Part shown: positions 1 to 64,000 of the stretch, one piece after another
How positions within the stretch are numbered: the first letter of the stretch is position 1
How the letters are laid out: every line of letters begins with the position of its first letter
NCBI GenBank assembly: GCA_965655095.1
Contig: OZ296649.1
Coordinates: 27,156,001 to 27,220,000, forward strand
Source of the DNA: Haplodiscus bocki
Taxonomy: Eukaryota
Reading direction: 5' to 3'
Length of the DNA stretch: 64,000 nucleotides
The notes under the pieces: model-generated
What the model was told of the DNA's origin: nothing
The model's database searches: none
Seen by the model: the letters and a program-made list of their open reading frames with translations, nothing else
Made by a program: the position numbers and the translations under genes

Positions 1-345
1 CACGTTATTAATACACTGCGACTGCTTAGTTTACCATCATGAAAACTTTGACAGCTTGTCAAACATCGATATCAAGATGTCGCTCTACTTCAACTTTCGG
101 ATGAAAATTGTATGTTTGGAAAAAAATATTCTTTGCTCAAGCTAAATCAACTTCTTAGTGAACTACCTGCCATGCTTGAACGTATTCCACCCTCAGAAAT
201 TGATCGACTAGTTCGCTTCTATGAAAAATTGTTCTCTCCAAGTCCTGCAAAAAACTGATGCTCAATATGAAAACACTCGACTTCATGAAGACGTACAATA
301 GAAAATCCCTAAGGCATTGCTGCTCATTCTTAAAATACAAGGTTT
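1..345 (-). mobile_element. Degenerate non-LTR retrotransposon (CR1/L2-like) RT C-terminal remnant
   Basis: Minus-strand frames give a weak (D)LGIF-like motif near 290-320 and post-RT-like text with many stops. Confidence 0.25.
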
Positions 346-604
346 TTGAGCTGTATCCGGCTTGTCTGGTTTCCTAAACAATCGGAATAGACAATTTTAC
401 TTCGACCAGTGTAATCGACCATTCTACTTTTTTGACCATCGGAATGGACGAAACTCTAAAAAGTCATTAAAGTTTAGTCCTACTGGACTTTCGGCCGTCT
501 GGAAAAAGGCGACAAACCAGAGCAGCCGGAGAATCAATAAAACACAATAATTATCCTCGATTCATCATTTTCTCCGGGGCTTCAATATTGTTGATTAAGT
601 AATA

Positions 605-1233
605 TCATCTACAATGTTTCGTCAAGTGTAAAAGAAACATTGTTTCGAAAAAATTCAATTCTACTTCCAATAACCCAGACAGTTTGTATATGAATTGAGC
701 ACTTCTTATATGTAGATTGTTGAAAAGACGTACTTCATCAATTTCAGTGGTCCGCAAGAATTTATGATTTTTGTTCAATTTGAGGATGTTAAAGATTTTT
801 CCGACTGAATAATGCATCAAGTACAAACAATTAAAACTACAAAGATTCGAACGAATGTTTTACAACGGTAATTTGACTGTCTCAAGAAACCACCAACTTT
901 ATCTTCTGGTTAAAGCTCTAGCAATCTTCTTTGAAAGTAATCACAAAACGACAAGGTTTTTTCCCAAGCAGTTCTCCACAAAATCTCCGTAATGTTTATC
1001 GTTAATGCTGGTCGGGCACAAAAGAAGCCAGTGCTGAACTGTCGGCGAGGAATTCAATTTTTGAAACGCGGTCAACTTGCTTGCAGCACCTCCTTCATTG
1101 CGCAATTTGTGAGCAGACTTTTTGATTTTCAACCCCTCCTGCCTTCATTAAAATTGTCGGTTGAACAAACGCCCCTGAAGATGTGCAATGTAGTGCTGCA
1201 GCTTCTTGTAATTTTTGTCAGAGACTTATGCAT
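605..1233 (-). pseudogene. Maverick adenain/Ulp1-like cysteine maturation protease (frameshifted)
   Basis: MHKSLTKITRSCSTTLHIFRGVCSTDNF (FxGVxxxDxxP-like), then AFQKLNSSPTVQHWLLLC (catalytic His, NxxxxxxGxHW-like), then RS..CSFNCLYLMHY (QxxxSxxCGxYC-like Cys region); directly downstream of the MCP. Confidence 0.7.
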
Positions 1234-2549
1234 TAACCAACCAACAGGTTCTGGAAATATTCCTAGCAGAATCAATAAAAACTTGACTCACTCCTTTGTT
1301 AATGAAAAACAGCTCAATTGCGTAGTCAAGAGCTTTGGGAATGTGCAACTTTACAGTCAGGCTCTACGCGGTAAGCTCAGAAATCATTATCAAGCTGTTG
1401 CTAGATTTTCCGGTTGATCTTAGGTCGAAAATGAGGAAAGGATGGTTGTCTTGAAATTCTTCCAATTTCACTTCGTTTCCTTTTTTGGTAAACCCAAGAG
1501 CCGTAATTGTGTTGTGATAAAGCTTGACCTTGTTGCTGGTGTTGTTTGTCCGTGTAAGAGGAACGCGATTTCCACGTTGGATCTCGACCCGCTGTAGAAG
1601 CATCTTTTGGTGGGCGAACGGTTAATAGTTCAAAGGATAGTTCAAGGGTGTGCTGTGAGAAAAGGAGAGTTTACCGTACGCGAACGCAATCGTCGGGTTG
1701 ACTCCGGTAAAAACATTCTGGTTCAGAAAGGAGTTTTTCCAGCTTGATTTTCGAAACTCTTCCTGGCTCTTGATATAGGGCTAGATGGCAACACTCGCCA
1801 CCAGAGCCTTTGCCATTGACATTTTCACTCTGTAACTGCAATTTTTCTCACAGAAGGCGAAGCCCGTTCAATGACGGCTTTTACTTCTCCATCGAGCGCT
1901 TTCGACCTCATCGTCTTTTGCTTACATGCAAAGCAGGGTATTTTCATTCGATCGGAAGACGGAAGTGAAGTGTCCAGGCACGAATTGCTTCTCACGATCG
2001 AAAAGTGAGTATGCAGTGCTCCTTTCAGTTCCTCTGCACATTCATTTTCCCGGCTGAATTCAGCATATAGCTCATTCAAGGCTTTGTTGGAACCACTGGG
2101 TTCAGCCAAGTATTTTTATCTCTGGCATTTTGCCCAAGCTGCCTTAACTGTGTTATTCACTAGTTTAGTTTCCATGAAGGTTGAATGAACACAGCAGTTT
2201 GTGCTGTATTAAGTGAGCTTGCCATTGAGAATCAATTCAGCGTGTATAAAGAAAGAGTGACGCGTGGTTTTCGAAGAGACTATGTTTCGATCAATGACTT
2301 TCCACTGAGTTTTTCCATCTTCGTTTACACATTAGTTTTGACACCAAAAAATACGATTCAAATTAATCAAGTTTTCTGCTTTCGCTGACACAAAAAAGTC
2401 ATATTGTGGACCTCGGCAGCCAACATTTGGAGAAACTTGTTGATCGTAAGAGCCGCCATAGTTGATGAGAACGTTGTGTTTTTCAAAAAATGCAAAGCTT
2501 AGTGTATAAGTGGGCCTGCAATTTGCGTTGCATTTCCTGAGAACGTCAT
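1234..2549 (-). pseudogene. Maverick major capsid protein (double jelly-roll), disrupted
   Basis: N-term FFEKHNVLINYGGSYDQQVSPNVGCRGPQYDFFV; middle KAVIERASPSVRKIAVTE; C-term LYHNTITALGF..EEFQDNHPFLIFDLRST..ELTA*SLTVKLHIPKALDYAIELFFINKGVSQVFIDSARNISR; about 440 codons, typical Polinton MCP size. Confidence 0.8.
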
Positions 2550-2559
2550 CGTTCTAGCT

Positions 2560-2920
2560 AGATTGCTACTAGTTTCGCTGGTTGTTGTCGCTATGAGCAG
2601 CAGAAAAAACTGTGTTGCGGACGAAATGTCGGACCGACTTCTCTTCTCGCGCTCTGTTTGTGAAGTGTTAAATCTCTGACGATGACGATGACTTCTGCGC
2701 GTTTTCTTTGGCTAGCAATAGCTGTATTTTATGGCAAATCTATAGAGCCACCCACCATTGGGCAGCAGCTCGCACGCTGCGTGGCGCCAGCCACCTAACG
2801 GGCGGTACGCCCGGGCACCGCCCGCTGCGATGCTCCATTCGCAAATTGATTGTTGTTGTTGTCGTGTTGGTCAAGTCTTTGTTGTTGTGGTGTTGGAGAA
2901 TTTTTAAGCTCCTTGCAACG
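2560..2920 (-). pseudogene. Short Arg-rich, core (pVII-like) protein remnant between minor and major capsid genes
   Basis: GC-richer island with basic/Arg-rich frames (e.g. KRSRSDI near 2625-2650); position between the two capsid genes. Confidence 0.4.
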
Positions 2921-2924
2921 AGAA

Positions 2925-3856
2925 GGGCGGCTGTTTTGGCCTTAGTGCCAATGTGATGCTTGTGCAGTTACGTCTCAGAAATGGAATTTTTTGATTTTAT
3001 CGACCAGAGTTAGTGTAATTCCCTGGAATTGTGGTTTGTAGATACGTTCCCACTACAAATTTTGGAAACTCCGGTGATTCACTTGCTGCAAACGATGATG
3101 GTTGTGGGAGAAGGTTGGAGAGAACTCAATATCTGGAATATTTGATCGCAACAGTGCAGTTTGTATGTGACCGAGAGTCTCATTCTGAAGAAGAACGCTA
3201 TACAGAAACTTGATATGGCTCCCAGCATTCGAATGAACACTATTGACCATAACCTTTCACAGTAAAGTTTTCAGTTTGATGAGCAGCGCCCTCAGGCAGA
3301 ATTTTTTCGGCAGGTATCATTTTTCGCTCTCCATTTACTGAGTTCATATTTTTGCTTGTTCCCAGATTTTCGTTTCAATTCATGTGAGAATGTTTGAACA
3401 ACCACGCCATCAGTTCTTACGTTTCCGCTGAGTTTCACTTCAAACTCTAACGTGGCCTTGTTTACTTTCCATGAAATTGTGGGCGGATGCTCCGGAGTGG
3501 TGGTAACTCTTTGTGAGTTGGGCCTGCTGCTGAATTGCTGAGTCATCCACATTGATACTGTTCATGGTCTTTTAGCAAGGTGAAGGTCGTCTTCATCATC
3601 ACCTGCCAAACCTTCATGTGGTGGGTGGTTCGTTTTTTGAAACGGTCATATGACCCTTGGTAACATTGCGCAACCCTCGGTAACATTGCGCACCAAATCA
3701 GGCTAGTGTTTTTCCAATGAGTTTCCCTACCAATCTCATATCAGCGTCAAAAGTGTGGGAAGGAGGGTTGTGAAACACGACAACTAATTCTCGGAGAATG
3801 TTTCCGTCGACGCGTTTTTAAATCAAGTTCAGCGCAAACTCATCACTATAGACCAT
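2925..3856 (-). pseudogene. Maverick minor capsid protein (penton, single jelly-roll), disrupted
   Basis: Start MVYSDEFALNLI..NASTETFSEN*LSCFTTLLP (F.l.L.SNaS...FPeN....FTT.LP); C-term HIKFLYSVLLQNETLGHIQTALLRS (fvYcDiv.....GD....LLR), FQNL*WERIYKPQFQGITLTL, TSITLALRPK. Confidence 0.75.
3653..3692 (+). repeat. 20-bp tandem duplication (2 copies) inside the penton pseudogene
   Basis: acccttggtaacattgcgca / accctcggtaacattgcgca. Confidence 0.9.
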
Positions 3857-3857
3857 G

Positions 3858-4847
3858 TTATCGCCGAATGATGACGATTATGTATGGCACTGCTTCATTT
3901 GCGCTGTTGATGTTCTTGACTTCTGTTGCAAGTTGTGGTGGTGACCTGAATTTTACCAGCTCAAGTTCGTAAAATTTACCTTATCTTCGTTGTTGCTGTC
4001 CTTCATTTTGTACGCCATTAGTTTGTTGTAGGTATCTTTACAATCGTGAGGGTTTCCTCCTTGAATTGATTTTTATAGCCTCGATGAAAGGTCTCTTTTC
4101 TCTTCCCAACCCGGAGAATGGCGCCAACGAATTTTAGTCGGAGGTTGGTCAGTGTGGCAAAGAGAAACCGAATATCGATCGTCTTTTTGGGACACTGCAG
4201 CCAGAATCAACCTTGGGACGCGGCTGATTGTTTTTAGCGATAGCAACAAGCTCGTTGAGGAAATGAACTTATTGATTGGTGTCATGCTCATGAGGAAATT
4301 CAAAGGTTGTTGATCTCGGGTTTCTGATGTATGTCGGCGAAGGCTCGTTTTGTTTCACTCTTTGTAGAATAATGTTCATTGCATTACTCTCGACACACTT
4401 TTGCAAATTCGCCTGTAAATTGCTCTCTTGATTGGCCCATTTTTTCCGGCGGAATCCGCTTGGAAGCGCAATTTCTAAGAGCATGACTTTCCTTCTTACT
4501 ACTCGCGATTTTCCTTTCGAGAGCACCACCGCAAGCTTTGAGGTTTTTTATCTGCTATCCACAGTCCATGAAGAGCAGAGAGTGTTTACTGCCACATAAG
4601 AAAGTCGAATACCTTATTTGTGTTTTGAATTTTGCGGCATGACAGCTAAATCAATGGACCAAATTTCGTTCAGTCGATAAATAAACTTTCAGTCTGGGAA
4701 AAGGCTTTCGGGTCATTGTGAATTTTGTCTAACTCTCACTCCTTTTCAAGAAAAATTCAAATTGCTTGGAGGACCACTTGATTGTTTTTTTCAGAGAATT
4801 CCAACTACCTCAAGCAGTTTTTGGTTATGGGTTCGTTTAAGTCTCAT
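3858..4847 (-). pseudogene. Maverick retroviral-like (rve) integrase, disrupted
   Basis: TRKPFPRLKV..YRLNEIWSIDLAVM (W..DL.dm), YVAVNTL (VavD.fS); C-term KETFHRGYK..ETLTIVKIPT..KFYELELVKF (F.kGY...ft.E.F....g.FYe.EL). Confidence 0.8.
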
Positions 4848-5075
4848 GGATTTTGCTGAAATCAAATGAGATGGGGTCATCTTTGGCGATGAAAACTCGA
4901 TTTCCTTAACGCTTCAGGAAGAGATTGTTGTGGGTCCAATCTTTCTTGTTTTTCATAGCTGAACTTTTGAAGAAAATCCATCCACATACATGACCACACC
5001 GATAGACACAACGAATTGGGCGCCGTTGCCCAACGGATTTTGACTTGATTCACAAAACCACTTCTTCGCTGCCAT
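4830..5075 (-). pseudogene. Small Cys/His-containing ORF of the Maverick, unknown function
   Basis: CVYRCGHVCGWIFFKSSAMKNKKDWTHNNLFLK; same strand, overlaps the INT start. Confidence 0.35.
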
Positions 5076-5147
5076 TTTGCTAATCTTCTAGATAGTTAGC
5101 TCATCGTTGGCAGATTTCGTGTCAAGTTTCATTTGTTTCGTAGGTGG

Positions 5148-5775
5148 CTATCCCGACGCCGATCGATTATGATTCTCAGAACTTGTTAGTCTCGCGTGTG
5201 TATTTGCTAGCAGAAAGTGATGCAGTTGAAGCACTGCAACCAAGTTAACAATTTGTTTCCGTGGTTGTTTGGTATTCACTTGTAACGCTGTCAAAACTTC
5301 TGTTCCAGCTATGAAAGTAAGTTGTTGGCCCAGAAACGTTTTTGGATTATTCTCAGTACTAGCACGCTCTTCTTGCTGGGTCGCTTTCAAGATTGGACGA
5401 GACCGTTCAAGTTTAACGCCAGTTTTTCTTGACTAGTGGAAAGTCTAGATTGCGATTGGATGCGATGAAATTTTATCTTGCAATAAAATAGATTGCAACT
5501 GTGGTTTTTTTGTTCCCGTAACCTTGAGTTAAAGTTGATCTGTCGGACTACTGCTCCTTGTTTGGAAGAGTTTTCTTCTTGGTCTCTTTATCAATCGATA
5601 CATGCGGAAGTCTTGCAGCTGTTAACGCGGGAATTTGAGCGAGGAGTCGTTTTTCTTTCTCGTTGGAGTCTAGATAGTTTTTTTGATATTGTTAGTGTTG
5701 CTGCTGTTTTAGAAAACAGTTTTCATTATTAGTTAGACGAATAAACTCTAACGCAGCAGTTTGTTATCATGGCGA
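5148..5775 (-). pseudogene. Maverick accessory ORF remnant (unknown), cut by the copia insertion
   Basis: Co-oriented coding-like frames (..KQPRKQIVNLVAVLQLHHFLLANTHAR..) between INT and the copia TSD. Confidence 0.35.
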
Positions 5776-5873
5776 TGAAAAAAGATACCTATATAAAACG
5801 TCTATTACACCAACCCCCCTGAAACAACACTTACAATTATCAATTAGCACCTGTCAAAGTGATTGGATTAACA
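5776..5873 (-). repeat. 3' LTR of copia copy A (98 bp)
   Basis: Direct repeat of 10284-10382 (about 11 differences by eye); purine-rich tract just upstream on the element strand (5874-5898). Confidence 0.95.
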
Positions 5874-6214
5874 TTCGTATCTTTTCAATTTCGACTCCTA
5901 ATTATGGAATCAATATTTAGAGGTCGGTACAGATCGAATAGACTAACGGTAATGAGTTCGCCGGTCTGTAGCATCGATTAGACTGCTGTGAAAACATGGG
6001 CGTGGCAATTTAATGAATACATTACCAGAAACGAATGTTCGGCGATATATGTTTGGCGTGCGTGAGCGAGCAGGATGTAGCGTAGCTTTTGGAAGTATAA
6101 TGAATACATTAACAGAAGCACCATGATAAATCGAATGCACAAGGATTGTGCGTATGGTTTATTCAGCAAAATTAAACATCAAATTTACAAAAAACACTTC
6201 AATAAAAGCGTAAA

Positions 6215-9200
6215 TTAATTACGAATGAAGATAGCGGAAAAACTGTTAGTTTGTGGGACTCTACGCAGCAAATCAGACGAAGGACTTCTCGATTTCGTGA
6301 GGCAATCAGCCACCTGCCTTTTCGTTTCTACCCTTTTTAAACCAGATAAACGTCCGTTTGACAGCATACTTCGCAAGAAACCAATATCGACTTTGGCAGA
6401 TTTATCCGAAATCGAATTGTTGGAATAGGCTGATTTTATAATAGATCTTTTATCCCTGTAGCACACGATAGGTATCTCGATCCCTGATATATCTAGCGGT
6501 ATATTTCTGCAAAATTCAACGGTTTCAAGGTATTCAACTAATGAAAAGCATTCTGCAGCCTAAGTACTGCGTGCAACACGTCGTAATTTTGAACTTTTCC
6601 CAGCTAAAACGGCAGATTTGTTTGTATTCGTTTCTGAATTGAAAGTAATGAATCCAGCGTGGGTAGAACCGTCAGAATAATTGTTGAATGATGCGTCAGA
6701 GAAGCAAGCGAGCTCTGTTTTCGTTAATTGAAAATTCGGATATCGCAGGGTAATCGGTGGCCCTGAATTCACATGCCGGACCGTTTTGTTTGCCAACAGG
6801 GCTACAGAAACAGTCGCCGTTGTGTGTTTCTGAGAGGTCATTTCGGAAAGTTTGCGCCAGATATCGGGCCTGGCCTGTTTCGCCGGCCATAATAACGTTC
6901 CAATTATGCCACTTAGTGCATAAACTTTTTCTCCACTCAGATTTCGCTCCTTGTTTGATGTGTCAGCGAATAGCATCTCCTGAAGACCAGCGCGATAACA
7001 ATCCATATCTAAGCATAAAGCAGATCCAGAGTTGGGCAAATTCACAACCAAACCAAGATACTTGTGAGGAATTTCGATAATCGATCCAAGCGTGAAAACG
7101 GTTTGAATTTTCTCAATAACATCTTTGACGAACGAGTCGTGTCCAGCAATCCAGAAATCGTCCACGTGCGTCAAAATAACACCAGGTAAGTCATTTCTCG
7201 TGTTGGAAAAAATGCTTGGGTCGTATTTAGATTGTGTTAAACCAAAAATGTTGAATTCTGCAATAACTCTCTCGTGCCATAATCTTGAAGCATCAAACAG
7301 TCCGTATACGCATTTTCGTAGCTTCCACAGGTTTGAATTTTTGTACGGTTTTGGTGGCTCTAGGTAGACGTTTCGCTTCAACAGGAAACCTTTTAAAAAC
7401 GCCGTTTTTACGTCAAAAGCACTGCAACGCCAGCTTTCATGTGAGGCTACGATTGTGAGAACTGCGCGAAATCCTTCTTTCGAACACGTTGGCGAGTGCT
7501 TGACCACATTACTGTACTCCGCAACCTCAAATCCTCGAGCAACGAGCCTGGCCTTTTTTGACCAGATTCTTTTGTAGTATAGACCCATCGTGTTGTAATT
7601 CTTGGTTGACCAACATCTTCAACGATATCAAAAAAGCTTCAAGTTTTTCCAGCTCTTCAGTTCTGCTTCACCAGCGTCTGCAAACTCATCCGCAACACTC
7701 ATTGTGGCCAAAGTTGACTCCGACAACGCATTTTTGTCGTTTCTCCGGTTGAGATCTCCTGGTGTGAAGTTTACACACTCGTTGGCATAAGTCGGGTCGT
7801 CATACTGGACGTTATAGTGGAATTTCTATTTCCCTTTGGCCTTACCAGCTCTACTAATGATTTCGGCGCCAAATTCCTCGCCATTAGCACTCAGACTTTT
7901 CACTCGATCTTCGCGTTTTGGCTTCCTAGAACTGGTGAGAGGCTCCAGGGAAGGCTACCTCGGGTTTAGTTTCACCTGAGAAGTCGTAACAGCCTCAACT
8001 TCTGACATTTTCTGCACATCCTGTTCCCCTGTGTCCGTAGTTGACGAGTCATCCAAATCGTCTACCGGAATTGGATTCAGTGGTAATGGGGCTTCTTGGG
8101 ACGTATTTCCTGTGGTAACTAATTTCGAATCTGCTAAATTAGAAACTCCTCTGTCGTTGTGACAATGACGCTGCTTGCTTTCATGCACTTTAAGGACGTG
8201 ACTTCCATTTCTAACAAAGACCACCGAGGACTCGCTGCAAAGCCTTGAGATGGTCAGGAAATGAGCCTCCGGACTCTCCAAAGCGGGCAACTTGTCGTCT
8301 ACCACACATGGCCGTATACTAGCTGGAAAGGAGAGTAGCCCAAATGAGACAAGAGACAGTTTTTGGCAAACACCGTAGCTTTAACATATAGCTCATCATC
8401 GGAAGATTTCAAGTCAGATTTCACTTTTTGGCATGTCTCCGTCCAAATCCTATTATGCGTTTCACAACATCCATTTGATAAGGGGTTTTTATTAGCCGTC
8501 GAAGACACTTTAATATTGAAAAATTCAGCCTTCTGTCTGAACGCTTCACTGTAAAACTACACTCCATTGTCCGTAAGAATCTTCTTTGGGGCATGATGCG
8601 CGACAATCCACTATCGACTCAATACATCAATAATTGTAGAAGACATTTTGTTCGAGATCATCTCAGCCTCTGAAAACCTGGTGTACATATCAATAATATG
8701 AACATACCATTGGGGTGGATTACTCGAGATTTGAAAGAGATCCAATTATATGGTTTCGTTGAAAGATTTTGAGTGGGGCATTGACACGATCGGTTTCCTA
8801 CTGGGCTGGCCAAACTTTTCGCATACTTGACACGGATTCTTAATTTTTTCTAGGTTCATTTTCCAGTTTTCTAGTTTCCCTGCACTTCTTAGCAGCCCTC
8901 CTAGACGTTCTGGACGACAGTGTCCAAACTGACGATGAAGTTTCATTAGAGACGTCTCGTTGAGAACTTCCGCTGTAATAATTTGTAGCGAATCTGTAGG
9001 AGAATTTCGCGGAAAAATCACTACAGCAAAGTGACCACTAGCCAGTTCTTCTAGATCAATCGTTGCAGATTCGGGAATTATCATCGTGTGCTTGTATGCA
9101 TCAATCATTGCACGCGTTTTCTTCAGCGATTTAACGCTCAAGAGCAGTGGAAGATTACCCGGAGTAAGTTCAACATTCAAATAACAGTTCAAGTCGCCAA

Positions 9201-10284
9201 AACACGTGGGAATACTGACTCTCTGCAGATACTTGGACATTGCACCTCCTCCAAACATAATCTTCGCCCCAGTTTCGTGTTTTTGAACCAGCTGTCTCTG
9301 TTCATCTGTTAGAGCAGACACGCATTTTTTTATCCAGTTATGGTCGAACACCGTTGTGGTACATGCGGTGTCTACAATAGCCTTCCCAAATGTGTTCGCA
9401 AGGACAGACGGAGCCAATTTGACAAAACTAAGAAAAGCGTCTTGTGTATTTTCGCTTGGCCTATCAGGGCAGTCTCGAGCGCAATGGTTTCTACTTCCGC
9501 AAATTCGGCATGTAGTGACATAGCCTTGGTTATCTTTCGATTTTTTTCCTTCAGATTTGAATTTCTTGCCATGATTAGAATCACCTCTTTGAGCGTAATG
9601 ATTTTGGATTCTCTTGCGGGAAAAACTCAGTCTATACTTCTGAATGCGCCCATAGAATGCTTCTCCAGATGAGGACTCTTCATCAGAGTTTTTGGCATCT
9701 AGGGTCTTGAAAATGGGTTCTTCCTTGACATCTGCAGCAGTCTGTGCTAGCGTGTCGCAAGAAATGCGCTTGAGCGTTCCTCTCATTTCTGACAATTTCA
9801 GAGTTTTTGTGGTTGCCAAAACCATCTGACGTTCAGATGTCCGTAGACAAGCCCCATGTAACAACTTACGTGCTCAAACAGAATCTGGTAGCTTCCTTTC
9901 CAGCTTTTCAGTTTTCTAGTAAGCAATTTCAAATTCCAAAATATAGTCAGCAATAGATGAAGTAGGTTGCCTTTTCAGTTCTTCAAACCTCACGTATGCC
10001 TCATACGCACTGTCAACCGTGTCTTTAGCAAATTACTCTTGTAGCTTGGCAAGTAGCCTCGTAACGCCATCTTCATGGTTCAGACCACCAATCGGAACCT
10101 GCTTGGCAACCTCTCGTTTCCTGCCTTGCAGTGTCAACACTATAATTGGTGCACGTTTTTTGACTTGAATATCAGTATTAACGAGCCACATTTCAATTTC
10201 GGCTTTCCAGCTCTCGAAGCTCCTGTTATCGGACCAAATAGGCGGGGTTTTGTTCGGAAGTGTAACAGACATTTCTGCTACCAT
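6215..10284 (-). pseudogene. copia A gag-pol, broken by stops and frameshifts
   Basis: ORF pieces 10033-10284 (gag), 8746-9864 (ZnK/PR/HHCC), 8299-8508 and 7955-8305 (INT), 6560-7588 (RT/RH), 6215-6466 (RH end). Confidence 0.9.
10274..10283 (-). promoter_or_regulatory. Primer-binding site TGGTAGCAGA (initiator tRNA-Met 3' end), copia A
   Basis: Immediately follows the LTR-terminal CA on the element strand; identical in copy B (51757-51766). Confidence 0.85.
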
Positions 10285-10382
10285 GAAAAAAGATACGTAC
10301 ATAAAACGTCTATTACACAAACCCCGCTGAATCAACACAAACAATTAATAAATTAGCTCCCGTCAAAGTGATTGGATTAACA
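10284..10382 (-). repeat. 5' LTR of copia copy A (99 bp)
   Basis: TGTTAATCCAATCAC...TTTTTTCA, then the PBS. Confidence 0.95.
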
Positions 10383-10685
10383 GGCGACATCTCAAATAAT
10401 TCGAAACCGATGATAGGAGTACCCTCAGCAGTCGCAGCCCTCTGGGTGAAAAAAGTAACTGACGTTTACCTCTCACAGAAACTTTTCAGTTTGCAAAGAG
10501 CAACCCCAGAGTGCATTTTCCCTTCATGATGTTGCCTTTTTATTTCGCCTTTTTGTCAAATTTGATGACGCTTCCGTTAGTCATATTGAAGATGCAGTCA
10601 CAAAAAATATCTTATCTGTTTCTTCTGAGAATTTTGGAATGAAATTTTTTTCATTAATGTGGGGAATTTCATAAACAAACTTACT

Positions 10686-11370
10686 CTATAAAAGTTTGTA
10701 AATTCTCGATCTATGTTTAGGGTGCAATTGATCTGTTGCACGATAGAAAATAAGTTGTTCGTCACCTGAGCAGTTTGAAAAGTCTCTCAGTGCGTTGCTG
10801 CTTGGCACATCTAGATCAACCATCAAGTGCCCTAAAGGCTTCTGTGGGTCTTGTATATGCTTCTTCTGTGAGTTGACGCTCGCCCAATTGCAGGCGCAGA
10901 ACTCCATTTTGTTCTAAGTGTCTCGGGCTGGTAAAAAAAGTAACTCTGACATTCGTTTCATTCTTTCTGAAATTTTTCGTCCTTTGAAATATTTGTGTTG
11001 CGAAACCATCAAATGTTTTTTGAGATGTTGACCGGCATTGACCAGTGCTAGAAAGTTTGCTTCCTGAAGCTTCTGCGAAAAGTCGTCGATCACCTAAAGG
11101 GTTCGCTTCCTCATTTTCTGCCTTGTCCAATGCATTCCAATATAAATCTTGAACAAATTCATTTTTAACTTGTATTTTTAATATTCGTTCAAAACTTTCC
11201 TATAGTGAGGCTGGTATTGTTTATAAAAATGTCAAGTTTTGTCTAAGTGAGGTGAGAAAATGTTCCTCCGGCTGAAAATCATCCGACCATTTTGTCTTGT
11301 CTTCCCTGAGCCTGCGGGTGCCGTAACTCGAACGAAGCAATATGGTTAAATACTTATTCGCTCGTTTATT
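10686..11370 (-). pseudogene. Maverick A32/FtsK-like packaging ATPase, disrupted
   Basis: Walker A APAGSGKT (about 11298-11324), HFYKQYQPHY, Walker B KRTL*VIDD, AGQH (GRH-like), SPRHLEQ..LGERQL..AY, KPLGHLMVDL. Confidence 0.85.
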
Positions 11371-11699
11371 ATTTTATGGCCGGTAAATTTTGACCCAGGC
11401 AAGTTGAAAGTAATTCGAGAACACCAGAAGCAAATCTGCACTCTCCCCCACACAGTGTATGGAAGTTTGTGCAAAAAAATTACTAGATTCAGAGTGATTG
11501 TATATATTAAATCCAAAAATGAAGTGTATCTAGTCCAGCGTGCACGACGGGGAAGAAAGTGAATTGGAATGGCGGACTCCTCTGATTTGTATCGTCGAAA
11601 TTTATTCGGCTTAGTTACGCTGCGGAAAGTGCTACGTCAGCTTAATCTGATTATCGTTGTTGATCCAATTGATAGTCACTAAGGTATCGCCTCCAAGAA

Positions 11700-13300
11700 T
11701 TCGTGTCCCTGCCAGACATGTTTACCAATATGACCAAGTAGGATTATGACGCTGAAGCGGCTGATTTTGGAAGCTAAACAAATTGGAATGGTCAGAATGG
11801 AAAATTTTTTAAAAAGTTCCGACGTTGAAATTTCAACGACTTTTCGGAATAACCGGAAAGGTTTTTGAAATGGCTTCCAGTCATCGTTGCACGAATGTAG
11901 GCCGATCCCTTGTCACAGGCACATCCCTTACCATTGACCCATTTTAGTCAAGTAACCATAGGCGTCATGAAAGATTGCATTCATGCCGAAAATTTCGAAC
12001 GGCCTAAAGTTTAATGGAAGCGACTCTGACCCGCTCCAACTCTCCCTCCGGATGGTGCTTGGAATTTCACTTCGGGTGAACCAGTAGTTTCGTCTATACA
12101 GAAACAGACGGAGAGGAAGATGTTTTTTCTGTTGTATCATTCTTTGCTTACCAATAGGTAGTTTTTACAAAGTTTTCACAGTTATCCTTCGAAGAAATTA
12201 TTTGGAAGCTCAAAACTTAAATTTCTCCCGAGCAAGTAGCATCTGACCTCCAACGAAACTTTTGAAGAAATGAATTATCCACAAAAACTGTCTAAGAACG
12301 TTGTCTCTTCGTCGTAAGCAGCTTTGAAGTATAGAGGCTGTTCCCTTCAGATGTTGCCTCCCAATGTTGAAATGGCTGATTCATGCAGTCGGAACACCTG
12401 AATTGTGCTTCGCTCACAGTTAGATCGATATCCAACGTGCAACTGTGTTCTGACAGCAGGATTCGCGCAAATCTTTTCTGTAAAAAAACATGGTTTCGTT
12501 GGAAGACGCGTCTGATTTTTCCAGTTCCAAAAACCGCTGGGAGACGTACAATGCTTTGTCTTTGTCATTTCATGTTCCCAGTGATTTCTGCTTTTGGAAC
12601 TCCCAAATGGTAATGAATTGGCAACTGAAAGGGTCTGATCTTTTCTGACTTCTAAGAGATTGCATCTTTCCCTCAGCTTTCTTAAATTCTCTGGATATGA
12701 AGCTCTCAAAACTTTAACTTGACCATTCTTTATGTTTGACAAAAGCTGAGAGACTGTTTTCTTCAACAGACTTTCTGCTTGTTTGTTTTTAGGATGTAAA
12801 TCAGTACGTGATGATTCGATGGCAGTGTGTGACACGTGTTGCAAACTGCGGTGTTTTCTTTGCTTTCCCATTTTTGTCTGCTGATATACTGAGCTGAGTT
12901 TTTTCAAAAGACACCTGATTGTAAAAATCGGAAAGTGTCAGGCATGTCTTTGCACAGTCTGTGAAGAGGTTTTTTTCTCTTGTGTTGTGATTCAATCTGT
13001 GTTGATTAAATTCAGCCAATTAGCTATGCGGTGCTTTTTTTGAAGACAGTGGTTATTTGTGTTCGTCGTGGAAGAGTGACTATGGGATTTCGAACCTAAT
13101 TTTTCGGAAATTTTGACTCTGTTTCTAGGAGTTTAAATTTGTTGAATGTTTATCTTTGACTATATCGAAAGATAGAGTTTTCCAGGGTTTCGTCGGAATT
13201 TTCCTGCTTGACCGCCAAGTGTGCTGGGCATACAACATATATGCTGCCACGCGAATTGTAATAATCTTTGATAATGATATCATCAATTTTCACTATGAAG
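11700..13300 (-). mobile_element. Probable heavily decayed LINE (ORF1/endonuclease-like) remnant
   Basis: Long coding-like minus frames (12347-12907); YDEETTFLDSF..DNSFLQ resembles the AP-endonuclease segment after GDFN; no unambiguous catalytic motif. Confidence 0.25.
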
Positions 13301-13699
13301 TGTCATGTTGGATCCATACTTTGCAAGAATTCAGGTTTAATCAGTGAACCGATTAACCGGCTAAAAGTTATTTTGATTCAAAAAGTGGTCAAAACATTGA
13401 AAAGCATTTATTGTTTTGATCACTTGATAGACCTTTTTACATGAGATTCATTTCGGAGAACTATTTTTTTCCTTGGTTTTCCTTTTTTTTGATGAATTTT
13501 TTTTCATAGTTCGATCAGACTTTTCGACTTGTTTTTCTGCTGTCTGACTTGATTGTGTCAATCTAATTTCGATAACATAGTCTATCAGCTCTAGAACTCA
13601 TACAATAAGAGAGAACGAAGCCATCTGTAACATATGGAAAGTTCTTCCTTCTAACTATGATAATTATACTTATGTTCGTGGTTTTAGGGTACAAATTAG

Positions 13700-16400
13700 T
13701 TAGAGAGAGAGAGAGAAAGGCTTTAATTATTGTTGTTAGACATACAAAGATAGTAGAAGGTAGAAAAGAAATTAAAAGAAAAAATAGGGTTGAGGTTTTA
13801 AGAAGTTCTCGAACCTAATTTTGAACACTTTTGGTTCGGAAAAAAGTATTATGTCTGTATTTTTATGGAGTTTTTTGCAGCTACACAGGAGCAAATCAAG
13901 AAACACTCATTAGTTTTGGTTTTTAAAGTTCTGCGAACGTTAAAGAAAACATCGGTTGCACGACGCAGGCCTTCTCTTTTTTGTATTGACAGCCTAATGT
14001 CGTTTAAAATTGGGAAGTCACAGTTTCCTGCTAATATACTTTTCGGCAAGCAAAGATCTTTGTAGACGAACAGATTTTTCATGTGAAGCAGGTTGAAACG
14101 CTGAAGACCTTCATCGTAGGTTGGAGTTGAGCTGATCTATGTCAGAACACGTTTTTGAAATATCTCTAATTTGTTAACAGCATCTTTGCTGGTTGACCAC
14201 ACTTCAGAACCATATGTGAGTGAGGAGAGTATGTCTGTTTTATAGTCGCTTTTGTTGACGGGTTGAGTGACACAGGGAGACATCTCCGGAAGCTGATAAA
14301 TGTGGAGTAGGCGATTTTTAGTAAATTTTTGACAGGATGGTTTCATTTGAGATTATTGCTAATCGTTATTCCGAGATCTTTCACTTTGTCAACTGGGTTA
14401 ATGGACGATTTCATCAAACGGAGTGTGTTGGAGCACTTCTTGTTATGATCGATGACTATGACATGGGTTTTGTCAAGATTAAAAGGCATTTTGTTGTCTC
14501 TTTCCCATTCAAGGCATTTGTCTATTTGGATGGTCCATTTGGTTATTGCTTAGCTGCGCTCGCAACGTTTTAATTGACCGGGGGGTGAAATTTTCGGCAG
14601 CCGAAAGTTTTCCGCTGGCGGGTTTCGGACGAAAATTAATTGCAAACCCAGATTTTTTCAGAGGGCAGGTGTAATTTTTTCACAATTCTTTGACCAAATA
14701 TCCCATATATGGCATCCCAATACTGGTTAGGCGTTGGAATATGAAGCCTTAGTTGTATTCAGTCTTTAGCCGATAACTCTGATTTTTCAGTTTTTTTTGA
14801 CCGAAAAGGTTTGAAAAATAAATTGAATTGAACGAGAGTTTGAGCAGTGTGTTTAGCAATGAGTTTTAATGCAAATTTCGACTGTGAGTGATTTTTTTTT
14901 CATTTTATCCTTGCCGAAAATTGTGAAGAAATAGGTTTCCGTAACCTTTATCGACTCTTCCAAAAACTTTTTATCCGGTTGCACAAACCATAAAAGTGAT
15001 CTGGGCTTCTTGATGCTCACTGGATTGTCTGGAGAAGCAGTTGAGAGCATTTCAGTTTACGCTCGGTTTTAGATAGGTGGTTCAGCCAAGGTACTTTTAG
15101 CATGTGGATCAGTTTTTTCCAAGTTTTTGCCCTTTGCGATAATTTACTACGACTCCTATCACTTTGAAATTTGCCTCCAGCGGTGTCTATTATTTTTTTT
15201 CAGCCTCTCCTGAGTGCCCATGTGACTTCGAGGTTACGGCAAAATTCGTCTAGTTGAGAACATTTATTGAGAAAACACGGCTATTTGGGAAGATTTTTGT
15301 TTCCCCATTCGTTGTTCTTTAATTAACACCAAGTTGTCAACCTCGTTGCTTTTGTTCAAGTTTTGGAACCTCTTTGCTCTGAGACAAAATTTGTTTAACA
15401 GCAGCTGGCTTCCTTTTACGTTTGAGATGACAGTTTTTTTCTCAGCTAATTTTCGTTTGAATTTGGGATAGTTAACTTGCACCTCCGCTGTTATCTCATG
15501 CTTATTTTCTGCTTAATCTCCCCAGACTTCGCTACTTGATCTCTGGCAATGCATAGGCATCTGGTCAGAGTTGTAGTCAAGAGGTTGAGTACATTCGCGA
15601 GCCTTAGGCTAAGCACCTTATCGTGTACTTTTTAAGTTTGGCTTTTTCTATCTCCTGTTCTTCACGTGAAAGTGCTCTGACTATCAGTATTTGGTTGGTC
15701 TCGAATAGCTTGTTCTCTTTTGCCTTGCTTTGGCATAATATGGCATCCCAAACTGAGTTGAAAATAACAAGGATGGGTCGCTTTTAATATTCGGCAAACT
15801 TGCACCGTAGCATACAGTCGGATGATTAGGCAGTCTGTAATCCAATATCTGCAAGAATTTTATCAACTGCTTCTTTATCATTTAGTTTTTGGTTCAAATT
15901 ATACTTTTCCGAACTTTCAGCTGCGCCCATAAACTTCAATTGTGTTTTGTGTTTGTGGTCATCCGCGGGGTTCTTTGAGGTTGTTGATACAGTTTCTGGG
16001 CATTTTTTGGTGGACATTCTCCAGTTTCACGTTCATTTTTTCTTCAAAAGTCTTGATTGATTGCTTGATTTCGTTCAGCAGTTCATTTTTCAAGACATCA
16101 AAGGAATGAACATCTGTTTTTGTCTCCTAGATAAGTTGCACTAGTTGATCTTCTGCAGCTGTGACTACATTGTCTACATCTGTATCACACTTCCAAAAGA
16201 GACCTTTCATCTCACCTAAGGCAGCGGAAACATTTGTAGGTAGATTAGTACATTCTTGGTTTGACCATTTTCCGCAGTCAGAGCATTGTACACAGTTGCT
16301 TTTGCATTCGGCTTTGCAAGCCCCACAGTGAAACTTTGTCGGTTTTTTGCCCACGGGCATTGGGAGTGATCGTGTGTATATGATGAAACTATTGGGCTAA
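13700..16400 (-). mobile_element. Degenerate CR1/L2-type LINE with PHD-finger ORF1, internal deletions and an unrelated insert at about 14572-14830
   Basis: PHD-like ORF1 (16127-16360) plus coiled coil; RT tail LEWERDNKMPFNLDKT..VKDLGITISNNLK*; LTYGSEVWS..KLEIFQKRV; 3' end at an (AG)n tract 13702-13716. Confidence 0.65.
16127..16360 (-). pseudogene. PHD-finger N-terminus of LINE ORF1
   Basis: CGACKAECKSNCVQCSDCGKWSNQECT..FWKC: C4(H)C3 spacing with His degenerate. Confidence 0.65.
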
Positions 16401-17269
16401 GCTGTTCTTCGAGGGCTCCTGCGAGTGAGCTGGCACCGATAACTCGGGGGATAGGTGGCGGTTGGGCTCACATTCAATGAATCAACGAGTGCACAAGTTT
16501 CCTAAAAGCCGGTGTATCTACTTTAAAGGTCTGGTTTCTTCCTTACTTTACTTGAATATTCTTCTGGTCGTCCACTTTCTGTCTCTAAGATCCCCGATGG
16601 GCTATCCAACAGAATCTGTGATAAGAGGCACAAACATTCATAGCAAAATGTATTTAAGTTCATCACGACAATCAGGCTTGAAACAAAAACAATTGGAACA
16701 CTTGAAAAAGAAATCATTTTTTTCGTCTTCGTCCATTTTGGCTCAATTTAGCGGCAATTTCGGAATTTCGGCAAATCACCATGGCTTGACGAGAAACTTT
16801 CTCATACATTTTTGTAGCTTTGAATCTCAGAAATCTTTGACTCTTACAAATTTTCTGTTAAATCAAATTCGGAAAAGTTTACACTACTTAGCTGAAGTGA
16901 GTTCTCTATACTTCCAGTTTTGAAAAAAAAACTCGGTTTTTGTTTTTGACGATTTTTCGTACGCAATTTTGCCACCTCGTCCGAAATAAGGAAGTCCGTG
17001 CTAGATGTGATATTGTTTTGAATTTGTTTTCAAAACAAAGCAAAACTGCGGGGGAGTACCGAGTACATGGGGGAACGATATGGACCATCATAGTAGCTGT
17101 AAGAACGCGAATTTTTTTAAAAAAGACCAACATTCTTGTTGGTTTTCAGTCAAAATACTCATTCAGTCAAGCCCCTGGACATCTTGAATTCATTTAAACA
17201 CAGTTCACGGGAAAACGGGTTAAGGGGACCCTATGGTTTCCGAATTCCGATCCGCTTTATGTGGCTGTT

Positions 17270-17770
17270 TTTTTTTTGGAGTTTAGATTTCACAAAATTG
17301 TCGCAGCCAAAAAATTTAGGAGAGATTCGCCTCACGGCTGTAAAACGGTGCGTACTGAATCTTTCCACTTTTTTTCGAGGGTTGATATTTCGAGGTTATA
17401 AACCGGGGATAACAAAACATCATACCATTGGAAGAACGAGTTTTTCCAAGGGACTCAAATTTGGGTCGAATTTCTTCATTATGGATTGGGGGTAAGGTTC
17501 TGAAGGTTCATTTGGGTGGATTAGGCTGAAAATATTTGTTTCTTTTGCTCCTCAGTTTCAAAAAACTGCAAAAATGAAAAAAATGCCGAAATTTGGGGGT
17601 CTCAAAGTAATTTAGTTCTTGTCGGATTTCGATGAAATAAAACCTTTGTAATCTTTTTGAATTTCTAAGAAATCTTTGTCTTTGTCTGTACTACTTTTCT
17701 CTAAATCTTATCGTTTCTGAGATTTCAAGCTTCAAAATGCTGATTTTTACTTAGAAGTTCACTCAATTAA
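17270..17770 (+). repeat. Dispersed non-coding repeat; inverted homologue at about 60255-60660
   Basis: Collinear shared words on opposite strands: ggagtttagat, tgtaaaacggtgc, ggaagaacgag, gcttcaaaa(a)tgctgatttttac. Confidence 0.7.
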
Positions 17771-20700
17771 AATCACTACTGTAGACTTGGACTAATATTT
17801 GTTTGAGTACCAGTTGTACTGTATTTTACATATTAATAGTTCAGAATTAAGATTTTTGTTTGTGTAATGAAGCTGAATATTATTAAATTTAGAAGATTAT
17901 TTTTTATGCGTAGTCCTCGTTTTTGGGACAACGCCATTTCGCGATGGAAAATACTTCGTTTTGATCGGCTGCAGGAATTGAGTTCACTTTGTAGTTGTTT
18001 GTGTGGCTGGTGGTTCCGCATTACAATCTTGTGAAATCAATAACAAAGTAATAAATTTTAATTATCCAAAGCAATTACTCTTCACGTCAATTCAACTTAA
18101 CCAACCCAAACTCAGCCAAATTGTTACCAAAAGCAGAAGCTGCACGAAGACGAAGAAGCTGCATACACTACAACTTTATCTGCAACTGCTGCTTTTGTGT
18201 AAAAAAAATGAAAATCAAACACGCAATTATGTGCTGTACTTCTTACGGCTCTGCCAAACTGTGCTGCAAATTTTTAGACTAGTAACTTCAAAACGAATCT
18301 TGGAGATAGATTTCATACTACTTATCCTCGGTGGACGGAGAATTGGACTAGTCAGATACAGCTGACTCGTGCCAAATGGTTTGAAGATGCCAATTTACAA
18401 CAAAAACTTTGACAATAAGAACGAATGTTTGCAGTGCAAAAAGCCGTTCAAATCCAAGTTATGCTCTGAGAAAGTTCCTGGATGGTCTTACCATTACAAA
18501 TGCTTCACCTGTTGTAAGTCAAATTCTGTGTACTAACATCATTCAACCCAACCAAATTGTCTTTGATGTTACCGCCAATTGTTTTGCTCTTGCTGTTTCA
18601 GCTGTTTGTACCAAGCTAATTGAAGAAGAGTACTTCGCGGATCCTCTCTCCTCGCAGAATGCAATATATTGCGCATTATGTGCCCAGAGTGAATTTGGGG
18701 AGGCTCTGCTTAACTATCCAAACGACTTTTTCCACAAGGATAAAGTTCGCAAAATCAGACATGGAAAGTTATTGCCACTAGTGGGAATTAAACGCAAACT
18801 CAAATCAACTGCCTCGGTGCTCGGAATTCCGCAGTAGTTTAACTTGGCTAAAAAAACAATTACTTTGTAAAAGATATTTTTGTAAAAGTGTTATTTATTA
18901 ATGATTAAGTATTTTGTGAGATTTTGTCGGGCCAACAATTTTTATTTTGCCATAAATTACTGACAGATGAAGAATTAGAATTAGCGAAGCTGAAGACCGA
19001 AAATTTCAACGTTGCAATGCTAATTTGTGCTCTGTTGCCAAAGTTCTGGCACAAAATTTCGCTCAGAACATCATGTTCTTTTGTATGCGTCATTTTTGTT
19101 AAAAGCAATAAACATTGGGGAAGTGTTGCTGAATTTAATAGAAGGTGTAAGAAGTAATTGCTAGATATTTTTTCATATTGGCGTCGAGACCGTTGTTTAG
19201 CATCATCTGACCTGATCCTCGGCTCGTCCATTCTTGGCATTCATGCTCTACATATAAGAACACTCAGTACAGTGACGGTAAAATATTGGAGAAAGGCAAA
19301 TTGGTTTCAGCAGTGAAAATTGCTCTCATAAAGTGTGAGGCACTAAAATGCTGCAATATGACCACGCCCTTTATGTGTGTGCGTTTTTATATATTTGAAG
19401 GCCTTTTTTGATTTGATGGAAATCGCAAAATTTAAAGGAATCGTTTGAGTCATTATTTTTTCCAGAAGCATAAATTCGGAGAATATGCAAATTTGACCTG
19501 ATCAGATACCCATCATATAATGAACTTTAATCAGAAATTTCTAGTGAAAGTTTTTGAGTGGCGCTGTTAACTCTTTTTTAGATGGGAAAGTTAGAAATAA
19601 AACAGAATAAACTTTGACATTTTATGATTTCGTTGTCTAAATAGAACCATTTAAATGAGATTAGTTTATAATTTTCTCCCAAAAACTAATAAAGGATCAT
19701 ATCAACTATCCTTTGATGTACATCACCGGTTTCGAAATGAAGCGTCAAATGTTTCATTTCAAGGCCACAAAACGTTCATTAGTTTTACCTATTCCACCAC
19801 CAGCTTAGTTTTTTGTCGCCTATAATGATGCACAATTTGCCAACACATTGTGACTGAAATGAAAAATGTGTATTGTAACTCGCTTTTGTCCAATTTTTCC
19901 CCTGTTCAAAAGTTAAATTTTGACGCCGTGTGAAAGTCCGCCGGTCTCGAGTAAACAGTCGAATAAAATTTTTGATACATTTGACAGCTACTTGTTCGTT
20001 TCCGTGTTATATGATGTGCTGGAATTCCTAAACATTGTTCTTTAAAATAACAGATAGAGCTATGGAACCCTTATTAACATATCAACGAAATGATTGACCG
20101 TTGTTTTCAAGTTAGAGGCTGTAAACTTATGAATTTATTGCTATAAAATGACACATCTTGAGTTTAAATTACAATCAATTGTCAGAAAATGCGGTTGCAG
20201 TTTTCATTCAAAAGTCTCGCGAAACAATTATTCGTCAAAATGAAGACCCAATCAACAGAATATTTTAATTTTCTTATGAAGTGCCTAAAATTTTTCTTCT
20301 TTAGTAGAAAGCACAAGTATCCCTAACACATTTAACTGTTCTTGAAACTCTGCCGATCATTAAACAAATGTTGCATCTTCTCTTCTCCGACATTATTTTG
20401 TTTGCAATTTTTTGGTTTGGCGTACTTGTGAATTGGGAGGTAAGTTTTCCCTTTTTTGTGTAAAAGTTTGAATGGCCTCCCCTGCTTCTTAATTTGATTT
20501 TTCACACAAAACACAAAGTATAAGTCTCGAAATCCAGTTCGTTGACGAAATGTCCACTTTTTCTCGACCTACTGATTTCACGTTTTTTGAAGAGAAAGTT
20601 TCGTGTAAATAGGGCTGTTGGATTTGAATTTTTTTGTTTGTTATCGTCTTTCCCATCCTTCATTTTCTAGATTATTAGACTCAATGGCAAATAACTGTGA

Positions 20701-22476
20701 GAAGACAGTTGGAATTGAGTTCTTTCAATATTTGCTATAGCAAAGTTTTTGAACGTTGGGTTGTTTTTTCTCTTCTAAACTATCATGATTAGTTCGAAAT
20801 CATGTACCAGCAGGCTCAATAAAGGAACTGCAGCCCTTTTCGCTGTCCCCTCCAAACCGTACATTTTTGGCTGCAATGGAATGAAATTTTTTTTTATTCG
20901 TTGGTCAGACGTGCAATGTTTTTCTTGTTCTCTTTGCAATCATCATGCCAAAGCGAGAAATATCCCAATCGCTTAATTCAAAACCACGCTGCTTTTTTGG
21001 CATTGGGCCTAAACGCTGGGGCAAAGCATCAAACACTTTTTAAGTGACATGCAGAGTTGTACGCCAAAAAATAGTCAATGGCATTCGATTATTACTTTGA
21101 CGTTGTAGTCACGTGCTGTCTTTTGGGCAACAAGAATCAGCAGTTTTCGGAAATTATTCGTTTTTTTCATCACTATTTCAATTGGCAGCTTAAACATTTA
21201 AACAATCATTGGGTGAATGATTCGATATATGACATATGATCGAAAAATAACTATAAATTTTCAGTTACCTAATTTTTTAGCACGAGACAATGAATGGATA
21301 TTATAATATCAGATTGATTTTGTTGCGGTAGAATTTCATACAATGCAGTAAACTTTTATAACTTACGCTTGATTAAACAGGAAAAAATTCGGACACTCCG
21401 CAAAACTTCAAAGACTCGCTCATGAATCCAAACAACTATCAATCATAGTGAGCTCTTGCACCTGGTTTGTTCTGAGATCAGTGGTTAATGGTATCTTCTG
21501 AAGTCACTTGCCAGCATCACAACCTCAATTTTGTAAGGTCTTCTATCGCTAAAACTGATCATCATCTTGTATCGGGGACGATCCAAAACATACCCGGAGA
21601 AGTGTTTTATATGAAAATTCTGGGAGTAAAAGTTGTATTTCAGCGAGGTCTTAAAAGTGCGAAGACGACTTTTTCTCAGAATTACTGTTACGTACCAATT
21701 CCACCTTTCAACGTTCAACACGTGGCAGATAGAGACGAAGAGAGAGAATGGAGAAGAGCATATTGTAACAAAACCGTATTGGCGCGCGCCATACGGCTCG
21801 AAACCGAGCGTGAAGAGCTAGGCGAGTCCCGTATTATCGCATTTCCTTCTTTCTCAGGCTGAAAACTTGAATAATCATTACGGCTTGAAGTCTGGGTACT
21901 TCTGGAGCTAGAGTTGGACAACAAAATTCAAACTTTGCTATTTTGTGACCTTGATTTCGTGTATTTGAGCGATGTCTGGAGGAAAATTTAACATGTCAAT
22001 GTGCTTCTTTTTCGTTTCAGGCATCCACCAACTGTAACCTAATATATCCATCAGGGTCAACCAGTCCCAGGTTTTTATGAGAAGGCGTGAGTTTGTAGGC
22101 TTAGCCTAAGCGATAGATCATGGAAGTCCACAGTGTTACCTTCCCTCTCCTCCCAAAATACAACACGGAAGTCGTGACACCAAAATTAAGGGTCATCGAG
22201 CGTAGGGAATTTTCCGTTGTCCCGCATTTTGTCTCCTGTTTCTCCACGTTAACTTTGGAATCGGAGCATGTCAAAATTTTAAATTATAGAAAATAATGCA
22301 ATGTGGCACTCCTGATCAACAGTTTGCAATAAGATATATTTTTTAACATAACAGAGGAAATGGCACTGAACACGTTCTTGAATTCTGAATCTGAATTGAG
22401 ATTAGTTCCATGGATTCAGTGTTAACTCCCCTCCATGCAATTGAACTATCAAAAATGGCATCTAGTATGCTTTCAG

Positions 22477-22595
22477 GGTCCCCGAGGCTGGCCAAGAATT
22501 CTCTGTCTCATGAAGTTGCTGCTCAGAATGAAATTGCGGCTGTTGAAAACAGGGCAGAAACTAAGTTCTCAGATTCAGAAATTTCAAATGAAACT
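22477..22595 (+). CDS. Candidate upstream stalk exon of the kinesin-2 gene
   Basis: tgctttcag acceptor, GTAAGT donor, open frame (SPRLAKNSLSHEVAAQNEIAAVENRAETKFSDSEISNET) ending in phase 0, compatible with exon 25203; no homology support. Confidence 0.35.
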
Positions 22596-23985
22596 GTAAG
22601 TGTCAATACTCAACAACCTTTTTATCTCAAATGTATCAATTTAGTTTCTATCGTGGCGAAACTTTTTTTGGTTAACAATTATATTGACTTTCATTAATCC
22701 TGTCATTTGAGAAATGCTCGTCAATTATGTACAAATGTATCCCTTCATTTGCTTTATTTTCACAGCCTGTTTGTATTTTTGGGATCTACATATACTTTCA
22801 AACAGTTTGACATTGTGATATGCTGTAGCTTTGAGTTTCACGTGAGTTCGAGTTTTTTTGAAATGGAGTTTCCTATCAGAAGTCAGAAGTTGGAAGATAA
22901 TTTTGAGCATTGAAAATTTCAAGTTATTTATCAAGTCAGAAATTGCTAGGCCGGGTGCCTTACTAACCACAGTGGAGTCAAAAAGCTGTCTTTGCGTGAC
23001 CTTGAATACCCAGCAGCTATTTCCCGGAGCTGTTTCGTTAAAACCGTTATTATGAGTCCTTTGAAAAATGTCTGCGTCAGAAATTTCAAACTTTACGTAA
23101 GTTACAACTTTTTTTGTTAGAACTGAGTAAATACTGTGTAGTGATAAAATTCAATAATGCGACAAAGCAATTTCAACAAAACTGGCAAAATTTTAAGTAC
23201 AGTAGTGTGAGAAAGTGGAAGAAGCTTTTTTAATTATTGGAACGATTTCTGTACTTGCGTAATACTGTAAAACAAGTGAAAATCACAAGTTATGGTCGAA
23301 AGTTTGAGAATTTTATGTAGTTTGCAATAGTGTTTGTTTGAACCTTCCAGGGTTAATGTTACAGTAGTTTTTGGAATTTTTGTATGCACGGATATTAGGA
23401 TACGAATTTCGTTTTGCATCCACAACTTTCGATGTTTCAAGTGCCTTCTACTCCATTTTCGTTTAGATGCCACTCGTCTACTGATTACACTCACAAGTGG
23501 TTACACTTCAAAAGAGCATGGACATTTTTTGAGAAATAATACCATTTTCGTTGTTATTACGTTGTAAAGCTGGTCCTTTCTTGTGTATAACGTGTGATTT
23601 TCAGTTGTTTTTGAGTATTACGCAAGTATATGTACCGTTCCATCCATTAAAATCGAATTAAGGTTCCCTTCTTTTCTCATACTACTGTAGAGTAGAAAAT
23701 AATAAGATTTCAGAGTAAGCAAATGTACTGCGAGAAAGCTCATTAAAGAGTCTATCAGATGCTTTTTTTTATTTGCACAAAGAAGAACTTCTAACATGTA
23801 TAAAATTGAGTCCAAAAATTGAGCAAATAAACTATGCAAGCTTTGGGTATTTCAACTACTTTTTGCAGTTTTCGAAAGGAAGCTTGGCAATGACGCAAGA
23901 AAATAAACAAATGAGACGGTTTTGTTAGTTTGTGGCCAAGACTTTCCATTTTACGACTCAAAAAAGAGTTATGAATTGAAAATGG

Positions 23986-23990
<5 letters not shown>

Positions 23991-24037
<47 letters not shown>

Positions 24038-24066
24038 AGAGGAGAGGAGAGGAGAGGAGAGGAGAG
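23991..24066 (+). repeat. Compound microsatellite (AG)n + (GGAGA)n
   Basis: Seen directly. Confidence 0.98.
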
Positions 24067-24084
24067 AATTAATTTCCCCGAGTA

Positions 24085-24464
24085 CACTCATTATCTTTCA
24101 TAAGAACATGAGGGTCTGAAATTTTTTTTGATTAAGAACACCTAAGAACAATTTAGGCTCAAAATTCAAAAAGTGTTATCAGACAAAATATAATTCTGGA
24201 TCTCCTATTCTAATTTCTAATTAAATACAGCTTTTGTTTATCCGAGGAAATTAGCAGCGGCACAATTTTTTTTGTCGAAATAAATGAAGCAGCCGCTGAG
24301 CTGCACTAACTAATAGCTGCAGTAGATTTCAGTATTTTCACAGGCTGACCAATAATTACGTCATACATTTACACTAAGAACAATTTAGACTCACTTCGTT
24401 GTTTTCGTTAAGGACAAATGATGTTCGATTCCAATAGGTGTGTTCTTCTAAAGGATAATGAGTG
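24085..24464. mobile_element. MITE, Tc1/mariner-type (TA target site)
   Basis: TA-CACTCATTATCTTTCATAAGAACA ... TGTTCTTCTAAAGGATAATGAGTG-TA; 24-bp TIR with 3 mismatches; internal direct repeat ctaagaacaatttag. Confidence 0.75.
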
Positions 24465-25202
24465 TATTATGTTTTGAAATTTTAAATACAATTCACAACA
24501 AACTTATCAAGAATTAGAAGTGTTTCTGGAGTTCTCATTTATTCTTCTCTCAGGACAGCGAACGTATCCATCAGAATCACAAAATACTGCCCCTTACAGC
24601 ATGCTGAAAATTTGAATCAAACCTGTATGGGAAAAAATAGAATCTGGATGAAAAAGGAGAGGGTGAGAAATTATGGAAAAATTTCAAATTTTATTGACGA
24701 AATGAAAAAGAATTCGGCAATTCTGAAAATTACCGAAAAATGATTGACTTTCGAACAGTTTTCGGAACATTTTCCGCCGACGAATAATATTAGCTGCCGT
24801 GGAAAAATCATGGTCATCTATTGTAAAATGTTGTGAATTTGTCAAAAAGCCCGCAAGTTGACAAAAACGCATGTTTTAAGTTTTGGCTCTACTCATCAGA
24901 TAAATTTTTGAACAAACAGCATTGTATTCCGAAAAAATTTTTTTGCAGTTTTTGTCTGAGATGTTTGTTTGCGGAGCTATTCGTGCTGATAGTCGATGTA
25001 TTAATAATATCTAGTCGCATTACTTGAAATGAAGACAGTTGCCGACATTTGGCGAGATTATTGAGAACAGAAGAGAATAATACAGTTCAGAAGTTTCAGC
25101 AGTAGGATGCTTGTAAACTTTGTGCTTCAAGAAATGAGACACCAGACTTTTTATAGGGTTACTTTGCATACTTTAGTTAATTGTTGTTTTGTCATCTTTC
25201 AG

Positions 25203-25384
25203 ACAACTGGAGCGGGAGACCCAGCAAGAGCGGCTACTGAAGTGATTACGTCAGCATCAGATAACAAACAGCAGACTAAGGTGTCTCCACACCCACCAAA
25301 TCTTCTCCGTGCTGCTCCTCCCACTCACGATAGCACCTCTTCTGCGGCTGCGTTGACTCCAGAACAAGAGGCTGCTTTCAAAAG
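25203..25384 (+). CDS. KIF17: Kinesin-2 (KIF17/OSM-3-like) stalk exon
   Basis: ctttcag acceptor, GT donor; TTGAGDPA...TPEQEAAFK; the phase-2 end AG joins the A of exon 35472 to give R-LQELE, paralleling KIF17 QQQVLARLQLLEQ. Confidence 0.75.
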
Positions 25385-26599
25385 GTGCGCAGACCATTGT
25401 CATCCTTTCATTATTTCTGCCCATATTCATTCAATATTCAGGTTTTTTATCATATTATTTGCCAATTGCACGATTCATTTTATGTGCACCGCGACTTCGT
25501 GGAGAATGTTTGGCATAGGGGTAAATGCCTTGTGTTTGTCTTTGGTACCACAAAGGTTGAGTGTTCTGCTCAGGATGAACTAAATATTTTCCAAATTTCA
25601 CGATCAAAAAATTCACGTTCAATTCAAAAAGCATTATATCTGGTCAAAAGTTTAGGGTCTTTTCAATACGGACATTTTCGGGTTTATGTCAATTCTTTTA
25701 TAAATGGGAAAACGTACCAATTTTTTCACATTTGATTATAAACGGCGGTTTTCCGCAGAAAAATGTTTTTCAAAAGGACATATAGTTTTATTCTATGCAG
25801 AATTCTGCCAGAAATTTGGAGAAAAATCGAAAAAGTTATTCAAGATGCACTTTCTTTAGTGTTTTCAACGATTTGTTCAAGAAAATGTGTGTGGCGGAAT
25901 TCTTCGCGGAGTTAGCCGGGCGTCTTGTTTATTATCAAAGTGTCCGTGAAAATTGAAAGGCAGCTGGTTCGTGGTAATATCACATTGGTTCCTTATACTT
26001 GTTTTGGTGGCTCAGCTTTCTGAAACACGCCGAGAACCACCGGCGTTGCCCCTGAGAGTTGACGTGGGCAAGTAAAGAGTGAGCGTAACACGGGAACTGA
26101 TTGAGAATTTTGGACCTTCCGGCTGTGCTTTAAAATCGATCTGATTTGTATTTTTTTTACATTAACTGAGTTTCTCTAGGAATGTTTTGGAAGTTTTTTT
26201 CGTCTCAGTGAATAAAAAGTATTGGTGTTTGGAAAAGGAAGCTTTTATAGCCTTATCTAGCGTTAGCGTTTGCCTTTTTTGTGATACCCCAACATGTTGC
26301 GATTACCCGGATGTTTTCAAAAATCAGATTATCAAGTATTATCGTGTTTCAGCCTCTTTAGCGTTTTTCAAAAGTTATTCGAAAATGTGCATGACAAAAA
26401 TTTTCGTGATTGCCCCTTTGCAAATTCCAAAAAACTCTGAAAGGCAAATAACAAAGTTATTCTATTGTTTGGTTTTCCAGGTAATGTATAGAATTCTAAA
26501 AGGTCCCTCTGCGGAAATGTTTGATTCTGTCAAAACTTTAGTCAAACAATTCTGATGCTCTACTCGATTATTTTCCCCGCGAAATGCGAAAATATTGAA

Positions 26600-29500
26600 A
26601 TTTTGATTTCTACCGGCCGTGCTTACTTAGGCCGTTCCCGGTTTGTTAGACTGGAAGAGAGCTGATTATGATCGGCGTTTCTTTTTTTGTCTGGCCGTTG
26701 CCAACTCGCATTAATCAATTATCATTGGCTTGCTTGTAGTGTTGCTATCTGTTCCTTTCAACTACTTTTTACACATGCTGAATTGAAATTTTAGAATGTA
26801 TTTCAAAACAGGTACGCGGTTTCTTTCCAAGAAATTGATCTTGGTGACGTCATTAGACAGTCTAGTGGTCTAGTGTAAGCGGTCAAAAAGGAACTTTTTG
26901 AGACACTTCGCAGGTACTTCTTGTTTTCGGGTTCCAAAATTTGCATGTATCTTGAACATTCGTCTGTAAAAATAAGCAACGCTAAAAAGCATGATTAATT
27001 GATCAAGTTTTTCAGTGTGAGATCATGTGGCAGGTACTTGTGTCTACTAGGTGACAAAAATGGGTGGTAGTAAACAAACAGGTGAAACTGCTTTCAAGTG
27101 ACCCATCTTGTCTGTCAATTGTTAAGGTGGTAAACCGTTACCTTATTAGGGTCGACCGGCATTTTTATCGTCATGATCACAACTCGCGCAAATTGAGTCG
27201 GATCAACTCTGCTTCCAGCTGTCAAATTAGGTGCATTTCGGGGTAATGTTTGATAACGATGACCATCTGCTCTCATCCGGGTTTAAATCCCGTCTCGGTC
27301 GTTTTTGTTTCTTCGGAATTTTTCAACTTTGTCATATTCGGAAATGAATTAAAATTCCGATTAATAAAAAAGAACTATGATTTTTGGCAAAATTTTCTAG
27401 TATTTTTGCTACCAAGTTTAGTTTTGATCAAAGGATTCGAAATTACCAACGTATTATACTCGAGTTTTCGAAGGTAAATGCAAAAGATTGTGTTTCGAAT
27501 GTGCAAACTATTTATCAAATTTGCTGTATCAATTGTTTGCTCTTTTGAATCATTGTTTTCACTACGCTGCCAGCATAAATTATTTCCAAACGTCAATTTT
27601 TGAGAATTTTCCCAAATCTTTGAGAATTTTTGGCGAAAAAAAATTGACTTGACTTTTAGAAAGTTCCGTTGTTCTAGAGGAACGAGATAGAGATGGTCCT
27701 ATTTTTTGTGCCGCAGACTGCTTGTAGCGTTTTGCATGACGCCTTAATCGATGAAAGCACAAAATTTTATTTTCTCAAGCAATTTTTGGCGCAGCATTTT
27801 CCATCACTTTTGTGGTTGTTACCGTTTTTCTGGTAAAATCTCTGATATTTGCTTGCATCACTCTAGTTTTAGCCTTGAAATAGCCACTCAGTCGTATTCA
27901 ACCAGGCTTGAGAAAATTTGGCTCGCAAAAATTTTCCGTTATCGATTTTTTAACACAACTTTGTTTTAGAAGTCAAGTTGCCGTTTTCTAGAAGTTGCAG
28001 GGATTTCTAGAATTGTTCAATACTGAAGACTAATATCTTTTCTCGTTTGCGGATTTTCAGTTCTCTGGGCTTGTAATTCTGCTTCTAAGCTACGAGTCCG
28101 TTAAAACAATGGGTGGACATTCTTCTGAAAATGCATTAGAATTGCTAGAAAAGTTGTGTCTGGCATGTTTCATGTGAGAACGATTGCTAATATTGCTATC
28201 TTTGCATATTTGATCCTCTTTGTCTTCCAAATTAACTTCCAGCCTAAATTGGAAAAAAGATTCTGCCCTCTGAGCCTGCGTTTTTCTACAATTGAGTCAG
28301 ATAGAGCAAGAGCACATATGCTATTGATCTGATTCAGTTTTCAAGCGCCGTTCTTGTAAAAGATGTACTTTGTTGACCAAAACTGTGCTCACGCGCACTT
28401 CAGGTTGCGTATGTCTAGTTTGGTTTCCGACGATGGACTATAAATCTCTTGACGTAAAAAAACGCAAATTCCTCGAATAATCAGTGTTGCTGTTTTTCTT
28501 GAAATAACTCTGGGATATTGTTTAGAATCCCACAGATAACTTTTTTGAGACAATTTCAGTCAGTAATAATATCGCTCAGATGTTTTCGTTAAATGTCTGT
28601 TTTTTTCTATAGGTTTTCCCTGTACTTATGGTTAGTGGTGTTCCTAATCTTAAGAATACTTGAGGAATTTGTTTTGCTACGTCTCTGTGTGAGACTTGCG
28701 ACCAGCAAGTGCTTTGGAAGAGGATCAATAACGATTTTTCCCGTTCAATTAAAAACTTGCATCGGCTGCTTAGCTGTCCGAAAATTTGTTAGCTATAATA
28801 AGCCGTAAAATTGAACTGGCTTGCTTGCTCAGCTTGTTTTGCTTTGGTAACGCGGCGAATAAATTGAAGGAAGTTTATAAACCAGGGAGTAAACTTTCAA
28901 AATCTTATAGTTGGATAATTCTACTATTGTCTAATTGCCTGATGTTCTACAGTAATCTTCCACTGTCGACTCAATCACCCGCAATATGGAAAGTCTCCGC
29001 AGTACCAGAGATGTCCAATATGGAAAGTGTCCGCAGTACCAGAGATATCCTTTTCCATACTTTTTTTTGAGGTATCTGGCCTTGTGGATTAAAATTCGGA
29101 ATCTTTCTGATTTTGTCTTTTTAAACCTTCAGGAGGAAAAGATGTATATGCATTGAAACTAGCTCACGCTTATTTTTTTTGGCAAAGCTGCCTTTTTGAC
29201 GTCATCAGAAATTCAAGTTATTTAGTGTAAACGGTCAAAAACGGCATCTTTTTTGGAGGTTACTTCTTTTTCGTGTTGCTCACTGCAAACTTTGTAAGCA
29301 CTGGCCACGAAACTAGTTGAACCTTCAAAAATTGCCTGGTGATATTGAAGTTTTTGGAATACGAGACCTTGTGGGTGGTACTTGTTCATTTCGGCGTTGT
29401 TTGATGTGCAGGTATTGTAATCATTGGTCACTATAATGGCGTAACCTTCGAAGACATGAGTGACATATCTTTTTTGAATATGCGAAATGGTGAGTCCCTT

Positions 29501-32500
29501 CTCTTTTTTCGCGTTTTCTCGAGCGGAAACTTCGTGAAGATTGGGGAGCGGAATGGTGTAACATGAAAAAACATGATCTACTTGTCAAGTTTTCTTGTGA
29601 GACGCTCTGACAGGCATTTGTCGCAATTGGACGTTTTTGAACAAACTATCTATTTCACTTGTGTCTTGGGACTGTTGGTGGCGAAGTTCAGCTAGGCCTC
29701 TGTGCTTCAAATTTGCTTTTTGAAACAGTACAATACGTGCTACTATCATTCATTGCTTTTTCGAATACCCTAAAAAATGGGGATCTGCTGCCTGCCAGGA
29801 GTGCTTTGTTTCAAACTTTCCACGCGAGGTATCTAATTTGGAACTCGAAAGTTTTTTACTTGCGCTTTTTTCAAGTTTTTTCGTATGCTACTTGTCAGAT
29901 TGCAGGTACTCACTTCTCATTCGAAAAGCTTCGAAATCAAGTGTTAGTCAAGAAGTCAGGTCGCTCCGCTTCACTCTTTTTGCGAAAAAAACTTGTAATT
30001 TAAAAAAAAACATATTTGCGGGTTTTTCGAAATGTTTTCTCGCTGACTACTGGTTGCATTGAGGCACTCCGGTGCTCATTCAAACGTCCACCATTTAGAG
30101 ATTGTGCAAAGTACCATGGGCATTCTGTTTCTTTGCTTTCACTCAAAATTGTTAGACGTGTAATTTGTAACTCGACATTGTTTTACTTTCTTCTTTTCGC
30201 AAATTTGTTTTTCTCGTAGACTGAGAATTGTATTGCGGCCATCCAGTGCTCGTTCTAAATGCTCCAATATGGAGAATTTGCGAAAGAGCGAGAGATTTCG
30301 GTTCCGTGCGTTTTTGATTCTTTGACGTGTCGTTCGAATGTTTTCGTGTTTTTTCTCGGTGTTTTTGAAAGCAACTTTTGCGACTATCCACACTTAACCT
30401 GAGTCATGATAAAATGAATTGTATTTCCTGTGATGTTTGGCACCAACAGAAGCTTCACAAGTCAACTGACCAATCAGTCGATGCATTTCTTCATCTTTGG
30501 CGCTGTGCATGCGTGGCACAGCTTCGCCTTTGCGTCAGAATCGATAACTCCAGATCTCATGAAACTATCTCAGTGGCGTGAACGTTTTAGTTGCAGATAT
30601 TTGAAATTTTCAAGACTTATGTTAACAAATTACTGCATTTTTTACTTCAGTTTTTGAACCAAACTTCATATTTCTGATTGACACACCTGAAGGAAGAACT
30701 TTCTGAAGCTTTTTCACTCGTTTTTTGCTAAAATCATCGTTTTTGAGATCTTCATCTTCACTACATGTCTCTTCGTTTAGTATGTGTCACCAAGTGTTCG
30801 TTTTTGAGCAAGTGCTTGATTGACTGTTGTTCTCAGCATTCTTGAAGTCTTTAACGTCCGTGATCGTGGTATCAAATAACTATCAGGATTTGTTTTTCGA
30901 AAGTCGTGGATTTGGATGGTTCGGCTTTACTGGCCTGTTTCCGCTTCGCCTCTATGAATGTGTCTCATCATTTTACAGTCTTCTATCGGGGAACCTAGGT
31001 TTTAAAATGGCCCGAATGTTGCAAATTCAAAACAGGAGGACCTCAGTATATTACTCAGAAGTTTTCATTTGCAGTCAATTTTATTTTCGATTGTCTTTTT
31101 AACATGGTAGTTGCTTAGACTTACTTACTCATCCCTTAGACTTACAACTTGAAAAAGCTGCATCTACTGATGGCCCTATTTTCGGAAAGGTGGAGCAATA
31201 AGACGTTAGGATGTAACAAAATGAATCTGTTTTTTGGGCTTCTGTATCCGTGACCGATTGGTTTTTGGCCGAAATTTGTTTTCGAAATTTCTGCAATTCA
31301 ACTTCGGATTACCGAAGTCTAAGGTTTTCGAATTTGTGATAACCATGCTGACCTTTTTCAAACACTTGTATTTTCTGAATTTTAATAGAATAGTAATTTC
31401 GCAAAATAGTTCAACTAACAGTATTTTGTTCAGCCGACTCCCTTGGCTGCTCTGTAAATCATGTAGACTTCACTCTCGATTTTTCGCTGCTCAAATGTCC
31501 GCCATAAATGTCAAATTTTTTGTAGAATCTTGAGTTTGTGAACCTTTGGACTCGATTATCCGGCACTCGAACATCCGTCGTAAACGTCAAAATTGTAATG
31601 CTGCAAAGGTATGAAGTTCAGCATTCTCGTTTATCCTGTTATAAGCATCAATATGATAAACCTGAGAAACTCAGTACTGTCGATTTACCGGCACTCGATT
31701 TTGCACCATGAAGTTCAAATTTGAACAGCTGTGAATTTGTCTGAATTTTTTGTCTTCTGCATGCCGAAAGTTCTTGTGGGGGTATCTTGTTTGTGGCTAG
31801 TAGCTGATTTTTTTCGTAAGCAAGGGGTGTCGCGGAAAGTTGCGGGATTAGTTTGTCGTATATTTTTTGGTGTACGCGAAAATATCGATTTTTGTTATTG
31901 TTTTGCGGAGATTTTTCTGTTTCGTCCTGGGGATATCCCGAATGTAACTTCTCACTCAGTGCTTTTTGTTGAAAATTTTTGATGATGTGTTCATCGAGCA
32001 TTTTTGACGAAAGACCCAAATTGACTGAGAAAAACAGTAAGTTTTTCATTCATTCGCTCCGATGCCTATTTTTTGAAGATATTTCGTCAATCTTCTGTTT
32101 TATATCATAGTATCATATATTGTACATAAGAAGGTCAAAAAGACTAATTGATCACATACTTAGCGCTGAGAGGTTCTCCGAAAAAAAACTGAGGCTTGAG
32201 GCAATTTATGCCAATTCGACATTCTTTTTGCCATGTTAGGAAGTTTATGCCGCGAAATATAGGCTTTAAAACGCCCCACTCTCATTAAATGGGAGATGCT
32301 GACGACTACTACCACATATTTGTGTTTTTTGGTTTCCGAAATTTTGTAATGGGGTTTTTGAAGAACTTATTTGAAATGGAGTTTTTTTCAGCTCTTTTGT
32401 CAGTTTTTAATCTCATTGGTACTCAAAGTTTTTTGCACATGGGTCGTGCCATTCGAAAATGTTTCGTTAGATTTTTCGGGAAGTTTTCGGAATGCTAGTT

Positions 32501-34200
32501 ATGGCTTTTTTATCCGTACTTTGTCATATTGGGAACAATCTTTTGTCAACTTGGCCATCTCGGCCCCTGAAATTTGTTAGAAGCAATAAGACTTTTCTTT
32601 ACCTCGTATTGACTTTTGGGAGCCGTCCGTTATTACTTCAATGCGTGTTTGTCTTGGAAAGTCGAAAACGGAATTGTTTGGTAAATACCTCATCCTATTC
32701 GACTTACCATAACTCCAGCTATGCTGCTATCTCATATTCTCTTTGACAGCACGTCAAAAAAAGCTCGATTGGTCCTACGCTATGCTATGAATTGGATCCA
32801 AAACTTTCTGCTTGCCTTCAGGGAAAGAATTTTTAAATTAGCTTGGTTGCGACGAAATTAGTCTTTTGTTTCATATTTAAATTGTATTTAAAATGACTCC
32901 ACAGAACAGAATTCTAACGAGACTTTTAAGACCATGCAGAACTGCCAAGTTTTGTAGACAGATGTTTAAACCTCAATAAAACGTTTTAGCGCCAGCGATT
33001 ATGAGTTTCTCAGTTGAATGTTATTCCGTCACTGGTAAAACAATGAATTGTCTCCACTCTCTGCGACATGTTCAATTTTTTTTCTGATGTTTTGGCAAGG
33101 TTTTCCGAAGAGTGCCTTTGCATCTGTGTTGCACTTGCGCAAGCAAGTGTTCTGTGAGCAGGCGTACTTTTTTTTCGAATTTCGACAACTCGTAATTGCA
33201 GCTTGTCGTTTAGTGTAGTGGTGCTGCCAACTTGCTCATGCCGTGCCATTGCCTGTCAACCCAAAATTGTTCCTACTAGTACTCATCTTTTACAGAATTT
33301 GATCAAGTAGCCTTTATTTTGCATGGTTGACAGTAATTGCTCTCCGTGTTTTGAGTTTTTTATAATGGCTTCGGTCGTCAAACTAGTTTTTGCCGAGAAC
33401 TATTGACAGATGTGCAGCCATCTTATGCTTTTTCAAGCACCTGTGAGCTGGATAGGCTGTCGAGCAGCCGATTTTTCCGTACGTGATTTTTTTTCAATAT
33501 ATAATATTTTGATATAGGAAAATTGTCAAGTTTCTGCTTGCGTATTTTCTCGGACGTTTTTTCTCGGAAACTATTGAGTGGATTGCAATCCTCCAGTTCT
33601 TGTTCTCTCCATGGTTACTTGGAGGGACTGCTGAGTTGCAGAGTTTTTTGCGTCAGCGTTTTGTTGCAATTTAATTTTTTTTTGAAATGCTCTAATATAA
33701 AAGTTTTGCACTCGCAGTGCTTTTTAAACTTTTTTCCTCAAAAAATCTTGTACGAACTTCAACTATCCAGTGCTGATTGAATCTCTTTTTTTGACTGGAG
33801 AACCTGCTAAGCAGTAGGGGCTTCCTGCTTCGTATTTTCCGGTTTTTTTTTGAAATTGCAAATGTTGATGTTTTTACTCGCGTCGTTTTCTTAAGATCTC
33901 TTCGCTGAATTTTTTGACGGGAGTGCAATCATGCATTGTTTTTTTTACTAGTTATTTGGGCATTTACGTAGTTTATATATTGAGAAGTTGCTTAGTCCTA
34001 TTCCCTGCTTTTATCGATGATTTTTGGAACGAACAGGTTTGAAGAATGAAGTGTTTCCTATCTAGTTTCGCTTCATCGGAATGTTTCATTGTAATCTTCG
34101 TCATGTTTCGCACCAAGGTGTTCGAAGCACAGCTTCGCTTCTGTGTTGATATATGTTAGCGGTTTCTTATCTTCTGGTATTGTACATTGCTTCTGCATTG
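26600..34200 (-). mobile_element. Cluster of about three very decayed REL-endonuclease (R2/R4/NeSL-like) non-LTR retrotransposon copies
   Basis: RQPIQLTGA (WRPIsLt-like, 33436-33462); HVLYC..KHRGLAELRHQ (CCHC/RHN-like, about 29670-29745); TPIIISSL (about 26655-26677) and AIIVTN (about 29425-29440), both PIivsslG-like; all minus strand. Confidence 0.4.
28982..29049 (+). repeat. 34-bp tandem duplication (2 copies)
   Basis: caatatggaaagtctccgcagtaccagagatgtc / caatatggaaagtgtccgcagtaccagagatatc. Confidence 0.95.
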
Positions 34201-35471
34201 CTAAGAAAAAAAATAGGTGCGATTGTTGATATCTTTTGAAATTGGAACAGTTCGGCGTTAGTCTGCGAAAACGGAAAGTGCAACTGTGGGCCTCTTTACT
34301 TGGAAATAATGTGCTGCCTAAAAAACTGCATTGCCTATATCAAGCAAGCAGGGAACGCGCAAGTCGGCGCTGCCCGTTCAGCTCAAATTATAGAAGGGTA
34401 TAATATTAGTTTGGGATGTGGGGAGGTTGAAGGGGTGTGGTTTGTATAATGAAATGCAAAAACTGTGACGTTTTCTCGAAAAAAAATTTGGACTGGCCTA
34501 ATCGCTAACCCATTTTTTGGCTTCAAAGTCCATTAGAGCGCTGCGACCCATCAGGCCATCGTTCGTTTCAAGTTGGCACCATGTAATTCTACTAAAACAT
34601 TTGGACTATTCACCATATGGCAGTGAAAAAACGAGGCACTGTAAATTCGATTTGTTTTGTTTTCAAAGTACTTATGCAGTCGCTCGGTTTATTAATGTAA
34701 AGCGCGAACTAAAAATGTTTTCGAAAAGCAAGTTTTCAATTGGATTTGACAAATTGTTTATTTTCCGTCCTTTTTACGTAAACTTCGCAAATGCCTCCTT
34801 TGTTTTCAGACGGGACTTTAAAAAATTCCACCAAATTTGCCGCCGAATACAATTAAAATTGCATTTTTTAAGGGAAAAATGTTTTTTTTTTCCTGATGTT
34901 AGTAAAGATGTTTTTTAGCAATTTTATTGTCAAGACAACCTTAGACAAATTGGGCGTACGAGCATAAACTATCGAAAATTGAGGTTGTTGTAACCATTAT
35001 CATCTACTCCAAATTGGTCTTTCCTTTTTATTTAGCAGGAAATCCTCGGGCTTTTTGGGTGACGGAAGCTTCCTGGAATTAGTCGGGCGACTTACCAAAA
35101 CTTTCTTCATAAAGGAAGCCAACTTTTCGTCTGGTGTGCTAAATTGCCGAATTCTTCGGATTTTATCTTCTGTTTCCAATTGCCATTTCGTGCTTTCTTC
35201 TGCTTAGGATGGTTTTTGAAGTGCTGTAATTATACAACTATTCTCCATTGATGAAATTTCAGAATTCCGAATTTTTCAAAGCCGTAAAGCAAATTTTACA
35301 AAAATTCTAAAACTTTGAAACTAGAAGACAACACTGCTACTAGTATTTTGAGTGATACGGACGGCAAGAACTTGCACGAATCTCGACTTGTTAATGTAAA
35401 GTTGCACTGCAGTCATTGTGGATGATGTTTCTTTATAGGGATGTTCTGATATGGTTGTTAATGTTTTTCAG

Positions 35472-35709
35472 ATTGCAGGAATTGGAGAGAATGTTCAGCA
35501 AGAAGTTCATCCAAGGAGGAGAGAAGGCTAATAACAGTGGACTGCAAGAAAAGAGAGCACGGAGGAAGAAGCATGCAGAGGAGACAAGACGCAAAGCTCT
35601 TCGGGAAGCAGCCGAGAGTGAAAACATGGATACTGTCGTGCAAGTCTATGACAACGTTATGAACGAAATACAAGACAAAGTCAAAATGGAGGAGGGACTG
35701 CGCAAAAAG
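35472..35709 (+). CDS. KIF17: Kinesin-2 (KIF17/OSM-3-like) coiled-coil exon
   Basis: tttttcag acceptor, gtttga donor; LQELERMFSKKFIQGGEKANNSGLQEKRARRKKHAEE..VVQVYDNVMNEI, resembling KIF17 VGGEQAKNKDLKEKHKRRKRYADE..LNVYDSIQEEV. Confidence 0.92.
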
Positions 35710-35757
35710 GTTTGAAAAACTGTCTTCTCTTATTTATTAGGCATGAAGCGTGAGCTT

Positions 35758-35875
35758 TGTGGTATATGAGTCATTGTTAACATAATTATTAAACTGTTTC
35801 ATTCATACCATGAATTTTTTGCATTGTTCTTGATCCATACGTGCAATAGAGAATGAATAAGGTTGAATACTGTCA
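35758..35875 (+). repeat. Probable 5' LTR of the gypsy element (about 118 bp)
   Basis: tgtggta..gatccatacgtgcaataga.. aligns with 39564 tgtggtt..gattcatacctgcaataca.. Confidence 0.6.
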
Positions 35876-38800
35876 CTGAATTTTCCCTCGGAAATACGAA
35901 ATGAAGACAGAGACAATTTTTTGAAAAATTACCCCAATAGATCCATAACAGAAATTTTCAACTTGCCTTCCCCAGCTCTTTTTGCTGCAGCCTGGGAAAA
36001 AAGTTTTAGTTGTTTCTGAAAGATTCACATTCGGTTCCCGTGTCCAAAATTTTGTGGAAAGTATTGATGACTTGGTTGTTGCTTTGCGTCGCCTAGCACG
36101 AACGTGCGAATTTGAACTTTTTTCCTGCTTCTCTGCGAGAATAGTACGCATACGTGATCGAATATTACAAGGAAATCTTGCAAGAGAAGAATGTTTTGAA
36201 ATTGCTCAGCGTATTGAACCTGGTATCACAACATCTGCTCTACTAAAAATTTTCCGCTTGGGAGACCTTTCCTTAAGTGTAAACACGGCTCAACGCTTAA
36301 ATTTAATATGCGCAGTACAAACAAGAAAAACCCCATAGTAAATAGAATTCACGTTACTTATGCGGCTCTACCAAGCACTTTGTTAACGGTAAAGACTGTC
36401 CAATTCAGACGGGAAAATGCCGCAAACGCTGTAGACATTCCCTGCTGTAGAATAGTTCCTGCTTATTTCGAATGTTCACTTACATTAGACAACAATAAGG
36501 TGAAATTCATTGTTGTTAGTGCTGCGAAAGCATCCATTCTTTGCGAACACTTTCCCTAGACTTTTTCCTAGCAGTGTCTGCGGAAAGTAAGGAATTTCGA
36601 AATAACTGGTAACGGTGGATCTGCTATTAACTCAAAAAAGAAATGTTCTCTCACAGTTCAAGACTACTAGGCCATTCGAGCTTGAATTTCATATTGCTAA
36701 TGGAATTTCTCCCATGGGATTGAACAGGTTGGGAAAGCTGAGTTTTTCACTTTTCATCAACGATAAAGAACTCCAAAGAATTGATACAATTTGTACTGGC
36801 AGTGTTCTGTTAGTCGATCTAAACCAAATTTCAGACCAACCAACTAGGTTTCGCCAAGATTTATCCTTTTGCATCAGCTATAAATGAAACTGTTGAGGTG
36901 GTTATTGCTAGAGTTTGTACGTTCCTGTTCGCGATGAAGGAGAGCATGTGCCGCAAAAAGCTGAAAAATTGCGTAAATTGGTTGTTTGGAGCCCTGTATC
37001 AATGCTGATGTAGATTGTTTTTGGCGAAAAAAGGGAATCCGTTTTTGGTGTGAGCTCCGTGAGTTGCATTCAATAATAAGTTCGGTAACTAATGCTTGCG
37101 TTTTATCGAAAATTGATCCAACTAACGCCTAACATCAAGTACCTGTGAATGCGAAAATAGCGGTTGTTGGGATTCATCTTCCTTCCGGGTTATGAAAATT
37201 CATTGGAGCATCTTTGGGTTGAAGTACTTTCCCAATCAGTTTCCAAAAATGATGGACATTTTTCCAGCAAGACTTGCTTGTTGCTTCAGTTTCCTTGACG
37301 ATATAATCTACGGTTCCACAACTGAAGAACATGATGCTCGCCTGCATGCTGTTTAAGAACATGTTGAATCGAATTGACTCGTTGCCAACTATGAAAAATG
37401 TGAATTCTTCGAAACATCCATCGAATTGTTTGGTCTTCAACTTGGGTTAAACGAAATATCCGTATATAAAAACAACGTGTTAGCCATGAACTGAAAGTGT
37501 CTTACATTAAGCAACCTCTAGCTGGTGCTCTTGGTCTTCTTAGTCATCATCGAAAGTTTCTTCCGAGTACATTCTCAACAATAGCCGCCGAGCTCTACGC
37601 TCTTGCATAAAAACGTACAATTCACTTTCCATGAGAAACATACGCAAAATTATCGAGACATTAAGAGAATACTTGCCGACGTCAAACCTTTAGCCTTGTT
37701 TAATCCTCTAGTCGATACTATTGTTACTTGCGGTGCGATTAAATTTGGAATTGGTGGTGCATGATCTCAAAAGTAAGCAGATGGGAGCTTCAAAAATGTT
37801 GCCCTTTCCGCGACTATGAAAAAAAGTAATGTTCCTGAATCACAATTTTCAACTAGCAGATCTACCGGCGAACGATTTGAGCGTTTGGTGAGGGGCAAAC
37901 CCTTTACTTGAAAACTGAATGAAAATCACAGTTTCAGCTAATGGAAGGAGAAGTTGGTGATGGTATAGGAACACTACGGTTATCAAGATAGTCTGCACGT
38001 CATCGATGTAATTTTACCGTTTTTCACAAGTCCGCAAAAAGTAAATCTGTTCCTGATGCACTTTCTTGATTTCCGGTTGAAAACCAAGCAACAAGTTCAA
38101 ATGATGAGTTTATGGGAAGTACTCTGATCAGCGACCTCACCGCTTTCAAACAAGAAGAAGTTGGTAGTTTTTCCTGGAACGATTTCGTTCTTCGAACAAT
38201 TGGCGATTTTTTTTAACGGCTGGTTGAAATGCTTCGCCATTTTCTTCCATTTTCTTTCATCATATGAAGGATGAACTGTACGGCTAGTCTCGATATAGCT
38301 TTGTCGTTCAGTCATCGTGATACCTGAATCTGTTCGTGGCAAAGCTTTAGCGCGAGCACATGAACGATTCTTTGGTATTGTTCGCTCAAAATTTAAGCTA
38401 CCAAAAGTTGCGTGTTGGCCTCGCTGTCGTTTCGACCTCGAAGAAAATGTTGTAAACATGTTCTCCATGCTGTGCATTATACAAGGCCCAATTTGTGAGA
38501 GAAGTTCCCATCGAAAGATAGAAAGTGCGTCGAAACCTCTCCGAACGGTCAGTGTAGTTGTTAGTGGTCCCTACAACGAAGCACTTGCGAAGTTCAAGTA
38601 GATTTTTGTTGTTATGAATGATTTCTCACGATAGACTCAAGTTTTTGCATTAGTGAATGCTACAGCTACCAAAGATAACGATTATCTCAAAGATTTCTTT
38701 TCTCGTTTTGGCATTCCTGAATTGATAACATGCGACAAAAAACCTGCATTCAGGAGTAAGAGAATTTTGTAAGCAATCAAGAAAACTCAAATCCAGCACA

Positions 38801-39563
38801 GTTCACTTTTTTCTCCACGGAGCAATGGTCTGGTGGAAAAATTCAATGAGGCAATTCCAAACTTGATTCAAACCAATACTTTTGACAATCGCTAATTGTC
38901 AAAGTTTGTATTGCAATCGCACAGAATTGCCCCATGTCGGTAGCTGAGGACGTGCCCGTGTGCAGTCTTTTCAAATTTCCTCGACAGACTAAATGCCACG
39001 GACTCCTGCCCAACAACCATGCTCACAACTGAACAGCACTCCTTCCGTGAACATGTCCTCTCAGAAAGAATCATTTCAAATTAGTTGTTGGTTGATGGCT
39101 GCGGGTTAAAGATCCTAATCGGCAGAAAGGAAAACTGAATTACAAGTTCTTCTGACTGCAATAGGTTGTGCGACCGACAAGAACGACAGTGATGTAAGAA
39201 GTTGGTAGAACGTGGAGTCTGAGCAAGTAGCTCCAGCTAACTCTCCTGAAAGCAGTCAAGAAAGTGACAATGCAGTGACAATGCATTTTTCGACGATGTA
39301 AAAGCTGATCCAAATAATCGTTGAAGGACTGCTCTCAAAAAGAAGTGAGATGATATCCGCTCCGAAACAGAACCCAAAGATTGATCATGCAGGGATCTCG
39401 TTGAAAACCTGGCATGGACGACTTGTTCCAAAGCGTTTTCCCTTACTGATGGAGATATATTTCCTTTCGATGCAACTTCGTATAGCTTCGTGTTACTTGC
39501 TGTAGTCGAATAGACGAGCTATTCGGTTGATTTCCTAACTGTTTTGGCTTAAGATAGAGGGGA

Positions 39564-39680
39564 TGTGGTTTAGGAGTAGTTGTTATTCAAATAATATTAT
39601 GATTCCTTCAGGTCATAAATTTTGTTCAGTATTCGTGATTCATACCTGCAATACAGAGTTACTAAAGTTCGGTATTTTTA
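39564..39680 (+). repeat. Probable 3' LTR of the gypsy element
   Basis: Begins TG right after the polypurine tract; diverged copy of 35758-35875. Confidence 0.6.
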
Positions 39681-40139
39681 TGGGATTTTCCTTCGAAATA
39701 CGAAAAGCCTATCGAGTTTACTTTCTTCCTTTTTCTCTTTTCCCCTTTGCAAATTTCACGTACTGCAATAAAATGGCGAAAATGTTGCCGGAGTCAAAGG
39801 TGTTTTTCGGAGCCAGCAGAAAAACAATCTGTGTGCCTGTTTTCAGACCTCCCGTGTTTCATTGTCATCTTTCAAGAATAATTTTGCCAGGTAAAGAACG
39901 TTTTTTATTTCGGTTTTCTCCGGAATGAAAGTTAGGTAGTTTAACTGACGCTCCAAGTTCTTTCAATGTTGTAAAAAGTTCGCGTTTTGAATTGATGGAA
40001 GACCAAAAACCGCTCTAAAAGGACGAAACTGCCGAATTTTGAGATCATAGCGGTGGTTCTCGAAGCGGTTGTAAGCCGCGCTTTTAAACGACGAGGCAAA
40101 TTGCCGATTTGTACTAATGGGGATTGCCAGTTTTCAGTC

Positions 40140-41105
40140 TTGCAAAGATGAAAGTTTGTGATGATGAGAGCGTCTTGGTTAATTATTAATAATTATCTTG
40201 TAAAGTAACAATATACCAATAGGATCCCGGTGAAACTGAATTACTATTGCAAAAACTTTTTTATTTAGACTTTTGTGTTGTATATTGTTAGGTTTTTCAA
40301 CGTAGGCCCAAGTACTACATTTTGGAAAGCACTTGTTCTTTTCTGCACTTTTACTGTGCAATTTTCTTATGCATTGCGCAGCAAAATGGCTTGACCTGAA
40401 AAGACATGATTGACATTTCCAACTTTTGATTGAGACTCTGCGACAGGTTCTTGTCTCAATTTGACTGTTTCGAACAAACTTTTGATTGGCAGGTGGTGTT
40501 TTTTCTTAAATTTTCGATCACCTCTTCGATCATGGTTTCAATTGTTTTTGGGATCCGTGATCTCGAGCGTTGAATTAGAATGTGTTGCGAAGTTCCGCTT
40601 CGCCTCGGTGTCGGAAGTTTCCGGGGGCTCATGCAAAGTGGTATGAAGAGAAAAAGTAAGACTATATATTTTCATCCGCTCCTATTGAAAAGGCTGAAAA
40701 GGATATGCCGCAAAAATTGCAACGGTATTCTGTAGTGGGATTTCACTTTTTATTTGTGTTTTGGTAATATACTTGCTACTTATCGATAGTTAGGCCAAGA
40801 TGAGTGTGTAAGCGTAAAAGAGCTCTGACGGTTTCTCAGATGTTGGCAGTAAACAGCTGCGTAGTCTCACCTACAATATATGCGGTTTTATCTCGTTATT
40901 AGAATCGGTGATTTTGAAAAGCCTACAAAACTGGAAACGAGTCAAAACCTCCGATTTTCATTGGTTACGGTTGTCACCTCCGTCAGTCTTTGAAAGATGA
41001 GTGTTCCTGAAGAAAGCGTCTTGATGTAATTATCAAAAATTTCCTTGTAAATTAACATTATACTACTAGAATCCCAAGGAAAATGAATTAAACTGCAAGA
41101 ACCGT
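40140..41105 (+). repeat. Diverged direct duplication (about 40140-40260 vs 40990-41105)
   Basis: aaagatga..agcgtcttg..taattat..cttgtaaa..taaca..atccc..tgaatta..tgcaa shared in the same order. Confidence 0.65.
40375..40610 (+). repeat. Dispersed repeat family, copy 1 (others about 56975-57335 and 61025-61118)
   Basis: Shared gacatgattgacat (copies 1 and 2), cgatcatg(g)tttcaa, and 3' end ttc(c)gcttcg(c/g)ctc. Confidence 0.7.
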
Positions 41106-41799
41106 GTTATATAGACATTTGTATTTTGCAATATTCAGATTTTTCAGGACAGGTACATGAAAATAAATTCCTAATGATTAATAAACTGGTAAAAGTTTGG
41201 GCAAACAAGCTAAGTACAGCTCAGAGTCGGCGAGGCCAACGAGGGTGGGGGGGGGGGGGGGGAACTCGAAATGTTGAATAAACCATCGGGAGGTTCATAA
41301 TTTCTATGTTGAAATTTTTTGTCTCACAGTCCTGAAAAAGTTTGCAAAGAGTAGCCTTTAGTGTTTCACAAAATTTGTCCCGCCCAAACAAAGAGTTTTA
41401 CGAAAAAGTTATCTTACTGAAGACGGTCGACCAAGAAAAAAGTCATTGTTGTAGTCAAACACTTTATCTGAAAAGCGTCGATTGAAGATACCATGATGCG
41501 TAAGTTTCAAATTTGACGTCATACCAACTTGTATATACCTAATTTTTCCTATAAAAAGCAAAAAACCTGAAAATCAATGCCCATAAAAAGACTTGTTAAA
41601 ATATGCGGAAAGGTTCAAAACAAAATGTTCTTTCGTGAATACCCCCGTGCCTATACCAAAACGTTAATCGAAAAGGTGAAAACGATTCATTTTTTTTCGG
41701 AAATTCTGGCTCAAATAAGGTGTTATGAAGAGAAGTCCAAATAAATCAATTTTTAATAGTATATTGGTAATATACTTGCGCAATATCGATAATTAGTCC

Positions 41800-42480
41800 A
41801 AGATGCTCTTCGATTTAATTCTTAGCCCATCAACTGTTTCGATGCCAGGAGAGCAATCAACCTTTTAACCATAAATGAACCTTCTACGAATTAGAGCTGT
41901 TGGTTGCGACCTTGATGGATTAAATCTAACCGATGGCTTCAGAGAGGGATAAATTATCAAGAAAACACAATGAAAGTGGCCCTTTGTGAAGTTTTCGTTC
42001 CATCGCTCTTCTGAAACAACTGAATTCAGAAAAACTCTTTTCAAAAGTTCCACAAAAGGAAGTTGTCCATTGACACTTTGATGGGAGAAACAGAGTGGGT
42101 ATTCTTCGCAGAAGATATTTAAAAATTGAGCACATATAGTGACTAATTGCAGCTTGGCATCTTCGGCCCATGACTGTTCCGATGCTAGCAAAAAACACAT
42201 TGTTAGTGTCGGTTAATCCTAACAACTTTTCAGTTTTTGATTGAGACCTCGATTCGGCATATCCAATCCGAAGTTTTGGAGCAAAAGAAATTTTGGCAAC
42301 ATCCACAAATATTGAAATCAAGTTGCCTTTTTCGGCACTCTTGGACTTCAGGGTTTCGACTATGAATTGATCCCGAAAGAAACTTATGACTAGTTTTTTA
42401 TTCTTTGAGGCTTAAAAAAATCTGGATGGAGAAGATTTTAAGGTTTTCAAGGGAAAGGTCACTTCCTAATATAAGAATTA
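41800..42480 (-). mobile_element. Penelope-like retroelement RT remnant
   Basis: IFVDVAKISF (fDV.sLF), KLLGLTDTNNVFF..IGTVMG (G.aMGs), FLN..YPLCFSHQSVNGQLPFVEL (lN..hp.l.FT.e....lpFLD). Confidence 0.5.
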
Positions 42481-43149
42481 TTTTTAGTAAGAGTTTTCAG
42501 GACTTCGGAGAGCTTCATTTTTACGACAACTTTGTTGTGTTACCGGGTTTTTCACGCGTTCTCGTATGACATTTCGCCCAGTGTGTCCATGAGCTGTTCT
42601 GGGAAACGTCTTTCAAAAATAACCATCATAGTAGCTGTGACGGGAACAAGACAATTACAAGTTTTTTCTTTCCTTTTCAATATCTTTATTCATCAAAGTG
42701 TAAACTACGGGACTTTCTCTATTCCTTTATCCCAATTCACGTTAAGTTGAATAAGGGCTACGGGCCCCTTTGGACCAGCCCAAAGGCTCTGATATTGCGG
42801 AAATTAGAAAACCAGTTTTTTCTCTAATCTACAGGATGTTTTTTATGGTTAACGCTATGAGTGCGAATAGCCGAACTGAGGTTATAAAAAGCTTTTACTT
42901 ATTATCCAAGATCTAATCTGGGCAATTGTTTTAATTTTCTGAGGCCCAAGCAAAATGTAAATGTTCCCACTTGAGGACAACTGTTCTCTAAGACATGCTA
43001 AGAGTGGAAATGGCATTGAAAGTGGCCAAAGGGTTCAATTACTAATGCGGGGCAGCATCAGGTCTAGCGTGAAGCCCTTTTCAGTCAGGGAGTAGTGAGA
43101 ACTTTGAAATTATCGAAGCTTTCAACTAGTGTACTGCAACAAGAGATTA

Positions 43150-44080
43150 TATAACCAGTAGTGGGAGTGGAGAGAAAATTTGAGGTGGGCAAACTTTTCC
43201 AATTCTAATACAGCGTAGTATCCGGGCAATAGTTTATTTTTGCCAAACTGCGGGAACGACGAGAAAAATTTTTTTGAGGTTCTTCCAATTCTGATGCAGG
43301 GGTCAGGGAGAATATGCTAACTTTTTGTAGAAGCCGTTGAGGTTAATATTGCAATCGTTTTCAGATCGGATGAGGGGTTGTATTCGGGGGAAGGTTTGGC
43401 CATATTCAGGCGTTGGGAATGCAGCCATTGAGCATAATGGTGATAAGTTAGGATTATTTGATTCCATGTACAGGTGTTAGAAAACTAGTGGAGGGGCCGA
43501 GCCTATTGGGGTGGTCGAAATTTTACTATTCCAACACGGCGTAGTATCCTAGCAGAGGCTGTGGTTTTACCAAGCTGGCGGTGGAATGGAATAAATATTC
43601 AACATATTTTAGATACTTTCAATTCGGTTGCAGTGGTTAGGTTGCATATGCCAACCAGTGGTAGTGGCAGTGAAGCCAGTTTGCAAAAGTTGGTATCTTG
43701 ATAAAACCATGGTTCTACTCAAGTTGGTCAAGTTTTGTGCGTGAAGGGCATGGAAAACATCTTTATCACAAGTTTAAGATTATTCCAACTTGGTTACAAG
43801 TCCTAGGGCTTATTTGCTAAGTGGGAGTGGCCAGTGAAGGAAGAATGTGAAGTTGTTTTTAATTCTAATGCTGGGTGCTCCCCGGATAAGGTTGTGGCCA
43901 TTCCCATGTGGAAATGAATGAAGTAAGAAAATTTCCTGTAAACATTGAGTTGTTCCAACCTTCGCACTGCAGTCAGAGAGTCAGTAACTGGTAGTAGGAG
44001 TGGCCAGTAAAGTTGAATTGGGGGGTTATTTTCCAATCTTAATAGGGGCTGGTAACCGGGCAAGGTTGTGGACTTATTCG
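43150..44080. repeat. Diverged tandem array, about 6 units of 165-175 bp
   Basis: Recurring gtagtgggagtgg/gtggccagt..ttccaa..ccggg/ggttgtgg blocks at about 43158, 43327, 43488, 43660, 43820, 43990. Confidence 0.55.
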
Positions 44081-45099
44081 GGCTTTGGAAATGCGGAAAA
44101 GTAACCTTTTTTTTGAAGAAGTGAAAATATTGCATCTTAGGTCCGGCGCTCAGGAAGAAGTACCTCGCAGTCAGACTGGCTTGCAAATTTGAACGAAAAC
44201 TTTCACTGATAATCTGATGTACTATCCGGATGCAGGCATCCTATCCATGTGGTCACTCTCAAGTGGTGAATGTTTTTTACGAAATTGTTGTTGAGATTGG
44301 AAAATTTCTGAGAACGGCGGATCTCCGCGCAAACGGATCTCTTGACGCAAAAATCCTTGAAAGGGTTATCTTAAAAGATTCTGAAGTCCAATGCGGCTTG
44401 TTTGGCTATTTTTTGGTTTTGGGAAAATCGAATTTTTCCTATTTCTTTCCCGAAGTATATATAAAAAGGACCAGGTTGCTTCGGTGAAGTGGAAAAGAGG
44501 AATTGTTCAAAAAATTTAACCCGTTCGTCAAAAAATCTTATAAGTGAGTTTTTTTAGATTTTGAAAGGAATTTTCAAAAATTGGCTGTGTACACTTGGAG
44601 GCGTTCACAATTTACTGACTGAAGAATTACACGTAGTAGATGTATCCAACTGCAGTGAGCCGAACAACTGCATTACAACTGAAGTTACATTTTAGAAGAG
44701 GTTTTACAATTGTTTACTAGGTGTCTGAAAAATGTCACGGGGTGTCCCTATTTTCTCGAATACCTCCGGTCTCCGTAACAAAAACTCTTCATAGTGGATG
44801 AAGCGGATAATGGGAAACCAATCGATCATCAAAGACGGCGAGATCGCGCAAATCTGAGAAAAAAAACTTCCCTCTTCACCGCTGAAAGTACTGATGCTAA
44901 CGAGATGTTCGGAAATTTACGACTCCTTTCCCAATTTGCTGGAAGATGAAGGATGGATGAGAAGAGACACTGTGGAACAACAGAGTTTTTTTTGTCATTT
45001 TCTTATGGCCTATTGAAAATTCTTGTAATAAACTCTGGAACATTCTGAATCCAAACCAAGGTGGCTACTCAGAACAAAATGTTCACACGCTTCTTTCAA

Positions 45100-46130
45100 C
45101 TTCTCCTTTTTTAAATCATGATTTTTCTTTCGCGTCTTGTAATAACAAGTTTTCACGTGGTTTCCGTACGAATTTCTGCGGCACTGTGAGCTGAAACAAG
45201 TCTGGGGAAATTAATCATAATTACCCTTTCATGCTTTTTCGAGAAAAAGATGACCCGGATAATGGGGAGCGCCGACGTTACCTTTTTAGTTTTGGGCTTG
45301 AAGCTGCTGAGCCGCTTGTGTTCTTATTTTTGCTTCTATGTAATTCCAAGGCGAAATAAACGCGAGAGTTTACTATCACGCATTAATCTCAAAATTGTCC
45401 GGAATACTTGGTAACTTTCTTTGGTATCGAAGACCAAGGTATTTGATTTTATTGGGAAGACATTGATTGACCTTTCAGACACTTGTAGCTTGTAAAATTT
45501 GGCAAGATTCTAAAAATCATCTGACTGCCTTTGTTCAGCTGTCTGCATTTACAATTACCACTGATGTTTTATAGTGCATTTATGATTTTTTTTCAAAAAT
45601 GGACTATTTTTCGTTTTATTAACTGTTCGCTCATCTGCCTTCCACCACGCTTTTCCAGCTACTTATCTTTACTAATTCGATACAAAAGTTTAACTTTTCA
45701 GATTATCACTGATTTTTGAAAAACGTTCAGAAAAGTTTTCTTGCTCCAAAGAAGTCAATGTTAGCTTGCTTTGCAGTTTTCAGTGAGATTTGGCGCCTTT
45801 GGCTTCCAATCTGCCTTTTAGCTAGTAGCCTATACTGGACCGATATGTGCTTCGAAATTCAAGTATTTTTTCAAAATTTTGTTTGAGAAGTCTTTTCATT
45901 TTTAGAAGGGAGGCAAAAATAGCTCATCAATGTCGCCACTTCTGGAGATTTAAGCTTTGATCGTCAAATCGGCGTTTTAACTCTGAATCGATATGCATTT
46001 AATATTTCCAGCAAACTTCACGGATTTCTGATGGTTTTGCGGCAAGTCTTTATGTAATTTGAAGTAGGCAAATGAAGCAACTTAATAATGCAACGTTTCG
46101 AGGATTTTGACCTTCATGTTATCTTTGCAA
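45100..46130 (-). mobile_element. Decayed REL-endonuclease non-LTR element 3' part, abutting copia B
   Basis: IPDNF...AFISPWNYIEAK (PD..D/E-like), then KTKKVTSALPII. Confidence 0.3.
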
Positions 46131-46134
46131 CTAC

Positions 46135-46233
46135 TGAAAAAACATACGTATATAAAACGTTTATTACACAAACCCCCCTGAAGCAACACATACAATTAAT
46201 CAATTAGCACCTGTCAGAGTGAGTGGATTAACA
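46135..46233 (-). repeat. 3' LTR of copia B (99 bp; CCA(C)TCA and AATAAA on the element strand)
   Basis: Direct repeat of 51767-51865. Confidence 0.95.
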
Positions 46234-49200
46234 CTCGTATTTTTTCAATTTTGACTCCTAAATATGGAATCAATTTAGAGGTCGATACAGAACGAATAGA
46301 CCAACGGTAATGAGTTCGCCGGTCTGTAGCATCGATTAGAGTTCTGTGAAAACATAGGCGTGGCATTTTAATGAATACTTTACCAGAAACGAATGTTCGG
46401 CGATATATGTTCGCCGTGCGTGAGCGGGCAGGATATAGCGTAGCTTTTGGAAATATAATGAATACATTAACAGAAGCATCATGATAAATCGAATGCACAA
46501 GGATTGTGCGCATGGTGTATTCAGCAAAATTAAACATCAAATTTACAAAAAACACTTCAATAAAAGCGTAAATTAATTACGAATGAAGATAGCGGAAAGG
46601 CTGTTAGTTTGTAGGACTGTAGGCAGCAAATCAGACAGGACTGCTCGATTTCGTGAGGCAATCAGCAACCTGCCTTTTCGTTTCTATCCATTTTAAACCA
46701 GATAAACATCCGTTTGAAAGCATATTTCGCAAGAAACCAATATCGACTCTGAGATTCATCCGAAATCGAATTGTTGGAATAGGCTGATTCTACAATAGAT
46801 CTTTTATCCGTGTAGCACACGATAGATATCTCGATCCCTGATATTTCTTGCAGTATATTTCTGCAAAATTCAACGGTTTCCAGGTATTCAACTAATGAAA
46901 AGCATTCTGCAGCCTAAGTACTGCGTGCAACACGTCGTAATTTTGAACTTTTCCCAGCTAAAACGGCAGATTTGTTTGTATTCGTTTCTGAATTGAAAAT
47001 AATGAATCCAGCGTGAGTATAACCGTCAAAATTATTGTTGAATGATGCGTCAGAGAAACAAACGAGCTCAGTTTTCGATAATTGATCAAAATTCGGATGT
47101 CGCAGGGTAGTCGGTGGCCCTGAATTCACATGGCGAACCAGTTTGTTTGCCGACAGGGCTACAGAAACAGTCGCCTTGTGTGTTAGAGAGGCCACTTCGG
47201 AAAGTTTGTGGCAGATATCGGGCCTGGATTGTTTCGCCGACCATAACGTTCCAATTATGCCACTTAGTGCAGTAACTTCTTCTCCACTCAGATTTCGCTG
47301 CTTGTTTGATGTGTCAGCGATTAGCATCTCCTGAAGACCAGCGCGATAAGAATCCCTATCTAAGCATAAACCAGATCCAGAGTTGGGCAAATTCACAACC
47401 AAACCAAGATATTTCTGAGGAATTTCGATAATCGATCCAAGCGTGAAAACGGTTTGAATTTTCTCAATAACATCTTTGACGAACGAGTCGTGTCCACCAA
47501 TCCAGAAATCGTCCACGTGCGTCAAAATAACGCCAGGTAAGTCATTTCTCGTGTTAAAAAAATGCATGGGTCGTATTTAGATTGTGATAAACCAAAATTG
47601 TTGAATTCTGCAATAACTCTCTCGTGCCATAATCTTGAAGCATCATTCAGTCCGTATACACATTTTCGTAGCTTCCACAGGTTTGACTTTTTGTACGGTT
47701 TTGGTGGCTCTAGGTAGACGTATCGCTTTAACGCGAAACCTTGTAAAAACGCCGTTTTTACGTCAACAGCACTGCAACGCCAGCTTTCATGTGAGGCTAC
47801 GATTGTGAGAACTGCGCGCAATCCTTCTTTCGAATTTGTTGGCGAGTGTTTAACCACTGTATTGTACTCCGCGGCCTCAAATCCTCGAGCAACAATCCTG
47901 GCCTTTTTTGACCAGAATGTTTTGTAGTATAGACCCATCGTGTTGTAATTCTTGGTTGACCAACGTCTTCAACGATATCAAAAAAGCTTCAAGTTTTTCC
48001 AGCTCTTCAGTTCTGCTTCACCAGCGTCTGCAAACTCATCCGCAACACTCATTGTGGCCAAAGTTGACTCCGACAACGCATTTTCGTCGTATCTCCGGTT
48101 GAGATCTCCTGGTGTGAAGTTAACACACTCGTTGGCATAAGTCGGGTCGTCATACTGGACGTTATAGTGGAATTTGTTTTTCCCATCGGCCTAACCAGCT
48201 CTACTAATGATTTCAGCGCCAAATTCCTCGCCAGTAGAACTCAGAATTTTCACTCGATCTCTGCGTTTTGGCTTCCTAGAACTGGTAAGAGGCGCCAGGG
48301 AAGGCTGTACCTCGGGTTTAGTTTCACCTGAGAAGTCCTAACAGCCTCAACTTCTGACATATTCTGCACATCCTGTTCCCCTGTGTCCGTAGTTGACGAG
48401 TCATCCAAATCGTCAACCGGAATTGGATTCAGTGGTGATGGTGCTTCTTGGGACGTATTTCCTGTGGTAACTAATTTCGAGTCTGCTAAATTAGAAACTC
48501 CTCTGTCGTTGTGACGATGACGCTGCTTGCTTTCATGCACTTTAAGGACGTGACTTCCATTTCTAACAAAGACCACCGAGGACTCGCTGCAAAGCCTTGA
48601 GATTGTCAGGAAGTGAGCCTCCGGACTCTCCAAAGCGGGCAACTTGTCGTCTACCACACATGGCCGTATACTAGCTGGAAAGGAGAGTAGCCCAAATGAG
48701 ACGCGACAGTTTTTGGCAAACGCGGCAGCTTGAATACATTGCTCATCATCGGAAGATTTCAAGTCAGATTTCACCTTTTGGAATGTCTCCGTCAAAATCA
48801 TATTATGCTTTTGACAACATCCATTTGAGAAGGGGCTGTTAGCAGCCGTCCAATACACTTTAATGTTGAAAAATTCAGCATTTTGTCTGAACAATTCACT
48901 GTCAAACTCCCCTCCCTTGTCCGTAAGAATCTTCTTTGGGGCAGCATGCGCGAAAATCCACTTTCGATTCAATACACCAATAACTGTAGAAGACATTTTG
49001 TTCGAGATCATTCAGCGTCGGAAAACCTGGTGTAGATATCAATAATATGAACATACCAATTGGGTGGATTACTCGTAATTTGGTGGAGATCCAATGATTT
49101 GGTTTCGTTGAAAGATTCGGAGTGGGGCAGTGACACGATCGGTTTTCTACTGGGCTGGTCAAACTTTTCGCATACTTGACACGCGTTCACAATTTTTTCT

Positions 49201-51766
49201 GTGTCGCTCATTTTCCAGTTTCCTAGTTTCCTTGCACTTCTTACCAGCCCTCCTAGACGTTCTGGACGACAGTGTCCCAACTGACGATGAAGTTTCATTA
49301 GAGACTTCTCGTTGAGAACTTCTGCTGTAATCAGTTGTAGCGAATCTGTAGGAGAATTCCGCGGAAAACTCTCTACAGCAAAGTGACCACTAGCTGGTTC
49401 TTCTAGATAAATCGGAGCAGATTCCGGAATTATCATCATGTGCTTGTCGACATCAATGATTTCACGCGTTTTCTTCAGCAAGTCGCGCAACAGTTCTTCA
49501 GCAACAGTTCAAGTCGCCAAAACAGGTTGGAATACTGACTCTCTGCAGAGACTTGGACATTGTACCTCCTCCAAACATAATCTTCGCCCCAGTTTCGTGT
49601 TTTTGAACCAGCTGTCTCTGTTCATCTGTTAGAGAAGACACGTAATTGTTTATCCAGTTATGGCCGTACAGCGTTGTGGTACATGCGGTGTCTACAATAG
49701 CCTTCCCAAATGTGTTCGCAAGGACAGACGGAGCCAAACTGGCAACACTAAGAAAAGCGTCTTGTGTATTTTCGCCTGGCCTATCTGGGCAGTCTCGAGC
49801 CCAGCGGTTTCTACTTCCGCAATATCGGTATGTAGTGACTTGCCCTTGGTTATCTTTTGGGTTTTCTCATATAGCTCATCATCGGAAGATTTCAAGTCAG
49901 ATTTCACTTTTTGGCATGTCTACGTCAAAATCCTATTATGCGTTTCACAACCTCCATTTGATAAGGGGTTTTGATTAGCCGTCGAAGACACTTTAATATT
50001 GAAAAATTCAGCCTTCTCTCTGAACGCTTCACTGTAAAACTACCCTCCATTGTCCGTAAGAATCTTCTTTGGGGCATGATGCGCGAAAATCCACTTTCGA
50101 CTCAATACATCACTAATTGTAGAAGACATTTTGTTCGAGATCTTCTCAGCCTCTGAAAACCTGGTGTACATATCAATAATATGAACATACCATTGGGGTG
50201 GATTACTCGAGTTTTGAAAGAGATCCAATTATATGGTTTCGTTGAAAGATTCGGAGTGGGGCAATGACACGATCGGTTTCCTACTGGGCTGGCCAAACTT
50301 TTCGCATACTTGACACGGATTCTTAATTTTTTCTAGGTTCATTTTCCAGTTTTCTAGTTTCCCTGCTCTTCTTAGCAGCCCTCCTAGACGTTCTGGACGA
50401 CAGTGTCCAAACTGACGATGAAGTTTCATTAGAGACGTCTCGTTGAGAACTTCCGCTGTAATATTTTTGTTGCGAATCTGTAGGAGAATTTCGCGGAAAA
50501 ATCTCTACAGCAAAGTGACCACTAGGCAGTTCTTCTAGATCAATCGTTGCAGATTCGGGAATTTTCATCATGTGCTTGTGGACATCAATCATTGCACGCG
50601 TTTTCTTCAGCGATTTAACGCTCAAGAGCAGTGGAAGATTACCCGGAGTAAGTTCAACATTCAAATAACAGTTCAAGTCGCCAAAGCAGGTGGGAATACT
50701 GACTCTCTGCAGAGACTTGGACATTGCACCTCCTCCAAACATAATCTTCGCCCCAGTTTCGTGTTTTTGAACCAGCTGTCTCTGTTCATCTGTTAGAGCA
50801 GAAACGCATTTTGTTATCCAATTACGGTCGCACACCGTTGTGGTACATGCGGTGTCTACAATAGCCTTCCCAAATGTGTTCGCAAGGACAGACGGAGCCA
50901 ATTTGACAAAACTAAGAAAAGCGTCTTGTGTATTTTCGCTTGGCCTATGAGGGCAGTCTCGAGCGCAATGGTTTCTACTTTCGCAAATTCGGCATGTAGT
51001 GACATAGCCTTGGTTATCTTTCGATTTTTTTCCTTCAGATTTGAACTTCTTGCCATGATTAGAATCACCTCTTTGAGCGTAATGATTTTGGAACCTCTTG
51101 CGGGAAAAACTCAGTCTATACTTCTGAATGCGCCCATAGAATGCTTCTCCAGATGAGGACTCTTCATCGGAGTTTTTGGCATCCAGGGTCTTGAAAATGG
51201 TTCTTCCTTGACATCTGCAGCAGTCTGTGCTAGCGCGTCGCAAAATATCCGTTTGAGCGTTCCTCTCATGTCTGACACTTTCAGAGTTTTTGTGGTTGCC
51301 AAAACCATCTGACGTTCAGATGTCTGCAAACAAGCCCCATGTAACAACTTACATGCTTGAACAGAATCTGATAGCTTCATTTCCAGCTTTTCAATTTTCT
51401 GGTAAGCAGTTTCAGATTCCAAAATATAGTCAGCATTAGATGAAGCAGGTTGCCTTTTCGGTTCTTCAAACTTCACGTATGCCTCATACGCACTGTCAAC
51501 GGTGTCTTTAGCAAAATACTCTTCTAGCTTTGCAAATAGCCTCGTAACGCCATCCTCATGGTTCAGATCACCAATCGGAATCTGCTTGGCAACCTCTCGC
51601 TTCCTGCATTGCAGTGTCAACATAATAGTTGGCGCACGTTTTTTGACTTGAATGTCAGTGATAACGAGCCACATTTCATTTTCGGCTTTCCAGCTCTCGG
51701 CGCTCTTGTCATCGGACCATATTGGCTGGTTTTTTTTCGAAATTGTAACTGACATTTCTGCTACCA

Positions 51767-51865
51767 TGAAAAATGATACATATATAAAACGCCTATCACA
51801 GAAACCCCCCTGAAACCACACATACAATTAATCAATTAGCACCTGTCAAAGTGATTGGATTAACA
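51767..51865 (-). repeat. 5' LTR of copia B (99 bp)
   Basis: TG..CA, followed by the PBS. Confidence 0.95.
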
Positions 51866-53757
51866 GCTACTGTTCTATGTTGGATCGATACTAAATAAAT
51901 TTTTCCAGTAAAATCATGAATTATGAAAATATTGCAACAAGTAGCTTTCCGTGTTTTTTAAGATGTGCAAAAAGCTATCTAAGGTATGCATATTATACGT
52001 TGCGTGGCTCAAAATGGAGATATTTCAGCATTATAGTGGAATGGTTAAATGCTTGCATTTTGAAAAATCAGTAACTTTCAGATGCTTTTTGGAACTATTT
52101 GAAATGTGAGCGATATCAAGATGAATTTGAACATATTTTCTAATGGCAATTTTTGAGCCTAATTGTTAGATTTGTCCCAGAGTTTTATCGCAACAAATGT
52201 TTAATAATTTCTAATGGTCAACTATTATTACCTAAATTGAAAGGTATTCGATAGGATATAAAATATAAACATGAATAGAAACATGACAATAGAGCGAATA
52301 AAGACCCTCTAGGCGAGTAAACAGCTACAGCAGCATTAAGTTTAAAATTTGGTCTGATTCGAACCCGAAATTTAACGTCAATTTTCCCAAAGACTGTTAT
52401 AGATAGAGCAAAACGGTTTTCACCAATGCAAACTAAATGCCAGAGAGAAAAAGTTGGGTGATTTTCATCGCATTCTGAAAATTAAAAGTTGTCGAAAAGT
52501 TATAACGAAAGTTATTTCGGTCCGGAAATCAGTAAAGTTGCGAATTCGCAGTTCAGTTGCAACTTTAGAAGCGCATAAACTAAAAGCGGAGTGAAAACAA
52601 ATTCTTATGACTCCAAAAGGAATACAATAGGGAATTTGGAGTGATTTTTGACCGCGCGCACGGCTTCCACCACGCCACGTATTAGCATACTTACGTTCCC
52701 GCCACACAAAATGAGTGGCTTTTTCAAGTAGTCCTCAATGTTTGCATGCCTATTTCTCAAACATAAAGGAAGATTTTGACAAGTATCCATAGGAAAGCTT
52801 AAGTTTGGAATATGAGCAAAATAGATAGAAATTAAGGTAGTGAGAAATTGTTGCCAACGAAAAGTTTGGTGAATTGCGTTCAGTTGAAAATTTCTTCTGA
52901 ACGAACCACACATCAGAAAAAGCTGAGATTAGTCTTAAACGGAAGGTGTTTGGATGGACTAGTGTCCCTGAAAAATGAATCGTTTATATTCATTCATTTT
53001 AGAGAACGAAGGAAGAAATGGCCAAAAAACGCCCAAAATTGCCTAGAATAGTAAAAAATTGCAGTTTTTCGCCTATTGGTCAGCGAATATCCAATGGCAA
53101 TCGACCGCATTACTAGCAATCGAAAGCTTATCAATAGGAGGAAATGGAAAACAAACAGAAGAACAAGTGTAACAAGGTACACGTGGCCGCCCCATAAAGT
53201 TACAACTGGGTAAAATCACGGTTTTTGGAAAATGTCGACTTGCAAAACGGCTACCGCCCCCACCCCGCAGGCTAGAAGAGATAGGAAGCTCAAACTTTAA
53301 CACAATGTTGTTAACAACATCCCCTAATAAGTGTTCAAAAGATATTTTTGGAAGTTTTGCCTGTACGTTGAGAAAATCGACTTTGTAGGTGGACCCTTGT
53401 TGTACAAAATGGCCAAAATTGGTACTTTCGTGGGAAACTGATTAACTTTTTTTTGGCCAGCTAAAAAGCTCACCTTCTCGGTAAATAACTCCTGTTTGAA
53501 TGCACTAACAGAAACTAATCACCTCTGCCCTGGGACAAGTTTATACGTTGACAAAACTGACCTCAAGTGACTAAAAATCGACTTTTCGGATATGGAAAAT
53601 TGACTACTTGCAGAACTCACTTTTTCCTACCATCTTATTTGAAAATAAGTATAACAAAGTATGTATTGCCAAAAACTACATTACAAACCGCGTGTAATGG
53701 TGTGCTCACTTTATATCCCCCCTTCCCCCGCGTTAATGATGGATATAATTATTGAAT

Positions 53758-54373
53758 TGTAGACAGACATCATACCTTTTTTCGGACATGAGTAATAGAC
53801 CTGGAACAGAACAAAAAGTGATAATATCGGAGACGAGTAAAACGAATGACTAAAATGATTAACTAGATGAAAATACGCGAAGAGGGACGAAAAAGTGAAG
53901 TGTTAGGCGCACAAAGTTAGTTGAAATCTAGAGAACGGTTCGCTTCTTTGCTGTCAACCGATGAAGTACGAGTCTTTGTGTCCGGGACTAAAGATTGCAG
54001 TTTTACTTGATCAATCTTTGTTAGAGAGTCAGGGACTTTTTAACTTTAGATTGTTATCCGGGATCATAGTCTGTCGTCTTGACAGAATTGGTAAGTGGGA
54101 CCAGAGTTTTAGATGTTTTAACGCCGTGAGACGCGGGTTAGAGAACTCTTGGTGCCCCAGCATTGGCTGAACCGTGGATTAGTTGGGAATAGCAGTACAG
54201 GAATGTTTCGCTTCACTCCAAGATTTTTAGAGAATGGCGGCGAGTTAATACAATACAACTTCTTTGTTTTCTCAACCATTCGTTGGTTGAGTACCTTTCA
54301 ATTCTTTCGTTCGGGATTTCTTCTTGCTGCTGTAACCCCTAGTGATCTGATTTATTTATTGGTTCTGTGAACA
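53758..54373. mobile_element. Probable solo LTR (about 616 bp)
   Basis: TGTAGACAGA ... TCTGTGAACA (inverted termini 8 of 10); flanks gaat/taat; composition differs from flanks; no coding content. Confidence 0.45.
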
Positions 54374-54379
54374 TAATGT

Positions 54380-55400
54380 TACTCAAAGTATTATCCACTA
54401 ATACATATTATTCAGTAATAAAAATATCAATCAGTGTTGTTTTTTATTCATTGTGATTGTATTATTCTAATACTTTGTGTGATTTAGTCGACTTTGAGAT
54501 AATTTCCCAGGAGAGAACATTTTGTTCAACAGTCAAGAGCTACGAGAAACCCCTTGAAAGAAAAATCAATATAGAACCGCGTTTCTTAGCGCATCTTACC
54601 CCCAGTGCTTCCTAATTGTTGGACTTGTCTTTTTTTTCAGAGTTTTAAATTTTTTGTGGATGCTCCGCCGATCTCCCGCCTCGTGGATCTGGTACATGCG
54701 TTTAATGGAGTAGTAGTGGAGCAATTTGAAAAGAGAGTAGAAAAACTCCTCAGTAATTCTTCTTCGCTGATTGTTAAAGCTACTTTTCAAATTGTTAAAG
54801 CTACTTTTCCAAATTCTACACTAGTCAAGTTTGAAAACCTGCGCAGTGTAATTTCCAGGTGTAATCAAGACCGTCCGTTTCCAATATCACTGTTGTAATG
54901 CAGTTTGTTTCTTTGGTTCGTCTATCCGCATTTCTCAATAAATTTCTCAATTAATAGGCGAATATATTCATCAGGTTGAATACAACCCAATAAAACGTCG
55001 GTTTCATCAAAAATGACCTTTGCAGTCAACTGCGAGTTTGCTTTGATGGTGGGATGTTGGTGATATTGGTGTTAAATACTGTGATATTGGTGTTCAATAT
55101 TAATTTTTATAAACTTGAATAAGGACTTAATAATAATGTGTTTTCTCCTTCTAAATGAATGAAGGTGGTGAGTTTTTTGTTTGGAAAAAAATTGTCTCTA
55201 CGAGAGGTGTGTCCTTTCTTCTCGGCTTGTTGAAGCTGAACATTATATAGATCTTTTGTACCATGGTGTGTTGAAGCTCGTTTTTGACAGTATTCGATTA
55301 GCTTCCCGTTGCCAAAAATCTGTGAGGAATTAGGTCATGTGAAAAGTATCATTGCTGTTGTTATCAGTATAGTTCAAATTATTGTGTATCTTTCACTACT
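54380..55400 (-). mobile_element. Possible second Penelope-like remnant
   Basis: Weak: AKVIFDETDV (yvDD-like) and KFKTLKKKTSP linker-like text. Confidence 0.25.
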
Positions 55401-57449
55401 TAATTTCCTAACAGCTAATACTCTGAGGTTCTTAATAAGCGGGACCCCCTACGTAATGTCAAAGAGCTAAAAATGCCGACCCTTGCACCAATCGAAACCA
55501 CCTTTATTAAAAAGAGAAGATACAGGTGTGTATCACTGAAACTTTTATTTGTTTTTCTTGGTAAATTCACGTACTTAAATTCCCACAAAGTGTCCAAACT
55601 TTTACTGTTTTAAGCGAGAACTTTCTTCATAACATGGTTTCTTCGAGCGGAATTGAATGAAAAGTTTCAAAATACATCTTTTCCTGAAAAGTAAATCAGC
55701 CTTGTTTGCAATATAAATTGGGACCCTGTGTTTAGTTGAACTTCCCTCTTTGTCCAACGGAAAGAAAATAGACCCTCGATAAATATAACCCTCCCGCTTA
55801 TTTAGAACCCCAAAGTATGCTGTGCGTGGAAAGTTTGAACACTATTTTTTCAGTAATGAATTGGAAAAATGAGATATTCTGATGAGTTGGAAGAATGCAC
55901 TGGTGAAAAGTCTCTTAATTGAAATTTATAATTAGTTTTCAGTCATAATAGTTTTTGGAGGGGTTAATCGCTCTCTTTAAATTAATCCATTCCCGGCAAG
56001 TTTTAAACTTCATCTTTTGTGATTCGTATGTAATCTGAACAAAGAACAGCGTTTGTAAAACACATTGAACGACAATGCTTTTTTTACATATTCTGACTCA
56101 AGGAAAATTGAGTGTTGAAACTGGCTAATGCTTAGCTTTTGAATCGGCGCTAATGAACAAACCTCATTTTGAATCAACTCAATTTTTGTACAGAGTTGCT
56201 TTTTTGTATTTTTCTGACAAATTGTTTTTTAATGGTACGAATTTTACCACATATTCCAAACCTATTAACATCAAAAAAACTTTGATATCCATCTTTGCGT
56301 GTACCAAAATTTTATGAGAAGCCAAACACGAAAAATTTTCGTGATACCAGTTTTGCATAAATTGGAAAATTCAAGTGATACCGGCCACTCGATTGTCCAC
56401 CATTTTTGCTAGCGGGCTTTTTGGCTGAAGTAATTAACCGTTAAACTCGATTTTCCGCGGACTTCGACCAACTGATTGCATTTGGGACGTTTCATTCCCA
56501 ATTCGATGTTGAAATTCGGGCCCATTCTCAATTATCCGCCTGGAAATTCTGCGAATATACTGATGGAAAATGGAAGTAATATTCAATATCCCTTTAGTAA
56601 GGAGTTTTTTTTTCACAGTACCTAAACTATTCAGAACATTAAGGGTTCCCCCTGTGAGTTTTTTAGACTCCACGATGGTGCCACTCTGACCTTTTTGTGG
56701 CTGGTTTATCCTGTCCACAACTCTCATTTTTTACGTCGTCAAAAAGTTTGGCGGTGTAGTGAAAACGGTCAAAGACAACCTTTTCGAAACATTTGGCAGG
56801 TTTTTGTTTATTTTAGTGCTGCAAAATATGCCAGTTTTTTAAAACATGTATAATAAAAATGAACAACAGCCTCCTAAAAGGTCAAGTTATTTATATCAAT
56901 GTTTTGAATGCGAAAATTTTGGTGGTATATCATGCCTTTCCGAGTTGTTCACAGTGTAAACGTCCTAAACATTGGGCAGCAAATTGGCGCAACCTGAAGA
57001 AGACATGATTGACATATCATTTTTGTATTGAGGCAGTGTGGCAAAAACTTGTTCGTTTTCGTGTTTTTTTTTACTCTGCATACTTAAACATTGGGCTTCA
57101 AACTCGCGAAACCTAGAAGGCCATGATTGATAGATTGAATGTATGAATGTGAGGCTTTGCGACAGTTAATAGTCTCTTTTCAATTTTTCCGAACTAACAT
57201 TAGATTGACAGCTAGTGTAGTGCCTATCACATCTCCGATCATGTTTCAAATGTGTCAGGATTTTCGATGGGTAATTTTTACCTTTGATCTCAACTCACCA
57301 TTTAAAATGTGTTGCGAACTTCGCTTCGGCTCTGTGTTGAGATAGACTCTATTTCGCTTGTTGAAAATACAAAATCAATGTTATTTACAAAGCAAAATAC
57401 TGTAAAGGCTAATGATTTGAAACAATGAGTAAAACGTTTAGAGGTTAGG

Positions 57450-58800
57450 TTTTTGAAGAGTATAGTTACTTAAATCGAAAATCGTTTAAACATTTTTTTT
57501 ATCGTATTCACGTCTCTGTATTTCCTGATTTAGTTTCTTGATGAAGAAATGTTTGACGTTTTTCTTGACCGTTAGATTGGTATACTTTTTAACATTTATA
57601 CTGGCTGGTAAACTGTTCTACACAGGAATTACTTTATAGAACAAACTGTCGCATGAAATCCGCATAAAGAATCAAAGTAAAGGTTTCTTGTACTTTTGTG
57701 TTCCTTAATTTTAATTAGTACACCTTGTAATTTCAAGTTGTTGATGAAGGCAATAACAATTTTTTTTCTCTTTTCAGAAATACGATTGAACTCGTGCACT
57801 CATTAATAGTTCAATTGGTAGAATATGGTGTTCTTTTTAGATCGGGTGTGCGTTCGAATTTAGTTTGCTAAAAACATGCCATAAGGCCTCAATTTAATTG
57901 TTTCTCGAGTGATATAATTTTCCGAGCTTCCGTTGTATATTCGTCAGGATAATAATGCAGATGCCTCATAGCCCAGGTGTTCAGCAGCAATAAGCGGATT
58001 TCTTTGAGAAATGAGTCAAGTAAAGAGTACCTTGACTTGATTCCACACGCCATTTTACGTAAATTTTCACTTCATTTTGAAATGTGAGGTTTCGGTCTGA
58101 GTAAATGGCGAGGTGTTGGGCTAATTGTTTAATCTTTCACTTTCAGTTGTTCGGTTTTCATACTTTTCATTCTTCGATGCTTTGTTGGAGATTATGAAAT
58201 CAGTTTTTTCCGTGCTTACGCTGACGCAATTACTCGAAAAAGGACATTCCTTTAGATAGATTTGCCTTTAATTCTTCTATTGCTGATTTTGTTATTTAAT
58301 AGAGGTGAAGATCATTGCGTCGTCGGTATATTGCATTCGCTGATAATCGCTGTTAACAATATTAATCAAGTTATTGACGTATTTATTGAAAAGAAGAGGA
58401 AGGAGTATAGTCCCCTGAGGAACACCTTGAAAGTTGAATCCAATCTGAATTACTCGAAGGAAGTATTACCTTTCGGTTCCGCTCGCAAATGTAACGCAAT
58501 ATCTTTGAGGTGGTATGTGTATTGAATTTTATCATTTTTTGGAGTAGGATTTTCGGTGAAACAGAATCAAACGCTCTTGAATGATCGATCATTTTTCATA
58601 AGATGGACTTTCTGTGAACCAAGCCGGACAACTATGCTCGGCTGAATAAAAGGCCAATTCCTGAGTAATTACAAAATGGCGCATGATCTCAACAAATTTT
58701 ACCGTGAATTACGTAGTATTTTGCTTTTGAGAATTAGCTTCATCCTTAATACATGGTAATATATACTAAATACAAATGACTTTAGCATAGAAATTGACGG
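57450..58800 (-). mobile_element. CR1/L2/Jockey-group LINE RT fragment
   Basis: IDHSRAFDSVSPKILLQK (D.sKAFD.V), SDWIQ..VPQG-like, QYTDDAMIF (YADD motif, about 58310-58335). Confidence 0.75.
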
Positions 58801-60254
58801 CTTGATGTAACATTTGTCAAAATTTTGTAACAAGACTTGAAGAATACGCGTAAGTAGCAGCTCTCAATCATTTCTGGGTCTGGAAAACAATTAAGCACTC
58901 AAAAAAACAAGTTGTACTTACAGGACAAGACTTGGACACTACCGTGATTTACTAGACCTCGTTAATTTTTACAAGACTTTGGGTTATTTATTACGCTTGC
59001 GCAAAAAAGTGTTATATCACCGTCTTCTGCCGACTTTTTTCCGATCCGTTCATAACTCGCATTTCTTCCTATATTTTGATCAAAGAGAAGGGAGTAGTGT
59101 TCTGGGCTCTAATCTAGGACCTTTCGCGCGCCGGTGTCAAATGCTCTACTGACTGTGCCATCGCCGCTTGAGGATCACCATTGCCATTTGAAATATGAAC
59201 CAAATGAAATTTTATAGCGTTTCTTACTTGTATTCGTTTGCGCAAGTGTTGCGAGGCACAACTTTGCGTCTGTGTGCTCAAAGTCGTTGAATTTTAGATT
59301 TGAATTGAAGTGCTGCCTTTTATGTTTCCTCCGGAGAAGCAGAAAGTCAAAAAGCGGAAAAAGCAAAAGCAGTAGTAAGTTGGAAAACGATTAATTCATT
59401 GGTCGTTGCCCTGGGAGGTGGAACTCTGATTTTTGTAGAAATAATTCAACCAAAACTTTCAGTACAACAGAAAAAGGGGTTCCACACTTGTTGAAAAACT
59501 GTTGCTTCTTGGTGTCATAGGAACGATCTTGTGAATTGAGCTGTCGTGTTTCTTTTTTGTTCTCCAGAAGTGAACCTCGAAGATTGACTATTAGTTTGAT
59601 TTTGGCCAATTTTGACAAAGAATTTTTTTTGTCAGTTGGATTTTGGTCATTCTGATTCCCATTAAATCGATAGCTGTATATAGAAACGATGTCATTAAAA
59701 AGATTTGCGCGTCTGAATGAAGAATGTGTATTGAAGCCGTGAAGCCGGCTGACAGTCAGTTGTTAAATCTTCTTCAAAACTAGCTTTTCTGACGTCATAA
59801 GAGCGGCTGGTCATCCAGTGTAAACAATCAACAGGCCGGGAATGGCATCAGTCGGTGCCGCCCGTGTGGTTCAGAATACTCATTGGACGGAGTTGATTTT
59901 GATATATGAAAAATTGTATTTTGATATATTTTTTGGTATAAAAAAATCCATGCTGGAATTCGAACCCACTGCCTGTCGATTCGTTAGATTTTATAAGCAG
60001 GTTTCAGGAAAAGTTGGAGTTCCATTGTTTTTTCAAAAATAGGTAGATTTTTGTTATATTTTCTGGTATAAAATGTGCAAAAATGTAGCTTACACCGGGG
60101 TTCGACCTAGATACCTGTGGCTTCGGGACCCTTTTGTCTTACCCAATGGGCCGTATAAAATATTGAAACTTTTTTGAAAAAACATTCGTTACGCGATGAG
60201 TTCTTCAATCTTGGAAGAGGAAACTAAGCACTATAATAATTGAGCTTTTCAGTG

Positions 60255-60660
60255 TAATTTCTAAACCAGTGTAAAAATCAGCATTTTTGAAGCTCGGAGT
60301 AATAGGTTTAGAGAAAAATTGGAGCCCCAAAATTTTGAGACACCGATGTTTCATCATTTTTCATGACTTTGCACTTTTTGAAGACTTCGAAGGGCTAAAT
60401 GGACAAATAATTTGAATTTAATTCAACTGAACTTTTGCAAGCCTCACAAAGCCATAATAAGCATATTCGGACCGAATTGCATTCTCTTTGAGAAAGCTCG
60501 TTCTTCCAAGATTGTGATGTCTTGATATCCAAGCATTAAAAGTCCAAAATCTCAATCGTCAAAGTAGATCGAAAAACTCATTGTGCACCGTTTTACAGAA
60601 CTTTGATTCTCTCCTAAAACTTTTGACCTTAGCATTTTTCTGAGATCTAAACTCCGAAAA
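60255..60660 (-). repeat. Inverted homologue of repeat 17270-17770
   Basis: See 17270-17770. Confidence 0.7.
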
Positions 60661-61527
60661 AGATGGAACTTTTTATAACTGAATGCCTAGAAAATTCGCT
60701 TCAGTTTCGTAAACTTCAAAGGATCTAATTTACAGAAAATTTTAAAAGTGCTTTGGGAGAGATTCAAAAGCTAAAAAATAGTGTCTGAACTTGTGTGAAC
60801 TTTTTCGTATCTTGTATTTTGAGATCTTTGGGAAAAACCTCAAAGTTGTCAAAATAGGACAACGATTGGTGCAATTTCTAAACAAAAACACTTATAAAGT
60901 TTCTTAAACTTTTGCTTTTTCTGATTAAATATTTGTGCTTTGAAAAAATAAGCCCCAACGTTGTCGTTTTTTTGTTCAGGAGCTCACTTCATTAAAATCA
61001 GTTCTGTAGTATTGCTCAAAGAGTCAATCACATCTCCGATCATGGTTTCAATTGTTTTTCGGAATTTTCGATCTCAACTGGTTAGTCAGAATGTTTTGCA
61101 GTGTTCCGCTTCGCCTCTTTGTCTTAATTACTAATATTTCATTTTTGTCCATCGAGCCCTCACGCTAAAGCCATTTGTTAAACTGTTTTCAGAAATTTCA
61201 ACAATTTTTTGTTCTGAAATACTCAATTCATTGTTTTTGGTCGAAAGCTAACAATATTCGGGACGGAGCTAATTTTCAGTATATTTTTCAGTTTTAGTTA
61301 TTTCAGGAATTGAAGTTAATGCGAAGGGAGAACTTGTGGATTTTGTAATAGGGCTCCTCAATAGGACTTACCCCGAATAGGAAAGAATCAGTTACCACCC
61401 GTTCAATGATAACATTTTATAGTTATTATTTCCTGATACTTTTTGCCATCTGGGGCTTTCGTTAATGTTAATAAACGAAGGCGTATCAGACTGGACGATA
61501 TATTCAGTTTTTGTGCAACTGTTGTAG

Positions 61528-61789
61528 GTGCAAGCGGCTGAGGTTGAGATCCGAGACCTGCAGAGCGAGTTTGAGAACGAGAGGCGCGACTATCTGGAGA
61601 CGATTCGGAGTCAGGCCAAGCAGATGCAGTTGGTGGAGGCTATTTTGGAGAAGATGCAGCCGCTCATTCAGAGAGACTGCAACTATTTTAATTTGCGCAA
61701 AATCAAGGAAGATGCCAAATTTGACATTGACTCTTCTTGTTGGAAACTACCTGACATCCAGATGACCAAAACTAACTTGCCCAGTCTTG
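61528..61789 (+). CDS. KIF17: Kinesin-2 (KIF17/OSM-3-like) tail exon
   Basis: ttgtag acceptor, gtaggt donor; VQAAEVEIRDLQSEFENERRDYLETIR..QPLIQRDCNYFNLRKIK..WKLP..TKTNLP, close to KIF17 LRAAEVEIKDLQSEFQLEKIDYLATIR..QPLIRRDCNYSNLEKI..WKIP..TKTSLP; phase 0 matches exon 35472-35709. Confidence 0.95.
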
Positions 61790-62109
61790 GTAGGTGTCCT
61801 GCGTATTTTTTCCTCATTTTTTAATCAAGTCATGTTTGTTTTCCTGATTTTTTGGTACTTTGATTGGTTTACACGATAAAAGTAGACAAGATAAAGGAAA
61901 GATTTGTGTGGTAAATTTGTGTATTTCTATGTGCTCCTGTCCTCTTGATAACTTAGCGCGAATTTCCCTACATTAAAAAAATTCTTGTATTCCTTGAAAA
62001 TAAGATTATATGGTAAAATTTTGGAAAATCTAGGATTTATCTGTTAAATTTGCAGAGATGCGTATAAAAATGTACTTAGTATGTTTTTGAATCGTGTTCA
62101 TTGTTTCAG

Positions 62110-62216
62110 GTCAAGAAAAAGCGGCAAATACAGGATCGTTTTCAAGGCTGGACAGAAGCAACAACAGTTTGCATCAATTGTCCCCTACTGGGGGCGGCAA
62201 TTCACATTCACAGAAG
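62110..62216 (+). CDS. KIF17: Next kinesin-2 tail exon (low complexity)
   Basis: tgtttcag acceptor; phase-1 join G+GT = Gly, open frame GQEKAANTGSFSRLDRSNNSLHQLSPTGGGNSHSQK, GT donor. Confidence 0.7.
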
Positions 62217-63056
62217 GTTTTTTTGTTCATTTTTGTAAAAAAAATCTCACCAGCATTTTCCTGTAAACATTCTTTTGTTTTTGAAGCAGTAAATCTACTC
62301 GCTTTGTAAAATAGCGTATAGTGTATTTCGCGAATTTTTTAAATCATGTATCGGTCGGAACCTGTACTGAAAACTTCTTGCACATTATCTTGTTTTTTTT
62401 TGTGTATTCAAAACTGCTGAGAAACTTAAAAAAAACTAGCAATACTTCAAAAAATCGCTTCTGGGAATAGTTTCACAGTAACTGCTTTTTCCACCACAAT
62501 TATCAGTCGCGATCTAGTAAGTCATTACCGCTTCTCGACCGTGACCTCGAAACCTTACTTTTCGCTTCGGTATTGTTACTTTTTTACGTATCGATGCATA
62601 TTTTTTAAGGGGGAAATACTGAACAAAATTTAAAATGCCAAAGTCAGAAGCTTCTCAAGTGTATGTATGGACCTGAGAGCGCCTTTTTGATAGGTAACAT
62701 CTTGCTGTATTGAATAGTGTTTCAACTGCCGCAATGCTTTGTATTTGTTATTTGTCCGGCCCAGACCCATTTTCCCTTGCGGAGCTCTCTTTTGCCTGTT
62801 CCTGGTTTTCCAGTGATGCCGATAAGATCTCCTTTTCCGGACCTAGTCCGTGCCTAGTTTTCCAGCTTTTGCTGTGTCCTTACCGCTTCGGCGTGTTCTT
62901 GGCATTTCTTCCGCGTTTATCCGAGTCTTGGCGAAGCTGACCCGGTATCCTTCATTCCCCTAAGCAATAGGACACACACGTGAGTACTTAGATAAAACGA
63001 ACTTTCTTTTTCTGATATTTTTGGTTTTTTGATTGCGTTTTCGTGAAGTTTTGTAA

Positions 63057-63536
63057 ATGCCGTGTTCTCACCCTCATTCGCATCTGCCGTTGTACGTCTT
63101 ACCGCATCAAAACCCCCGACCGATCGGTCCGCCGCCTTCTTACGATGAAGCCCGTTCCAGACCGTTGTTTTCGATCTGTTTTTTGACTTTTCTGGTTATC
63201 GTCCAAACTTTCGCGCTGCTGATGATCGTCCTAGCGCTTTGCGGTCTTTCGTACGAAGTAAACCGTGTAAACGTTACTTGTCAAAGCTTTCAAACCTCAA
63301 CAAGTGATAAAACCTTTTTTTACAACAATAATTTTGGTCACGAAAAATGTTCACTTTCTGCATTCCTGTGTCCGTGTTTTCGAATGCCGTTCCTGAAACG
63401 TACATTATACCGTGTTACTTTTGCCAAGCAAAGTTTTTCAAAATTCTTTTGTCGCAACTACCAGATTTTCTGTTCACACCCCATCAAATCAGTATACATC
63501 TTGGCTTGGAAGCAATGCATCATTGGTAACATCTGA
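63057..63536 (+). CDS. Intact 159-aa ORF: Pro-rich N-terminus with PPPSY, one hydrophobic helix, Cys-rich C-terminus
   Basis: ATG..TGA; PPSY motif; LFSICFLTFLVIVQTFALLMIVLALCGL hydrophobic run; NVT sequon; 7 Cys after the helix. Confidence 0.5.
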   Translation: MPCSHPHSHLPLYVLPHQNPRPIGPPPSYDEARSRPLFSICFLTFLVIVQTFALLMIVLALCGLSYEVNRVNVTCQSFQTSTSDKTFFYNNNFGHEKCSLSAFLCPCFRMPFLKRTLYRVTFAKQSFSKFFCRNYQIFCSHPIKSVYILAWKQCIIGNI

Positions 63537-63772
63537 CTGGACAACCTCAGCTCCCTTTTCTTCCCAGCACTCAAACTTCTAGTGTAAAATCAACGTCTGC
63601 GCATTTCTTTCCCCACTTAGCAAACATTTGGCGTTCGCACATTGAATTCCTTTCTCTACATGTGTCAAATCCATCCTTTTTGGGTTTTCCTGAGTGTGCT
63701 GCCATAAACTTCACCTCAAGAAGCATGAACCGACACTAAAAAATTTTTTTTTGTAACGAGAAAGAGATAAAA

Positions 63773-64000
63773 ATGTCAAACTCACCTCCTCCAACGACTC
63801 CTACTAACCAACAAGGACAACAACATTCTCAGACGAATCCAGGTAACTCTGTCGGAAGTAATCACCAAGCCAGCGGGTTAACGAACACCCAGAATTCAAC
63901 TGCCATCGGTGCAAATTTCTTTGCAATGCCAGGCAGTCCACAAGGAGGACGAGGCTTCCCATACGTCACTCCACTCCCTTCATGCCTAATGCCTGAGTCC
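63773..64000 (+). CDS. gag-like ORF N-terminus (76 codons, open to the window end)
   Basis: MSNSPPPTTPTNQQGQQHSQ...FPYVTPLPSCLMPES; no stop; absent from the ORF track, probably because it runs off the window. Confidence 0.5.
   Translation, partial: MSNSPPPTTPTNQQGQQHSQTNPGNSVGSNHQASGLTNTQNSTAIGANFFAMPGSPQGGRGFPYVTPLPSCLMPES

Follow-up and report, generated by a model that had tools for sequence, protein, structure and literature searches.

The locus and its genes

In a 64,000-nt stretch of the Haplodiscus bocki genome (the window), we observe the remains of a decayed Polinton on the minus strand, which run from about position 13230 down to the right terminus, AGTAGT, 115 bp beyond the window's left edge (G000:C2:27155886). 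The fossil and its surroundings comprise the following features.

1..63, - strand: right terminal inverted repeat, inner portion (type A; about 178 bp in total, the outer 115 bp beyond the window's left edge)
64..720, - strand: right arm of the family, from repeat to protease (a PolB gene would not fit; no PolB match)
731..1215, - strand: cysteine protease pseudogene, putatively adenain/Ulp1-like (tblastn to sister, 2e-14)
1238..2553, - strand: major capsid protein (MCP) pseudogene, predicted double jelly-roll (tblastn to sister)
2560..2940, - strand: basic core-like ORF remnant (assigned from position only; DNA match to sisters)
3005..3846, - strand: penton (minor capsid) pseudogene (tblastn; sister fold)
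3950..5060, - strand: rve integrase pseudogene (tblastn to sister, 5e-28)
5091..5770, - strand: ORF4 pseudogene, conserved, function unknown (tblastn 3e-30 at 5091-5420)
5776..10382, - strand: Ty1/copia LTR retrotransposon, a later insertion (LTRs, target duplication, domains)
10388..10611, - strand: small ORF remnant downstream of the ATPase (tblastn to sister frame, 5e-5)
10689..11447, - strand: A32-like packaging ATPase pseudogene (tblastn to sister, 9e-43)
11949..12228, - strand: ORF2 pseudogene, function unknown (tblastn 3e-15)
12346..12897, - strand: ORF1 pseudogene, function unknown (tblastn 3e-21)
12898..13231, - strand: stretch where homology with the sister copies ends on the left (DNA comparison)
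35472..35710, + strand: stalk exon of the kinesin-2 host gene (following exon near 61530)

The gene order given in the original prediction is correct, and the motifs on which it was built are all present on the minus strand (APAGSGKT at 11321, VIDD at 11093, EIWSIDL at 4667, FYELEL at 3974, FTTLLP at 3774, LLRS at 3154, IFDLRST at 1432 and HWLLLC at 1033). The six genes do not abut as had been proposed, the copia element at 5776-10382 splitting a fossil whose sister copies cross the site uninterrupted. This insert is an ordinary member of Ty1/copia, with 99-bp LTRs (5776-5874 and 10284-10382) that have TG..CA ends and differ at 10 of 98 sites, a 5-bp target duplication (5771-5775 and 10383-10387) and an integrase domain (rve, 1e-8) that precedes the reverse transcriptase (RVT_2, 2e-17). 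The first reading had passed over the two genes upstream of the ATPase (11949-12897), the right terminus and the absence of PolB.

Matches by tblastn to open frames of sister Polintons support the proposed Polinton origin, each fragment being broken by 3 to 12 stops and spread over 1 to 3 frames, with best E values of 3e-55 for the MCP and 7e-12 for the penton. When the Polinton parts of the window were read through in single frames, Pfam returned a Polinton family for none of the 12 translations. In the basic ORF region, about 470 bp of sister DNA are missing from the window copy at about 2935, and the remnant has no tblastn match to sister frames. Coding is unsupported for a short right-arm ORF (52-258, + strand), every one of its 10 other matches being interrupted by stops. 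The outer 520 bp or so of the fossil and its left repeat were not found within the window. Decay in this copy amounts to about 0.19 changes per site, in addition to the loss of its left end and the copia insertion.

The suggestion that the fossil lies inside a kinesin-2 gene is likewise supported, with exons on both sides: motor and neck exons are located 14 to 32 kb beyond the window's left edge and share the strand of the exon at 35472..35710, which we take to encode the stalk from KIF17 motifs. The evidence supports an antisense position in an intron of an OSM-3-like kinesin-2 gene, with its exons on either side.

Protein identities and predicted folds

Structures were predicted for proteins of a PolB-bearing sister family that are about 35 to 42% identical to the window's fragments. 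The sister MCP (pLDDT 84.5) matches the capsid proteins of PBCV-1, iridovirus and Sputnik (E about 1e-15, TM 0.55 to 0.60), and the window's MCP fragments cover residues 30-458 of its 464 by tblastn; a sequence search of the PDB with the same protein gave nothing below E 0.75. The sister penton (pLDDT 79.7) aligns with the mavirus penton over 238 residues (Z 12.8, rmsd 7.5; next unrelated row, Z 5.2). The fossil's MCP is accordingly predicted to be a double jelly-roll and its penton a single jelly-roll. The expectation that the reconstructed genes would resemble a double jelly-roll and other Polinton proteins therefore held indirectly, on natural open frames of the PolB-bearing sister family, the folded gene being the sister's and not the broken one of the window.

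Among the remaining proteins, the sister integrase matches PF00665 (rve) above the cut-off (39.1 bits, E 9.3e-10), as do all 3 sister ATPases for Pox_A32, and one of two sister proteases matches Peptidase_C48 (7.7e-4) and C5 (0.051), both below the cut-off. Together with the tblastn matches, these folds and profiles support the full virion module that the original prediction had read from the fossil. ORF1 of the sisters has no Pfam match and no usable ESM Atlas match; both ORF1 and ORF2 also occur in PolB-bearing families of the same genome.

An old family without a DNA polymerase

The fossil had been described as a lone hidden virus, which does not hold: the genome yields 2318 MCP candidates, and all 150 that were scored match. 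It belongs to an old family of about 8.3 kb that lacks a DNA polymerase, although other Polinton families of the same genome carry PolB. Two-ended copies span 6.4 to 11.4 kb, two of them measuring 8.3 kb. By tblastn, PolB has no match in the window or the adjoining 20 kb to the left, and it is absent between the right arm and the protease/MCP match at 28/28 loci, many of which were chosen through the right arm itself, a choice that favours the PolB-less layout (genome searches scored the best 40 DNA candidates). The PolB probes were positive at 16/16 control loci. The gap from arm to protease/MCP is below 1 kb at 25 of the 28 loci, compared with a PolB frame of 1283 aa in this genome, and 23 of the 28 have further virion or integrase genes. 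Adintoviridae are delimited by an Alpha or Beta OTU-PolB, and this family has no PolB.

The DNA outside the terminus is unrelated between family loci, which indicates many independent insertions. Sister copies have the terminal inverted repeat of about 178 bp on both sides, with the (AGT)2 ends described for Polintons in the available text of PMC8097293, and the window copy has the right end only. Among nine two-ended copies, five keep 5 to 6 of the 6 bp of the target duplication and four show 3 or fewer. Two loci (L103 and L104) have PolB matches near family ends; these are either beyond the terminus or at a distance of 8 kb, and they come from a different family that is more distant. A third locus (L110), considered as a complementary capsid-less partner, was rejected as such: it is a deleted copy of a PolB-bearing family (family H) whose other copies have the MCP.

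Two waves, selection and probable end capture

With respect to the MCP tree, 18 PolB-less genes are separated from 17 PolB-bearing ones by a branch with 100/100 support. The PolB-less copies form two waves, A and B, with wave B (3 rows) nested within the PolB-less clade at 97/93 and showing shorter branches. Distances among copies are flat across codon positions (A-A, 0.40/0.39/0.40), indicating neutral decay of the copies. Net divergence between A and B, in contrast, is 0.009/0.004/0.036 by codon position, 0.012/0.009/0.053 for the MCP alone and 0.003/0.001/0.011 for the ATPase, where the signal is weak; each gene's estimate draws on 3 to 4 B copies. None of 1000 pseudo-splits of A matches the third-position excess, which persists when any single B copy is removed. 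The non-coding right arm, of which A and B have about 500 nt in common, has a net divergence of 0.032, near that of third positions. The concentration of A-B divergence at third positions indicates that the genes, the capsid gene included, were under selection between the waves.

The two waves also differ at their ends. The initial 243 nt or so of the B left arms resemble family H (83 to 85% identity to the two best H copies for two of three B copies, 76% for the third), and the arms then continue as A sequence. Family H bears PolB, and in the MCP tree it is well separated from the PolB-less clade. Both ends are present in one B copy, along with a 6/6 target duplication, and B lacks about 150 to 180 nt of the A arm beside the protease. 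Judged by sequence similarity, the ends of wave B are termini of the unrelated family H. Full type-A ends were not found on any PolB-bearing element; the closest case matches over about 70 to 80 nt at 71 to 77%.

How the family was copied

We consider it probable (roughly 0.68) that the fossil is a dead PolB-less Polinton derivative of about 8.3 kb, whose family likely relied on complete Polintons of the same genome to supply, in trans, the polymerase that copied it. The best reading of gene loss, selection and end capture is a helper-dependent satellite Polinton that would have changed its helper by capturing new ends. PolB may have been lost once, ahead of both waves, with the terminal repeats providing replication origins to the protein-primed PolB of a helper; copies would have been inserted by the family's own integrase and packaged by its own virion genes, which could be why selection kept those genes. 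Recombination with family H would then have supplied new ends for wave B and, with them, a new or better-matched helper, while the window copy presumably entered the kinesin-2 intron antisense before it decayed, lost its left end and took the copia insertion. The fuller picture of an animal satellite polintovirus, which forms its own particles, integrates itself, parasitises unrelated Polintons for their protein-primed polymerase and switches helper via captured termini, is a tentative one to which we give slightly less than even odds.

An ordinary complete Polinton, with PolB beyond the window or lost from the fossil copy alone, might be expected where complete families are abundant, and animal Polinton copies are mostly degraded according to the available text of PMC8097293; a terminus about 840 bp from the protease, with the same junction at 28 other loci in unrelated flanks, makes this explanation scarcely credible. 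A and B could instead be separate PolB deletions from a vanished complete parent, in which case the target of selection would have been the parent, with the virion genes carried as cargo by non-autonomous copies. The lack of a codon-position signal among the copies of each wave fits such a history, as does the B arm, which is unlike the A arm beside the protease, and in Pieris, the polB-lacking elements accompany highly similar complete ones in the available part of 10.1101/2025.02.07.637071. We nevertheless regard it as unlikely, since none of 96 ten-kb stretches paired PolB with this arm or with an MCP of the PolB-less clade, a complete parent younger than wave A would have ranked high in the searches, and the shared arm of about 500 nt has diverged as far as third positions.

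Replication may also have proceeded with no Polinton helper, through the host's polymerases, a co-infecting large DNA virus or a replication role hidden in ORF1, and PLVs do employ other replication modules or helper viruses in the sections available of PMC11296320. The presence of ORF1 and ORF2 in PolB-bearing families means that nothing stands in for PolB, and a Polinton helper accounts for ends captured from a PolB-bearing family. Of 23 ORF starts in two sister elements with PolB, moreover, none has TAAATG, the poxvirus-type start motif, and we hold this route to be very improbable.

A single fossil Polinton is ordinary, and it is the family behind it that is unusual. Polintons are defined by their polymerase, and surveys that demand PolB for a Polinton call would overlook such families. 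The genome preserves a dated record that includes two waves, selection acting in between on capsid and protease genes, and termini derived from a distant PolB-bearing family. This record bears on how polB-lacking Polintons mobilise, a question posed in a 2026 preprint and one that the satellite reading, if true, would answer. That reading would also mean that a virion module can last and evolve as a unit when no replication module accompanies it, and would point indirectly to spread of animal Polintons in the form of particles.

Comparison with known systems

The family is like Polintons/Mavericks (adintoviruses, in the available text of PMC8502044) in its rve integrase, A32-type ATPase, predicted double jelly-roll MCP and penton, and putative protease, as well as in its (AGT)2 termini and, for some copies, apparent 6-bp target duplications; its gene order is that of the PolB-bearing families of the same genome. 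It differs in lacking pPolB, which the same text treats as group-defining, and in size: at about 8.3 kb, it is shorter than the complete elements of this genome (13 to 18 kb) and than the Polinton range of 13 to 25 kb (10.1101/2023.08.22.554363). Tlr elements and PLVs without pPolB have a capsid, penton and ATPase as here, and Tlr also rve, yet they have a helicase or a helicase-polymerase fusion (PMC4028283 and PMC5499653, as far as their available text goes), and in the fossil family none fits or was detected. In another known system, a virion module was likewise retained while the termini were replaced; there, helicase and recombinase replace PolB and rve, whereas here no replication gene was gained, rve was kept and the ends alone changed.

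Outside subscription papers and Repbase, the literature yielded a single report of capsid-bearing polintons without polB and nothing on selection or end capture in such elements. That report, in its available part, describes polB-lacking polinton-related insertions in Pieris mannii and other insects that, as in the fossil family, retained Polinton genes and terminal repeats and continued to amplify, and it leaves their mobilisation open (10.1101/2025.02.07.637071). The insect case consists of two elements and one group, with LINE or LTR cargo and near highly similar complete elements, whereas the fossil family comprises at least 24 cargo-free insertions with virion or integrase genes, in two waves, with selection between the waves and ends from a distant family.

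Identity and extent of the window copy

The original prediction of a fossil Polinton on the - strand is borne out, the element being an ordinary one when considered alone, and the family motifs that it listed are found at the positions and in the order given. The six genes had been described as abutting, which is contradicted by a copia retrotransposon inserted among them:

window 5776-10382, copia retrotransposon (99-bp LTRs, 5-bp target duplication, rve and RVT_2 matches)

Homology to sister copies, i.e., related Polintons in the same genome, runs from ~13231 to an AGTAGT terminus located 115 bp beyond the left edge of the window, at which the flank alignment ends, and includes two additional genes upstream of the ATPase. 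A left terminal repeat was searched for within the window and not found. Without the copia insert, the copy measures about 8.7 kb and is of type A, one of two waves (A and B) of a family without PolB. A LINE-like repeat (3' part, labeled by eye, high contig depth) adjoins the lost left end at 13560-14600 and has no Pfam matches.

The alignment of sister elements is uninterrupted at the copia insertion site. Both copia junctions are spanned by DNA contigs of run X1, and at least the 10296 junction by sample X4 (both from one study, possibly also the source of the assembly); the insertion is therefore no assembly artefact. Its LTRs differ at 10/98 sites versus a tip length of 0.19 for the window copy in a tree of major capsid protein (MCP) DNA, and the insertion is thus later than the Polinton. 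A second copy of this copia family occupies window 46135-51865. Like the first, it lies within the host kinesin gene, in matching orientation; it contains a ~1.1-kb internal duplication, and its LTRs differ at 11/99 sites.

The window's broken Polinton genes have no Pfam matches. Open frames of relatives match eight of nine genes in the window by tblastn, the basic ORF giving no match, and themselves match Pox_A32, rve and, weakly, protease families in Pfam. The genome holds 2,318 MCP candidates, and all 150 that were scored match, 22 of them in open frames of at least 455 aa. Predicted folds of the MCP (pLDDT 84.5) and penton (pLDDT 79.7), both from a PolB-bearing sister family and not from the window's own sequence, match double-jelly-roll capsids and mavirus, Sputnik, PBCV-1 and adenovirus entries (Z 11.9-13.7), respectively. 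Integrases of these Polinton families (loci L033:4439-5662 and L027:4387-5592) have an N-terminal Cys/His-rich region, PHD-finger-like by eye, with no PHD match in Pfam.

Position in a host kinesin gene

The following kinesin exons are predicted on either side of the element:

C2:27124408-27140535, + strand, motor exons, best match OSM-3
about C2:27141727, neck exon, after the motor exons
window 35472 and near 61530, stalk exons, which we take to be such from KIF17 stalk motifs

These positions would place the Polinton antisense between kinesin exons. In this genome, five kinesin motor domains are each encoded by one intronless open frame (835-1716 aa), and others have very large introns.

Absence of the polymerase

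Complete families in this genome carry PolB after the protease on the opposite strand, in elements of 13-18 kb; in the PolB-less family, the terminus comes directly after the protease. The right arm (terminal repeat-to-protease segment) occurs with a protease or MCP match in 28/96 ten-kb stretches, and PolB lies between arm and protease or MCP at none of these 28 loci, a count that is biased since many loci were chosen by the right arm itself. The arm-to-gene gap is below 1 kb in 25 of them; 23 have further Polinton genes, three are hairpin derivatives, and two have the protease tail only. Among 16 family-like copies chosen by MCP similarity, 12 have the arm and no PolB, and four have neither in the 8-10 kb examined (two of these four are outside the tree). 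Of nine two-ended copies, five retain 5-6 of 6 target-duplication bases, the remaining four keeping 3, 3, 1 and 0 with automatically picked ends. PolB was tested for and is absent in the window copy, ruling it out as an autonomous Polinton; it behaves like a non-autonomous Polinton with its virion module retained.

We also observe hairpin elements of 5-7 kb that make up a third family (L069, L070, L071 and L117, e.g., L069:2416-7388), in which each end carries the right arm and protease tail of the PolB-less family. Their inverted arms measure 0.9-2.4 kb, and the ~1.4-kb center that they have in common has no match to Polinton genes. A 1-kb derivative consists of the two ends alone (L046:1303-2301; 5/6 target duplication). 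At least six near-identical MCP matches at few-kb spacing form a tandem array of partial Polintons (L020-L023, G000:C6:2.10-2.13 Mb). More distant Polinton families are seen at L103:1503-5033, L104:2124-8570 and L041, and include a piece of PolB that is duplicated in inverted orientation and lies 0.9 kb beyond a PolB-less copy.

Two waves and probable selection between them

In the MCP DNA tree (35 rows, those with <700 bp of MCP excluded, midpoint root only), a 100/100 branch separates the 18 PolB-less rows, which are arranged nearly as a star and adjoin one PolB-bearing clade, from the rest. Distances among copies are flat over codon positions, as expected from post-insertion decay, and the net distance to the PolB-bearing sister falls mostly at third positions (0.21/0.15/0.66 for positions 1/2/3). 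Group B is nested in the PolB-less clade with shorter tips. Net A-B divergence is 0.009/0.004/0.036 over six genes and 0.009/0.004/0.039 for MCP, protease and ATPase together, values attained by 0/1,000 random splits of A and little altered by omission of any single B copy. A seven-gene version gives 0.010/0.006/0.036 (bootstrap interval for the excess, 0.016-0.042), and the ATPase alone gives a weak signal. For the non-coding arm, A-B divergence is 0.032 over positions 90-500 and 0.105 in the stretch adjoining the protease, which lies beside a gap and aligns poorly. Judging from sequence, the genes would have been functional between the two waves. Only with a single loss of PolB does this signal reflect selection in the PolB-less state; two nested deletions are a possible alternative, because B is without 150-180 nt of the A arm.

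Probable end capture from a PolB-bearing family

The first ~243 nt of B left arms match family H, a family with both PolB and MCP that is distant from the PolB-less clade in the MCP tree, and then switch to A-type sequence. Two B copies are 83-85% identical to the two best H copies and the third is 76% identical; against an H copy in a more decayed state, identity is 70-77%. At their right ends, B copies resemble H over about 55 nt. Type-A ends have only 70-80 nt in common with PolB-bearing families, and none of the PolB-bearing elements examined, as candidate helpers, has full A ends. Terminal repeats serve as origins for protein-primed PolB. PMC11296320 suggests such a role for them in PLVs.

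A family-H remnant with a perfect 6-bp duplication (L110:607-9180) interrupts a PolB-less copy in its left arm, and two family-H copies on one chromosome (L124 and L126) have an identical 6-bp left flank, indicating target preference or segmental duplication.

Comparison with known elements

Repbase contains non-autonomous Polintons. Neither selection between waves nor end capture is reported in the literature searched, which included portions of PMC8097293, 10.1101/2023.08.22.554363, PMC4028283, PMC8502044, 10.1101/2023.10.06.561300, PMC6431247, PMC11161782, 10.1101/2023.10.16.562556 and PMC5499653; preprint supplements could hold more polB-lacking cases. The loss of PolB itself has precedent in the polB-lacking Polinton-related insertions described in part of 10.1101/2025.02.07.637071.

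Follow-up and report, generated by a model that had tools for sequence, protein, structure and literature searches.

Two small open reading frames upstream of gag in a gypsy-type element of Haplodiscus bocki, one of them a candidate PY-motif membrane adaptor

Structure of the locus

The window, a stretch of 64,000 nucleotides of Haplodiscus bocki DNA, has a GC content of 35-45% and consists of animal-type DNA with spliceosomal-looking exons. An exon at 61528..61789 (+ strand), single-copy in depth, was assigned to the stalk/tail of a kinesin-2-like host gene; its best PDB matches, KIF3B/KIF3A, were weak (E 0.08-0.45), and the likeness is presumably to KIF17. Kinesin-2-like exons at 35473-35711, 61528-61789, and 62110-62216 are spread over more than 26 kb. 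About 1 kb downstream of the 61528..61789 exon, on the same strand and probably within an intron, lies a gypsy element. In a coral-metagenome run from 2017, the exon at 61.5 kb was ~98% identical and the element ~92%. Analysis of other repeats in the window revealed two decayed copia-like elements with RVT_2 on the − strand (5776-10382 and 46135-51865; ~92-97% alike, with terminal repeats of ~100 bp), the second of which carries an internal duplication of ~1.1 kb; three MITE-like inverted-repeat pairs, ~300-350 bp apart (23228-23652, 24083-24466, and 55418-55818); and remnants at 38097-38601 and 58383-58592 that by eye resemble the integrase region of another gypsy element and the RT of a LINE.

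Predicted proteins and contigs from public runs were the material in which copies of the gypsy element were examined. The gag gene of the element is cut by the window edge, and the 76 initial codons available (63773..64000, + strand) have longer relatives in 14 clusters (41 sequences). The best of these, P0005 (385 aa), is 97% identical and matches Retrotrans_gag and zf-CCHC (zinc knuckle) above cut-off, its match to Ty3_capsid (E 2e-5) being below cut-off. In relative P0012, the gag N-terminus is fused to RVT_1, with Ty3 RT as the best PDB match (E 4e-11). Both P0012, in which a deletion joins gag to RT, and P0056, in which ORF B (see below) continues into the gag start, are decayed relatives. 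On the host side, the single-copy flank contigs stop at 62777 in 3/3 runs, and the 62705-62791 bin shows an abrupt increase in summed depth; the ~50-fold rise beyond 62777 is not to be equated with copy number. Because of the gag relatives, the Ty3-like RT of P0012, and the flank break with its rise in depth, the sequence data indicate that the window closes with the 5′ end of a Ty3/gypsy element present in multiple copies. The original prediction had made this assignment provisionally, and the gag domains of P0005 and the RT of P0012 now support it; it had also considered an exon of a single-copy host gene, a reading rejected because the element is multi-copy and adjoins gag. Scans for related loci gave no match in viral contigs (queries gag and ORF B) or in metagenome contigs (queries ORF alignment and gag).

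A likely 5′ LTR of ~880 bp was delimited at 62746..63626 (+ strand). TGTT at 62746 and AACA at 63626, the latter followed by TT and a TGG site, define a candidate of 881 bp whose left edge (62746-62753) is uncertain by a few bases. The previously noted CA-TT-TGGCG junction is located at 63625-63633, 89 bp past the stop of the 159-aa ORF originally described, and the PBS-like site (63629..63646, + strand) begins two bases past the CA. Since CA-N0-3-TGG occurs three times per kb in the window, the junction is suggestive, not proof. Contigs of a coral-metagenome run break at ~63624, and a diverged copy retains blocks 62750-62901 and 63562-63680 at equal spacing. The depth ratio over the LTR junction was just 1.3-1.5, a value that does not measure copy number, and the sequence shared among copies seems to begin at 62748, not at TG. 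No second LTR copy was found within the 64-kb window, which ends in gag; no AATAAA/ATTAAA or TATAA was found in the LTR candidate, and no '3′ LTR' version of ORF B, of 94-120 aa with a random tail, among the 15 of 21 members listed. We consider it rather likely, judging from these sequence features, that ORF A, the first of the two frames described below, lies inside the LTR; whichever LTR placement holds, ORF A and ORF B are upstream of gag. The last 8 of 12 bases of the PBS complement are shared with the end of tRNA-Asn(GUU) in the accessible part of a supplementary table (PMC13524379), which is a lead only; no tRNA gene was found in the window. At 62748, the sequence immediately before the repeat start is common to contigs of two runs and is rich in pyrimidines instead of purines; should it represent the inner side of the 3′ LTR, the family would have no adjacent polypurine tract. 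At 62836, three to six contigs per run enter the repeat from a CT microsatellite, corresponding to a subfamily whose 5′ portion differs.

The donor-like GTGAGT previously reported is present at 62980..62985 (+ strand), and AG-ending T-tracts precede both the ORF A start and gag, so that spliced messages could be produced from this donor and these tracts. ORF B is complete only at the 5′ end of the element, and therefore RNA must begin upstream of 63347.

Coding frames upstream of gag

The feature originally described in this region was an intact 159-aa Cys-rich ORF starting with ATG (63057-63536, + strand). This frame is open in the window copy, and its reported attributes were all recovered: PPPSY at codons 25-29, a hydrophobic stretch at about codons 37-63 with a Kyte-Doolittle 19-mer peak of 2.68, the NVT sequon at codon 72, and seven Cys 3′ of the helix (75, 98, 105, 107, 132, 139, and 154), as was the gag-like ORF downstream, whose ATG (63773) is 237 bp past the stop. 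The length by itself is unremarkable, because a six-frame count gave seven ATG frames of at least 159 aa in the window. A search with this ORF retrieved eight other proteins, three close and five more distant relatives, and none of them (0/8) shows the 159-aa form. These relatives depart from or join the frame at differing points, and only P0002 and P0019 track it through most of the Cys tail. The range initially delimited (63057..63640) thus does contain the 159-aa ORF, but a second and better supported frame, ORF B, had gone unreported.

Differences among copies were obtained by comparing two runs (of five listed) over 63030-63570 at a threshold of 25%, which gave one length difference and 38 substitution rows, these being contig-level differences from two samples of one study and not independent events; the wider comparison had 358 difference rows, of which 40 were listed, and 37 indel rows, of which 12 were listed. 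Each row was compared with the probability of silence for a change of its type placed at random within the stretch concerned. In the first part of the frame (63057-63320), 11 of 21 rows were silent, with 6.1 expected (p 0.018), and the other five frames gave p values of at least 0.30; counting one row per place, 10/18 were silent (p 0.017). The upstream non-coding control (9 rows) had no frame with p below 0.33. In the tail of the frame (63324..63536, + strand), which contains six of the seven Cys and no conserved coding part, just 3 of 17 rows were silent in frame A (expected 5.0, p 0.92), and it is in frame B that the differences of this tail are silent. Furthermore, a difference at 63490 shuts the 159-aa frame in 94% of the depth (701/744 depth units in run X1 and 1971/2090 in run X4). 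These data indicate that the 159-aa form arose in the decaying window copy via read-through into ORF B sequence in the wrong frame. With regard to preservation across copies, codons 1-88 are under selection and the Cys tail is not.

We designate as ORF A the 88-codon core together with the stop position of its relatives (63057..63323, + strand), a frame with PY motifs, one helix, and a short tail. Its codons 1-88 appear to be under purifying selection, although the p values are modest. The sole length difference with a share of at least 25% in 63030-63570 falls at the codon-89 position (231/575 and 1008/1703 depth units), where the frames carrying it end; none was found within codons 1-88. No common difference affects the start codon, LPLY, PPPSY, or N-x-T-C. 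The LPLY sequence (63084..63095, + strand), which we take to be an LPxY-type PY motif, is identical in relatives P0020 and P0024; this motif type is named in the available text of PMC5849660. The PPxY motif PPPSY (63129..63143, + strand) is identical in P0020, P0024, P0003, and P0004 and reads SPPSY in P0002. A transmembrane helix was predicted at codons 37-63 (63165..63245, + strand) by hydropathy and by AlphaFold, which returned a single helix at 40-85 with pLDDT 89-94 at residues 41-60. The N-x-T-C sequence (63270..63281, + strand), comprising the sequon and the sole conserved Cys after the helix, is NVTC here and NITC in P0020/P0024, and it is absent from the decayed copies P0002, P0004, P0021, and P0023.

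P0020 and P0024, a cluster of two proteins of 89 aa, are 47% identical to ORF A; the search that retrieved P0020 favours shared motifs, and P0020 may be a host gene or belong to another element. Both start with MPCSH and retain LPLYV, PPPSYD, CGLS, N-x-T-C, the helix, and the aligned stop position. Within the helix, none of the 15 differences between ORF A and P0020 leads to a charged residue, and 3 of the 15 require a second-position change (expected share ~0.47, p 0.03); conservative changes overall were borderline (18/47 with positive BLOSUM, p 0.06). ORF A had no real match in Pfam, no usable match in the structure atlas, and no match beyond the element's kin among 1.84 billion representatives. 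The proposal of a retroelement accessory membrane protein stands, because it is the part with PPxY and helix that appears to be under purifying selection.

ORF B (63347-63739, + strand) comprises 130 codons in a frame other than that of ORF A, spans the LTR end and the PBS, and ends 33 bases before gag. Over 63347-63570, 11 of 15 rows were silent in this frame, against 4.4 expected (p 4e-4; next best frame, p 0.07), and in the last third 0/5 rows were silent. The window copy of ORF B is broken by a premature stop (63527-63529) that is absent from all compared depth, and its pieces are identical to P0052 at 57/60 and 65/68 positions. A profile search retrieved a cluster of 21 sequences and more relatives; among the 15 of 21 members listed, 12 are exactly 130 aa long and one is from JGI, and the size of the longest contig agrees between ORF B and gag rows in 9 of the 15 (9/11 for long contigs). 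The initial Met was conserved in 17/17 aligned rows. Taken together with the silence test, the sequence comparisons indicate that ORF B is under purifying selection. None of its helices is of membrane-spanning length, and no homology was found between ORF A and ORF B. Inspection by eye revealed C23-x2-C26 with H46/H51/H58/H59, a CxxC...H..H arrangement that we take to be of zinc-binding type; 0/17 members matched a zinc-finger Pfam, and ORF B had no real Pfam match. The best value in the structure atlas was 0.83, the best E in a PDB sequence search was 0.44, and the structure model (pLDDT 40) was unusable. A candidate match among genome contigs, L001, was rejected as chance: it covers 59 residues at 36%, and its E of 3e-4 applies among candidates only. 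ORF B may be a soluble 130-aa partner, possibly a zinc-binding regulator.

Other interpretations of these frames were weighed against the same data. That the 159-aa Cys-rich type II protein is itself the functional product, similar to MMTV Sag, is scarcely credible: the frame is open in the window copy and P0002 and P0019 follow it over much of the tail, but the tail is without silent excess, its differences are silent in frame B, and most of the depth carries the stop. The 159-aa product was rejected on these grounds, and with it the proposed Cys-rich ectodomain and Sag-like type II glycoprotein, which both rest on the read-through tail; a single decayed copy can mimic a long protein-like ORF. 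It is very improbable that ORF A and ORF B form one membrane protein with B as ectodomain, whether by reading through the stop, by frameshifting, or by splicing at the T-rich junction. P0003 and P0023 do pass from A into B without a stop, and A and B are in one frame in the common length variant; however, each of the two is a lone decayed sequence in which the frame changes again, the stops are not abolished by any common difference, ORF B conserves a Met of its own, and P0020 ends at 89. Finally, ORF A might be non-working, either a regulatory upstream ORF or a chance coding-like stretch of LTR, with ORF B as the only gene. The p value of just 0.018, the expectation of hydrophobic frames from T-rich DNA, the lack of matches in Pfam and atlas, and the near family, for which no 88-aa product is called in the protein collection (vs 21 ORF B sequences), are compatible with this view, but P0020/P0024 keep the open frame, both motifs, the helix chemistry, and the stop at 47% identity, and the motifs are free of common differences and codons 1-88 of common indels. 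We therefore regard a non-working ORF A as unlikely.

Predicted function of ORF A

Our preferred reading, to which we give about an even chance on the basis of sequence features, is that ORF A would be a tail-anchored membrane adaptor predicted to recruit NEDD4-family ubiquitin ligases. In the proposed mechanism, the 88 codons would be translated and the product inserted into the membrane after release from the ribosome. Proteins with a helix close to the C-terminus are inserted in this manner according to the tail-anchored rule; since 25 residues separate the end of the ORF A helix from the stop and no signal peptide is present, the insertion would be of the tail-anchored type, with a cytosolic N-terminus. 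Both PY motifs would then be cytosolic and within reach of WW domains, and the sequon would be in the lumen. Binding of the PY motifs to the WW domains of NEDD4-family ligases would redirect these enzymes at endosomal or Golgi membranes, most likely with the outcome that a host membrane protein, or the ligase, is ubiquitinated and then removed or re-sorted, in the manner of U24, UL56, and UL42. The charges flanking the helix (0/0 in ORF A, −2/+1 and −2/+2 in P0020/P0024) do not favour the N-in orientation, and as the charge rule does not confirm N-in, room is left for a fusogen reading. ORF A is read as a NEDD4-family adaptor because its layout is that of the Itch-binding adaptors in the available text of PMC5849660, namely, N-terminal PY motifs, a C-terminal helix, and no signal peptide. 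According to the same part of this source, U24, UL56, UL42, and ORF0 bind Itch via PPxY and relocalise and deplete it, and KSHV ORF16, an LPxY protein, failed to bind Itch (PMC5849660).

Two further roles were considered for the protein. ORF A might act as a late domain in trans, bringing NEDD4/ESCRT to the membranes at which Gag capsids accumulate, for budding into vesicles or passage to neighbouring cells, a possibility that we find distinctly unlikely. It would suit a Gag that, in P0005, has no PPxY, PT/SAP, or YPxL, and the position of ORF A directly before gag, like that of MDG1 sORF2. Against this role, ORF A has no visible Gag-binding feature, and gypsy capsids are mostly not known to bud. 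In the available text of PMC5849660, PPxY late domains are described as working via Nedd4/Itch, which favours the role, but free PY adaptors cut the yield of retroviral vectors. Extending the late-domain role to an LTR two-gene accessory module, in which ORF A would provide the motif-less Gag with a NEDD4/ESCRT late domain in trans under the control of ORF B, yields a speculative proposal of low probability; if true, it would provide a route of cell exit needing neither Env nor a FAST-type fusogen. The fusion role suggested in the original prediction, with ORF A as an N-out cell-cell fusogen similar to MDG1 sORF2/FAST, is improbable on the features examined. Its size (63-107 aa reported for sORF2), one helix preceded by ~36 residues, the Tyr just after the helix, the location upstream of gag, and the charge bias of P0020/P0024, which fits N-out, are in line with it. 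However, three sORF2/FAST hallmarks are missing: there is no MGxxxS/T (ORF A, P0020, and P0024 start with MP), no polybasic patch is present (one K/R in the first 10 residues past the helix in all three proteins), and Tyr66 of ORF A is Phe in P0020/P0024. In addition, N-out would make the PY motifs extracellular and the conserved sequon intracellular. The adaptor reading, if true, would suggest that transposition is limited by a host membrane protein.

Comparison with known systems

MMTV sag and HIV nef are LTR-encoded retroviral genes that act on host membrane traffic or signalling, and ORF A is, like them, an accessory ORF likely located within an LTR. It differs from MMTV Sag in that no large ectodomain with Cys remains when the read-through is discounted, and in belonging to a gypsy element, not a retrovirus. 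NDFIP1/2 and Commissureless are membrane proteins with PPxY and LPxY that direct NEDD4 ligases; ORF A is much smaller than these, has a single helix, and showed no Pfam or sequence match to them. NDFIP is named among the adaptors in the available text of PMC5849660. The Tor element of Oikopleura also has a third, membrane-protein gene in a gypsy-like element of a marine invertebrate, but the Tor Env glycoprotein is large, is cleaved by furin, and carries its helix at the C-terminus; from the accessible part of its description, it is in no way similar to ORF A (PMC4402516).

Insect MDG1 elements are the main known source of small accessory ORFs in LTR retrotransposons, one of these ORFs being a fusogen. 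In the available text on this Drosophila gypsy group, sORF1 and sORF2 are likewise two selected small ORFs before gag, one membrane and one soluble, and ORF A resembles sORF2 in being short, with a single transmembrane helix, on the same strand upstream of gag (10.1101/2025.03.14.642691). Purifying selection on sORF2 across drosophilids is reported in the accessible part of PMC13486581. Compared with what is described there for MDG1, the order here is reversed, with the membrane ORF first, the membrane ORF is likely inside the LTR and ORF B crosses the PBS, no insect-type sequence match was found, and PY motifs replace the myristoylation motif and polybasic patch; MGxxxS/T is present in 4/6 MDG1 sORF2s (10.1101/2025.03.14.642691). 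The portion of that survey available to us required the myristoylation motif and covered arthropods only, so the ORF A type would have been missed (10.1101/2025.03.14.642691). In a survey of env-bearing gypsy elements, the accessible text and supplement gave no match to 'sORF' or 'upstream of gag' (PMC13524379). Searches of the literature outside subscription journals and repeat databases retrieved no PY-motif or tail-anchored retrotransposon protein. A pair of small ORFs ahead of gag is already known from MDG1, and the PY-motif, tail-anchored form appears, from its sequence, to be new; a selected ORF spanning the LTR end and PBS, such as ORF B, is unusual.

Among the herpesvirus adaptors, U24 is similar in size to ORF A. 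From the available text of PMC5849660, ORF A shares with HHV-6/7 U24, HSV UL56, HCMV UL42, and VZV ORF0 the N-terminal PY motif, the near-C-terminal helix, and the absence of a signal peptide. No homology to these proteins was found in Pfam, the 1.84 billion representatives, or the structure atlas, and ORF A differs from them in being retrotransposon-borne, in its 25-residue tail with a conserved sequon, and in that its PY binding is only predicted. If ORF A is indeed a PY-motif, tail-anchored protein, it would represent a retrotransposon converging on the hijack of ubiquitin ligases practised by herpesviruses.
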